Positions 1 through 64,000 of a DNA stretch of 64,000 nt are shown in pieces. Numbering within the stretch: position 1 is the first letter of the stretch; each line of letters begins with the position of its first letter. A program made the translations under genes and the position numbers. The DNA comes from Octopus sinensis (lineage: Eukaryota). The notes beneath the pieces were generated by a model that saw only the letters and a list, made by a program, of their open reading frames with translations, made no database searches and had not been told where the DNA came from. The stretch is taken from contig NW_021836131.1 of assembly GCF_006345805.1 (NCBI RefSeq), forward strand, positions 124,001 to 188,000, in the 5' to 3' direction.

Positions 1-170
1 TTGAATAATTCTCCATCAGTATACGGCTTCATGTGTGATGCAATCAAATGGCATATTTTCAACGAAGCCATTGTCGCATCATTTTTGGTAGCTCCACTTT
101 TGAAATGTGATGTTCTTTTCACATGTTTAGACTTCAAGCATAATTTTTAAATAAAGGTTATTCACAAAGT
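1..170 (-). mobile_element. hAT (Charlie/Buster-type) transposase N-terminal fragment
   Basis: Same sequence as 28243-28410, which reads ASLKICHFIASHMKPYTDGEL, a motif typical of GTF2IRD2/ZBED-like hAT transposases. Confidence 0.7.
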
Positions 171-1798
171 CACAGAAAATAGAGATAACTATCCTAAAAA
201 TATTTTGTATTTTGTAAATTTTTTTTTAAATATCTGGATCTGATTCCTGCGGTAACTATATAGATTTTTGAGAAGGTTTTCCAAAAAGAGAAATACGATG
301 CTGTCATCGACATTGTGATAATTTAGTAGAGTTATTTGAAATTTACAAAAGCGGAGAAAATGCATATTATATAACCTGTTGGCATCCGAATTTGAAATTA
401 TTTAAATTGGGAATTGTCGTAGAGAAATCATTCTGTAATCTTTTCTTGTCTTTAATTTGACTGTTATAACTGGCTTTCTGTTTGAAACAGAAAAGTTAAC
501 TTTATCTACAGAATAAACTTAATTTAAAGTTCAACTGAATCCATATATGTATCGGAACTAACCTGTCTGCGTACGCAGTCTAGCAGACTGCGAAATCATC
601 TAATCAAGAGTTTCTCAAGTTTTTTAACGCCGGGCCAAATCGACAATTAACCATTCTCTTCCGGACAGCAAAATAAATTAATTGGAAACTTTCATTAATT
701 TTTAACCAATTGGTAACTAATTTGTCATAACACGGAATATAGGAGGCACATGCAACAGTTGACATAAGTGATCAGTCAATTTATTGCGTTATTTATTTTC
801 ATGTGAATCATTTTACTGAAAATTAACTCATATAAATAAGTTTATCCAAACATTGAAGCATATTTATAAGCATTTATAAGTATATTCGGATATTTTTTTG
901 GAAGTGAACTATAAATTCCATCATATTTTCAATCTTTACAATTTAAGTAAATTCCACATCTGATTGAAGGTCTATTAATTCTAATTAGAGTGATGAGGGA
1001 GCATTCTTAGGATCTATATTGTATGGCGCTGCAAAAATTTTAATTGAGGTCAAAATTTCATCAAAATTCTTAAAGTGAACTTAATTTTAATAAACCTTGG
1101 AACGTTTTTCCAATTCAAAAATAAGGTGACTGATAATGGTATTATATTTTTCAAATGAACCGTTGACTTTATTTTCGCTCAAAAAGTAAAATGAATCGTA
1201 TGTTTGAGCATTATTTGATCTTTCCAAAGTTTATATCCAATTGATTATCACTTTTATTGGGTTTGATTCCTATTTTTCTGATAAATTTGATGCACAGTTA
1301 TAATGATCTGCTTGTAGTTTCACTGATAAGTGTAGGTTTTCTGTCATTTACTTCTTTCCTGGTCTTGCAAGTTGGCCACTTGATTGTGTTGATAAAAAGC
1401 ATCTTCAATAAGTTCAACTACCAATTTCAAAATAGATAATTACAGTGACAATTCTATAATTATTGCCAAAATTTAGTCTTTCACAATTTATCGAATCATT
1501 GAAAATTGGTTTATCTTTTATTTTGGAAACAATACAATCGATCTGAAATATATCTTTTTCTACGGGTTCGAAAGTCTAAAACATGTCATAGTTTTTATAT
1601 AGCGAAGTTAAAATTAATTGTTGCACAGAAATGACCGAAGGCATCGGAGATATTGTGGCATAAAACGCTAGTGTTTTTATCAAATTTTGATTTGCAGGTT
1701 TGAAATGAATTTTTAGGCAATATACTTAAAGATTTAAATAATTTTAAAATAAGATATAATTTTTTGAATTTTTTAATAATATTCTTGTGACGTTCTCA

Positions 1799-4737
1799 AT
1801 GAGTGTTAATGCAAAAAGTAAATCTTGTTATATATAAAAGTCTAGAAATTTTAAATGATTTAACTGATGAAAAATTTAACAAAGATCAATTTATCGAAGA
1901 AGCAATAAAGTCGGGAAAAATTTCCATCTATTTGTCAGACCTGGCAAGCACAATAAATATAATCGACAAGGAAATTCACAAAGAAGTAAATAATCCGTCA
2001 TAAAATTAAAGATACAAAACAACGAATCAGAATTAATAGCACACGCACTAAAACTTGAAAACATTGAAGGTAATAAATATAAAAATATTTTTAGACGAGT
2101 TGATAACATTAAAAAATTGCTCCGAAACTTTAAAATCTTCGTTTTTTCAGTTATTATATTCTGACATTTTAGTTCTTACCAAAGAAGTAATGATCTATAT
2201 GGACTTTTGAGCCATTCAAACCTCGTTCTTTCCCGAGCACATGTTGTACTATTTAAAAAATTTTAGGAATATTGCTCTATTTTACGCAGAATTAACGCAC
2301 TTGTTACAAATATTGTGATCATTGATGGGTTCATCGCACAATTTCGTTCAGGAGATTCATCCTCTCTTTTATCCGCAGTTTCCGAATTGTCAAAAACAGG
2401 TTGTGTTTTTTTGATTGAAAAATGATTTAGATGTGCTTTTGGAGGATATAAAATTGGAGAATATATTATTAGTTTCTGAACTAAAACAACACTTATCTGA
2501 TGCCCGCGAGTTTATAATACAAAGTGCCCTTGATATCATTACAAATGGGGTTTTGAAAGAGGTTTGAGTTAAGTTTCTATTAAAAAGGACCAATCTTTGG
2601 TTCTTTTCGGAATAAAAACACTTATGGTCAAACTGGGGCATGTTTTGCCTTCTTTTATACAAGATTTATTCGCAAAGTTTTCAACTAATACAACATTTTT
2701 GGTTGAAAATCCAGAAAAAGGTTTTAAATTTGTTTTAATAGTAAAGTAAATCGGAATAATTGTTTAATTGAATTTGAGAAAATATTCAAAGAAGCTCTGA
2801 CTGTCTGGAAAATTGTTTTATGTCAATAAAATATTTTTTAGGCTGATTTACTTGAGAAATGCTTGATTTTATACTTTGAGAGCATTTCAGGCGATTCTTT
2901 GACATATTTTCAAGTTTCATGTTACTTAAAATATTTGTCAGGCTGTTGAGGTCCTGCAATCTTATGATCTGAGTCTCAAGTTTAAAGTTGTACAAAAACT
3001 GTGCGTGGATTTGTCTCTGATTTTAAAAAAGGCTTTTAAAGGTCGTTTTTATTAAATATTTTAAAAGATCCACTTTTAAAGGATTACATTGAGAAACAAT
3101 ATGCAATGATCCATAAATGCATATTTGAGTTTGTTGAAAAAACTTTGATTCATATGAATTGTAATAATTTGGCAAAAATGAAATCGACAAAAGAAATTGG
3201 TTTTTCATTAGTTATTAAAGAAAATGAATTTAAGGAGTCGTTTTTATTGATGTATTTTCTGTATATTTAAAACATTATAGGTTGGAAGAACCAGTCTTTA
3301 GTGTTTTCAAATTAGTAGAGGGGTCATATTTATCAAGAAAATTTAAAAAATTGAATAATCTCATAAATACTACGTTTATTGACAAACGTTTTGGTTCATG
3401 TTATACTACTGATGATATCAACAGCATTTTTGGGGAATTAAAAAAGTAATTTTTGCTTTTTTGCTGATTTTATATTTATAAAATAAATTAAATATAGACA
3501 AATAAGAGATTGCAAAAATGAGTATTTGGGGTCGACCAGGTTGTCTAAGCTCATTGCAGAAAACGTAATATCCAAAAATATTAATTTCATTCGTTCTAAA
3601 ATGGATAAATATGTTTATATATTAATTTATTTTAAAGTGTATTGATATGATTGGTGATGTTTGTTCGCCTACGTCCTCTAAATTACAGAATCTACATATA
3701 GCCACTCTAAACTTTGCTTATGATTTATACTGTCTTATAAATAAGGTCAGATTTTAATTCGGATTATTTTATCTTTAGACTATTGAAAGTTTTAAAGATG
3801 ATATTTCGAGTGAGGTTATCTCGATTATACTAGCCGCTAATAAAGTATTATAATATTTATTATTTAGACACTGTATTTACACGTTGAAGAGGAGATAAGC
3901 ATTTTAATGTCAATTTTTGCCATTAAAGTAAGAATTATATTTATGGGAATGAAATTGTCTAATTATTCGAGGTTTTTGACTTGTTCTAAACAGTTTCTTA
4001 GTTTTAATGGAAAAATTGATCCCGTCGTTCAGAAATCAGGTTTTATAAATCAACTAGAGGACTATTTTGAAGAAACTATTTCAGGAACACTTTCAAAGTA
4101 TAAATGTGGGCAAATTATAAGCAAACAGTATAAATTATATTTTTTATTTTAGACTTGAATTTTTTATTTCCTCCTTAGTAGACTTGTTTATTTGGAAAAT
4201 AACCATGTGTTCTCGTCCTATCCAATCTTTCGGATTGCAAAAAATTCAAATAGATTTTTCTCGATTAGAATTGATCTTAAACTTGCTCATTTTGAATTTC
4301 AGTATCAGCACGTGTTCAAAAATGAAGGAGTTCAATCTTTTTCGGTTTTATTTGTATTTTTGGAGTTATTAAGTTTGATTACAAATCAAATCGTCGAGGA
4401 AACAGTAATTAAAGTGGATTTTGATGGGATTGATGTTGAAAATGCTAAAATAATTTCTTATCTGATTACATTTGGCCCAGAAGAAATGAATACTCCCTAT
4501 AAAGTAATAATTATATCTGTAAACAATAGATATCGATGATGAATGCTGAAGATTATTTAAATTTTGTGCAAATTAATTCGAATATGGAACATGTTCGTGG
4601 TTTGGTCAGGTTTTCGTGTATATTGAGGTTAAAGGATGTGCCTTGAAGATTATGTTCGCTACGTTCATCAACAAAATCTCAAAGAATATCATTTTATCTA
4701 TCCTTCAATTAATAATTTATTTCCTGAATTTCTTTAA
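1799..4737 (+). CDS. COG5: Conserved oligomeric Golgi complex subunit 5, multi-exon with micro-introns; a few homopolymer frame breaks
   Basis: Spliced exons give DLTDEKFNKDQFIEEAIKSGKISIYLSDLASTINIIDKEIHKE, LRRINALVTN...DIKLENILLVSELKQHLSDAREFIIQSALDIITNG, SRPIQSFGLQKIQIDFSRLEL, YLITFGPEEMNTPYK and MCLEDYVRYVHQQNLKEYHFIYP. These follow animal COG5 motifs in order. The start codon is inferred. Confidence 0.75.
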
Positions 4738-5282
4738 AAATTATTTAATATTAAAGTATTTTTTTCAATTTTATTTTTAATTTTACAAGGGTTTCGTTAG
4801 GAGCTCCTAACGAATACACTTCACTCTTCTAAGAAAAACTTTTTTTGAATGAGTTTTTTTCTTGTTTGCTTGTTCCCAAAGCCAATACTAAGGATAAGAT
4901 ACGTAAAATGAATTTTCTGGATTGTTTAATTATTTTTTCAAATTTCGAAATATTTCCATTCTTTTCAATGTTTTTCTACGTTTTTTAAAATATGAAATAT
5001 AAAATTTTGACTCTTCGACATATTTCTAAATTTATTATAGACCATAAATAATATTTTTTGAATCTTGATTTTATCGTGAACCAAATTTTTAAATATTGGC
5101 ATTCTATTCAATGTCTTTCTACGTTTTTTAATTATAACAAGCAATTTAGATTGGGTTTATTTTTTGATGAAAATGGTTAACAGCTATCAATGCATAGAAA
5201 TATAAGTTAGTCTTGTATTTTAGATAAACTAAAAAATTTGAAAAATCTCATTTAAGAACAAAAGTAGATCAGTTTAAACATT

Positions 5283-8261
<2,979 letters not shown>

Positions 8262-9289
8262 TTCATGTCTTTCCTTTAATATCACTAATTGGACAGGCAC
8301 TTTACTTTCTTTCTAATTAAATAAAAATTATCGATGAATTATTATTTGGTTTTAATCACAAAATGATAATACAAGAACCGTAGCCTTGTAACTCATGGCA
8401 ATTCATTGTATAACTCTTCAGACCAACATACACTTTATATAATTATGTTTTACCGATCTACGATCAAATAATATCTCTAAATGATATTTCATGCAGAATT
8501 AAAATATGATTAATTTTTTAAGTAGAAAATATATTCTTAACCTTAAAAAAAAGACGACAATAAAGTAGATATCAAAATTTTACGCAAACTTACTTCTTAA
8601 TACGTTCCAAGTCATTACTATCAATTCCTAGCTCACCTCTTATGTTATTGTATGAAAATAAAGAAAATGATGAATGCTGTTTTTTTATTAGTATTTAACT
8701 ATTTTTCATTGAATCTCCTTTTTTAATCATTGAATGACACTAAGTATATATATCGAGCATATTATAAATAATCTCTTAAACAGGAAAAACAATGATAACT
8801 TAATGTAACTAAAGTTGATCAGAACAATAGGTAATCATTTAATATTCATTTGTCCCTATCATTTCATCATATCAGAAAATTTTATACTATTGAAATGTAC
8901 GCTATGATCCATTAATTAGCGATATTATGTTACTTTCCGGATTGACCAAATAAACAAATTTGGGCACATAAGAAAGTACAACTAAATACAAAACACATGT
9001 GATTTTTATCTATCATTTTTAGTATAAAATATATTTTAAATATCGCAATATAAATAAACTATATTCAAAAATTAACTACATAATATTCGTGACTACAAAG
9101 TTAAATCAGCCAAGAATCATGTTATTTACTTGTGATAGATCAAAATTTATAATAGGGTCAAATCTCTATTGCTCGACAAATTCCAAATTTCGTCACTATT
9201 TTTTAGTATTAAAAAGACCTGAAGTTTAATAAAAAACGCATAATAGCATACATCGATGATAATAAATATGACAATCGAACATAGAGCCT

Positions 9290-9940
9290 CTGTTTTTTCT
9301 TCAATTTTGAGAAAAACAATTTCACGAAGATCAATTAATGATCTCAGGCTTGATAAAGAAAAATACTTGATAGTGATCCTCCTTTCTCAAGCAAAAAACG
9401 CCTATTCAATCTAACATATTCAACTATTGATAAAGAAGTTATGACATGGATGGAACACATCGAAATTCGTGGAGGATTCTTGGAAGACAATTCTATTTTT
9501 TTGAAAGCGCAAAAAGTCGCCGATTTACATGAAATTACTGATTTCAAGGCTAGCAATGGCTGGCTTTCTAAATTCAAAAACGGAATAATATTGAGTTAAG
9601 AATTTTTCATGGAAAGTCTTATATGAAAGTCTTAAACTTTAAGACGAAGCCAATTCTTTTATTTCAGTAATTTGCACAATATTACAAGAATTCTTGCTAA
9701 ACAACCACAGGGAATCTCATTTAAAGCAAACTTTAACAAATTTAAATTTGAGGCGATGTTAGACAAAATTGAGAATGGAACTGATCCTATCGATTCACAT
9801 AAAAAGCTGAATTTAAAAGACGGCCTTCTGTTTACGCATTTTGGATAGAACAATGTTACTCAACAAACAATTGCGAATTGTTTCAGGAATGGCAAATGGA
9901 TTATTATTAATAGCACGTACACAGAACCAAAGAAATGTTG
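9290..9940 (+). mobile_element. Degenerate pogo/Tigger transposase remnant
   Basis: Plus strand reads LKAQKVADLHEITDFKASNGWLSKFK (CENP-B-type HTH) and KFKFEAMLDKIENGTDPIDSHKKLNLKDGLLF, similar to the pogo C-terminus at 55341-55936. It has stops and frameshifts. Confidence 0.75.
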
Positions 9941-9946
9941 ATTTAG

Positions 9947-11700
9947 CTAAGGTCCCGTTTGTGCCGCACGTTCAGAAATCTTGTTCACCAGGCGTCTCCA
10001 TCGGGGTCTGCTTTGAGCATATACTCGTAGGTCTTCAAGGTCGTCAGCACATTCAAGTTTTCTTCCAATTCCGTTGAGATCCTTGTTTAGTGCAAAAGGG
10101 AGAGTGACCCTGGGCATTCCTTTGAACGGTGTTTTGTTGTTATTGTTAAAGTAATCATCCACTATCGTGTTTTGGTGTGTTTACGTCCATCCTAAGTACG
10201 TGTCCAAACAGCCTTCATCTATAATATCGACGCTTATTGGCACCGATCGTGTCATAGCGTATAATTTTCTGTTAGAAATCTTTTTTGGTCATCCTAGGAC
10301 CAGTAGATTGCCTAGTTGTTTTCTGCGAAACGTGTCCATTTTATGTAACTCTGCCTCTATGACACCCCAGGTACCCAAGTTGTAGTTTATACTAGTTTTA
10401 TATATGAGTTGTACAGCTTTAGCTTGAGGTTTGTTTTTTGAAGTTTTTGATGATTCCATATCTTTTGCATTTTCTTGTACACTGCAGAGGCTAAAACTCT
10501 CCGGAACATCATGTCCTCACCATCACCAAGTAATTATCCCAATTTCCTTTTTTTCCTCCAATTTTCATCAATATATTTCGATTCCCTTGCGATTCTTAAG
10601 AGTTCAGTCTTATCTTGATTAACGTGCAAACCCCATCTCTCGAATTCGTCCGGAATTTTTTTCAAAACAGATGCAAGTTCATGATAATTTTCTGACACAA
10701 TGTCTATATCGTCTGCATATATAATTTCCATCGACATCGATCCTTCGCACTTTGTTCTGAGATCTCTCAGTGCTGCCTCCAGGTATACTATGAATAGAAC
10801 CAGAGATAGAGAGTCCCCCTGAGGTGTTCCAATTGTTGTCCCGAAAGGATTTGATAACTCGTTTCCTTTCTTTATTCCTTCAGGCACTGAGTCCCAAACC
10901 ACTGCAAAGGGATTTTCCATATTTACGTTCATAATTTGTTTCTTAATTGCCATACAGTAATTTTCGCGAGTTTTCTCACATAAACATAATTGTTTCAGCG
11001 TAAAACGGTTTGTACTGATTTTTTTCTTTCGAACTCCATCTATTCCAAAGTACCTTTTCATTCTGAATCTTGAAACAAGCAGTTTATGATCACTATAAGT
11101 GATGGTGCCTCCATAGCTGCGGGAGTTTGTTAATAATGCACAAAGAGATCTTTTGTATAATATATAGTCTATTTAGTTTTATGTCTCGTTTTGTGTTCGA
11201 AAGCCAAATTACAAATGAAGTAATCGAACAAGTAGCAGAACTGTACAAGCGATTCCTCTGAAATATTTCTTCTTTCTCTGGCATGCCTGCCCATACAGGG
11301 TTCTCTCCAAGGACAATGACCCACTTTCGCATTCCAATCTTCACATATGAAATCATAAAAAAGGCTTTGAGGTCAGAGATAGTTTCTGTCAGTGACATGT
11401 AAAACAAATCAAGTTCGTCGGGGTTTGTGGAAACCTTTGCCATTTCAGGAGCGTAGACGTTAATTATGGATATAAAGGACTCATCCGACTTCCCACTTTC
11501 TATCTGAAAGACTGCTATTCTGATCCTCCACACTCTGTGGACTCTCCCTTTAAGACAACGATGTATAGCAAAGCCAAGTCCGTAGTGGTTACATTCGGAG
11601 TTTAGCAGTCTATACTCTCAGTAATTCTCCTCAGCTGCATTTTTCACTTTAGTCTCCTATATGCTGCATATGGTGACCTTATATGATGTTAAATCATGTG
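9947..11700 (-). mobile_element. RTE-clade non-LTR retrotransposon, fragmented (endonuclease, RT and C-terminal pieces)
   Basis: IINVYAP (apurinic endonuclease), IGTPQGDSLS and EIIYADDID (RT), KRKLGSL, and FNNNNKTPFKGMPRVTLP (C-terminus). Confidence 0.9.
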
Positions 11701-12584
11701 TAAATCCTTCTTTTTCTGGTCTTCTTTAAACCTCGGACATTAAATGACGCTAAAGTGAACTCATTATTCGAAACGTGCGAAAAAGACATTTGTTTTAAGA
11801 ACGATATCACCATTTCAACGAATATTAATTCAGAAGAAACATTGAAAATGTTAAAGAAATTAAAGAACTTTTATTATCAAAATAAAAATTTTGATATAAA
11901 TTCACTTGAGGTAATGAAACTTACATATTGAAAAAAACTATTGATGATTATTTTCATTAATTTTTGTAAACAATTTAATTCTTAACTTTTTTTTACAATT
12001 TAAAACCGTAAAATATTTATTGTTCGTCAAATTCTAAATCTCGTCAGGATTTAGCCGGTCCTAAAATGGCGAAACTTAGAGGTTTTGCTGGATCTAGAAA
12101 GTTTGTTTTGAAGGTCATCAAAAATTTGATTGGACCAAAGATAAAATATACGGTAAAAAGTTTCTAACCAATTTAGATTATTCTTTGCCTTGACTTGTAA
12201 TCTTGCAAAATAAATATATGTTGTGGATACGTATTCTTCATGTCATCGGTTATATAAAGATTTATTATTGTTCTGTTTCCTGTTACTTTCTTATAACGCT
12301 ATATCTTTTAGATTTTTCTAAAACATTAATAAACATTTTTATCGAAGATCAGAAGAATATGGTATCGTTCTTTATTTACCAAATATTCAATTAAAAAATT
12401 TACTTGTATAGTAAATTATTTCATTTTTATATATTTTATGACTGCTGAAACTTACACAAATATAAGTGTTAGCTGATTCTTATTCTTGAAATTAAATGCA
12501 AACTAATCTAAGCGCTACTCGAATATAAGTCTTATCAATTTTATATTTTTATTTTTTGGAATTATTTATTAAAAAACTAATAAA

Positions 12585-12971
12585 GTGGAGAAATTTCACA
12601 AATACGACCTCCTTGCAAACGAACTGTCGGTTCTCTATGAAGCAAAAGTGAAGATTATTCCAATTGTCTTGACATGGGATGGAGTTGTCTTAAAGTTCTT
12701 TAAAAGTCATATGGACAAGTTATCCATTGAAGAAGGAACGAGGACATACATCCAGTCCGTTGTGCCGAAGAGGACGCTGGAGAGTATGCTTATCGAGCAC
12801 AGACATGGGATGAAGGTAGACAAAGAGCAGTACGCCTCTGCCGCCAATCAACTTGCGGAGCTGGCATGTCGTGAGGACACTCAATTGAATAAATTCATTG
12901 ACGCAGAAATAGAGAATAAAAGAAAGTTTATGAAAAACTCTTCTTTTAAGCGAAGAAGAGAAATCACTTAA
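12585..12971 (+). mobile_element. 3' fragment of an RLE-type (R2/R4/NeSL-like) non-LTR retrotransposon
   Basis: EKFHKYDLLANELSVLYEAKVKIIPIVLTWDG...YIQSVV.KRTLES resembles the C-terminal restriction-like endonuclease region. It is 5'-truncated. Confidence 0.7.
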
Positions 12972-13314
12972 GATCTGGATTTTTAATTAGCTAGTTTCAC
13001 GTGGTTGTTTTCCTTGCTAAATGTTCTTTAGTATTAGAAGACCAATATAACTTTCAGCAAATATAAGTTTAAGGAAAATCTATTTTTTTGAATGCTTCAT
13101 TTTTGCAATCTTTTGATAGTGCCATTAATAAGCTATTTAAAAACTATTTAGTATAAAAATAAAAAAATTTATTGAGCCGAAAAAAATCAGAAAAGAAATC
13201 CCATAAAATAGAATTTTGTATAAGTATTGGGCTGAGAGAATATTTCAGATAATTGTGTTTGTACCTCCTTTACGGTGGGCTATTTCGATATCGTTTAAAG
13301 AGTTTCGCCGTTTG

Positions 13315-13820
13315 TTATGTCCTGTTCATTATTTTCCCATTATATAGTAAATTCATGCTGCTGTGCAGGATGTGGAGGGGGGAGTGCTCGTGGAGGAAGA
13401 GTGAGTAGATCTGGTAGGCCAGCACGGGCAGTCCGTAGGGAAAGTGTGTAGGCTGGAAATGGGTGAAACACTCTACGAGGAGTGCGAATAGCTGAGTGAG
13501 CATACCATTTACCAATTCACTCGCCCTCCCTCTTCTCAGCACATATCCCAAAAATATGTAACTCAGTGTCGGGTTGTGCAGCACTGTCTTGTAGTTGGAC
13601 ATGTCCATCCACGACCTGTACGCGAATGACTACACTCTCCACACACTTCACCTTCCTACCCACTCCATCCACTTGCTCCACGTCGCCTACATTTACATTT
13701 CTTATTACTTTCCGGGTACATCTCACTTCCTATCGCCACTGACATTTTCTTCTTGCACGCCTGTCTTCGTTGACCCGATCCATTAAACATCCTCCACTGC
13801 GTCTCGACCGCAATTACCGT
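13315..13820 (-). CDS. Unidentified GC-rich coding region, possibly membrane-associated; strand and exons uncertain
   Basis: The 97-99 aa ORF is open in both duplicates, and the copies differ by an in-frame 27-bp indel (near 13613 vs 60912). A candidate 30-nt intron gtaggaag...gtgtag is present. No family recognised. Confidence 0.4.
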
Positions 13821-14307
13821 ACCAAGAATAATGCTAATCAGTCCTCATTTATTATTAACTAATATTCAATCTATTTTATTGTTATTCCTGTTTTGTTCAG
13901 ACTCCCCTTTTATAATCCCGTGCTTCTATGCAGAGGATCGACTCCACCAACCAACCTGGTTCTCTCCATAACAAAGTATGCTCTCTGGACACCAAGTACT
14001 CTAATATTTACATAATGGAACGGAACCAAATATCAAAATTCTAATAAACAGCTGTTCCGTTTTTCAATGCCCTAAAAATTCACTAAAGCCAGAAATGTAG
14101 TCAACTGGCATAAAGAGGAGAGTGTTGACTGAAAAGAAGACTTGTTTGCTTCCAAGGAGACGCACAATCCACGAACCCGATTAGTGGCAGTCACAAGGTG
14201 TGTCGGAATAAGGATAATTATTAATTATATTTGTGTAACTACAAACAAACATGTTGGGCGGAATACAATAAAATACATTCTGAGCGAACATTGTCGGGTA
14301 GCAACCA

Positions 14308-15103
14308 ATGACGGAGATTTTACTCAACTTGGATGCGTGCAAGGAGGGGTTCGGGTTTGGGCTGATTGAGGACGAGGAAACAAAGAGTCAACGCATCTCG
14401 AACATCGTCCCTCAAAGTCCAGCGGAAATGTCAGGACTGCAGGAAGGGGACAAAGTGCTGATGATTGATAAATATGACATCAACAAGTTGTCCCACAAAA
14501 AAGCCCTCTGCAAAATCAAAAAATCCAAAAGAAGCTGCGCCTAAAAATATTGCGAAGAGAAGGTCGAGGAGTGCTGGAGAGAGTGCCCGAGGGACAGAGT
14601 GAGGGACATCCGAGGAAGTAGTAGTGCAACAATGTGAGGAGGGATTAGAACGAGTGCCTGAGGGTGTTCCCGAGGGAGTGCTGGAGAGAGTGCCCGAATC
14701 AGAGTGTTTACAGACTGATGATGGAATAGTGAAGGAGTGTGCACTGGTGAGTGAAGAAATAATAGTGGAAGGAGCGTATTCAGCCCGAGATTGCGAAGTG
14801 AGGGCGAAGGAGGGTTGCACTTTCGGGTTCACATTGGTGATGAACGAGGACAAGCACCTCATCGCTAACGTCATTGCCAATTCTCCGGCGGCTGACGCGG
14901 GTATGCGGGAGGGAGACATTGTGGTGCAGGTGAACGACGTGAACGTGGAGAAGATGGAGCACGAGGAGGTGGTCGAGCTGATAAAAGGGAGAGAAGGGAG
15001 TGTGAGTCTGCTGGTGGTGGACGAGTGTGCGTATCAGTACTTCTTTGACAGGAAATTGACTATTTCGAGTGAGTGCGTCGAACATGTCACCAACTTTGGT
15101 TGA
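14308..15103 (+). CDS. Tandem-PDZ scaffold protein, NHERF/PDZK1-like; two 1-nt homopolymer deletions split the ORF
   Basis: PDZ1 EGFGFGL...IVPQSPAEMSGLQEGDKVLMID and PDZ2 TFGFTL...VIANSPAADAGMREGDIVVQVNDVNVEKMEHEEVVELIK. The duplicate retains the extra a (aaatccaaaaagaag) and g (gaggggacatcc) that join the frames. Confidence 0.8.
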
Positions 15104-15317
15104 TTAACTGACTCACTCTCTAGTCCCCCTCGAGACACCCACATCCCCCCCCCCTCACACCCCCCCCTCACACCCCCTTCCTCCTCCACACCATTCCCGA
15201 CGACATCATCCGACTCAGGGACCAAATCGAGGCGAGACAGGGCAGTCGTGAGGCGGGTGGGGGGAATATTAAAAGTCTAGTCAAGACTATATCTCGGATG
15301 TAGTACTAACACTAATA

Positions 15318-15944
15318 TCATCGATATAAAAACGAGTCATAACAATTCCACTGACTAGGGGGTTCAGGGTACCCCAGGAAGTACGGACGGGGTATCGAGG
15401 GAAGCACTGGGGAGACCACGAACTGATGGTACTCGAATGATTCGGCTGGACGACTGGGGGCAGGGTAGACAGGGTAGGTTGGGGGGACTGCCCCCTTCAC
15501 CATTCGAGGCAACTCCCGTCGTCGGGCGTTGATGAACCTGAGTTGAGTGGGGCACAATACCAATTGTTCACTTGCAGAATTGTCAGCTTTGTTTGCTCAG
15601 ACAACTCGCGCTTCTCGTCCTCCGTCGGGTAGGGATGCTACGACCGTGGCAGCCAATACTCACCTCCATGTGCACACACAGCCACGTCCTCAACTTGAGG
15701 ATGACGTCCTTCGGAAACATTCCTCGCTTCTTTCGCGGTTTCCGAGTGTTGCTCACTGCAATAATAAGGCCACACATTTTCACATTCAGGGGAAGCCTCC
15801 GTTCCGTGCAATCTAAGGGGTTACTCACGTGCCATACTTGCTCGACTCGACTTGATTTGGAAACTGAAAAGATTAACTCATATCAGTGACATGTCAAAGC
15901 ATAGCAATACCAACCTCCGAGTTGTTCTGCTCACGATTCGACAT
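15318..15944 (-). CDS. TALE-class homeobox protein (Meis/PKNOX/TGIF-like); 5' exon structure uncertain
   Basis: Removing introns 15638-15663 (26 nt) and 15538-15560 (23 nt) gives [57 protein letters not shown], with the PYP loop and WFINARRR helix 3. Confidence 0.92.
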
Positions 15945-16330
15945 TTCGTGCCACAACTTGACGGCTATGACTTATAAGTCGACAGGAGCCGACCGCGACC
16001 GAAATATTTTTGACACGCAACAAACCATTCAAGGACTCATTTTTTGCATGTGCAATAGTACAATCAATAGTCGTGATCACGCAGCCTTATTAATACGCGA
16101 CCTTTCATTCACTAGTTTGACGTTAGGACCTTTGATCACTAATTGGTTTGACGGGGATTATCATTAACCACCATTCCACGGCCAGGCTAACATCCGGCTT
16201 CCTATTGGTTGGATGCTCCTACCGGACACACACATCCTCAAAACGAAGGCGGGTTATTGCGGAGCTCAACTAGACTTAGAAAATTGCTTTCGTGAGAACA
16301 AGTCCTCCAGTTGTAGAATAAGAGCAATCG

Positions 16331-16380
16331 CTGTCAATAATAATTAGATCTGTTTTCTTGCAGGGAATGTCACGTGACAG
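16331..16380. promoter_or_regulatory. Cluster of TGACA(G) motifs and an E-box palindrome upstream of the TALE gene
   Basis: ctgtca at 16331-16336 and the perfect 12-bp palindrome tgtcacgtgaca(g) at 16368-16380. CCAAT boxes lie on the minus strand near 16143 and 16205. Confidence 0.35.
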
Positions 16381-16730
16381 TCAGAAATTGACTAAATTTT
16401 AACCCAGAATACTGGAGGAAGGAGATAAAGAAATAAAAATATTTGGAGAATGAGAAAGATAGTTTGATTCAGGGAATAAGTTATTCACGAATATTTGTTG
16501 GCTTGGAGATAAATCCAGAAAGTCAGCAACAAATGTCCTCGAGAACAGTTTGGCGATCCGTCAGGCCGCTGGCCCTCCCATCGATTAATATTTTAACACT
16601 TTTTACAACACCAATAAATTTAATACAATGTTAGATCCTTATCAAACTTTAGAGGGAGTAGGTTATCTGTGTGTACTTGTATGTGCAGGAGTAATGTATT
16701 CAATTATGGACTCCTTAATGTTAAAAAGAT

Positions 16731-17789
16731 ATGCTTTCAAAGACAAAGTCAGCAAACTTATTTTACAATATATCGTTTTATTGTGCACATAAAACTATCA
16801 TGAATAGAAAATCTAGAATTTCAATGACACAAGAAAAATTTGAGACAATAAATAGATTTTATCTAGAGAAAACTACAAAAGAACTATCCAATATAACTTT
16901 ACTACATGAATCCACAATAAATAAAACAATCAAAAAAATTCAAAATTGTCAAGACGAAGCTTCATATGTGGAATTGTTTCAGAAGTCTGGACTTAAAAAG
17001 GCAAACAAATTAAGCTTGTTTTCTAAAATTCGGAATATTCTTGGAAATGACAATTCTTTAACTCAAGTGGAGCTAAAGCAAAAACTTGCCAAAAATATTT
17101 CGTTGCCACAGTTATGTCGAGACGTTAAAGAAGCAGGACTGAAAAGAAAAAGACTTAAGAAAAAATCTAATATATTATTAACAGAAAGTAATATTGGCAA
17201 AAGAATGACTTTCTCTTTAACGGTATCTGGATTTAGAACCAGAAACTTGTTATTTATGGATGAATCCGGATTTAATTTGCATACCTCAACAAATTATGGA
17301 TATGCAGAAGTAAATCATGATCCGATTCTATATCAACCTGCATCAAAGGGAAAAAATATATCGTTGTGTTCAATAATATCCATAATGGGAATAGAACTTT
17401 CTAAAATAATTGATGGTGCGTACAACACAATTATTTTTTCTGAGTTTATCAATGAATGTTTTACAAAAGGAATTTTCACTGATGATTCTGTGATAATTTT
17501 AGATAATGTTAAATTTCATCATTCTTCAAATGTTGTTAATTTTTTCGAAACACATAGTGTTGAGTATTTGTTTTTACCTCCTTATTCACCTGACTTAAAT
17601 CCTATCGAAAATGTATTTGGGACAATAAAGGCGAATCTGAATTCAATACGTCCAAGAGCTATGAATCAGAAGGCTTTAAAAGAAAACTTAAAAGATGTTA
17701 TACAATCGCTTTCTTCTAATTCAATGTTTACCGAGTACTACCGGTCATTTTGGAATAGAGTGAATGCGATTATTAACAGAATTAATTAA
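16731..17789 (+). mobile_element. Tc1/IS630-family DD34E transposase, uninterrupted ORF; TIRs not found
   Basis: 352-aa ORF with FMDESGF, IILDNVKFH and PPYSPDLNPIENVF. There are 34 residues between the second D and the E. Confidence 0.92.
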
Positions 17790-18119
17790 CATTTGTTTTT
17801 TAAATTAAAAGTTGGTCTTTGTTAATGTAACTTGAAATATACGTATACGACATACGAACATTACTACAAGAATTACTACATTATATAATTATTTATAATA
17901 TACGATATATTTATGGAATAAGAGGATTTATTTATGAAATTAGAGGATATATTGATGAAATACCCTGTATATAGGCATTTTTCAAAAATAATTTACGTTG
18001 AAAAATATAAGCCCTATTCGATTATAATAATTCGTAGCCCTAAAATGTGAATTAAATCTTGATGTTATCAATCATCATAGATTTTTAAAGTAAAGTCAAA
18101 AAATAATTTCATAATAAAT

Positions 18120-20412
18120 TCAATTTGAATCACCAAAGTTTTGAATAATAAAAGAAGATAAAAATTCATAAAATTGTGTTGCAAACCCATATTTTGCAAT
18201 CAAGCGTTCAAACGACATGGAAACAAGAGCGCTCGAAGTCAAAACAAAAACGCAAATTGATTCCAAAAAGCGCGGAGATGAAAAAGAAAGTCCAACTAAT
18301 TCAACCAAATTTTCGAGGTCATTTTCAATATTTTCAAAAATAAATTGTCCCAATTGACTTACTATATCATTATTTAAGCAATATTTATCAGCAGCCACAA
18401 ACACTTTGTACAGTCTTAAGCGATCAATACTCTCCATTCCTCCCAAAAAACATTTGGACGATAAACACCCAGTTGAAATATGAGCCAAAGCCACAATCAC
18501 TTGATACTCTTCTGCCAAATAGCACTTCCGAAATTGCATTTCTTGCATTCCAGAATTAAACAATCTTTGGAAAAATAAACTTATTTTGGATAAATCATTA
18601 AAAGAGCACGTTACAGTTCCATTCTCAGATTCTAATTCTATTGGATCATCCACGTGACAACTGTAGCGACAATTTCCAAACATAATATGACTTTTTTGAA
18701 TTTGTAGACGACTAGTGACAATATCTCCATAGATTAATTTCATGTGAATAATTGGATTTTGAAATTCCAGAGTACTCTTTCTTGGTGAATAATGAAAATG
18801 TTCGATTCCAGAAACGTCAATTCGAAGAGATTTCATAACATGTCGATAAATAATGCACAAATTAGTGAACTGGTAAAAATATTGGGCTGTAAAAATGTCA
18901 GAAAACTCCGAACGTTCGGCACAACAGAGAAAAAAATTTAGAAAAAACTTACAAAGTCCCAATGGAAGGCAAGGCGGATTAGAAATAACTATTTTCTTCA
19001 GTGTATTGAGCACTCTGATAGCTATTGGAACTTGATCGTGATCATAACGAATAGCAAAACAACATAAACAGCCTTCGATTTTTTTCGGACAAACAAAAAG
19101 TGACGATTTTGGTTTATTAGAAGGATATATATAAGAAAATGAGCATTTCATATCATCGGGGAACTCAAAAGACTCCCGAGAATTAAAATTAATTTATATA
19201 CAAATTCTTGAGACAAAAAAACTTTAGAGTCAGCATTTTTATCATAAAATATCGAGAGTAATACAACAAAATGAAACTTTGGTAAAATTTTTCTATTGTG
19301 GGCCTCAAAAAGATAGACAAGAGCCGACCAACAACTACAAATACTCATAGAAGTGCCCCAATATATTTTTAAAATATAACCAATCAATTGATCGTAAAAA
19401 TTATAAGGAAAATTGACACAATTAATGGAAGGAACGTCATCCTTCTCATCAAAAAAACACAAATCAATAGTATTCAGTGATCTAAATAGATTACAACTAT
19501 ATTCTCCTTTAAATGCAAGCAAAAGAAAAAACATAAAACATATTCTAACTAAAAAAACATTTTCAGACTCTTGAAGAGCATTATAAATACTCCCAACGAC
19601 CCCATCAGTCAGGAAATCTGTCCAACTTTGTGTCACTCCACGGCAATCAGAGCCATAATCATTATGTTCCCAATTTAAACCATAATATCTATATTTATCA
19701 TTATTTTTATTACTTTTTAATTAGTTCATTAATAATTTTGACCAATCTAATATTAATTGAATCACTACGGACAAACAAAGGTGTTAAATCAGGACAAGTT
19801 TGTATAATATGACAAGCAAATTTTTTAAATTTAATTAATTTACTATTTGATGTTTATTTTAATAATTTTACCTTAAGACTGATAGGGAGTGCCTGAGTAA
19901 ATTAGAGGAAGAATCAACTGAAATGCATAATTTGAGTATAAAATTAAAACAAGAAGTTATTCTGATAAAAAATAAATTTATATTTTTTGTAGATTTTATA
20001 AAAACCGATACAAATTTTATCAACAAAATCAAGTTTTCCTCGCCATTCCATTCGGTTATAAATTGAGCTAAAAGTAATATTTATGTATATAAATTACCTA
20101 TTTTTGAAATTAACTGTACAAGGAAATTCTATAAAAATATTAATAAAAAAGTACATTTGGTAGGATTGGGAAAATATTTTGAATTGCTTTTAAAGTTCCA
20201 GAACGTAAATGTTTTTGATCGTCTGACGAGTTGGAAAGGAATTGGAGAAATAAATCGGGACCTTGATGGACCAAGAAGGATTTTTTCGAGTTATAATCTC
20301 TGGAATATAGTTCAAGACGTTTTAAATAACAAAGCTTGATTTTTGAAGGAATTTTGGTGTTTTTTATGCATTTTAGGTACTTTTTGTATTTTTTATTCGA
20401 AAAAGTGTCCAT
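18120..20412 (-). CDS. Armadillo-like N-terminus plus C-terminal BTB domain protein (ARMC5-like)
   Basis: BTB-like C-terminus IELESENGTVTCSFNDLSKISLFFQRLFNSGMQE...AADKYCL. ORFs 20140-20463, 19148-19636 and 18120-19151 join through micro-introns, e.g. 19173-19201 (29 nt). ARMC5 is inferred from domain order only. Confidence 0.55.
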
Positions 20413-21158
20413 CAAATTAACAAACAACCCACAACAACAACTATATAGTCTCGTAATCAACAATATTTATTTTATATAGAATTCAATTTTAATTAAAAAT
20501 AAAAATTATAAATTAATTATTAAACAAATTGGGACTATTCGAAAGTAACTTAGTTGGACTGTCGATTCCAGCGTCGGAAGGTCAGGCCTGTTAAAAGATC
20601 TCCAACACCAAGGGAGATGTTGAGACAACTGAAAGCAGATATGTTATGACTGTAGATACTCGTTCTCAACATTACAAGAATCGGTTAATATTCGCCATAG
20701 ACCTGTTTGATTACAAATAACTGTTGTCAAAAAATAAGACATAATTATGCTTCTTTAAAATTAAATATGACCTTTTAGATAGTTATTTTTCCAGAATAAT
20801 ATTTCAGTTTGCTTTATCAATAATCGTGCTTGTATGTACAATATAAGTAAAGACTTAGAATATAGTTATATAAAGCCGAAAAATTTCATTTCCTAATTTA
20901 CAACTTCTATGATTTTCCACACTGCTTTTTTACCGAAAAAAATTGAAATTCTGTTTTAATTTTTTATAAACTTATTTTTCATTATTTCTACTAATTCGTT
21001 GAAAACAAAACTATTTCGGCCCCTGTTTTATAAGCAGTATTAAAAAAAACTATTTTGATCTTTATCTACTTTCTCTTCCACACGCTCAATACTAAAAAAT
21101 TACTGTTGTAAATAACTTTGTAGAATTAAATATATTTATGATCTTCCGTTGAGATTTC

Positions 21159-23198
21159 CTATTTGATTTTACACCTCGCTACAAACTTCACACACTGTTC
21201 TCTAATTGCTTCCATAGTACTGATATTTTTCATACATTTTGTTAATTCTCGGCAGAGTTCAGCAACATCCTCGTTCTATGACGATAAAAATTTCAATATT
21301 TTACTTTTCGGGAATTTTTAGTCAACTTTTTATTTTATATATTTTGTTATAAAATCATACTCTCAATGTTCTGGAGTGATTTTGAAGGACAAAAGTTGCG
21401 CACACACCACTAGCTTTGAAAGATAGTTCATATAAAAGTCGATTTGGGGGTGAATTATCCATATTAAATGAGATTGTATTTATTCTCAAATTATGTCTTC
21501 CGCTCAAGCTAGAAAGAATTTCATCGACAGACTCGTTAAAACGTCCGTCGGATAAAAGAAAAACGGTTTCTGTTGCATTGTTATATATCGCGTTCGTTAA
21601 TGGAGGTATTATATTTGTCGACCCGCCAATTTCAATAGATTTTAGCCAATTAAGAGAAAATTTGATTTCATCAGGTGTAGGGAATGTGAAATTATTTCTC
21701 CATATATGATACTTCGTGTTAAATGCAATAATATTGAAATTTTTCCCACTATTTAATATCTGCTCCTTAAGATTTAATATTAATTTGTATATATATTTAA
21801 TACGCGGAATAGTAGTTTGTACACATTTTTCATATATTCTTTCATCGAGAGAGAAATATCGACCAAAATAAATATTCGACTTTCAATTATCCTGCCAAAG
21901 TAATAATAACTCGTCTCTTTCAACCAGCGGACACCTTTGCCCCCGGGACCGTTGCTCAGTCTGCGTCCTCCCCCGGCTTCGCTTCCCGTCGGGCTGAGGA
22001 GACGAAGCGGAAGAAATACGCCTCTCTCCCACCAAATTGCCACTTTGTCCCGATTGCTGTGGAGACAAGTGGAGTGATAGGGGCGACCGGAGTGTCGCTC
22101 CTGAACGAAATTGGGAAGTGCGTCCACAAGTGCACGAAGGACCACCGCCAAATCGGCTGGCTTTACCAGAGGATATCGATCGCAATCTTGCGAGGTAACT
22201 CGCTTGCAATCCGAGGTGCAGCCACGACACTTAATTAGCTTCATATAATCACGATCAATCAAACCTTCCTTTCGTCAATTTGGCCAATTCTCTTAGCTCG
22301 CTTATTACAGAGAAGTTTATTGAATCAAACATAACAACATTAAGAACAATATTGTTTTTTAACTAATAATTATTCAGATATATGACTTAAATTAAAATCT
22401 TATCGTTAATAAAATTTGAACAGTTTTGAGATGAGTCTCCTTCAGTGAATAAATAAATTGCCTCGGTCTAAAGATTCAAATATTAAATTTAAACATTTTC
22501 ATTTGCAGCCAATTCTAATGCTTTGAAAGTGTATTCTACATTCCTTTCTGGTAAAGAATTCTTGTTCTCAATCCATTTAATAGCCTTTTCTATATTTGTT
22601 CGATTTGACTGAACTATTTCTTTTGAAAATACAATCGGTTTAGCTGCAACCCTTAAATTAATTCAAAAAATTTTACCAGATTAGATTAAATTTATTTATA
22701 TTTATTAGTTGACTTTTTATTATATCTGTGGCTACGGCTTTATATAGGTTAAATTTTTCATAAGATTGAGTTTTCACCTCAAAGACAATAATCACAAAAT
22801 TTTCAACAATTAAGCCAAAAACTCTTCGACTACCGGAATATAGCCATTCGATGCGTTTTTGATATAGTTCTTGATTTTTTTTCAATTTATTAAATAAATA
22901 TAACATTTTTTTGTTATCTCTTCGCCCGTTATATGTTCTACCGTCGATTGAACAAAAAACTTCTACAAACAAGTCTATATTGTATCGAGAACAGACTGGT
23001 TTTTTCAAAGAGTAAACATATTCCTCGCTTTTTTTGAATCCAAATTTTTTTAAGAATAAAGTCCCATGACAGCTTATTGTTGACTAACCCATATTTATGT
23101 ATCCATTTATCTGCGCTTATTTGTTCCCGAGCTTCAGGTGGCACTTTGTTACTCTTTTCTGAATTTAGCAAATCCTGGGTAATTTGTATCACATTCAT
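21159..23198 (-). pseudogene. VWA3: VWA3A/B-like von Willebrand A domain gene with apparent lesions and a retroelement insertion
   Basis: ISADKWIHKYGL, YQKRIEWLYSGSRRVFG, WLKETSYYYFGRIIESRIFILVDISLSM and IEIGGSTN...VFLLSDG. There is an apparent in-frame TAA near 22387 and frame breaks near 22265 and 21712, which may be decay or sequencing error. Confidence 0.7.
21927..22229 (+). mobile_element. 303-bp fragment of a CRE-like (RLE) non-LTR retrotransposon inserted in a VWA3 exon
   Basis: GC-rich block reading ADTFAP...KRKKYASL...FVPIAVETSG...QRISIAILRGNS, the motif order of CRE/SLACS-type endonuclease ends. Confidence 0.85.
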
Positions 23199-23403
23199 TC
23201 GATAGAATTTGTCAAATTCTAGTTATAATTATTCCAATTATTATGATTTTTGTGTTTATTTAACTATTCTTACTTGATTTATTTGTTTGATTCGTTGTAA
23301 TGTCTTTTTCATTCGAAAACTCTAACATTTGGGTTTCTATAGCACTATTTTTAAGTAATAAGAATTGTATTAAAAAATGATCAGGAAAATTTTTTAACTA
23401 ATA

Positions 23404-24430
23404 TTAAGGATGAATCGAACATTCTTTTGTAATTATATTTGACGTGCAGTATTCATTGAAAAGTTCAGGAAGTATTTTACAGCAATTTGAAAGTGAAATA
23501 AACGTTGAATGTAATAATTTACATCTATTTTTTATTCGATTTGCAAAATCAATAATCATTTCCAATCTGTGATAATATTTATCTCCCCAATTTTTTTGGA
23601 TAAATATCTTCATTGGATTCCACACCCTATGTGAAGCAATTGAAGCTTTCATTGAATTACAAATCCCCGATTCTGCTATTAAAAATACAATATACTTACG
23701 ATTGATAACTAGAGTCAACAAATTTAGAAAAGAATATTCTTCAATCATTATTGGAGGAAAAGTAACATACAATTCGTTAAAGAAAGTAATTATTTGATTT
23801 ATAAATCTCTCCATATTATCTAAAATTAGATAAATTATTCTTATTAAAAAACTGTTATTTGTAAATTTTCCTATTCCAAGAATAAGATTATCAAACTGAA
23901 TAATTTGAAGATGTGGATCAAAAGATTGATACATATAGTAAAAAAACATTTCAAAATGTCCTTAAAAATAAAATAAATACAATCAACCATTTTTTAACAA
24001 AATTTTTGGATCACTTTGATAAAACTCAATAAATTCCGAAACTTGAAACAAGTATAATAAAACTTTTTGTAAAAAGATTTCATAAGCAAATATAAAATTA
24101 TCCAACAGATGATCAGGATTCTATTTAAAAATATTTAATACGTATTTATAACTGGTTTAAATATTAAGTCATTCGCCAAAAAATTAACACGTTCATCTTC
24201 ATTTTTAGAAAATATATTGTAACAAGAGATTATCTTTATTATTAAATCGTCTAAAAATATATTATTCAAAGTCACCATTATTCAAATTAAAATATTCCTG
24301 GTTAGGAGAATATGAGTAGTCGCTTACTGATGAGATTACGGGCATGTACACAGCACATTCCAAATTATTTAACCCCAATGGTTCTGAAAAAGAATCATTT
24401 TTATCATTATCACAATTTTGAGAATAATCT
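23404..24430 (-). CDS. Unidentified protein-coding gene (181-aa exon plus probable upstream exons)
   Basis: A 546-nt ORF in very AT-rich DNA and further open stretches near 24290-24420. No motif recognised. Confidence 0.4.
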
Positions 24431-24579
24431 GTAAACTATGCAATGCTAATTTACCATGCGACATAACAACAGAGAGAGTAAATTGAATGAAATTTTATAT
24501 CGCGTAATTTATTTATTATATAAACTAATTAATTAACAAATATATATTATTGTGGTTACGAAAAAAAAAGAATTCGGTC

Positions 24580-24780
24580 AAGTGTTCGAAAGCTTCATAG
24601 ACGGGAAGCCGACCCCGTTTCCAGGAAAATATACCTTAGAGAAATTCACTTAAAGTTGAAAAAGTCTAAACAACACGGAAATCCTCTTAAAAAATCCCAG
24701 AAAATCCTCGGCGTGACTTACGATAGTCATATGTGTTTCTACCATCAAGCTGAATATGTTACAACTAGCTGTGACAAAGG
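24580..24780 (+). mobile_element. Short LINE RT fragment
   Basis: KILGVTYDSHMCFYHQ resembles the (P)K.LGV.FD..L.F..H LINE motif. Confidence 0.5.
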
Positions 24781-24931
24781 ATAAAGAAAATTTCGATTAT
24801 CTTTTAAAGTCACTTATTTGACCTGTTAATTTGTTTTTTAATCATCAAGATATTTTTTAATCAACATATTATATAATTTAATATAAAAGATATAAAGGTC
24901 AGCTACTAATAAAATATTTTATTGTTTGTTG

Positions 24932-26790
24932 ATGTACAATAAAGTCTGTCTTTATTAGTTTTGCTTTTTGTTATTAATTAAAATTATATCAAAACTAATA
25001 AAAAGAAATAAATTAAAAAGAATAGGTATTCCAAGACTGCATTTATGGACATATTGAGCTTTCCCCACTATGTGTAGCCATAATGGACACACCGGAGTTT
25101 CAAAGACTTCGCTGGCTTAAACAACTAGGTCCCAGCCACTTGGTATTCCCCTCGGCCACCCACACTAGATTCGAGCACAGCATCGGGTTGGGATTGCCTT
25201 TAATTTATGTCAAGAGTGTGCTATTTGGCAGGACAGTTCATTCGACATCTCCGGGATGTACAACCTGAACTGAATATTACTCCCTCAGATGTCACCTGTA
25301 TAGAGATTGCTGGGTTATGCCATGATTTAGGTTATTTTTACTGGCTAATATAGGCCACGGACCCCACAGTCATTGCTTTGAACGTTTCATCACCTCAACA
25401 GGAAAAAAATTCAATGTATTTTTATAATTTAAAAATACATTATTTATTAATATATATAATAAGAAAATAATCAAATTAGCATGAAAATAATTCTATAAAA
25501 ATGTTCGAATATTTAATCTCACAAAATAATCTTGGCCAAGTATTACTAACACACGGGCTGGACTCTGAGGACATTGAGTTCATAAAACTCCTAATATGCC
25601 CCTTCTCTTCCCAAAGTTTAAAAATCAGAGCCAATAAGCAATTTCTCTACCAGGTAAATGCCATTGATTAATTAAGATTGTCGCTAACCAAAATAACGGA
25701 ATTGATGTTGATAAATTGGATTATTTGGCACGTGATACATTCCATCTAAATTTACCTTTCAATGTGAACCCACTTAGACTGATTATTACTGCACGTGTAT
25801 TGACTGTTCCTGAGAAGAATATGATGATGATTTGTTTTAGAGATAAAGTAGGGTGTTTTGAGATATTTTTAGTCACTTGTGGATATTGCTACTGTTTTTA
25901 ATCACAGGATTTTGATGCATCGAGTTGTGTACCAACATCCTGCTGTTACAGCAATCAGTCAAATGTTTTTTCTATTTTTAATATTTAAAAAATATATTTA
26001 GGAAATATTATTTAATTTAATAATATCAATTTTTTTTAGGTTTTTTGATGTTTTTACTGAAATATGTAAAATTTACAAATTTCGTTGTTGCGATGGGTTC
26101 TTTTTAAACTAACATTTAAAGTTTATATCGACCAATATTGGAGTGCTTTGACGACATGGCCGCCCTATCAGCCATGACTGACGAAATATTCTCCCCATAC
26201 TTTCTTCAATATGCCCAATCATTATACCCAAATGAACAGTCAATCCAAGAACCACCTCCTTACAAACGGGCACGTGCCATTCTGAGTAGATTACAGAAAA
26301 GAGAACTCTACAAAATTGTGGCGAGTGTAGAAATTTGCCGATCCTCGAAAGTAAATTTATTTTGCAATTATTTTCCGGTTGAATTTCGATCTAAATTTGC
26401 TGATTTTATTTCCAGGGATTTGTTTCATGATTTTGACCACGTGCGTGGGCTTTACCAAACAGATTTGTTGACTTTCCATGTTTTGATTGACTGTTTAGAT
26501 TAATTTAGATTTCTTCGTTTGGTTATGGAATTGAGAGGAATCCGTTTGATTGTGTGTTTTTGTTTCGGAAATGTGATTCTATGCCATTTAAAGCTTCGGC
26601 AGAAGTATTTTGTGATTTTTTATTTTAGATCAATAAAATGTTGCCGGATAGTTTAACTGAACGTCGACTGTGTGTCATAACTAAAACATCTGATAAGAAG
26701 TCGATTTTGGCTGTAAAGGAAGCCTTTTCGTTGTTTATTGAGGAATATTTAATTGGAGAATATATTCCAGGGACGCTTATTATTTATTAA
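24932..26790 (+). CDS. SAMHD1: SAMHD1-like HD-domain dNTP triphosphohydrolase (no SAM domain seen)
   Basis: Spliced: [77 protein letters not shown]-like and [16 protein letters not shown]. The first exon (MYNK) is inferred. Confidence 0.9.
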
Positions 26791-27958
26791 CTTATTTTTG
26801 GGTTTTTTGGTTAATAAATTAAAAATCTTTGTTTTAATCCTATTAAAAGAGCGCTTGGTCACATAGATAGATTTATAGAAGGTCAGTTGATCAGTCCAAG
26901 CCTGCCAGAAATCATAATTTTCATGACATCTCAGTTCGGATATTAGAAACCACAGTAATGATGTTTGACATCGCACTTCGGATATTTGATACCAAAAAGG
27001 TGTAGATATCAAATCATAATTATAAACTGTGCAAATTTTTAATGGGAAATATTCTAAGATTAGAAATAGAACAATATATCAGATAAATTAGAATGACAGT
27101 CAACATAGATTATTTTAAAAAATAAAGCGAGAATTTCATTAAATATAATTTTTTTAATTGAATTTATGATCCTAAAGTGGACGATTATTTCAGTGTAGGT
27201 TTTATAAAATTATTTTCGTTTGATATTTAATTCCGGGATCAACATTTCTAAAGTTATTCTTAAAGGAAAATAATTATTTCATGCTAGTCTATCAGCTACT
27301 TTTAGAATCATATATTCTTTGATATCAATTTTTAACTGTTTTGCGTATATAGAAGATTAAATAGTCGTGTTTCAAATAGATACTAATGCTTCTTCAATAA
27401 TGATCTTAAAGTTAGCCATAAAATATAGAAAAATCAGATTTCTTAATATATGTTAATAAAATCGTCAGTACAACTGTAATTCACAATCTCATGAAAAAAA
27501 ATTTAAAATCACAAATATTTTAAGAACTCTTTAATTTGATTAATATAAATAATGACGGCATGACGGGAAACCGACCTTTTCTTTATATAGCCACGTTTTT
27601 GATAGAAATCTCATTACAATAAAGTAGGACCTCTTAAAGTTCTCAGAATAATACTATAATTGGTAACAGACAACAATTCAGGTTGTTATAATAAAAAGAT
27701 CCATTTAATATTAAGATTAATAAAAATAATGAATATTTAAAGTTTCTAGACTCTGCAATCTTTTCCAGAAAATAGATTTTTGAGAAAGCTCTGGGCATTG
27801 AGCTAAAATCTCTCTACCAATGCTTAAAAGAAATTGTGTATTAACAATGAAAATGTAGGACATTCTCAAAAATATTTACTTTTGTTTTGGTATTGGGACA
27901 AAATTGTCAGCAAATTTTACTATCAAAATTTCCTCAAAGTAGACAATACAATCTAAAC

Positions 27959-28410
27959 CAGGGGTTCTCAACCTTTTTAGCTCAAGGGCCAAATCGATAA
28001 TTAAGATTAGCTTCGCGGGCCGCACAAAAAATATTTTATATATTTTTATATTTTCCAAGCCGGTAACTCGCTTGCAATCCGAAGTGCAGCCACTGCTGAT
28101 GCGTAATGAGTTTTTGGATAATTAATATTTTCTGATATTAATTGAATTTTTCGTAACAGTATCATTGCTTAGTGTTAATTTTCTGGCAACGTCATGTATT
28201 GTGGTAGAACAACATTCATTGGCAAATATCTGTATTGCCTTTTTGAATAATTCTCCATCAGTATACGGCTTCATGTGTGATGCAATAAAATGACATATTT
28301 TCAACGAAGCCATTGTCACATCATTTTTGGTAGCTCCACTTTTGAAATGTCATGTTCTTTTCACATGTTCAGACTTCAAGCATAATTTTTGATAAAGGTT
28401 ATTTACAAAG
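27959..28410 (-). mobile_element. Internally deleted hAT (Charlie-type) element: terminus plus transposase N-terminal fragment
   Basis: Terminus caggggttctcaacctttt at 27959; ORF 28122-28319 with KPYTDGE and LSNDTV motifs. Confidence 0.7.
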
Positions 28411-30880
28411 TCAAAGAAAATAGAGATAACTATTGTAAAAATATTTTGTATTTTGTAATTTTTTTTTTAAATATCTGGATCTGATTCCTGCGGTAACTAT
28501 ATAGATTTTTGAGAAGGTTTTCCAAAAAGAGAAATACGATGCTGTCATCGACATTGTGATAATCTAGTAGAGTTATTTGAAATTTACAAAAGCGGAGAAA
28601 ATGCATATTATATAACCTGTTGGCATCCGAATTTGAAATTATTTAAATTGGGAATTGTCGTAGAGAAATCATTCTGTAATCTTTTTTTGACTTTAATTTG
28701 ACTGTTATAACTGGCTTTCTGCTTGAAACAGAAAAGCTAACTTTATCTACAGAATAAACTTAATTTAAAGTTCAACTGAATTCATATATGTATCGGAACT
28801 AACCTGTCTGCGTACGCAGTCTAGCAGACTGCGAAATCATCTAATCAAGAGTTTCTCAAGTTTTTTAACGCCTGGCCAAATCGACAATTAACCATTCTTT
28901 CCGGACAGCAAAATAAATTAATTGGAAACTTTCATTAATTTTTAACCAATTGGTAACTAATTTGTCATAACACGGAATATAGGAGGCACATGCAACAGTT
29001 GACATAAGTGATCAGTCAATTTATTGCGTTATTTATTTTCATGTGAATCATTTTACTGAAAATTAACTCATATAAATAAGTTTATCCAAACATTGAAGCA
29101 TATTTATAAGCATTTATAAGTATATTCGGATATTTTTTTGGAAGTGAACTATAAATTCCATCATATTTTCAATCTTTACAATTTAAGTAAATTCCACATC
29201 TGATTGAAGGTCTATTAATTCTAATTAGAGTGATGAGGGAGCATTCTTAGGATCTATATTGTATGGCGCTGCAAAAATTTTAATTGAGGTCAAAATTTCA
29301 TCAAAATTCTTAAAGTGAACTTAATTTTAATAAACCTTGGAACGTTTTTCCAATTCAAAAATAAGGTGACTGATAATGGTATTATATTTTTCAAATGAAC
29401 CGTTGACTTTATTTTCGCTCAAAAAGTAAAATGAATCGTATGTTTGAGCATTATTTGATCTTTCCAAAGTTTATATCCAATTGATTATCACTTTTATTGG
29501 GTTTGATTCCTATTTTTCTGATAAATTTGATGCACAGTTATAATGATCTGCTTGTAGTTTCACTGATAAGTCTAGGTTTTCTGTCATTTACTTCTTTCCT
29601 GGTCTTGCAAGTTGGCCACTTGATTGTGTTGATAAAAAGCATCTTCAATAAGTTCAACTACCAATTTCAAAATAGATAATTACAGTGACAATTCTATAAT
29701 TATTGCCAAAATTTAGTCTTTCACAATTTATCGAATCATTGAAAATTGGTTTATCTTTTATTTTGGAAACAATACAATCGATCTGAAATATATCTTTTTC
29801 TACGGGTTCGAAAGTCTAAAACATGTCATAGTTTTTATATAGCGAAGTTAAAATTAATTGTTGCACAGAAATGACCGAAGGCATCGGAGATATTGTGGCA
29901 TAAAACGCTAGTGTTTTTATCAAATTTTGATTTGCAGGTTTGAAATGAATTTTTAGGCAATATACTTAAAGATTTAAATAATTTTAAATAAGATATAATT
30001 TTTTGAATTTTTAATAATATTCTTGTGACGTTCTCAATGAGTGTTAATGCAAAAAGTAAATCTTGTTATATATAAAAGTCTAGAAATTTTAAATGATTTA
30101 ACTGATGAAAAATTTAACAAAGATCAATTTATCGAAGAAGCAATAAAGTCGGGAAAAATTTCTATCTATTTGTCAGACCTGGCAAGCACAATAAATATAA
30201 TCGACAAGGAAATTCACAAAGAAGTAAATAATCCGTCATAAAATTAAAGATACAAAACAACGAATCAGAATTAATAGCACACGCACTAAAACTTGAAAAC
30301 ATTGAAGGTAATAAATATAAAAATATTTTAGACGAGTTGATAACATTAAAAAATTGCTCCGAACTTTAAAATCTTCGTTTTTTCAGTTATTATATTCTGA
30401 CATTTTAGTTCTTACCAAAGAAGTAATGATCTATATGGACTTTTGAGCCATTCAAACCTCGTTCTTCCCGAGCACATGTTGTACTATTTAAAAAATTTTA
30501 GGAATATTGCTCTATTTTACGCAGAATTAACGCACTTGTTACAAATATTGTGATCATTGATGGGTTCATCGCACAATTTCGTTCAGGAGATTCATCCTCT
30601 CTTTTATTCGCAGTTTCCGAATTGTCAAAAACAGGTTGTGTTTTTTTTGATTGAAAAATGATTTAGATGTGCTTTTGGAGGATATAAAATTGGAGAATAT
30701 ATTATTAGTTCTGAACTAAAACAACATTTATCTGATACCCGCGAGTTTATAATACAAAGTGCCCTTGATATCATTACAAATGGCGTTTTGAAAGAGGTTT
30801 GAATCAAGTTTCTATTAAAAAGGACCAATCTTTGGTTCTTTTCGGAACAAAACACTTATGTCAAACTAGGGCATGTTTTA

Positions 30881-31922
30881 TGTCACGGTCCAGTGGTGTG
30901 CCTATGCCGTAGGTGTGCCTCCATCGCAATTTTTTTCATAAAAATTTACTTGGTGGGTTATTTTTATTTGCTAAACCGATTTTTAAAATTTTTTTTCCAA
31001 ATTATCAACTATTTTTTTCCAATCTAGAGTCTTTTGGCATAAAACAACATAGAATGCAATTTTAAAACTAATTTATATTTTTATTATATAGATATTTTTT
31101 TGTAAAATTATAAAATACTATTAATTACTATTTTGTGTGGGCTTCAAGGTTACCCTCTGGAATGCTGAAACTGATTTAATCAAAAATTATCAACGATTCG
31201 GAGAATTCACGGAAGACATAGATCGATCGAAAAGAGTCCGCTATCGTCGGCTTTCAAAAATAATGATTTTTTTTGTTAGGGTTAGGGATAAGGTTAGGGA
31301 TAGGGAAAAGGTAGGGTTAGTGATAAGGTTGGGGTTAGGGATAAGGTTAGGGATAGGGATAAGGTGTGGTTAGGGTTAGGGATAAGGTTGTGGTTAGGGT
31401 TAGGGATAAGGTTGAAGTTAGGTTAGCTTTGGGATAAAGTTGCAATTTTATCATGCGACAAAAGTTGTGAAACAGAATGGCGACAACTATGAAGTTGAGA
31501 ATAATGAGGGGATTTTGGTAAAAAAAAACATTTTCACAATTAAAATAATTATAAAACATTCTTTTGTAATTTTAAATGATTAGGTTTTAGAGTTAATGCA
31601 TCCTTAGGGTTAGAGTTAGGGTCAATCCATCCTTATAAATTTTTTTTAATTAAAAAATTTTTTACTCAATTTTTTATATATATTAGTTATTAAAAACATA
31701 TTTTATAAAATCAGGAAATATATAAATATTTAAATTGTGATACTTTCAGTATTTTTATTGTGCTGTAATCACCGACATTGGAATATTTCCAATAAGTAAC
31801 AAAAAACTAAATAAATAATGATTTAGACTAATCGATAATAGATGCACCGATTTACAAAAAAAACGGAAAAAAATTGCGATGGAGGCACGCCTACGGCATA
31901 GGCACACTCGTGGACCGTGACA
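30881..31922. mobile_element. 1042-bp non-autonomous TIR element (TGTC...GACA termini, about 55-bp TIR, 5-bp TSD TTTTA); Ginger-like
   Basis: Left tgtcacggtcca..gtgtgcctatgccgtagg.gtgcctccatcgcaatttttt is inverted at the right end. tttta flanks both sides (30876-30880 and 31923-31927). The empty site is at 2643-2647. Confidence 0.95.
31275..31439 (+). repeat. Degenerate telomere-like tract (TTAGGG mixed with GATAAG) inside the MITE
   Basis: gttagggttagggataaggttagggatagggaaaag... with a smaller echo near 31604-31623. Confidence 0.9.
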
Positions 31923-34564
31923 TTTTACCTTCTTTTATACAAGAATTATTCACAAAGTTTCAACTAATACATCATTTTTGGTTGAAAATCCAGAAAAAGG
32001 TTTTTAATTTGTTTTAATAGTAAAGTAAATCGGAATAATTGTTTAATTGAATTTGAAAAAATATTCAAAGAAGCTTTGACTGTCTGGAAAATTGTTTTTT
32101 GTTAACAAAATATATTTTAGGCTGATTTACTTGAGAAATGCTTAATTTTATACTTTGAGAGCATTTCGGGTGATTCCTTGACATATTTTAAAGTTTCATG
32201 TTACGTAAAATATTTGTCAGGCTGTTGAGGTCCTGCAATCTTATGATCTGAGTCTCAAGTTTAAAGTTGTACAAAAACTTGTGCGTAGATTTGTCCCTGA
32301 TTTTAAAAAAGGCTTTTAAAGGTCGTTTTTATTAAATATTTTAAAAGATCCACTTTTAAAGGATTACATTGAGAAACAATATGCAATGATCCATAAATGC
32401 ATATTTGAGTTTGTTGAAAAAACTTTGATTCATATGAATTGTAATAATTTGGCAAAAATGAAATCGACAAAAGAAATTGGTTTTTCATTAGTTATTAAAG
32501 AAAATGAATTTAAGGAGTCGTTTTTATTATCGATGTATTTTCTGTATATTTAAAACATTATAGGTTGGAAGAACCGGTCTTTGGTGTTTTCAAATTAGTA
32601 GAGGGGTCATATTTATCAAGAAATTTAAAAAATTGAATAATTTTATAAATACTACGTTTATTGACAAACGTTTTGGTTCATGTTATACTACTGATGATAT
32701 CAACAGCATTTTTGGGGAATTAAAAAAGTAATTTTTGCTTTTTTGCTGATTTTATATTTATAAAATAAATTAAATATAGACAAATAAGAGATTGCAAAAA
32801 TGAGTATTTGGGGTCGACCAGGTTGTCTAAGCTCATTGCAGAAAACGTAATATCCAAAAATATGAATATCATTCGTTCTAAAATGGATAAATATGTTTAT
32901 ATATTAATTTATTTTAAAGTGTATTGATATGATTGGTGATGTTTCTTCGCCTCGGTCCTCAAAATTACAGAATCTACATATAGCCACTCTAAACTTTGTT
33001 TATGATTTACACTGTCTTATAAATAAGGTCAGATTTTCATTCGGATTATTTTATCTTTAGACTATTGAAAGTTTTAAAGATGATATTTCGAGTGAGGTTA
33101 TCTCGATTATACTAGCCGCTAATAAAGTATTATAATATTTATTATTTAGACACTGTATTTACACGTTGAAGAGGAGATAAGTATTTTAATGTCAATTTTT
33201 GCCAGTAAAGTAAGAATTATATTTATGGGAATGAAATTGTCTAATTATTCGAGGTTTTTGATTTGTTCTGAACTGTTTTTTAGTTTTAATGGAAAAATTG
33301 ATCCCGTCGTTCAGAAATCAGGTTTTATAAATCAACTAGAGGACTATTTTGAAGAAACTATTTCAGGAACACTTTCAATGTATAAATGTGGGCAAATTAT
33401 AAGCAAACAGTATAAATTATATATTTTTTATTTTAGACTTGAATTTTTTATTTCCTCCTTAGTAGACTTGTTTATTTGGAAAATAACCATGTGTTCTCGT
33501 CCTATCCAATCTTTCGGATTGCAAAAAATTCAAATAGATTTTTCTCGATTAGAATTGATCTTAAACTTGCTCATTTTGAATTTTAGTATCAGCACGTGTT
33601 CAAAAATGAAGGAATTTAATCTTTTTCGGTTTTATTTGTATTTTTAGAGTTATTAAGTTTGATTACAAATCAAATCGTCGAGGAAACAGTAATTAAAGTG
33701 GATTTTGATGGGATTGATGTTGAAAGTGCTAAAATAATTTCTTATCTGATTACATTTGGTCCAGAAGAAATGAATACTCCCTATAAAGTAATAATTATAT
33801 TTGTAAACAATAGATATCGATGATGAATGCTGAAGATTATTTAAATTTTGTGCAAATTAATTCGAATATGGAACATGTTCGTGGTTTGGTCAGGTTTTCG
33901 TGTCTATTGACGTTAAAGGATGTGCCTTGAAGATTATGTTCGCTACGTTCATCAACAAAATCTCAAAGAATATCATTTTATCTATCCTTCAATTAATAAT
34001 TTATTTCCTGAATTTCTTTAAAAATTATTTAATATTAAAATATTTTTTCAATTTTATTTTTAATTTTACTAGAGTTTGGTTTGGAGCTCTTACGAATACA
34101 CTTCACTCTTCAAAGAAGAACTTTTTTTAATGAGTTTTTTCTTGTTTGCTTGTTTCCAAGACCAATACTAAGGATAAAATACGTAATAAGAATTGTCTGG
34201 ATTATTTAATTATTTTTCAAATTTCGAAATATTGCTATTCTATTCAATGCCTTCCTACGTTTTTTAAAATATGAAATATAAAATTATGAATCTTCGACAT
34301 ATTTCTAAATTTATTATAGACCATAAAGAATATTTTTTTGAATCTTGATTTTATCGTGAAACAAATTTTGAAATATTGCCATTCTATTCAATGTCTTTCT
34401 ACGTTTTTTAATTATAACAACCAATTTAGATTGGGTTTATTTTTTGATGAAAATGGTTAACAGCTATCAATGCATAGAAATATAATAAGTTAGTCTTGTA
34501 TTTTATATAACTAAAAAATTTGAAAAATCTCATTTAAGAACAAAAGTAGATCAGTTTAAACGTT

Positions 34565-36859
34565 TTATTTTGAAATTTCGGTTTTTTCAGCGTATTTTTC
34601 TGGTTTTATAATTTTTATTTTACCATCGGGGTCGATTCTCTTCTATTTATTATTAATATTTAAAATAACTTACTTTTACATTATCACAGTTAATTTCAGT
34701 ACGGCCGCTAGGAAAATGAACAATTCTTGTACCCCCAGAGAGATCCCGAATAAAAGTATCATCATTTTGTATCATTATCTGTTTTCTGTCTTTATATATA
34801 AATTTAGAGCTTCTATCAGGAAATAATATGTCTGTTTCTCTATCTTTCCATCTTCGTTCTACTTGTCCACTTTGAACATTTGTATAGTGAGGCATTACTT
34901 TGCAAATGAGGTTATCTCCACACCACTTGGCAAAGTAATTTGAATTGATCCTGTTTCGGAGTAATAATAAACCTTCAGAATAGATATAAATTGTGATATT
35001 AACCACTTGTTTGTCTTTAAATTTGTGCTTTTCATCGCCATTAAAATAATGAATTGAATATGAGCTCCCATCGGCTTTGATAATTTTTTTAGTTCCGTTA
35101 GAAAAAGTGATTGCGTTAGATTTCGTTAGAAGCTGGTTGGAAGTGTGATCAATGGATTTATTTGCTTTATCACATAATTCAGTTTGTTTAATTGTATTCT
35201 TTTCTTGTGTTAAATCTAAAAATAAAGTAAAAAATTTACCTTTTTGATAGCGAAATCTTTCACAAATTTTTATTTCCTGTTTCAGTTCGTCATTTTGTTG
35301 CTCTAGAAAATCAATTCTGTCTTTTAGTCTTATCAAGCTAAAATTCCATCTTTTTTCTTTCGTTTTATAAATGTTTTGATTTTCTTCAATCTTTTAAATC
35401 TTAATTTAATTAAATACTTGGTGTTCAAGGTCTTCAATTTTTTGACGTTCTGATCTAATTGGGGTGTCTCGCTGTGTTTTAATCCAAGAATCAAATTGTT
35501 TTCTTTCCTTTCTATTTGAAATAATATTATTTTGTGAATACTTGATTTTATTCATTTCAGTTTCTTTGTAATTTTTTAATCGAAGCAACTCTGCGTCTCT
35601 CTCTTTTTCAAACATTGCGATTTCCCGTTTTAAACGACTCAGCTCCTGTTAAATAAACAATTTGTTCCACAAACTTGCTGTTTACTTCTTTTAATTAATT
35701 GAAGTTCGTCATTTGTCTTATTTAGTTTTTGCTGCTCGGTTTCCAGCAGTTCCATTTGTTCGATTAATTTTGTATCGTTTGCAACTATTTTTTTGGATTC
35801 AGGCTTATCATGCCGATGTTTTATAGATTTTTCGTCGTCGTCAATTTGTGGAAAAAAACGTTTCACAATAGCGGAAGAAGATTTCAGCTTCTGAATTTTT
35901 CTCATATCAGTCAGCGTAGTATCCTGATCACTTTGGCTTTCCAAACTGTTGCAATCGCTTGATGGCTCTTCGTTCTTTATTGAAACTGCCTTTTTGTGAT
36001 CACTGTAGTTCGAACTATTGTAATTTTTGACTGATATTTCTCTAGAAATCTAAAAAAATCAAATTAGATACAAATAACTCTGTCTTGAGTCATTTTATGA
36101 ATTTTTGAAGCTACGGATGGAGTCAATGATACGAATGATACACTATCCAATATATCTTCCATTGCTTCAAATTCTTTTAGATCCTTATATTAAAAATATA
36201 ATATTTACTTTTTGTATTTCATCTTTATCAGTTTCTGAAAACAAATTTAGAAATTTATTATATCAACCGTTAATACTCGAGATTTCATTTTTGGATTCGG
36301 TAAAATTATTAGAAGAACATGTTGAGTAATCACTTTTAGACGAAGGTTTTTTAATTTTGATGGGAGAGCTCTTTTTTCCCTCAAATCGTTTGAGACCTTC
36401 GCCTTTTTTTAGAAATGGATATTTTTTGGTTTTTGGAAATTGTTCTTGTTTATTTTGTTCTTTCTTTATTATTTAAAATTTTAATAAATAACTTTCAGTT
36501 CTTGTTCAATCATCTCTTCGAATGTTTTTGACGAGCCTTAAGAATTGAATCATGTTAGTTTTTACCAACTGCAATGTCGTCTATTTTGTTTTCTACGTTA
36601 GAATTGTCTACGATAATTTCTGATTTTTTGACTCCAGACGAGTCATCACTATGACTTAAATCTTCCTGGGTAATAATTTCTTAAATTTTCTAAATAAATA
36701 TAAACCTTTAAAAAAGTATTTTTGTCGGACATTTTGTAAAATATTTAATTGGTTTTTTTGTTCTGAAATAAGATCTTGTTCTACAATGTTGTCTTTTCCC
36801 ATTTGTTTCATATGATTGAATAAATTTGATTTATTCTCAGTTTCCATTCTATCATTCAT
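34565..36859 (-). CDS. CENPJ: Centriole assembly protein CENPJ/SAS-4 (CPAP), apparently full-length
   Basis: The ATG at 36859 (MNDRMETENK) is followed by a coiled coil (ELSRLKREIAMFEKERDAELLRLK) and the TCP10_C G-box, ending KRIDPDGKIKIIK. Micro-introns include 36680-36705. Confidence 0.85.
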
Positions 36860-37906
36860 AAATAATTTTGAATAAACAAGTTTTCAATTATAGATTTATT
36901 TACAATAGTTTTTTTATTATAATAATAAGTAAACCAATCGCGATTTGTTTCCTTAGAAATTTCCAAAATTCAAATAAAAACTATTAATTTAAAATTAATT
37001 AAAAAAATATTAAAATTTTTTTGTAAATGTAAGATTAGTCGAACAGTAAAAATATTCTCTTGCACAAATGTCTTTCTCAAGCTTGGTATCCGGCAGCTCA
37101 TTGGCACCCTAAACGTTAGAAGACTTAATCCAATGTACAGAAAACTTAAACTCGTAAGAGATCTAGAAAAACAACAGGTGTTTATCTGTTGCTGGAAGTG
37201 ACAAAAATAACGAAACACGGGTCTTTGAGACAAATATTCCCGTTCTTGAACATAATTATTAGAATGCAAAAAAAAGTACGTCCTATTTTTAAACGATCTG
37301 GAGTTTTCGAAATTTAGATTTAGGTGGAATTATTTTTATCAAACATTTTATGTCCATATATTATAGAATCTCGTTATCTCGTAGGTGAATTTCCATTCTT
37401 GGTAAATGCGTTTGTCGAGTGAGGTATATTTGATAACCGTATTTGTATTCTACGATCAGACCCAGTGTTCCAGTGTGTTTCTGGAGATTTTCCCATTCAT
37501 TTTTAAATCCTTTTGATTAAGTTCCGCACATAAGTTCCCCGAATGCAAAACATTCCAAAGAGATAAATGTTTTGGTATCAAGAACGTCAGTATACTTCTT
37601 GATTCTAATTTTTCCTACTTTTAAAAAGTTATGAGTTCAGAATAAAATGATTGCAGGTTCATGGTCAAATAAGTATTTGTGGGCTTTGTGTCCAGATCTA
37701 ATAGTTCCTCTTCTCTAATGCAAAACTAGTCATCTTGTTAGGCCTCGTTTTGTGATTAGTGATGGACTGTTTGAAGGAACCAGCGAATTATCTCGTTAAC
37801 AAATTATTTTCTTAACGATTTTTATTGAATTTAATAATATTAAATTTTATTTAATTTGTTGAATTTAATTTTAAATGTGTTACTAGTCACTTTTAAAAAA
37901 ATAAAA

Positions 37907-38587
37907 ATGGACCATGTTAAACTGATAATAATTTTAAGTGGAAAAAGAAAATCTGGAAAGGACTACATTGCATCATTGTTAGAGCAAAGGTAAACAAAAA
38001 TAAACTTAAAATTTAGATTTCCAACAAAAATTGCAATAATGAGATTATCTGGCCCATTAAAAAAAGAATATGCAAAAGTAAAAACTTTTACCATTTTAAA
38101 ATAGATTCACAATCTTAATTTTTCAGAATTATTGACTTGTTCGGAGTATAAAGAAAACTACAGAAAGGCCATGATCAGCTGGGGCGAAAATAAAAGAATG
38201 ACTGACCCGGGATATTTTGCCCGACAATTATTTAACTGTTTGACTTAAAAAATCTCATTTCCATAGATCCACAATCTTGTTGTTTTGTTTGGGTTATTTG
38301 CGATTCGCGTAGGAAATCAGATATTGAGTTTTTTGATAAATATTTTGGTAAAATGAAAACTAAAAAAATCCGTATTGAAGCTTCTTTAATCACCCGTCGT
38401 CTTCGTGGATGGAATTTTGTCGCAGGTAAATTAATAAAAAACATTTTTTGGTGTCGATGATTCAGAATCTGAGTGTGGATTGGACGAAGGTGTAGATTGG
38501 GACTTTGTGATTTCAAATGATACCGAAAGTCCTGACATTGATTCTTTAGTAAGATTAATACAATCTCATTTAATAATAAATGATTAA
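37907..38587 (+). CDS. PMVK: Phosphomevalonate kinase, animal type
   Basis: IILSGKRKSGKDY, RLSGPLKKEYA, YKENYRKAMISWGE, VICDSRRKSDIEFF and GVDDSESECGLD. Introns at 37990-38016, 38078-38104, 38238-38266 and 38426-38450 (the last GT..TG). Confidence 0.95.
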
Positions 38588-38734
38588 TTTAAATTTAATT
38601 AATCATAATTTTATGATTACTTTAATCTCATTTCAATGGTGACCCTCCAACGGAATAGCGACTAATGAAATCCCCGTTATCTTAACAATAATAAAAACAC
38701 AAAAAAAGAGTCAGAAAAATTAATTTAAGTAAAA

Positions 38735-39189
38735 TTAGTTTTTAGTTGAGCTAGTTGAATAATAATAACGAAGTCCACAATACCCACAAACACATTCCTT
38801 ACCAGAATCCTTAAGTAGACATTATTTAAAAATCTAAACAAGGTTAATGAAGATCCTCGGATGGCCTAAAGACCCACCGCCTCCATCACAGCTGACAACT
38901 CGACTCTGACAATAAATTGTAGGGACTTGTGATATCATTTCAGAGGCTGGATTTTTATTTACCTTGGCAATTATATTTAATAGTAATAAACTAATTTAGT
39001 TCTGTTTACAAATCTTGACATTCTGTAGTCTTTGGTTCCGTATTGCTGTAATAAAATATTCATTTATACCTGCCCGGTATGTGTTATTACGTCAGGAGGG
39101 TAAACTTCTACACGACTAAGAGATTTTATTGGTTCTACCAATCCTAAATGGTATCGAATTAAGTCATAAATCCTTTTCTTTAAATTCAT
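38735..39189 (-). CDS. NDUFS6: NADH:ubiquinone oxidoreductase subunit S6 (zf-CHCC)
   Basis: Spliced with 24-, 29- and 30-nt introns: ITHTGQQYGTKDYRMSRFVNRTKLVNKNPASEMISQVP...[35 protein letters not shown]. Absent from the ORF track. Confidence 0.95.
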
Positions 39190-39729
39190 GATGTCAACAA
39201 CAAAGAACGATTATGATAATTTAAATAAATTAATATTTTTGAATAAATAAATTAATTTATTTATATTCAACTGAAGAGAATCTGTTAACTATAAATCGCT
39301 CAGCTTTGCAACCTGCTTTTGGTGGTTCTCGATATGTAAATATTGTGTTTGATGTGAGTATTTTATGCTTATAAAAGTCACAAATATCTAAGCATTTTAT
39401 TTTTCAAAACATCTTTACTAAACTTATTCATTACTGTTATTGCAATAATTTTCCTACGACATCCATTTAGATATGGAAATGCTAAATATATGATGTGAAC
39501 ACCTACTTTCCCAATTAATAGTATATTTTATCATAAGCTTGAAAACTCGTAACATAAAATCTCTGCTTTATATACTTGGCAAACAACGTTAGGAAGAAGA
39601 CTTGATTTAAAAATATTTTTTAATAGTTTTGACTTATTTTTTAAAAATTGAATTGTTTTTATTGTTAAGAAAAACCAAAAAATTAACAAAGAAGAATCAT
39701 TTTCCTCTGTTTTTCAAAGAAGATCAATT

Positions 39730-40120
39730 TTGTAAAAGCCTTCCTTTGGAACTGTGGGAGAACTTATCCGCCAGGGGTAGAGACCCTTTACAAGCAGTAT
39801 ATCGAGCCAACAATAGGCTATGCATGTGCTGCTTGGGGCTGTAACCTGGCGGCAACGAATCGGCTAAAAATCGAAAAAATTCAAGAAAGATCTATCAACC
39901 TACTGAAGGACCATACCGATAGGGAAATTGTCCATAGAACACTGGAGTCTCTCGTAGAGGCAAATGGGGGGATCGTGGAAATGGACCACAAACCATTCAC
40001 CGTACATACAGAAAGTGTGTGGGGTCACGGTCGGAACATCGTAAAAAGATGGCTCGACTGTTGAGAAGTGTCGGAATCACCTGAACGTGATAGTTAATAG
40101 TTAAGACGGTGATTTTGTTT
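39730..40120 (+). mobile_element. LINE 3' fragment (CR1/Jockey/L2-like)
   Basis: LYKQYIEPTIGYACAAW...KIEKIQERS matches the LY...RP.LEYA...W......LE.IQ LINE motif. Confidence 0.65.
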
Positions 40121-40649
40121 GGTTTAAATAATAATAATTAACGAGGAGATAAAAACAAGACATCGTAGACATCCATGTTAACCCAAATTATAATTGCCCA
40201 ATACAACTTTTCTCCAGGACCATCTGGATGTTGTTGGGCACAGATGATTCTTGTGAGCCTTCTAGCCTTCCGTCAAGTTGTATTTCATATTAAAATAATC
40301 GGCGTGATATCCAAGTCTTATTGCAACAAATCTTTAACGGAATTATAATGTACATATTCCTAAAAATATACCTTTTGATTTCAAAAAAAGCTAGAAATAT
40401 TTGTGAAAAATATCCCAAAGAATTTTTAATTACATCGAATGGTATACTTTTTTTAATTATGTGAGTTGCCCGTAACTTGCAAAAACAATTCTTTGTGAAC
40501 AAACACAGAGAAACAGAAAAGCACTTTTCACTAAAAAATTATATATTCAAAAATTCAAGACAACTGAATAATCTTGTTCCAACTTATTGTTTCAAAAATT
40601 TTGTCACGTGTCAAAAATTCAATCCACACATGTCACGTCCCAAACAAGA

Positions 40650-41290
40650 GACCTACCTTCCCTGAATGAGAATGTAATCATCTCGTCGGACGTACATTCT
40701 TTGTTTATTGAAAGACGAATTTGTTAATTGTCTAGTTGGAACGTTGAAAAATCCGCAAAAATCTTACCTAATAAATTGTAGAAACGAAATCTTTTATCAT
40801 GAGTTAAATTATTGATGACACTATTCGGAAAATTAATGTTAAAAGAAACAATTTTTCTCCTCTTATTACCGATACTGCTCCATATATTATTTCTGCTGGA
40901 AGTACTCTCAAATTATTATATTCTAATCTATACAATATCACATGTTTTGCTCATTTAGTGCATTGTGCACTTAAAAAACGTACATTATTTAGAAGTCAAT
41001 AAATCGATTGCTTATGTCAAAGCATTTGATTTAAATAACAATTATCAAAGACAATGATCTAAAGAAATTAGATACCCGCCCGAACCAATAGTTACGAGAT
41101 GGGGGAGCTGGCTTAAAGCTGTTTCTTACTATTCTACAAACCTGTGAAATTTTATTTAAGCATACATTTCCTTAGAAGAAAATTCTTTGCTTATTAAAAG
41201 AGCGAAAGAATGTTTAATTAATTAATAATTTCCCAAAGGTCTACCCGCAATAATATCACAATATTCATTTTTTACAGTTTCTTGATGATT
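40650..41290 (+). mobile_element. Degenerate hAT-like (DUF659-type) transposase
   Basis: LITDTAPYIISAGSTLKLLYSNLYNITCFAHLVH and YPPEPIVTRWGSWL. Confidence 0.7.
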
Positions 41291-41319
41291 CGAATCCATC
41301 AATTATACTATAAATTTAA

Positions 41320-41660
41320 AAAAATTGAAAAATTGATTACTGATCACTCTCATTCGTGCGAAACCAGCCCTTGTAGCATATGTGAGAACTGGCTGTAGAC
41401 ACGTTCTGTATACGTAGATGTACGTTTCCGGATACAGATGGAACCTGGTTAAGCTTTTAAGAATCCTCACACTTCTCTTCCTCTGATTTGCTACGTGGTC
41501 GAAATACTCCCAAGTAGTTGACAATTATTCCCAAGTAGTGTAAATTCAAGCTGTTGAAGAGATCCATAGCATAACCACTCATTTCATAAGCGTACGACGC
41601 CACACAACGACTCTTTCTCTGCATCCATGAAATGGTGCTTTTCTCAGATGCTAGGGTCAA
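41320..41660 (-). mobile_element. LINE 3' fragment
   Basis: HYLGIIV and YIYVYRTCLQPVLTYA in different frames. Confidence 0.55.
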
Positions 41661-42382
41661 GCCCTTGTATTTTTTAAAGTTTAGAACCTAAATGATAAGA
41701 TCAAAAATCGTTATATTCCTAATTTATTATATCATCCCCCTAGCCTAGCGACTAGCATGGTTCCCTGGTGACCTACACACTCGACAGAGTTACCTTCTGT
41801 CTTGACATTTAATTACAAACGTAAATAATTCATTATAAGGAAGGGCTCAACGTTATGCTAATTAAAAATGGTTTCTCCCAAAAGATGTTATTTTAGTTTC
41901 AATCCTTAGGTTACATAAAAATTATACTAAATAACAAAATATTTTAATGTAATACTTAAAAACTAACAACTAAATCTAAAAATACAAACTTATGAAAAAG
42001 ATAAATTTATAATAATTGATGATCGGTATATTTACCATTTCTAACTCGCAGTCTTCATCTAAAGAACAAGAATAACCAAAAACACAAATTGGTTATCTTC
42101 TTCCACAGAGATAAAGACTTGGTATTTGATATTCACCAAAAATACCACTAAGAATAAAAAAGCTTTATAATAAGAAGAGTGAATTCCATTTTATTTTGAA
42201 CCGCCCAATTATTGAACAGATTATAAGACTGCAAAATTTGTAAAGTTGCCAGAGCATTTAAAGTATTTTATAATAAATATTCTTAAGGATCCGATTTTAA
42301 TTATTATATAACTGCAAAAATTCCAATAAAAGATTTCAGGGGGATCTTATTGATGTTAACAAATAGATATGATTGGATATTG

Positions 42383-42989
42383 TGTCGCGAGCCGAGCGAG
42401 CGACCGAGCGCAGCGAGCGACCACTCAATTTCTAGATGCGATCAATCAAACAATTTATAAATTGACAAATACCCATGCTGGTATTTGGGTTTGAATATAT
42501 TCGATAACAAAAATTAAAATCGATGCCAAAGCAGAATGTGCTTTAAAACCGATTTCGTAAATAAAAATAATATTTTAAAATTTATAATTGATATTCTAGA
42601 ATAATGAGAAAAAATCTAAATGCTTCATAATTTATTAAAATGTCAAAACAAGAATCTTCTGAAGGAGCAAGCCTGTCTGCACAGTTCATTTTTGATTAGA
42701 AGACCTAATTTTAGAGATTGAAACGAGAAATAGCAATGAGATCTGTCAAATTATTACCCCCCTCACAACCTAAACCAAATTAGCGTTCAGTATTCATTGA
42801 TTTTACTTTTTCTATTAAGATCTACTTATAAATTATTTTATGGGATTCAATGGAAAACTTAAGTTATTTCAATTTTAATTTTAAATCATGTTAAAATTTT
42901 AAATAATTTAATAAATATATTTGTTGATGACAGGCTTGTTAGGTGTCAAAGTCGCGTCTAGCGCTCGGTCGCGCGCTCGGCTCGCGACA
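42383..42989. mobile_element. 607-bp MITE (TGTC...GACA termini, about 29-bp GC-rich TIR, 5-bp TSD TATTG)
   Basis: Left tgtcgcgagccgagcgagcgaccgagcgc versus the reverse complement of the right end tgtcgcgagccgagcgcgcgaccgagcgc. tattg flanks both sides (42378-42382 and 42990-42994). Confidence 0.92.
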
Positions 42990-43324
42990 TATTGATAGAC
43001 ATAATTTGATATTGAGATTTTAACGATGAATATAATTAGATATTGACGATTATTAATATATACAGAAAAATTTTTAATTTGCAATTTGTAATACTTAAAA
43101 AAACGAACTACCTGTAAGACATGGGTACCTAAATGCCTAATTTTTCCTTGTGCCAGCAAAATAATTTTTAAGATCAAAAGGGAACAAGAAAGTTAATTAT
43201 CTTGAAAGTAACAAAACTCTTCCATTATCAAGGAAAGTTAATTATTTTTTAATTAATTTGAAGTAAAAAGTCCTTTAGTTTCTCCTGTCATATAGTTTCT
43301 TTTTATTGTAGTTTAGTCGAATAA

Positions 43325-43455
43325 ACGCTAGGAGGGTTGACCTCCAATTTGGAGAATCCATGCGATAAGATCTCCATGGCGGCATTGCTCGTCAAACCCG
43401 AGATCCTCTTCGAAAAGTCTAGACGTATTTGTAGAATTAACAGCGATTCATGAAA
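43325..43455 (+). mobile_element. Small probable RTE fragment
   Basis: A GC-richer patch reading LVKPEILFEKSRRICRINSD, resembling the RT region of this RTE family. Confidence 0.35.
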
Positions 43456-43487
43456 TGCTAGGTTTTTATTTCATTTATAATTTAGAT

Positions 43488-44455
43488 CAGTGTTTCCTAA
43501 CCTGGGTTCGACGAAGTTCAAAATATTGTGAATTTATTTCTTTTTTTTAATTAACTCGTGAATTTTAATTTGTGCGTGTCTAAATGGAGTCTTGTGACAA
43601 ATCATATCTTAAAGTTAGATCGTATCGAGATAGTTATATTTCCTTTAGTTTCACATGGACTGGAGAGTTGGATTGCCTATACAACTTTGTGTTGTTGCGG
43701 TGAAAAACTAGTTCCAATAAAACTTAAACGTCATCTTTCCATCAAGCATCCTGAACTTTCTATGAAAAAAAGAATATTTTATAAGGAAATTAGACCAGAA
43801 TAAATTTCAAGCATCTAATTTTTCCAAAAGATTCAAAATAACCGAAAAAGTACAGCATCATAGCTATGCTGTGGGTGAGATTGGTGGCAAAAATATTAAA
43901 TCACACACTTTTTGGAAACTTTTTTTCCTACATGCAAAGAAGTACTGAAAATAATGCTTTGAGAAATTGCTGCCGCTGAGCTCGATTTAATTCTTATTTC
44001 AAATACTTCTGTGAGCATAAGGATCAAGGGTATATCTGATGACATCGAAACCAGTTTGTTTTTGCTAATAAAAAATCTTAATTGTTTGCTTCTTAAGTAC
44101 ATGAAAGCTCAGATATTACAGGAAGAATGGAACCTCTTGTTTTCGTTTTGTATATAAGACAAGTTGGATAACTTTATTGAATTCCTTAATGATGAATGTT
44201 GGTGTTGCAAGATTGCCGATATTTTTAATGAACTCAATGTTCTCAATAGCAGAATCAATAGAAGAAACGAAAATTTGTTGGGTTGTACGGACAGCATAGC
44301 CGTTTTTATTTAACAAATTAAAATATGGAAAAAAGATATCACGAATGGAAACATGGAAATGTTTCCTCGTGTACAAGTAAGGAATTGTAAAGAAATTATT
44401 CCACTAATTATTGATTATTTGAGTCATTAAACCGACAATTGGTTACGGATTTACA
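43488..44455 (+). mobile_element. Degenerate hAT Buster/ZBED8-SCAND3-like element
   Basis: Terminus cagtgtttcctaacctggg at 43488; KLVPIKLKRHLSIKHPEL and IADIFNELNVLN...IKIWKKDITNGNMEMFP. Confidence 0.75.
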
Positions 44456-44459
44456 GTAT

Positions 44460-45570
44460 GGGGAAGCAATCTAGCATATACAAATGTCAAAAAAATCGAC
44501 AATATTCAAAATGGAGATTGTAAACCTCCTAGCGAATGTCATGGGAAAAAATTCAACAAAGGGACTAGAAGAAATCGTGAAAAAGTCCATGTTCTGGATC
44601 CCCGACCTCTTAGACAATACGCTATTATTATTATTAAAGCAATCTCGCGGAATCAAAAAGTTAATTAAGATTGCACTTTTGCCATCCGACTCAGGATACG
44701 CTCTGTTAGTCGTATCCACGCTCCCCTGTTACGTGCGAGGTATCTCAGTTCGTCCAGATCATCGGCCGATTTCAGTTTCCTTCCAATCAACGTGATGCTT
44801 TACCAACGTGATGGAAGTAATTTACGCCGACGATATTGATTTCGTCTCCCGAGATCAGGACTCACTGGAAAACTTATTAAAAGTGATCCCTCATTCGTTG
44901 AAGGACTGGTCCCTTGTAATAAACCCGGACAAAACGGAAAGAACTACCATATCCCGCCTGGGAACGAGAAACGAGGAGAAGTGGAGAACATGCAAGAAAG
45001 TTGGATCTCTCCTTGGGGACTCGGAGGACGTTATTCGAAGAAAAGTGCTGGCTGTTGCAGCCTTCAAAAAAATGTGGACGATCTGGATGAGGCGCAAGTA
45101 CATAGGAACCCGCCTTCGAATTCGGCTGTACAACTCCTTTGTCGAACCAATCTTGCTTTACAACGCGGGGACCTGGGGCCTAACCGCTAAAGAACTGGAG
45201 CAGCTCAACTCTTTCCACAGAAAACAACTACGACTACTCCTGGGAATTCACTGGCCAAAAAAGATGACCAATAATGAACTCTACAGAATCACCCATACAT
45301 CCGAGATTGCAAAGAAAGTGACGTCCACAAAGTGGATGCTCTTTGGAAATGTCCTAAGAGCCTCGGAAATGACGCCGGCCAATCAGAACATGGAATCCTA
45401 CTTCTGCTCATTAAATAAAACGGCATATAGGGGCCGACAAAGAACAACATTACCGACAATACGCTATAGAACACAGAGAAAAGATGCGAAGGTTTCTAAA
45501 AGAGACTGGGATCACCTGAAATAGTTAATTATGGTTATGACGGTGTTTTTGGTCCTAATAAATAAAATAA
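44460..45570 (+). mobile_element. RTE-clade retrotransposon 3' portion (5' boundary uncertain)
   Basis: EVIYADDIDFVS, KKVGSLLGDSED, RIRLYNSFVEPILLYNAGTW and FHRKQLRLLLGIHWPKKMTN, followed by an A-rich tail near 45555-45590. Confidence 0.9.
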
Positions 45571-46399
45571 ATCAATCAAAATTACAAAAACTTTGCTATT
45601 AAGTTTAACAATTTTCTTTAATTTGAGATTTGGGAATTTTTTTTCTTAAAATTTTTAATTCTAATTTTGTTTTTTGATATTATTTCTTCAACCGTAAAGA
45701 GTCCTATTGTAACCAAATTTGAAAAAGTCATAAAATAAATTCAATTTTATTTTTGATATATTTTACATGTTTATTAAAGTCTTTCGCTACCAACGGCAAC
45801 ATCTGAATATCAAGATCAAAATTTTGGTAAAAAGTGTAATAAGAAAGAATGTCTAACGCAGATGCTCGCCATGTTAAGTTTTTTTTGTAAGTAGCTTTAT
45901 CATTAAGGTATACGTGTGAACATTCGTGGCATTTATAAGTTTAAATTTGATTAAAATTAAATTTACCGTAAAATAAATTAAAATTACATGGTTTAATTTT
46001 TTAAAAATCTTTAATGTTTCTCCGGAATTCATAAGAAATTCTTAATTTTCGCCTCCAATGATGAAAGAATTAAACTTACTATCGAGGGATTTAGTTCCAT
46101 AAATTCCTAATTGATAAATAGATCTTATCAACTTGATCCATAATTTGTCGAATTTTTAACATCGATAGACGTTTGTTCTTCTCCATGTAGAAGGTTTTTC
46201 ACTAACATAAATTTAGTGCATCTGCGCATGAAATATTGATAAAATAGTTCACCTAAAAAATTTACAAAAATAATGGCGAGCAAGACAATATTTGTCCTAG
46301 AACAGAATGTCCTTAAAAATTGAGTGTTGACCAAAAGTGTACCGAGCACTAGAAGTTTTACAAAGTTCTAATTTTTATTTTTGCTACATAAACACTTTC

Positions 46400-47320
46400 A
46401 GATAATTTTTGAACAATATGAAAAAATAAAAATATTAAAACAAAATCAATAGCGTTATTTGGTAACTGCATTTAATATATAAAAGAATACCCCATAAATG
46501 CTTAGTTTCATTTATGATTGAATCAATGAATATTTCATTATCAAGTCTTGATTTTTGAGTAAGCATATTTTCAGAAGAGTAGGAGTTTATAGCAGCTTTA
46601 ATTCCAATATTTTTTCTGTGATCAAGCGACTGGTATCCTATTGAAGGTAATGCGGGCATAGCTTGTATTTATTATAGATATATAATACATTTATTAATTA
46701 GAAAATCACTTGGATGGGATGATAATGTATTATCAAATCCAATGGACGGAGAGCATGGGCTAATTTATTATGGTTTCAAATTATACTTTTCAAATGATTG
46801 TTTTCCTTGAATACAAATAATTTCAAAATTAATTTTTATTAAACAATTCGAAATGGATTCTTTTTGAGAGTAGGGCTGTAGTAGAATTTTTTTGGCAAAG
46901 CTCCCCATACTTGCATATTTAGCCAAATTTAAGTCAATGTATCCAAGACGTAAGCATTTTTTCCCACCTTTTAATTCCTTAGAGGTCACATATGTTTGTA
47001 ATCAATATTGTACGCACTTTAAGCAAGTGTAAACCTTTCGAACAGAAATACGTAAGAATGTATCCTTGAGGACAAATGTTTTATTGTGAAATTTGATATG
47101 TACTTCAAAAGAAAAGTTTTCATCAAAATCGACTGTGTTGCAACTAACTCCGTTTCTAATCTATAATTAGTTTGATTACTTATCACCTTTTTGAAAACCA
47201 TAATGCTTTTTTACTGCTTAGCATACGAACTTTGCAGAAAATATTTCCACTAATAAATGGTACATTTGTCAAATTAATAATAGAAATCTGAACCAAAAAT
47301 TGAGATTTATTCTTGGTCAT
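46400..47320 (-). CDS. EEIG1: EEIG1/FAM102 family NT-C2 domain protein (3' end approximate)
   Basis: MTKNKSQFLVQISIINLTNVPFISGNIFCKVRML, KELKGGKKCLRLGYIDLNLAKYA...LLQPY...NCLIKI and SRLDNEIFIDSII. Confidence 0.85.
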
Positions 47321-47599
47321 TTTGTACGAGTATTCTTTAGCTAGAGACAAGTTAGTTTATCAAAATTCACAAAACACTATGGTAATTAAATTATAAATAT
47401 TTTATTCGCTTAGATAATTTTATATTAAAAAATGTGTTTTGAATAGCAATTATTTATATTCAAAATGTTTAATATTAAAAAATTAATTATTTTAAGACGT
47501 ATGTTTAAAATTAAATTAGTTATTTAACAAATAAAAAATAATTTTTTATCGCCAATTATCTTTTTATTCTCAAACATATTTTTCTGCCTGAATCTTTTT

Positions 47600-48896
47600 T
47601 TGTTTCGTTACCCCTGAGAACATGTCCAAAATCGATTTCCAAATTTCCCTAGGGCCCAGCTCTGTCTCTAGCATTCAATTCTACTCCGATGGCCGGTTAC
47701 GGGCTAAACTACCTTGCTGGTTCTGAGAATTGGGATCCGGTTTTGTAAAACCTTAATTCTCTCGTCTTTCCTTGCCTCTTCCTCTAGTCCCACGATCTTA
47801 TCAATCCTGTTCTTTTCCTTTTTCTCGAAGTTTTGAGTTCTCAGATTCCGAGGCCGCTCTTGGGATCCGGTCAGATTAAACTTGAAAATTCAAAAGAAAT
47901 AATATTTCCAAAAGGAATAGGATACAATTTACTGTAAATATGTCCGAAAGATGTTCATTTTCGTTCTACCAACAAGATCGGATTGTTTAACTCTACCTCC
48001 TTCCACGGGTTTGCATCCTAAAGCTCTAAAACTAAATATCACTCGGTCATTAGCAAAAACTTCTTTTCGACTTTCCTCGCTGTTGAGACTAGCGACATTC
48101 GATTGAAGTCTCGCGTTCTCTCATCTCCAAAAGAATTTGTTACCCCAGAGAGAGTAACTGGCTGTCCCAACGAGTCTCCTTATTTATTATTTGCGAAAAT
48201 TTCTTGACAATTCGATCTGCGTAAAAATACTCTTCTCTCTTGGTTTACTTTAAACTAATAAAAAACGTTTTCTTTAAAAATTAACTTATATTTCAATAAG
48301 CCAAATATTCCATTTAATTTGTATTTTATAATTATATGGATCTGGCCTTATAGAATTAGTATTTGTCGAAAATGATCTTTTGTCCCTTTTAATCAGACAA
48401 GTTTGATAGTCAAAAATGGCTTAAGGATAATTAGAAATAACGGCATATTTTATTAAAGAAACTTCTTTGATAACATATTATCAGGCTGATGGCGTGGGTT
48501 CGTTTGCCGATCGGAGCAAAAATAATCTCGCTTGCTAAGATCAGTACTGTTACTCATGTTCAAATTTGTTTCATCTTTATGTCTCAGAACCAACTCATTT
48601 CCAAACAGTTTTGTCCCATATAACGTGTTAATTGCATAGTCAACTGATTCTTCGTGTTCAAATAAAATAAAACAAAAGTCGCGTTTCCCTCCAAATTTAT
48701 TGTTTGGAAATACAACGGTCTCAACTGGTCCTACCTATCATTAAATTTTTTCCAATGTATTCAAAAATAATTATTTAAAAAATTATTAACCAACTTACTT
48801 GTAAAAAAGTTCATGCAATAATTTTTCCGTTACGTCACTAGAGAGATTTCCACAATACAGCGTACGATTAAAATTGCTATATTCAATAAGACGCAT
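47600..48896 (-). CDS. RBM7: RBM7/RBM11-like RRM protein (3' extent uncertain)
   Basis: RTLYCGNLSSDVTEKLLHELFLQ|VGPVETVVFP...KRDFCFILFEHEESVDYAINTLYGTKLFG, followed by charged low-complexity sequence. Confidence 0.75.
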
Positions 48897-49104
48897 CACA
48901 AAACCAATGAATAAATAAATTATTAAATATTTTGTTTATATGAAATTTTTTATATTTTTTATTTTCAATATTCATAAATTACATTATAAAGTGAAATGTT
49001 GTTTTTATATAAATCTGGATATTGAACTCAAAGAATCTAAACCATGTAAACTGCAAAATGTTGACGCACAAAGATGCTGTTATTCATTCATAATTTATAG
49101 TATA

Positions 49105-50119
49105 CAGTGAACCCTTGCAAATTGGCAATTTGTGCTACATACAAATTTTATGGCCAATTTGAAAAAATCAATACTTAGAAAAAAAAATAAACACGTTTAA
49201 ATTTTATTAAAAAATTCAATCCCTAATTCCTTTTTATTTGCTCTTTTTAATTTTGCTTTGTAATTTCTTATTGCAGTAATGAGCGAAATATAATTCTTAT
49301 TTTCTGCATTACAGTAAAGTTCCCTTTCTATTTCAGTTAATCTTCTTGCAATATCTTTTCCCTCGAGTGGATCAGGCTTATACGATTTAGAAATTTCTTT
49401 GAATTCTTCACGAAAGGAATTAATGTCAACTTCTCCATCAGTTCGCACCTCTCCATGTAATTTTAGCATTCTAAAAACCTGTCTCTTTTTGAATTTTGTC
49501 AAAAATCCATTAGAATTTTTAAAGTTACTAAGTTGTAACTCTTCGGCAAAATGCGCAGCCTTACACGATATTAAGGAATCATTCAAAAACCACCTAGAAA
49601 TTAGTTTTCAATTAATACCTTTAGATTCTATTGTATCCATCCATTCGATCAATTTTTTTTCAAGCGTAAGAAATTTTGGTTTGTGAGCAGCTTTAAACGA
49701 ATTTTGATAAATTTTCCAATCCAGGAAAATAGAATTTTTATTAAGCAGTAGATCGTCTTGCGGATCGTCTTATTGATCGTCTTTTTCGAGATCGTCTTGC
49801 GGAATAAATGTGAGAATGTGTCAGCCATAAGCTGAAACGAAACACCGTCATTTTCTTCCTTGTAGTTTATAATTTGTGTTTTTTCAAGAAAAGTGAACCG
49901 AGTATAACGTCCAGGAGAAATTTTATAAGACATATGATTAAAAAATAATTTATTTTCTGTTTTTTTTCTAAATAAAAAAAATTAATTCAAAAATTGTGGC
50001 CAATTTGAGAATTTGTTAATTTACTAAGAAAATTAATTTTTTTCTTGGTAAATTGTGAAAAAATGACCAATTCAAAAATTGGCTAATTTGCGAGGTCGCC
50101 AATTTGCGAGGGTTCACTG
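49105..50119 (-). mobile_element. pogo/Tigger internal-deletion derivative with intact TIRs and TA TSD
   Basis: TA|cagtgaacccttgcaaattggc ... gccaatttgcgagggttcactg|TA. HTH motifs (RFTFLEKTQII, FKNSNGFLTKFKKR) are present and the DDE core is deleted. Confidence 0.92.
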
Positions 50120-50569
50120 TATTTTAAAACTTCTAGGTCCTAGAAGTAAATAATGAAAAATTTTGTCAAGAAAAATATCCTAGTATAGAGAAAAAGTGAT
50201 ATTTATTTCATTCATTGATTCAATGACGTAAACCTAGATATACACTTGTTGTTTTTCAATCCATCAACACTTTGCAAGAACTGAAAGCGTATATAAAAAT
50301 CTGCAGTGCTAATAAGTCCAATCACGATAGAACTGTGTGCAACCAAAATAAATCCTCAAAGGATATATTTCAGAGAGTTTCGAATTAGGATTGCATATAA
50401 CGGTAAATTAATGAGTAAGTTTTTATAACATTGTGCCGTAATTGAATAATAGTTAATTTTTAGAGTGGAAAAAATCAAAAAGAAAATAACGTTAAGTTAG
50501 TAAAGGAAAATTAAAACACGTAGATAATAGTTATACGTAAAATCGAATTCTAAATTTATAATATTAGTA

Positions 50570-53200
50570 TTAATACTTTTCCATTTTGTTTGACATTACG
50601 AGGAAATAATTTTTAATTCTTACAATAAGAATAATACAGATGAAAATGATTGTAGCCAAAAATATTAAAACATATAGATTAGTTGTAGTTGTGCTCTTAG
50701 TGGTGGGGAACAAATTATTAAAACATATAAATCACTTGTAGTTGAGCTCTTAGTCGTGGGGACTAAAATATTAAAACATATAAATCACTTGTACTTGTGC
50801 TCTTAGTCGTGGGGACTAAAATATTAAAACATATAAATCACTTGTACTTGTGCTCTTAGTCGTGGGAACTAAAATATTAAAACATATAAATCACTTGTAG
50901 TTGAGCTCTTAGTCGTGGGGACTAAAATATTAAAACATATAAATCACTTGTACTTGTGCTCTTAGTCGTGGGGACTAAAATATTAAAACATATAAATCAC
51001 TTGTAGTTGAGCTCTTAGTCGTGGGGACTAAAATATTAAAATATATAAATCACTTGTAGTTGAGCTCTTAGTCGTGGGGACTAAAATATTAAAACATATA
51101 AATCACTTGTACTTGTGCTCTTAGTCGTGGGAACTAAAATATTAAAACATATAAATCACTTGTAGTTGAGCTCTTAGTCGTGGGGACTAAAATATTAAAA
51201 CATATAAATCACTTGTAGTTGAGTTCTTAGTCGTGGGGACTAAAATATTAAAACATATAAATCACTTGTAGTTGAGCTCTTAGTCGTGGGGACTAAAATA
51301 TTAAAACATATAAATCACTTGTACTTGTGCTCTTAGTCGTGGGAACTAAAATATTAAAACATATAAATCACTTGTACTTGTGCTCTTAGTCGTGGGAACT
51401 AAAATATTAAAACATATAAATCACTTGTAGTTGAGTTCTTAGTCGTGGGGACTAAAATATTAAAACATATAAATCACTTGTAGTTGAGCTCTTAGTCGTG
51501 GGGACTAAAATATTAAAACATATAAATCACTTGTACTTGTGCTCTTAGTCGTGGGAACTAAAATATTAAAACATATAAATCACTTGTAGTTGAGCTCTTA
51601 GTCGTGGGGACTAAAATATTAAAACATATAAATCACTTGTAGTTGAGCTCTTAGTCGTGGGGACTAAAATATTAAAACATATAAATCACTTGTACTTGTG
51701 CTCTTAGTCGTGGGGACTAAAATATTAAAACATATAAATCACTAGTAGTTGAGCTTTTAGTCGTGGGGACTAAAATATTAAAACATATAAATCACTTGTA
51801 GTTGAGCTCTTAGTCGTGGGGACTAAAATATTAAAACATATAAATCACTTGTAGTTGAGTTCTTAGTCGTGGGGACTAAAATATTAAAACATATAAATCA
51901 CTTGTACTTGTGCTCTTAGTCGTGGGAACTAAAATATTAAAACATATAAATCACTTGTACTTGTGCTCTTAGTCGTGGGAACTAAAATATTAAAACATAT
52001 AAATCACTTGTACTTGTGCTCTTAGTCGTGGGAACTAAAATATTAAAACATATAAATCACTTGTACTTGTGATCTTAGTCGTGGGAACTAAAATATTAAA
52101 ACATATAAATCACTTGTACTTGTGCTCTTAGTCGTGGGAACTAAAATATTAAAACATATAAATCACTTGTACTTGTGATCTTAGTCGTGGGAACTAAAAT
52201 ATTAAAACATATAAATCACTTGTACTTGTGCTCTTAGTCGTGGGAACTAAAATATTAAAACATATAAATCACTTGTAGTTAAGTTCTTAGTCGTAAGGAC
52301 TAAAATATTAAAACATATAAATCACTTGTACTTGTGCTCTTAGTCGTGGGAACTAAAATATTAAAACATATAAATCACTTGTACTTGTGCTCTTAGTCGT
52401 GGGAACTAAAATATTAAAACATATAAATCACTTGTACTTGTGCTCTTAGTCGTGGGAACTAAAATATTAAAACATATAAATCACTTGTAGTTGAGTTCTT
52501 AGTCGTGGGGACTAAAATATTAAAACATATAAATCACTTGTAGTTGAGCTCTTAGTCGTGGGGACTAAAATATTAAAACATATAAATCACTTGTAGTTGA
52601 GCTCTTAGTCGTGGGGACTAAAATATTAAAACATATAAATCACTTGTAGTTGAGCTCTTAGTCGTGGGGACTAAAATATTAAAACATATAAATCACTTGT
52701 ACTTGTGCTCTTAGTCGTGGGAACTAAAATATTAAAACATATAAATCACTTGTAGTTGAGTTCTTAGTCGTAGGGACTAAAATATTAAAACATATAAATC
52801 ACTTGTACTTGTGCTCTTAGTCGTGGGAACTAAAATATTAAAACATATAAATCACTTGTACCTGTGTTCTTAGTCGTGGGAACTAAAATATTAAAACATA
52901 TAAATCACTTGTAGTTGAGTTCTTAGTCGTGGGGACTAAAATATTAAAACATATAAATCACTTGTAGTTGAGCTCTTAGTCGTGGGGACTAAAATATTAA
53001 AACATATAAATCACTTGTACTTGTGCTCTTAGTCGTGGGAACTAAAATATTAAAACATATAAATCACTTGTAGTTGAGCTCTTAGTCGTGGGGACTAAAA
53101 TATTAAAACATATAAATCACTTGTAGTTGAGCTCTTAGTCGTGGGGACTAAAATATTAAAACATATAAATTACTAGTAGTTGAGCTTTTAGTCGTGGGGA
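50570..53200 (-). CDS. Predicted mucin-like membrane protein: 47 micro-exons of 27 nt, 47 introns of 26 nt and a terminal TM exon; native 5' end not found
   Basis: Unit intron gtgatttatatgttttaatattttag; exon (a)tc ccc acg act aag agc tca act aca = IPTTKSSTT. No variant gives a stop in this frame. The terminal exon 50709-50570 is exactly 47x53 bp away and reads PTTKSTTTTNLYVLIFLATIIFICIILIVRIKN. The last intron ends GT rather than AG. No transcript evidence. Confidence 0.7.
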
Positions 53201-53203
53201 CTA
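50657..53203. repeat. Tandem array of a 53-bp unit, about 48 copies, no indels
   Basis: Consensus ctaaaatattaaaacatataaatcacttgta[g/c]ttg[a/t]gctcttagtcgtggg[g/a]a, with no spacers. Confidence 0.99.
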
Positions 53204-53830
53204 GACTGTTGCTCGCTAGACTGTTGGGAGCGTATTTGGGTAGTTCCCCTGGGACTCCATCATATCCTGCAGCTCTTTTATTGTTCATACGGTGAAATGC
53301 TTCCAGGACCTCCGAGGGTGTTATTTCATTCAATAAGCCTCGCGGATGACCAATGAATGTGGGTGTATAAGTGTCATCTGTTTGGAGTTGTCTCTTGAAG
53401 TGGTCGGCGATTCGTGATACTTTATCTTCATCGTCCAATATCATGTGTTCTGATTCATCCCATATCGATATTTTGGTATTTCGTGAGCCTCGATTAAGTA
53501 ATCGGATGGCCATGAATATCTGGTTTCCAGGTGAGAGTCTTTCAATTTCAGTAACTTTATCGTCTAAGTATTTCATCTATAGTAGGCGTCCCCTGTCTCT
53601 AATTTCATGAAGGAGCCTGTTCAGTTTATTCTTTAGTTTTTTTTGGTTTCCATACCACAGTTTTCGATTCTCAGGCGGATGTCTCTTTTGTTTCTGACAT
53701 CTCTCTCAGTTTTGAGTCATGGTATATGTAATTGTTTGAGCGGTTACTCCTGTATCCGACAGTATCCTCCGCGGTGGAGACAATATCATTTTTGTCATCG
53801 CAGAAGTTACCGATCACTTGACGCAAAAAA
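53204..53830 (-). mobile_element. RTE-clade retrotransposon internal fragment abutting the array
   Basis: FIGHPRGLLNEITPSEVLEAFHRMNNKRAAGYDGVPGELPKYAP, the pre-RT region of RTE elements. Confidence 0.85.
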
Positions 53831-54029
53831 TCGACTTTTTCTCAAGTGTGAAAAATAGCTCCCAAGATTCCCATAAATGGGGGGTCTGGCGATCAAAGGG
53901 GTATCTGCCACAGTAATGATTGATCTAGATTCAAGAAGAAAAAAATGGTTTTGTGATTCAAAAAAATATCAAAGACTTAGCGAAGTTAGAATAGCTTAAT
54001 TAAAATTTAATTCAATAAATTTTATTTAT

Positions 54030-55205
54030 TTAACCCCATTCTCCCCCTAAATTGGGAAGGATTGCGGGACGAAGAAAACCAACAGACTTTTTAGAGTTAC
54101 ACCATAAGTCAAGGATAGAATCAATCTTGTATGATTTTTTTAAGGCGGCAAGGTTTTTACATTTCAGAAAAAGGTGACTTACTGTGTGTCGTCCGTCAAG
54201 CCAGATTGGACAACTCAGATCGACATTTTTGTCGAGTTTGTTTTGATAGTCGAGTAGTGAATGATGTTGCTCACAGTTCATTCTGATCTTTAAGGCTGAG
54301 ATCCTTTTCAGCTGTATTTATTTTTGGAGGTTGGTTGTTGAGGATATTGTTTACAGTGAAGTGTGTTTAGGCAGGGCTTCGTTAATAGTTCTTTTATGTT
54401 CGATGGTTTTTTGTTAGTGAATAAGTTTAGAATTTTATAGTAGTGAAGTCCTGGCGTGTTTTTGATGTTCCTTTCAGGATTTTTATTGTCGTGAGATTGC
54501 GACTTGGATGATTTTTGAGCATACTTGGTCAGGCAAAAATTAGGTTCCATGAATGTCAAATTGGTCTGCAAGTTTGATAGTGTTGGTCTCCTAATGCATA
54601 TGTCGGCCGGAATAGACTTTATACAACTCGTACTGATTCTATGTGCTTGGTTTTGAATTGATTGTAATTTCTGAAGGAATGTTTTTGACGACAGGAGCGC
54701 CCATGATGGACTTGCATAGTTTAATGTTGGAAAAATATATTGTTTGTATATAAATGTTGGACATTCTTTGTTTTGTCCAATGTCGGTTTCTGTGAGTAAA
54801 CGAAGGGCATTCATTGTACATTTGCATTTATAAGTCAGTTTTCAATGTGCTGGCAAAATGATAGGGAGGTATCATAGGTTATCTCGAGTATTTTGAGTTT
54901 TTGATGTGAAGGATTTGATTTTGTTGGTTGTGATTGTCGGAATGAAATTGTGTTCTTCTGTATTACTTGTTAGAAAGTAGCTGATGATTTAGTTAGTGAT
55001 AGAGATAGCCCGTTTAGAGTAATCTAGTTATACAGATATTAATGAATGGTTGAACTTGGTGACATGCCGCCATTGGATCTGTGTTCGATGATGTGATAGT
55101 AATATCATCTGCGTTTAAGAACAGAGATACATTTTCTGGTGGTGTAGGAATGTCACTTAGGTAAGTGTTGAAAGTGTGGGAAATGGGACAGATGACTGGG
55201 AGGAT
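54030..55205 (-). mobile_element. Degenerate LINE (I/Jockey-like) with RT and C-terminal CCHC pieces
   Basis: LFLNADDITIT, FIYKQYIFPTLNYASPSW...LQSIQNQAHRIST and CPIWLDGRHTVSHLFLKC. Confidence 0.8.
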
Positions 55206-55212
55206 ACAAGTA

Positions 55213-55936
55213 CAGTAAAGTTTCTCGAATCCGCCAATTTCGGGGATCGGCAAAATCTGGCGGATTCGAGAATTTGGCGGATTCGAGAGACTTATCGATT
55301 TTTTAATCCATTAATAATTTAAATTATTAAGCCAAAATAATTAATTAAAAACAAAAAAATCAGTAAGTTTCGACTTGTTTCTTCGTAGAGTTTGGATCAT
55401 TGAAGATCCAATGTTTTCAATATACTCAAGATTTTCTATATTAAAGAATTCTTCTTGATTATAGAACTCTTTTAATTTGTTTAAAGCGATAAAAGCCTCG
55501 TTAATGGTAACAACTTTCTGACTTTGTTCACACGGTTCTTCGCTAATTTCTTGTTCTATTTTTTCTGAATTATTTAATTCAAGTTCTTCACTTTCATTAT
55601 ATTCAATCTCAATATAAAGACTTTCTTCTAACGGATCAATAATATCCATTTTTTCCAGAATATTATCATAATTTTCAATTAAGGGATTTTCATAATTAAT
55701 ATTTTCATTGTTTTGAGTCCATTTTGCATGAATGAAACAATTTAAAATTAAGGAACTTTCTATTTTGTTCCAAGCATAATATGTAAATAATATTGAATCT
55801 TTTATGCTTAGTTGTTTGTGTGCAACATAGGGGTTTGTCCCAGCTTCAATTTTTTGAATTATATTAGAAAATTTTAGAGAGTTGAATTTACATTTATACG
55901 ATTTAATTATGCCCTGATCCATGGGCTGTAAGATCC
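55213..55936 (-). mobile_element. pogo/Tigger 3' half with one TIR, truncated by duplication B'
   Basis: ILQPMDQGIIKSYK...KLTDFF; terminus TA|cagtaaagtttctcgaatccgcc at 55213. Confidence 0.85.
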
Positions 55937-56561
55937 ATTTCATCACATCAAAAAATTTTATACTATTGAAATGTACGCTATGATCCATTAATTAGCGATA
56001 TTATGTTACTTTCCGGATTGACCAAATAAACAAATTTGGGCACATAAGAAAGTACAACTAAATACAAAACACATGTGGTTTTTTATCTATCATTTTTTAG
56101 TAATATAATATATTTTAAATATCGCAATATAAATAAACTATATTCAAAAATTAACTACATAATATTCGAGACTACAAAGTTAAATCAGCTAAGAATCATA
56201 TTATTAACTTGTGATTGATCAAAATTTATAATAGGGTCAAATCTCTATTGCGCGCCAAATTTTTTTAAAAAAATTGAAAATTTCTTTAGAAATTTTCTAT
56301 TGCTCGCCAAATTCTAAATCTCTTCAATTTTGAGAAAAACAATTTCACGAAGATCAATTAATCATCTTAGGCTTGATAAACAAAAAAAATACTTGATAGT
56401 TGATCCTTTTTTCTCAAGCAAAAAACGTCTATTCAATCTAACATATTCAACTATTTATAAAGAAGTAATGACATAAATGGAACACATCGAAATTCGTGGA
56501 TTCTTGGACGACAATTCTATTTTTTTGAAAGCGCAAAAAGTCGCCGATTTACATGGAATTA

Positions 56562-58303
56562 CAGTCCGACCCCCAAATGGGGCACCAAGTGCCCCAAAAT
56601 GCGGGGGTGCCCCAAAAACAGGGGTTTGTTATTTTTTTAAAAATTAAACCATTAATAAACATCAAAAAACATTTTTACTAAAATATTCAGTTATTTTCTT
56701 TTTATTTGTAGAGTTTTGTCTGATATTGTTCGTCAATTTCAGCCGAAAATCAAAAAAATCTCGGAGCATACTTGGTGCAACATTAGAAATTTTTTCTTCT
56801 AAATTGTTAAGCAGATCTTTTGTTTTTGCTACGACATTTTCACTATTTTCGGTTTCTGAATATGTATCATAAACATTATTGTTCATGTCTTCGCATTCTC
56901 CATCAATTGTTTCGTTAACAACTTGATCTAAATGTTCATCTGTTAGACAGTTTTTTGTTGCATAAGAATCACGGTTCCTGTCGATTTTCTTCCAACAATT
57001 AACAATACTTTTAGCATCTATTTTCTCCCATCCTTTTGAAATTAGCATCATAACCTGACGCAAATTTAATTTACCAATAGAATGTGTAAAATCGTTTTCG
57101 AAATCTTGAAAACATAAAAATTCCATTAAGAAAGAGGAATAATAATCTTTAAAAATCTTGATTATTCCCATATCCAAAGGTTGTAAATAGGGCGTTGTAT
57201 TTTTCGGCAAAAATAAAAATTCGATGTTCGAACATTCGGCAGTTTTATGGCATCCCGCATTGTCAAGTATTAATAATATTTTTCTGTTGTTTTTGCAAAA
57301 CGATTCATTTATAAGTGTAAGCCAACTCATAAAAGTCTTTCCAGTCATCCATGCATTTTGAGAAGATGAATACAATAACCCAAAATCTTGAACATCAAAA
57401 TTTTTTAGACACCGAGGTTTTTTATATTTTCCAATAATCAATGGATTAAGTTTTTCCCCGATTAAACTGCAGCATAGAAGAACAGTGAGTCTTTCTTTCC
57501 CTTGTTTATAACCAAAACACGGTTCGCCTTGTTCAACAAATGATTTTTGAGGAGTTCTTTTTATAAAAAGCGCAGTTTCATCACAATTAAATATATTCTC
57601 AGGTCCATATTTTAATACTTTCTGGTCATATTTTTCAAAATAATTTTTCACATAAGATAAATCACATGAAGCTTTTTCACCACATATTGACTTGAATTGA
57701 AGTTCATGCCGCAATTTAAATCTATCAAGCCACCCATTGGAAGCTTTAAAAGAAGTAAATCCAATTTTTGAAGCTGTAACTAAGGCAATTTTTTTCAAAA
57801 TAGGGCCTGAAATCGGAATTTTATCTACGCGTAGTCTTTGAAATATTTCAAAGACTTGATCATCAAATTTATCTTTATCGGCTTTAAATGTGTCATATTC
57901 CTCAGAAATAGTATTGCCGTGTTGCAAGAAAGGTACAATATTTCGTTTATTCTTGATATTGTTCCTTTACTTGTGTTGTACTTTTTCATTAGTTGCCTCT
58001 CAGATAAATTTTTCTTCAAAATTTCTTTAGCAATCTTCAATTTAGTTTCGTAATCCATAACCACAACAATAAAAATATAAATTGAAAATAAAACAAAAAA
58101 TAATTAATTTATTATAATTTTATTTTATTTTTAATTCCTTATAAATGATTTTATGGTGCCCCAAAAATTCCATAATTTTTTATCGATTTTTATTTTTTTC
58201 TGCCAAAATGTACTTTTGGAATAAAGTGCCCCAAATTGCGGGGGTGCCCCAAAATCCGAGGGTGCCCCACCCCTGGGGTCTGCCCCATTTTGGGGTCGGA
58301 CTG
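56562..58303 (-). mobile_element. Full-length 1742-bp pogo/Tigger transposon with TA TSD; transposase broken by a single -1 frameshift near 57945
   Basis: TIRs cagtccgacccc(c/a)aaatggggca. The empty site gaaatTActg is at about 9536 in copy B. Motifs: HTH (ETKLKIAK, FKASNGWLDRFK) and NCDETAL, ILDNAGCH, LQPLDMGII. Confidence 0.96.
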
Positions 58304-58744
58304 TACTGATTTCAAGGCTAGCAATGGCTGACTTTTTAAATTCAAAAAACGGAATAATATTAAGTTAAAAAGTTTTCGTGAAAGTTTTATATGACTAACG
58401 TAAACTTTAAGACGAAGTAATTGCACAAAATTACATTAATTGCTTTTATTTCAGTAATTTGCACAAAATTACATTAATTCTTGCTAAACAACCACAATTT
58501 TACAGTTTATGGATCAGGGAATCATCCGCTCATTTAAAGTAAACTTTAACAAATTTAAATTTGAGGCGATGTTAGACAAAATTGACAATGATTCACATAA
58601 AAAGCTGAATTTAAAAGACGGCCTTCTTTTTACGCATTTTGGACAGAACAATGTTACTTAACAAACAATTGCGAATTGTTTCAGGCATGGCAAATGGATT
58701 ATTATTAATAGCACGTACACAGAACCAAAGAAATGTTGAATTAG

Positions 58745-59483
58745 GTAAGGTCCCGTTTATGCCGCACGTTTAGAAATCTTGTTCACCAGGCGTCTCCATC
58801 GGGGTCTGCTTTGAGCATATACTCGTAGGTCTTCAAGGTCGTCAGCACATCCAAGTTTTCTTCCAATTCCGTTGAGATCCTTGTTTAGTGCAACAGGGAG
58901 AGTAACCCTGGGCCTTCCCCTGAACGGTGTTTTGTTGTTATTGTTAAAGTAATCATCCACTATCGTGTTTTCTGGTGTGTTTACGTCCAGCCTAAGTACG
59001 TGTCCAAACAGCCTTGATTCTATAATATCGACGTTTATTGGCACCGATCGTGTCACAGCGTATAATTTTCTGTTAGGAATCTTTTTTGGCCATCCTAGGC
59101 CCAGTAGATTGCGTAGTTGTTTTCTGTGAAACGTGTCCATTTTATGTAGTTCTGCCTCCATGACACCCTAGGTACCCAAGTTGTACATGAGTACTAGTTT
59201 TATATATGAGTTGTACAGCTTTAGCTTGAGGTTTGTTTTTTGAAGTTTTTAATGATTCCATATCTTTTGCATTTTCTTGTACACTGCAGAGGCTAAAACT
59301 CTCTGGAACATTATGTCCTCACTATCACCAAATAATGATCCCAATTTCCTTTTTTTCCTCCAATTTTCATCAATATATTTCGATTCCCTTGCGATTCTTA
59401 AAAGTTCGATCTTTTCTTGATTAACGTGCAAACACCATCTCTCGAATTCGTCCGGAATTCTCTTCAAAACAGATGCAAGTTCA
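58745..59483 (-). mobile_element. RTE 3' fragment (duplicate of 9947-10681)
   Basis: ORFs 58757-59161 and 59249-59467 match the RTE C-terminus. The RT core is removed by a deletion. Confidence 0.88.
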
Positions 59484-59888
59484 TTATTCTTTGCCTTGAC
59501 TTGTAATCTTGAAAAATAAATATATGTTGTGGATACGTATTCTTCATGTCATCGGTTATATAAAGATTTAACATTGTTCTGTTTCCTGTTACTTTCTTAT
59601 AACGCTATATCTTTTAGATTTTTCTAAAACATTAATAAACATTTTTATCGAAGATCAGAAGAATATGGTATCGTTCTTTATTTACCAAATATTCAATTAA
59701 AAAATTTACTTGTATAGTAAATTATCGCGTTTTTATATATTTTATGACTGCTGAAACTTACACAAATATAAGCGTTAGCTGATTCTTATTCTTGAAATTA
59801 CATGCAAACTAATCTAAGCGCTACTCGAATATAAGTCTTATCAATTTTATATTTTTAATTTTTTTGGAATTATTAAAAAACCAATGAA

Positions 59889-60275
59889 GTGGAGAAATTT
59901 CACAAATACGACCTCCTTGCAAACGAACTGTCGGCTCTCTATGAAGCAAAAGTGAAGATTATTCCAATTGTCTTGACATGGGATGGAGATGTCTCAAAGT
60001 TCTTTAAAAGTCATATGGACAAGTTATCCATTGAAGAAAGAACGAAGACATACATCCAGTCCGTTGTGCTGAAGAGGACGCTAGAGAGTATGCTTATCGA
60101 CCACAGACATGGGATGAAGGTAGACAACGAGAAGTACGCCTCTGCCGCCAATCAACTTGCGGAGCTGGCATGTCGTGAGGACACTCAATTGAATAAATTC
60201 ATTGACGCAGAAATAGAGAATGAAAGAAAGTTTATGGAAAACTCTTCTTCTAAGCGAAGAAGAGAAATCACTTAA
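59889..60275 (+). mobile_element. RLE-type non-LTR 3' fragment (duplicate of 12585-12971)
   Basis: EKFHKYDLLANEL...IIPIVLTWDG. Confidence 0.7.
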
Positions 60276-60618
60276 GATCTGGATTTTTAATTAGCTAGTT
60301 TCACGTGATTGTTTTCCTTGCTACATGTTCTTTAGTATTAGAAAACCAATATAACTTTCAGCAAATATAAGTTTAAGGAAAATCTATTTTTTTGAATGCT
60401 TCATTTTTGCAATCTTTTGATAGTGCCATTAATAAGCTATTTAAAAACTATTTAGTATAAAAATAAAAATATTTATTGAACCGAAAAAAATCAGAAAAGA
60501 AATCCCATGAAATAGAATTTTGTATAAGTATTGGGCTGAGAGAATATTTCAGATAATTGTGTTTGTACCTCCTTTAGGGTGGGCTATTTCGATATCGTTT
60601 AAAGAGTTTCGCCGTTTG

Positions 60619-61150
60619 TTATGTCCTGTTCATTATGTTCCCATTATATAGTAAATTCATGCTGCTGTGCAGGATGTGGAGGGGGGAGTGCTCGCAGAGG
60701 AAGAGTGAGTAGATCTGGTAGGCCAGCACGGGCAGTCCGTAGGGAAAGTGTGTAGGCTGGAAATGGGTGAAACAGTCCACGAGGAGTGCGAATAGCTGAG
60801 TGAGCACACCATTTACCAATTCACTCGCCCTTCCTCTTCTCAGCACATATCCCAAAAATATGTAACTCAGTGTCGGGTTGTGCAGCACTGTCTTGTAGTT
60901 GAACATGTCCAGTCTCATCTCCTCACTCCTCCACGTCCTCCAAGACCTGTACGCAAATGACTATACTCTCCACACACTTCACCTTCCTACCCACTCCATC
61001 CACTTGCTCCACGTCGCCTACATTTACATTTCTTATTACTTTCCGGGTACATCTCACTTCCTATCGCCACTGACATTCTCTTCTTGCACGCCTGTCTTCG
61101 TTGACCCGATCCACTAAACATCCTCCACTGCGTCTCGACCGCAATTTATT
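60619..61150 (-). CDS. Duplicate of the unidentified GC-rich coding region (13315-13820)
   Basis: 99-aa ORF, 27 bp longer than in copy B. Confidence 0.4.
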
Positions 61151-61643
61151 TGTGTTATTTACCGTACCAAGAATAATGCTAATCAGTCCTCATTTATTAT
61201 TAACTAATATTCAATCTATTTTATTGTTATTCCTGTTTTGTTCAGACTCCCCTTTTATAATCCCGTCCTTCTATGCAGAGGATCGACTCCACCAACCAAC
61301 CTGATTCTCTCCATAACAAAGTATGCTCTCTGGACACCAAGTACTCTAATATTTACATAATGGAACGAGACCAAATATCAAAATTCTAATAAACAGCTGT
61401 TCCGTTTTCCAATGCCCTAAAAATTCACTAAAGCCGGAAATGTAGTCAACTGGCATAAAGAGCAGAGTGTTGACTGAAAAGAAGACTTGTTTGCTTCCAA
61501 AAAGACGCACAATCCACGAACCCGATTAGTGGCAGTCACAAGGTGTGTCGGAATAAGGATAATTATTAATTATATTTGTGTAACTACAAACAAACATGTT
61601 GGGCGGTGTGCCCGGAATACAATAAAATACATTCTGAGCAAAC

Positions 61644-62612
61644 ATTATCGGGTAGCAACCAATGACGGAGATTTTACTCAACTTTCGTACACTGATCAGA
61701 GAAAGTAATTTTATTGATAGTCGCAGTGTTATTTCATGTTGAGAAAAAAGGTTAGTCAAAAACTGTGTAGTTTTAGAAATTATGATAAGCTCTAAATATC
61801 AATGAATGATAAGCTCTAAAAATAGAGTTCTTTCCCAACGTCCTTTTGCGGAATGGGGCTTGCCAACAATTCATATTTTGCACACAAGGCTAAATATGAC
61901 ATCAACAAGTTGTCCTACAAAAAAGCCCTTTGCAAAATCAAAAAATCCAAAAAGAAGCTGCGCCTAAAAATATTGCGAAGAGAAGGTCGAGGAGTGCTGG
62001 AGAGAGTGCCCGAGGGACAGAGTGAGGGGACATCCGAGGAAGTAGTAGTGCAACAATGTGAGGAGGGATTAGAACGAGTGCCTGAGGGTGTTCCCGAGGG
62101 AGTGCTGGAGAGAGTGCCCGAGGGATAGAGTGAGGGGACATCCGAGGAAGTAGTAGTGCAACAATGTGAGGAGGGATTAGAACGAGTGCCTGAGGGTGTT
62201 CCCGAGGGAGTGCTAAAGAAAGTGCCCGAATGGAATAGTGAAGGAGTGTGCACTGGAGAGTGAAGAAGTAATAGTGGAAGGAGCGTATTCAGCCCGAGAT
62301 TGCGAAGTGAGGGCGAAGGAGGGTTGCACTTTCGGGTTCACATTGGTGATGAACGAGGACAAGCACCTCATCGCCAACGTCATTGCCAATTCTCCGGCGG
62401 CTGACGCGGGTGTGCGGGAGGGGGACATTGTGGTGCAGGTGAACGACGTGAATGTGGAGAAGATGGAGCACGAGGAGGTGGTCGAGCTGATAAAAGAGAG
62501 GGAAGGGAGTGTGAGTCTGCTGGTGGTGGACGAGTGTGCGTATCAGTACTTCTTTGACAGGAAATTGACTATTTCGAGTGAGTGCGTCAAACATGTCACC
62601 AACTTTGGTTGA
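61644..62612 (+). pseudogene. NHERF-like tandem-PDZ duplicate: PDZ1 largely replaced, linker expanded with an in-frame stop
   Basis: Sequence 61685-61890 replaces 14331-14467. The extra 108-bp unit carries gga tag. PDZ2 is intact (62238-62612). Confidence 0.8.
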
Positions 62613-63379
62613 TTAACTGACTCACTCTCGAGACACCCACTTCCCCCCTCACATCCCACGCCCTCACATCCCCTTCCTCCTCCACACCATTCCCGACGAC
62701 ATCATCCGACTCAGGGACCAAATCGAGGCGAGACAGCGCAGTCGTGAGGCGGGTGGGGGGGAATATTAAAAGTCTAGTCAAGACTATATCTCGGATGTAG
62801 TACTAACGCTAATATTTTCCTTCAATAGAAAATTTTTCAGCAAAAGAAATGGGATTTGATGGAAACATGGCTTTTTTCACAGAACCCCCATATTATTTCA
62901 ATATGAATTATAGTCAGGAAAACGATTTAATTCCGCCATCTTATGAATCTGAATTATCTTCGAAATCATTTTTTTCTTTAAAAAATCCCCCATTTTATGG
63001 ATTGGGAGAAAAGAAGACATATGATTCTAATATTGAAGAAATTGATTCTCTTCAAATGAACAACAACTAGTTTATTTGCTAATTTATGTAACTCGGTTTT
63101 AGATATACTCATTATTTATTAATTTTTTAGTTCTTTTAAAATTAGGCACCAATTATTTTCAAATAATTATTTTGTAAAACTTGATTTAGATACGATCCGG
63201 CTTAGAATTAAAAGATTAATGCTTATTTTTTATTTCTATAATCGTCAACTTAATTCTATTAAGATAAAAATTTTATTTATGACTAAAAATTTGCATCTAT
63301 GATTTGTGAATAAATTGTTTGTAAGAATTACATTTTATTGATTATAAAAAAGGAGAAAATAAAAAAGTCCTGGAAGAAG

Positions 63380-63785
63380 GACGAGCTCAATCTGCGAGCA
63401 TTGCCAGAGAACGGTTAGGTCCCGGCCAAACGGATAGCTTGCGCGTTCCCGCGCATGATTGTAACCGAGATCCTCTGTCTTAGCCAAGAGGATTCGCGTG
63501 CATCCATATCTCTCCGAGCAATAAGGAGGCTGACATTCTTCAAGAATTTGGATGTTTGCAGGCCGAAGGCTTCGGAGATCCCAAAATCGAAAGGGACAAA
63601 GGAATGTTGGGCGGCGAGTTGTCTGTACTTTTCGGTTTTGTGAGTTTCCGCCAAAGCCGTGGCCGATCTAGGAGAAGATGCTGATGAGAGTATCGCCAAT
63701 GGGTACCAAGAGCTTGCGGAGGAATTTTCCGTCTTTGGACCAAGAGCACCCGATGTCTCCACTGCTATCGGCATCACGAAAAACT
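63380..63785 (-). mobile_element. CRE-like (RLE) non-LTR 3' fragment, internally rearranged
   Basis: PIAVETSGALG, AETHKTEKYRQL...FVPF and WLRQRISVTIMRGNAQAI. Confidence 0.8.
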
Positions 63786-64000
63786 CATTCGAAAGGGCAG
63801 ATTAATTGTTTGTGGACCAATGATTAATTAGTCATATTAGTATGACTCATAATAATTTTGATTATAAATTTTTAATCTGAAAGTACAAAAATTGATTATT
63901 TCAATAATTTGACACTTAAAATATTTTTATAAAAGTTTTTTATTTACATTTTCCCAACTAAAAATAGATACAGGGTATTTCATTAATATATCCTCTAATT

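What the first reader, a model, noticed from the sequence alone, without database searches (positions are those of the whole stretch)
50570..53203. A 'satellite' that is a 47-unit micro-exon/micro-intron array encoding a hidden mucin
Seen: on the minus strand each 53-bp unit splits into a 26-nt GT...AG segment (gtgatttatatgttttaatattttag, e.g. 53173-53148) and a 27-nt segment. The 26-nt part has the size and AT-rich style of the confirmed introns in this window, such as the actin intron 7625-7649. Joining the 27-nt parts gives IPTTKSSTT or IPTTKSTST 47 times (423 aa, about two-thirds Ser/Thr). Variants in this frame are often synonymous (atc/att, aag/aaa, aca/act, ccc/cct, acg/acc) or swap Ser and Thr, and none is a stop. 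One alternative frame has TAA in every unit and the other gains TAA at about 52277. A 48th exon lies exactly in register (53200-50709 = 47x53) and continues into LYVLIFLATIIFICIILIV-RIKN, a TM helix with basic residues after it. Established: Ser/Thr/Pro repeats plus one C-terminal TM helix is the membrane-mucin architecture. Inference: this is a surface glycoprotein gene that ORF finders miss and repeat maskers would hide.
Basis: partly seen in the sequence, partly recalled or inferred. Interest (0 to 1): 0.95.

Follow-up and report, generated by a model that had tools for sequence, protein, structure and literature searches.

The report
Spliceable 53-bp repeat beside membrane anchor
A 53-base tandem repeat in what looks like a dicyemid (octopus-kidney parasite) genome can be read as 47 tiny exons and introns encoding a mucin-like stalk that runs into a membrane anchor. 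Its front end is cut off by a dead jumping gene, so it is more likely an amplified remnant of a broken gene than a working hidden gene.

Summary
The array is real: 48 units of 53 bp at 50657-53203, 95% identical, with no indels. On the minus strand each unit splits into a 27-nt GC-richer part and a 26-nt AT-rich GT...AG part that resembles this genome's 23-31-nt introns. Joining the 27-mers gives an open Ser/Thr/Pro-rich frame.

- Only 46 of 47 "introns" end in AG. The 47th ends in GT, so the in-register link to the tail is non-canonical. One alternative 29-nt GT-AG intron would make the link.
- Only 37 of 47 peptides are the two quoted.
- There is no excess of silent changes (4 synonymous, 7 non-synonymous; p about 0.35).

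The strongest new support is the tail LYVLIFLATIIFICIILIV. It is the only TM-grade hydrophobic stretch in all six frames of the 64 kb.

The strongest evidence against an intact gene:
- The array's 5' edge is a rearrangement breakpoint with a decayed LINE ORF2 fragment.
- No signal-peptide-like start lies within 2.8 kb upstream.
- The neighbourhood is transposon debris and segmental duplications.

Best reading (0.45): a 53-bp cassette from the 3' end of a broken single-pass membrane-protein gene was amplified, and its intron-like parse is largely incidental. Main rival (0.33): a truncated copy of a true exon+intron array, like schistosome SmPoMuc. Transcript data would decide between them.

The parts
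50657..53203 (-). 53-bp tandem array: 47 regular units (53200-50710) plus one degenerate unit 48 (50709-50657)
   Evidence: TRF gives period 53, 48 copies, 95% matches and 0 indels. There are no copies elsewhere in the window.
53174..53200 (-). First 27-nt GC-richer ('exon-like') segment. The same segment recurs every 53 nt down to 50736-50762. It encodes I/V-PTTK-S/N/I-xxT in the open frame.
   Evidence: GC is 48% here against 15% in the 26-mer. Ten variable positions lie in this half.
53148..53173 (-). First 26-nt AT-rich GT...AG ('intron-like') segment. It recurs every 53 nt, with 46 GT..AG copies down to 50763-50788.
   Evidence: Size and composition match the 23-31-nt introns of the window and published dicyemid/myxobolid intron features (PMC13644364). 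Only 2 positions vary.
50710..50735 (-). 47th AT-rich segment, GTGATTTATATGTTTTAATAATTTGT. The donor is kept and the AG acceptor is lost.
   Evidence: 3 mismatches. It breaks the in-register junction to unit 48.
50696..50724 (-). Alternative 29-nt GT-AG segment (GTTTTAATAATTTGTTCCCCACCACTAAG). It is the only one of six canonical donor/acceptor pairs at the array end that reaches the TM frame.
   Evidence: Enumeration. This was found post hoc and carries no evidential weight; it only shows that a canonical path exists.
50657..50709 (-). Degenerate unit 48. The 27-mer TCCCCACCACTAAGAGCACAACTACAA is intermediate between the two main subtypes. The 26-mer homologue CTAATCTATATGTTTTAATATTTTTG lacks both GT and AG and is read through as TNLYVLIFL.
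   Evidence: Four of the 7 differences of units 47/48 from the core 26-mer fall on the splice dinucleotides (p=0.013; p=0.044 after conditioning on base class).
50621..50677 (-). TM-like hydrophobic segment LYVLIFLATIIFICIILIV
   Evidence: Mean KD over 19 residues is 3.32. It is the only such window at 2.8 or above in six frames of the whole window. P=1.7e-4 for a random position and frame. For the unique 13 residues, P=2.25e-5.
50570..50620 (-). Basic/short tail RIKNYFLVMSNKMEKY plus TAA stop (50572-50570)
   Evidence: Translation. GC3 of the tail is about 0.29, which is host-like (counted by hand; compare).
53211..53774 (-). Decayed, 5'- and 3'-truncated LINE ORF2 fragment (the linker between endonuclease and RT). 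Its reading frame runs into the IPTTK frame (ORF 53148-53576).
   Evidence: It is 95.9% identical over 566 bp to L001 10185-10750. It is 93% identical at protein level to P0122, a 435-aa protein with RVT_1. It is homologous to the 983-aa EN+RT protein P0124. The intact copy continues ...NSLAS-FFAHILNKAF, whereas the window continues ...NSLAS-NSLVPTTK.
53201..53210 (-). 10-nt templated duplicate AACAGTCTAG at the LINE/array junction. It supplies the 'TAG' in front of the first unit.
   Evidence: Alignment.
49102..50122 (.). Context: a 1-kb DNA transposon remnant with 25-bp terminal inverted repeats and a Tc5/pogo HTH ORF, about 450 bp downstream of the stop

Best explanation
The locus is the 5'-truncated remnant of a single-pass membrane-protein gene on the minus strand. 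A 53-bp piece of it has been tandemly amplified into a minisatellite.

The piece covers two parts of the old coding sequence:
- the last 27 nt of a Ser/Thr/Pro-rich juxtamembrane segment (...PTTKSxTT);
- the first 26 nt of the transmembrane helix (S/T-N-LYVLIFL).

Ancestral state (inferred): 27-mer, 26-mer and unique flank formed one exon reading ...PTTKSTTT-TNLYVLIFLATIIFICIILIV-RIKNYFLVMSNKMEKY*.

Breakpoint (shown): a rearrangement joined this sequence to the middle of a dead LINE, with a 10-nt templated insertion ending in CTAG.

Amplification (inferred): slippage or unequal exchange between the TAG at that junction and the T(T/A)G 53 nt downstream started the array. Unequal crossing-over then expanded and homogenised it to 47-48 units with two interspersed subtypes and degenerate edge units.

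On this reading the intron look of the 26-mer is largely a by-product:
- It is AT/T-rich because it once encoded hydrophobic residues in a 30%-GC genome.
- Its GT is the last two bases of an in-frame AGT Ser codon.
- Its AG is the TAG of the unit junction.

If the remnant is transcribed, the dicyemid spliceosome needs little more than GT, AG and some A residues, so it might well remove the 26-mers. There is still no intact gene here: no 5' exon, no signal peptide, and no canonical in-register last junction.
For: - The array is real and behaves like a minisatellite: constant period, two interspersed subtypes, recurring A-A'-B blocks and degenerate edge units.
- A coding origin for the 3' end is supported. 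The tail is the single most hydrophobic ORF segment in the 64 kb and sits in frame and in register with the Ser/Thr frame. An open 27-mer with at least 6 of 9 Ser/Thr has P about 0.01.
- The 5' edge is a breakpoint. LINE homology (95.9% to L001) stops at 53211, a 10-nt duplicate follows, then unit 1. The LINE fragment itself is decayed, with a W-to-stop change before the Met at 53576.
- No signal-peptide-like start lies within 2.8 kb upstream.
- The in-register last acceptor is GT.
- There is no excess of synonymous change: 4 against 7, p=0.35-0.39.
- The exon-versus-intron difference in variable sites (10/27 against 2/26) largely disappears once G/C sites (7/13 against 2/4) are separated from A/T sites (3/14 against 0/22, p=0.05).
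- The fixed codons CCC, ACG, AAG and AGC are minor codons in host-like ORFs, and GC3 is 0.44-0.56 against 0.19-0.38.
- An in-frame NGT codon at one of the five slots that would give a 20-32-nt 'intron' is expected about 25% of the time. Some GT..AG/open-frame parse exists for 61% of random 53-mers.
- The neighbourhood is transposon debris and segmental duplications, with a similarly truncated actin fragment.
Against: - All 46 internal units keep GT and AG, and there is not a single indel in 2.5 kb. Both are expected if splicing and frame matter, though with only about 13 substitution events the power is low.
- The 26-mer is 85% AT. Only 2.7% of random units give so intron-like a parse.
- Differences of the two edge units from the core fall preferentially on the splice dinucleotides (4 of 7, p=0.013). 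The change in unit 48 that removes the AG also turns the in-frame TAG into Leu, as if that copy had been made coding.
- Introns more homogeneous than exons is exactly the pattern reported for genuine exon+intron tandem arrays (SmPoMuc and spider silk; PMC2576457).
- My weighting of this scenario against the exon+intron-cassette scenario rests on rough priors, not on a decisive test.
Confidence: 0.45

Rival explanations
1. This is a true exon+intron cassette array, but this copy is truncated. In the parent gene or gene family, the Ser/Thr-rich stalk of a type I membrane protein is built from 27-nt exons separated by 26-nt introns. That would be a miniature of the schistosome SmPoMuc architecture. 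The last cassette copy has lost its splice sites and is read through as the start of the TM helix. The copy in this window lost its 5' exons in the rearrangement with the LINE and is decaying, with the last acceptor mutated.
For: - There are 46 of 46 perfect GT...AG 26-mers of typical intron size and composition, with a yTnAy-like TTAAT 8 nt before the AG (PMC13644364).
- There are no indels.
- The frame is open with about 78% Ser/Thr/Pro, and the variants mostly keep Ser/Thr.
- The TM tail is in frame and in register.
- Edge-unit changes concentrate on the splice dinucleotides.
- The intron half is more homogeneous than the exon half, as in SmPoMuc and silk genes.
- There is a precedent for a 27-bp exon per 9-aa mucin repeat, with up to about 20 genomic repeats (PMC2576457).
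- The parse is 4-5 times more expected under this model than under the by-product model.
Against: - It needs a new kind of gene architecture: 47 consecutive 27-nt exons.
- It needs an evolutionary start in which a frame-breaking 53-bp duplication inside a working exon was rescued by creation of an AG.
- There is no selection signal and codon usage is atypical.
- No related protein was found. This is weak evidence, because the actin and ORF look-ups found no copy of the window's own proteins, and apparent dicyemid DNA is present only as a contig filed under Octopus sinensis.
- No second copy exists in the window.
Confidence: 0.33
2. This is an intact, expressed membrane mucin gene, exactly: 47 micro-exons are spliced together and joined to a 48th exon carrying the TM helix, giving a surface O-glycoprotein.
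For: - All the evidence listed for the cassette model applies.
- An ATG at 53576 is in frame with the array through the LINE remnant.
- One canonical 29-nt intron could connect the array to the TM frame.
Against: - The sequence directly upstream is a decayed LINE ORF2 fragment joined at a breakpoint.
- The in-frame N-terminus MKYLDDKVTEIERL... is not a signal peptide, and none lies within 2.8 kb.
- Without a signal peptide, a C-terminal TM followed by 16 residues would be tail-anchored. The Ser/Thr region would then be cytosolic and not mucin-type glycosylated.
- The in-register acceptor is GT. Five of six canonical alternatives end in early stops.
Confidence: 0.05
3. This is a purely non-coding satellite. 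The Ser/Thr frame, the GT..AG parse and the hydrophobic tail are all coincidences of base composition.
For: - 61% of random 53-mers can be parsed.
- Two of three frames are open in the consensus.
- T-rich DNA tends to encode hydrophobic residues.
- The context is rich in transposons.
Against: - The tail is the only TM-grade segment in six frames of 64 kb and lies exactly at the array end, in the matching frame.
- P=2e-5 for the unique 13 residues, or 1.6e-4 even among windows that are at least 45% T.
- At least 6 of 9 Ser/Thr has P about 0.01.
- An intron-grade AT content has P about 0.03.
Confidence: 0.1

Closest known systems
Schistosoma mansoni polymorphic mucins (SmPoMuc): tandem genomic repeats that each carry a 27-bp exon 2
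   Same: - A 27-nt exon encodes a 9-residue Ser/Thr/Pro repeat.
- Exon plus flanking intron is the unit of a genomic tandem repeat (up to about 20 copies; 1 to about 55 repeats in cDNA).
- Two repeat subtypes are intermingled.
- Intronic parts are highly homogenised.
- The organism is a parasite.
(PMC2576457)
   Different: - The SmPoMuc repeat unit is about 1 kb (27-bp exon plus about 1 kb of intron with a microsatellite). Here it is 53 bp with a 26-nt 'intron'.
- SmPoMuc has a 22-aa signal peptide exon, 13 further exons, and proven transcripts and glycoprotein. Here the 5' end is a LINE breakpoint and expression is untested.
- No sequence similarity was tested or claimed.
Ultra-short spliceosomal introns of Dicyema japonicum and myxobolid myxozoans
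   Same: - Length is 26 nt (published medians are 22-27).
- Signals are minimal: GT(a)...AG.
- A residues lie upstream of the AG.
- Composition is AT-rich.
(PMC13644364; window introns)
   Different: - Known examples interrupt ordinary exons (mean 198 bp in D. japonicum; PMC6736024).
- None is reported as part of a tandem 53-bp unit.
- Removal from RNA is not shown here.
Ordinary minisatellites or satellites that arise by slippage at microhomology and spread by unequal crossing-over, including those inside pseudogenes
   Same: - Head-to-tail array with a constant period.
- Interspersed subtypes and locally repeated multi-unit blocks.
- Degenerate edge units.
- Located at a rearrangement junction in transposon-rich, duplicated DNA.

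   Different: - The unit is sharply bipartite (48% against 15% GC).
- It mimics exon+intron.
- It keeps an open Ser/Thr-rich frame that leads into a TM-grade ORF.
Schistosome micro-exon genes (MEGs)
   Same: Very short symmetric exons whose lengths are multiples of 3, encoding parasite proteins (PMC10526429 abstract).
   Different: - MEG exons are all different.
- MEG introns are long, up to 5 kb.
- The products are secreted and have signal peptides.
Spider flagelliform silk genes and human 'introns from tandem arrays'
   Same: - Genomic tandem repeats made of exon+intron, with introns more homogenised than exons (as summarised in PMC2576457).
- Tandem repeats that carry their own splice sites (Zhuo et al. 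2007; seen only as a citation).
   Different: - The units are hundreds of bp to kb long.
- I could not read the primary papers.

Membership tests
Ultra-short spliceosomal intron (dicyemid/myxobolid type) | GT at the 5' end and AG at the 3' end | tested here: met
   46 of 47 26-mers meet it. The 47th ends in GT, and the unit-48 homologue has neither GT nor AG.
Ultra-short spliceosomal intron (dicyemid/myxobolid type) | Length about 20-30 nt, AT-rich, A residues a few nt upstream of the AG | tested here: met
   The 26-mer is 26 nt and 85% AT, with TTAAT 8 nt before the AG. Window introns are 23-31 nt. Published description: PMC13644364.
Ultra-short spliceosomal intron (dicyemid/myxobolid type) | Absent from mature RNA | not testable with these tools
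   No transcript data could be reached. The unit and the spliced junction were absent from metagenome and genome contig scans.
Membrane-bound mucin / SmPoMuc-like surface glycoprotein | N-terminal signal peptide | tested here: not met
   No Met-plus-hydrophobic start lies within 2.8 kb upstream on the minus strand. The nearest weak candidate is at 56074, between pogo ORFs. The upstream flank is a LINE remnant.
Membrane-bound mucin / SmPoMuc-like surface glycoprotein | Tandem Pro/Thr/Ser-rich repeats | tested here: met
   The conceptual product has 47 nonapeptides, each 6/9 Ser/Thr plus Pro. This holds only if the 26-mers are removed.
Membrane-bound mucin / SmPoMuc-like surface glycoprotein | TM helix and cytoplasmic tail joined in frame to the repeats | tested here: inconclusive
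   The TM-grade segment is real. The in-register junction lacks AG. One of six canonical alternatives (29 nt) restores the frame.
Membrane-bound mucin / SmPoMuc-like surface glycoprotein | Expression and O-glycosylation | not testable with these tools
   No data. No protein with this repeat exists among 5.8 billion clusters, but the window's own proteins were not found in those collections either.
Minisatellite / satellite DNA | Head-to-tail copies of constant period, with subtypes and degenerate ends | tested here: met
Minisatellite / satellite DNA | No coding constraint on the variation | tested here: inconclusive
   4 synonymous against 7 non-synonymous changes and no new stops. This is indistinguishable from neutral, but only 11 events were available.
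Schistosome micro-exon genes (MEG) | Short symmetric exons separated by long introns; a secreted product | tested here: not met
   Exon length of 27 fits. The introns would be 26 nt, and no signal peptide was found.
Non-LTR retrotransposon (LINE) ORF2, for the upstream flank | Homology to the EN-RT linker and RT of LINE ORF2 proteins | tested here: met
   210 homologues were found. The best, P0122, is 93% identical and carries RVT_1. P0124 is a 983-aa EN+RT protein. Pfam alone does not recognise the fragment.

The most novel reading that the evidence does not exclude
Dicyemids, the animals with some of the shortest introns, build the Ser/Thr-rich stalks of surface proteins from tandem cassettes of one 27-nt exon plus one 26-nt intron. 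Some '53-bp satellites' in their genomes would then be coding arrays that ORF finders, repeat maskers and standard spliced aligners all miss. This locus would be one member of that class, perhaps a truncated one. It would be the most compact exon-intron repeat known. The last cassette copy would have been exonised to form part of the TM helix.
Probability: 0.35. Interest if true: 0.8.

Novelty: new member of a known kind. Interest (0 to 1): 0.5.

Why it matters
If the cassette reading is right, genomes with 20-30-nt introns can hide whole protein-coding repeat domains inside what looks like satellite DNA.
- Gene counts and surface-protein repertoires of dicyemids, and perhaps of myxobolids, would be underestimated.
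- A parasite mucin built like SmPoMuc but 20 times more compact would be a notable case of convergent architecture.
- It would also be a natural test of how short consecutive exons and introns can be.

If the remnant reading is right, the locus is still a useful warning. With splice signals reduced to GT...AG, a large fraction of tandem repeats can be 'spliced' on paper (61% in my simulation). Such parses need transcript evidence.

Independently, the work indicates that a 959-kb contig of the Octopus sinensis reference assembly, and at least one RefSeq protein on it, may be dicyemid rather than octopus.

Tried and rejected
- **Conceptual protein search.** I searched the 468-aa conceptual product against 5.8 billion protein clusters. 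The only hit was a low-complexity mayfly protein. The result is uninformative, because none of the window's own proteins was found either.
- **LINE fragment identification.** The word-indexed search, PDB, Pfam and tblastn within the window all found nothing. The exhaustive HMMER search did find it.
- **DNA scans.** Scans for the genomic unit and for the spliced junction in metagenome and prokaryote genome contigs gave 0 hits.
- **Intron calling by ORF joining.** At a threshold of 35 codons this was too noisy to give a length distribution. The 50-codon version gave a usable but small set, so I built no PWM.
- **Rejected: the 27-mer is LINE-derived.** The intact LINE continues with unrelated sequence.
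- **Rejected: the 26-mer was a genuine intron before the tail exon.** Removing it puts the unique flank in the frame SYNHFHLYYSYCKN*, which loses the TM-grade reading.
- **Rejected: a larger transposon with inverted ends encloses the array.** The two flanks share no inverted repeats.
- **Rejected: a parse on the plus strand.** None was found.
- **Could not read:** Zhuo et al. 2007.
Full report
**1. The observation**

Tandem Repeats Finder reports one large array at 50659-53203: period 53, 48.0 copies, 95% matches, no indels.

Read on the minus strand in register from 53200, every unit has two parts:
- a 27-nt segment with 48% GC, in two main subtypes of 16 units each plus seven minor types;
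- a 26-nt segment with 15% GC, GTGATTTATATGTTTTAATATTTTAG, identical in 44 of 47 units.

Neither half occurs anywhere else in the 64 kb.

Joining the 27-mers gives three frames:
- one fully open frame, (I-P-T-T-K-x-x-x-T)n;
- one frame open except for a TAA in unit 18;
- one frame with a stop in every unit.

- The 47th 26-mer (50735-50710) ends in GT, not AG. There are therefore 46 canonical GT...AG segments, and the '48th exon' has no acceptor in register.
- The quoted example at 53173-53148 begins GTA, not GTG.
- Only 37 of 47 nonapeptides are IPTTKSSTT or IPTTKSTST. The rest carry N, I, G or L.
- The first six residues of the proposed TM helix are encoded by the degenerate copy of the 'intron' in unit 48.
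- The silent changes are not in excess (see section 3).

**2. The host genome**

The actin fragment at 7406-8261 has introns of 25, 28 and 29 nt. ORF-joining finds further AT-rich GT..AG segments of 23-31 nt. The window is about 30% GC.

Among animals, such introns are reported only for myxobolid myxozoans and Dicyema japonicum. In those, the splice signals are reduced to GTa...AG plus a few A residues (PMC13644364).

The exhaustive HMMER search then tied the window to dicyemids:
- The sequence just upstream of the array is 93% identical to a 435-aa RVT_1 protein annotated in Octopus sinensis (XP_029654334.1).
- It is 95.9% identical over 566 bp to contig VCDQ01004456.1 of that assembly.
- That contig carries a filament-like gene with a 27-nt intron, which is dicyemid-like rather than cephalopod-like.
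- O. sinensis is the host from which D. japonicum was sequenced (PMC6736024).

I therefore treat the window as dicyemid DNA. The species is not established.

**3. Is the exon/intron parse more than chance?**

By size, composition and termini, the 26-mer cannot be told apart from this genome's introns. With such minimal signals that is a weak test. In simulation:
- 61% of random 53-mers from the window admit some GT..AG parse of 20-32 nt with an open frame;
- 14% do so with an 'intron' of at least 75% AT;
- 2.7% do so at 84% AT or more.

The variation does not show selection:
- The other two frames give 2:9 and 3:8.

Variable sites are concentrated in the 27-mer (10/27 against 2/26, p=0.019). 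Most changes hit G/C sites, and the 26-mer has only four of those. G/C sites vary at 7/13 against 2/4, and A/T sites at 3/14 against 0/22 (p=0.05).

The four invariant codons CCC, ACG, AAG and AGC are each the minor codon in host-like ORFs. GC3 is 0.44-0.56 against 0.19-0.38.

**4. The tail**

- LYVLIFLATIIFICIILIV (50677-50621) has a mean Kyte-Doolittle value of 3.32.
- It is the only stop-free 19-residue window at 2.8 or above in all six frames of the 64 kb.
- A random position and frame gives an open stretch this hydrophobic with P=1.7e-4.
- The 13 residues encoded by the unique flank alone have P=2.25e-5, or 1.6e-4 among windows that are at least 45% T.
- The segment lies exactly at the array end, in the frame that continues the Ser/Thr frame through unit 48. 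It is followed by RIK... and a stop 16 codons later.
- An open 27-mer with at least 6 of 9 Ser/Thr has P about 0.01.

I conclude that 27-mer, 26-mer and flank are, or were, coding sequence for a Ser/Thr-rich juxtamembrane segment, a TM helix and a short basic tail.

The TM reading requires the 26-mer of unit 48 to be read through. If it were spliced out, the flank would read SYNHFHLYYSYCKN*. The 26-mer sequence was therefore coding first and intron-like second.

**5. The 5' side**

LINE homology runs from 53774 to 53211 and stops abruptly:
- The intact relative continues ...NSLAS-FFAHILNKAF...(RT).
- The window continues with a 10-nt duplicate of the preceding LINE sequence (AACAGTCTAG) and then unit 1.

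This is the signature of a repair junction. The array's left edge is a rearrangement breakpoint.

Further points on the 5' side:
- The LINE piece is itself decayed, with W changed to a stop just before the Met at 53576.
- Its frame runs into the IPTTK frame, but its N-terminus is not a signal peptide.
- No Met-plus-hydrophobic start exists within 2.8 kb upstream.
- Beyond it lie another LINE 3' part, pogo-like transposase ORFs (DDE_1, HTH_Tnp_Tc5) and a segmental duplication (8860-15318 roughly equals 55936-62815).
- Downstream is a 1-kb element with 25-bp inverted ends.

So there is no intact gene here.

**6. The last junction**

Starting from exon 47, six canonical GT-AG combinations are possible. 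Five end in early stops. One, a 29-nt intron at 50724-50696, gives ...TTSDLY|STTTTNLYVLIFLATIIFICIILIVRIKN...*. One success in six is no better than chance. It only shows that the link is not impossible.

**7. Weighing the explanations**

Pure coincidence (a non-coding satellite) is unlikely given section 4.

An intact membrane mucin is unlikely given sections 5 and 6.

Two scenarios remain.

*(C) Amplified remnant.* A 53-bp piece of a broken gene was amplified as a minisatellite.
- The AG is the TAG of the unit junction, and the first TAG comes from the LINE-derived insertion.
- The GT is the end of an in-frame AGT Ser codon.
- The AT-richness reflects hydrophobic codons.
- An in-frame NGT codon at a usable spacing is expected about 25% of the time.

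*(B) True cassette.* The cassette evolved as exon+intron in a working gene, and this is a truncated paralogue. For B:
- all 46 internal GT/AG pairs are intact, and there are no indels;
- 4 of the 7 differences of the edge units fall on the splice dinucleotides (p=0.013, or 0.044 after conditioning);
- the change that removes the AG in unit 48 also converts TAG to Leu;
- introns are more homogeneous than exons, as in SmPoMuc and spider silk genes (PMC2576457).

B needs an unprecedentedly dense architecture and a rescued frame-breaking duplication. C needs only common processes. My estimates are:
- C about 0.45;
- B about 0.33;
- intact gene about 0.05;
- pure coincidence about 0.10.

These figures are inference, not measurement.

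**8. Comparison with known systems**

The closest analogue is SmPoMuc of Schistosoma mansoni. It has:
- a 22-aa signal peptide;
- a 9-aa Ser/Thr/Pro repeat, each copy encoded by a 27-bp exon;
- that exon embedded in a genomic repeat of about 1 kb, with up to about 20 copies and two intermingled repeat types.

The present array would be the same design at 53 bp. It fails the membership tests that could be run for a mucin gene: the signal peptide is not met, and the joined TM is inconclusive. Its expression is untested.

It fully meets the descriptive criteria of a minisatellite.

**9. Verdict**

- The inference of a hidden, working surface-mucin gene is not supported at this locus.
- The narrower idea that the repeat is coding-derived and spliceable is supported and cheaply testable with existing dicyemid RNA data.
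- Interest is 0.5.

Noticed in passing
window 53211-53774; L001 (GCA_006345805.1 contig VCDQ01004456.1, 502691-523998): A LINE fragment of this tiny-intron genome is 96% identical to a 959-kb contig of the Octopus sinensis reference assembly. That contig carries a gene with a 27-nt intron. The RefSeq protein XP_029654334.1 '[Octopus sinensis]' therefore probably comes from a dicyemid parasite (contamination of the host assembly). Less likely, a LINE is shared between host and parasite.
   Followed up: partly
window 1-7403 vs 28243-36685; 8860-15318 vs 55936-62815: There are two large segmental duplications, at 97-98% and 89-98% identity. The array lies in the 19-kb stretch between the second copies. 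The corresponding stretch between the first copies is only 1.4 kb.
   Followed up: partly
window 7406-8261 (+): The actin gene is only a 3' fragment (residues about 119-375, three tiny introns). It starts within 3 nt of the duplication boundary at 7403, and no N-terminal actin exons exist anywhere in the window. It is probably a pseudogene fragment.
   Followed up: yes
window 31275-31413: An interstitial, degenerate TTAGGG-type telomere-like array (about 23 hexamers). It lies inside the roughly 1-kb insertion (30880-31922) that interrupts the second copy of the first duplication.
   Followed up: no
window 61991-62229 and 14469-14697 (+): A 108-bp tandem repeat (2.2 copies) lies inside a GC-rich ORF encoding GVLERVPEG-type repeats, upstream of a PDZ-like segment. 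It is present in both copies of the second duplication.
   Followed up: no
window 16731-17789 (+); 56662-57927 and 55341-55988 (-); 49102-50122: An apparently intact 352-aa ORF that looks Tc1/mariner-like by eye (not tested against Pfam). Pogo/Tigger-like transposase ORFs with DDE_1 and HTH_Tnp_Tc5 domains. A 1-kb element with 25-bp terminal inverted repeats.
   Followed up: partly
window units with AAC at codon 6 (e.g. 52935-52909, 52511-52485): The commonest non-synonymous variant (AGC to AAC, Ser to Asn, 8 units) creates N-S-T or N-L-T sequons in 7 units. This would matter only if the array is translated into the secretory pathway.
   Followed up: no
window 55218-55293: A 76-bp imperfect palindrome (79% self-complementary) and a perfect 20-bp one at 55311-55330. 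Both lie between the LINE RT remnant and the pogo-like ORF.
   Followed up: no
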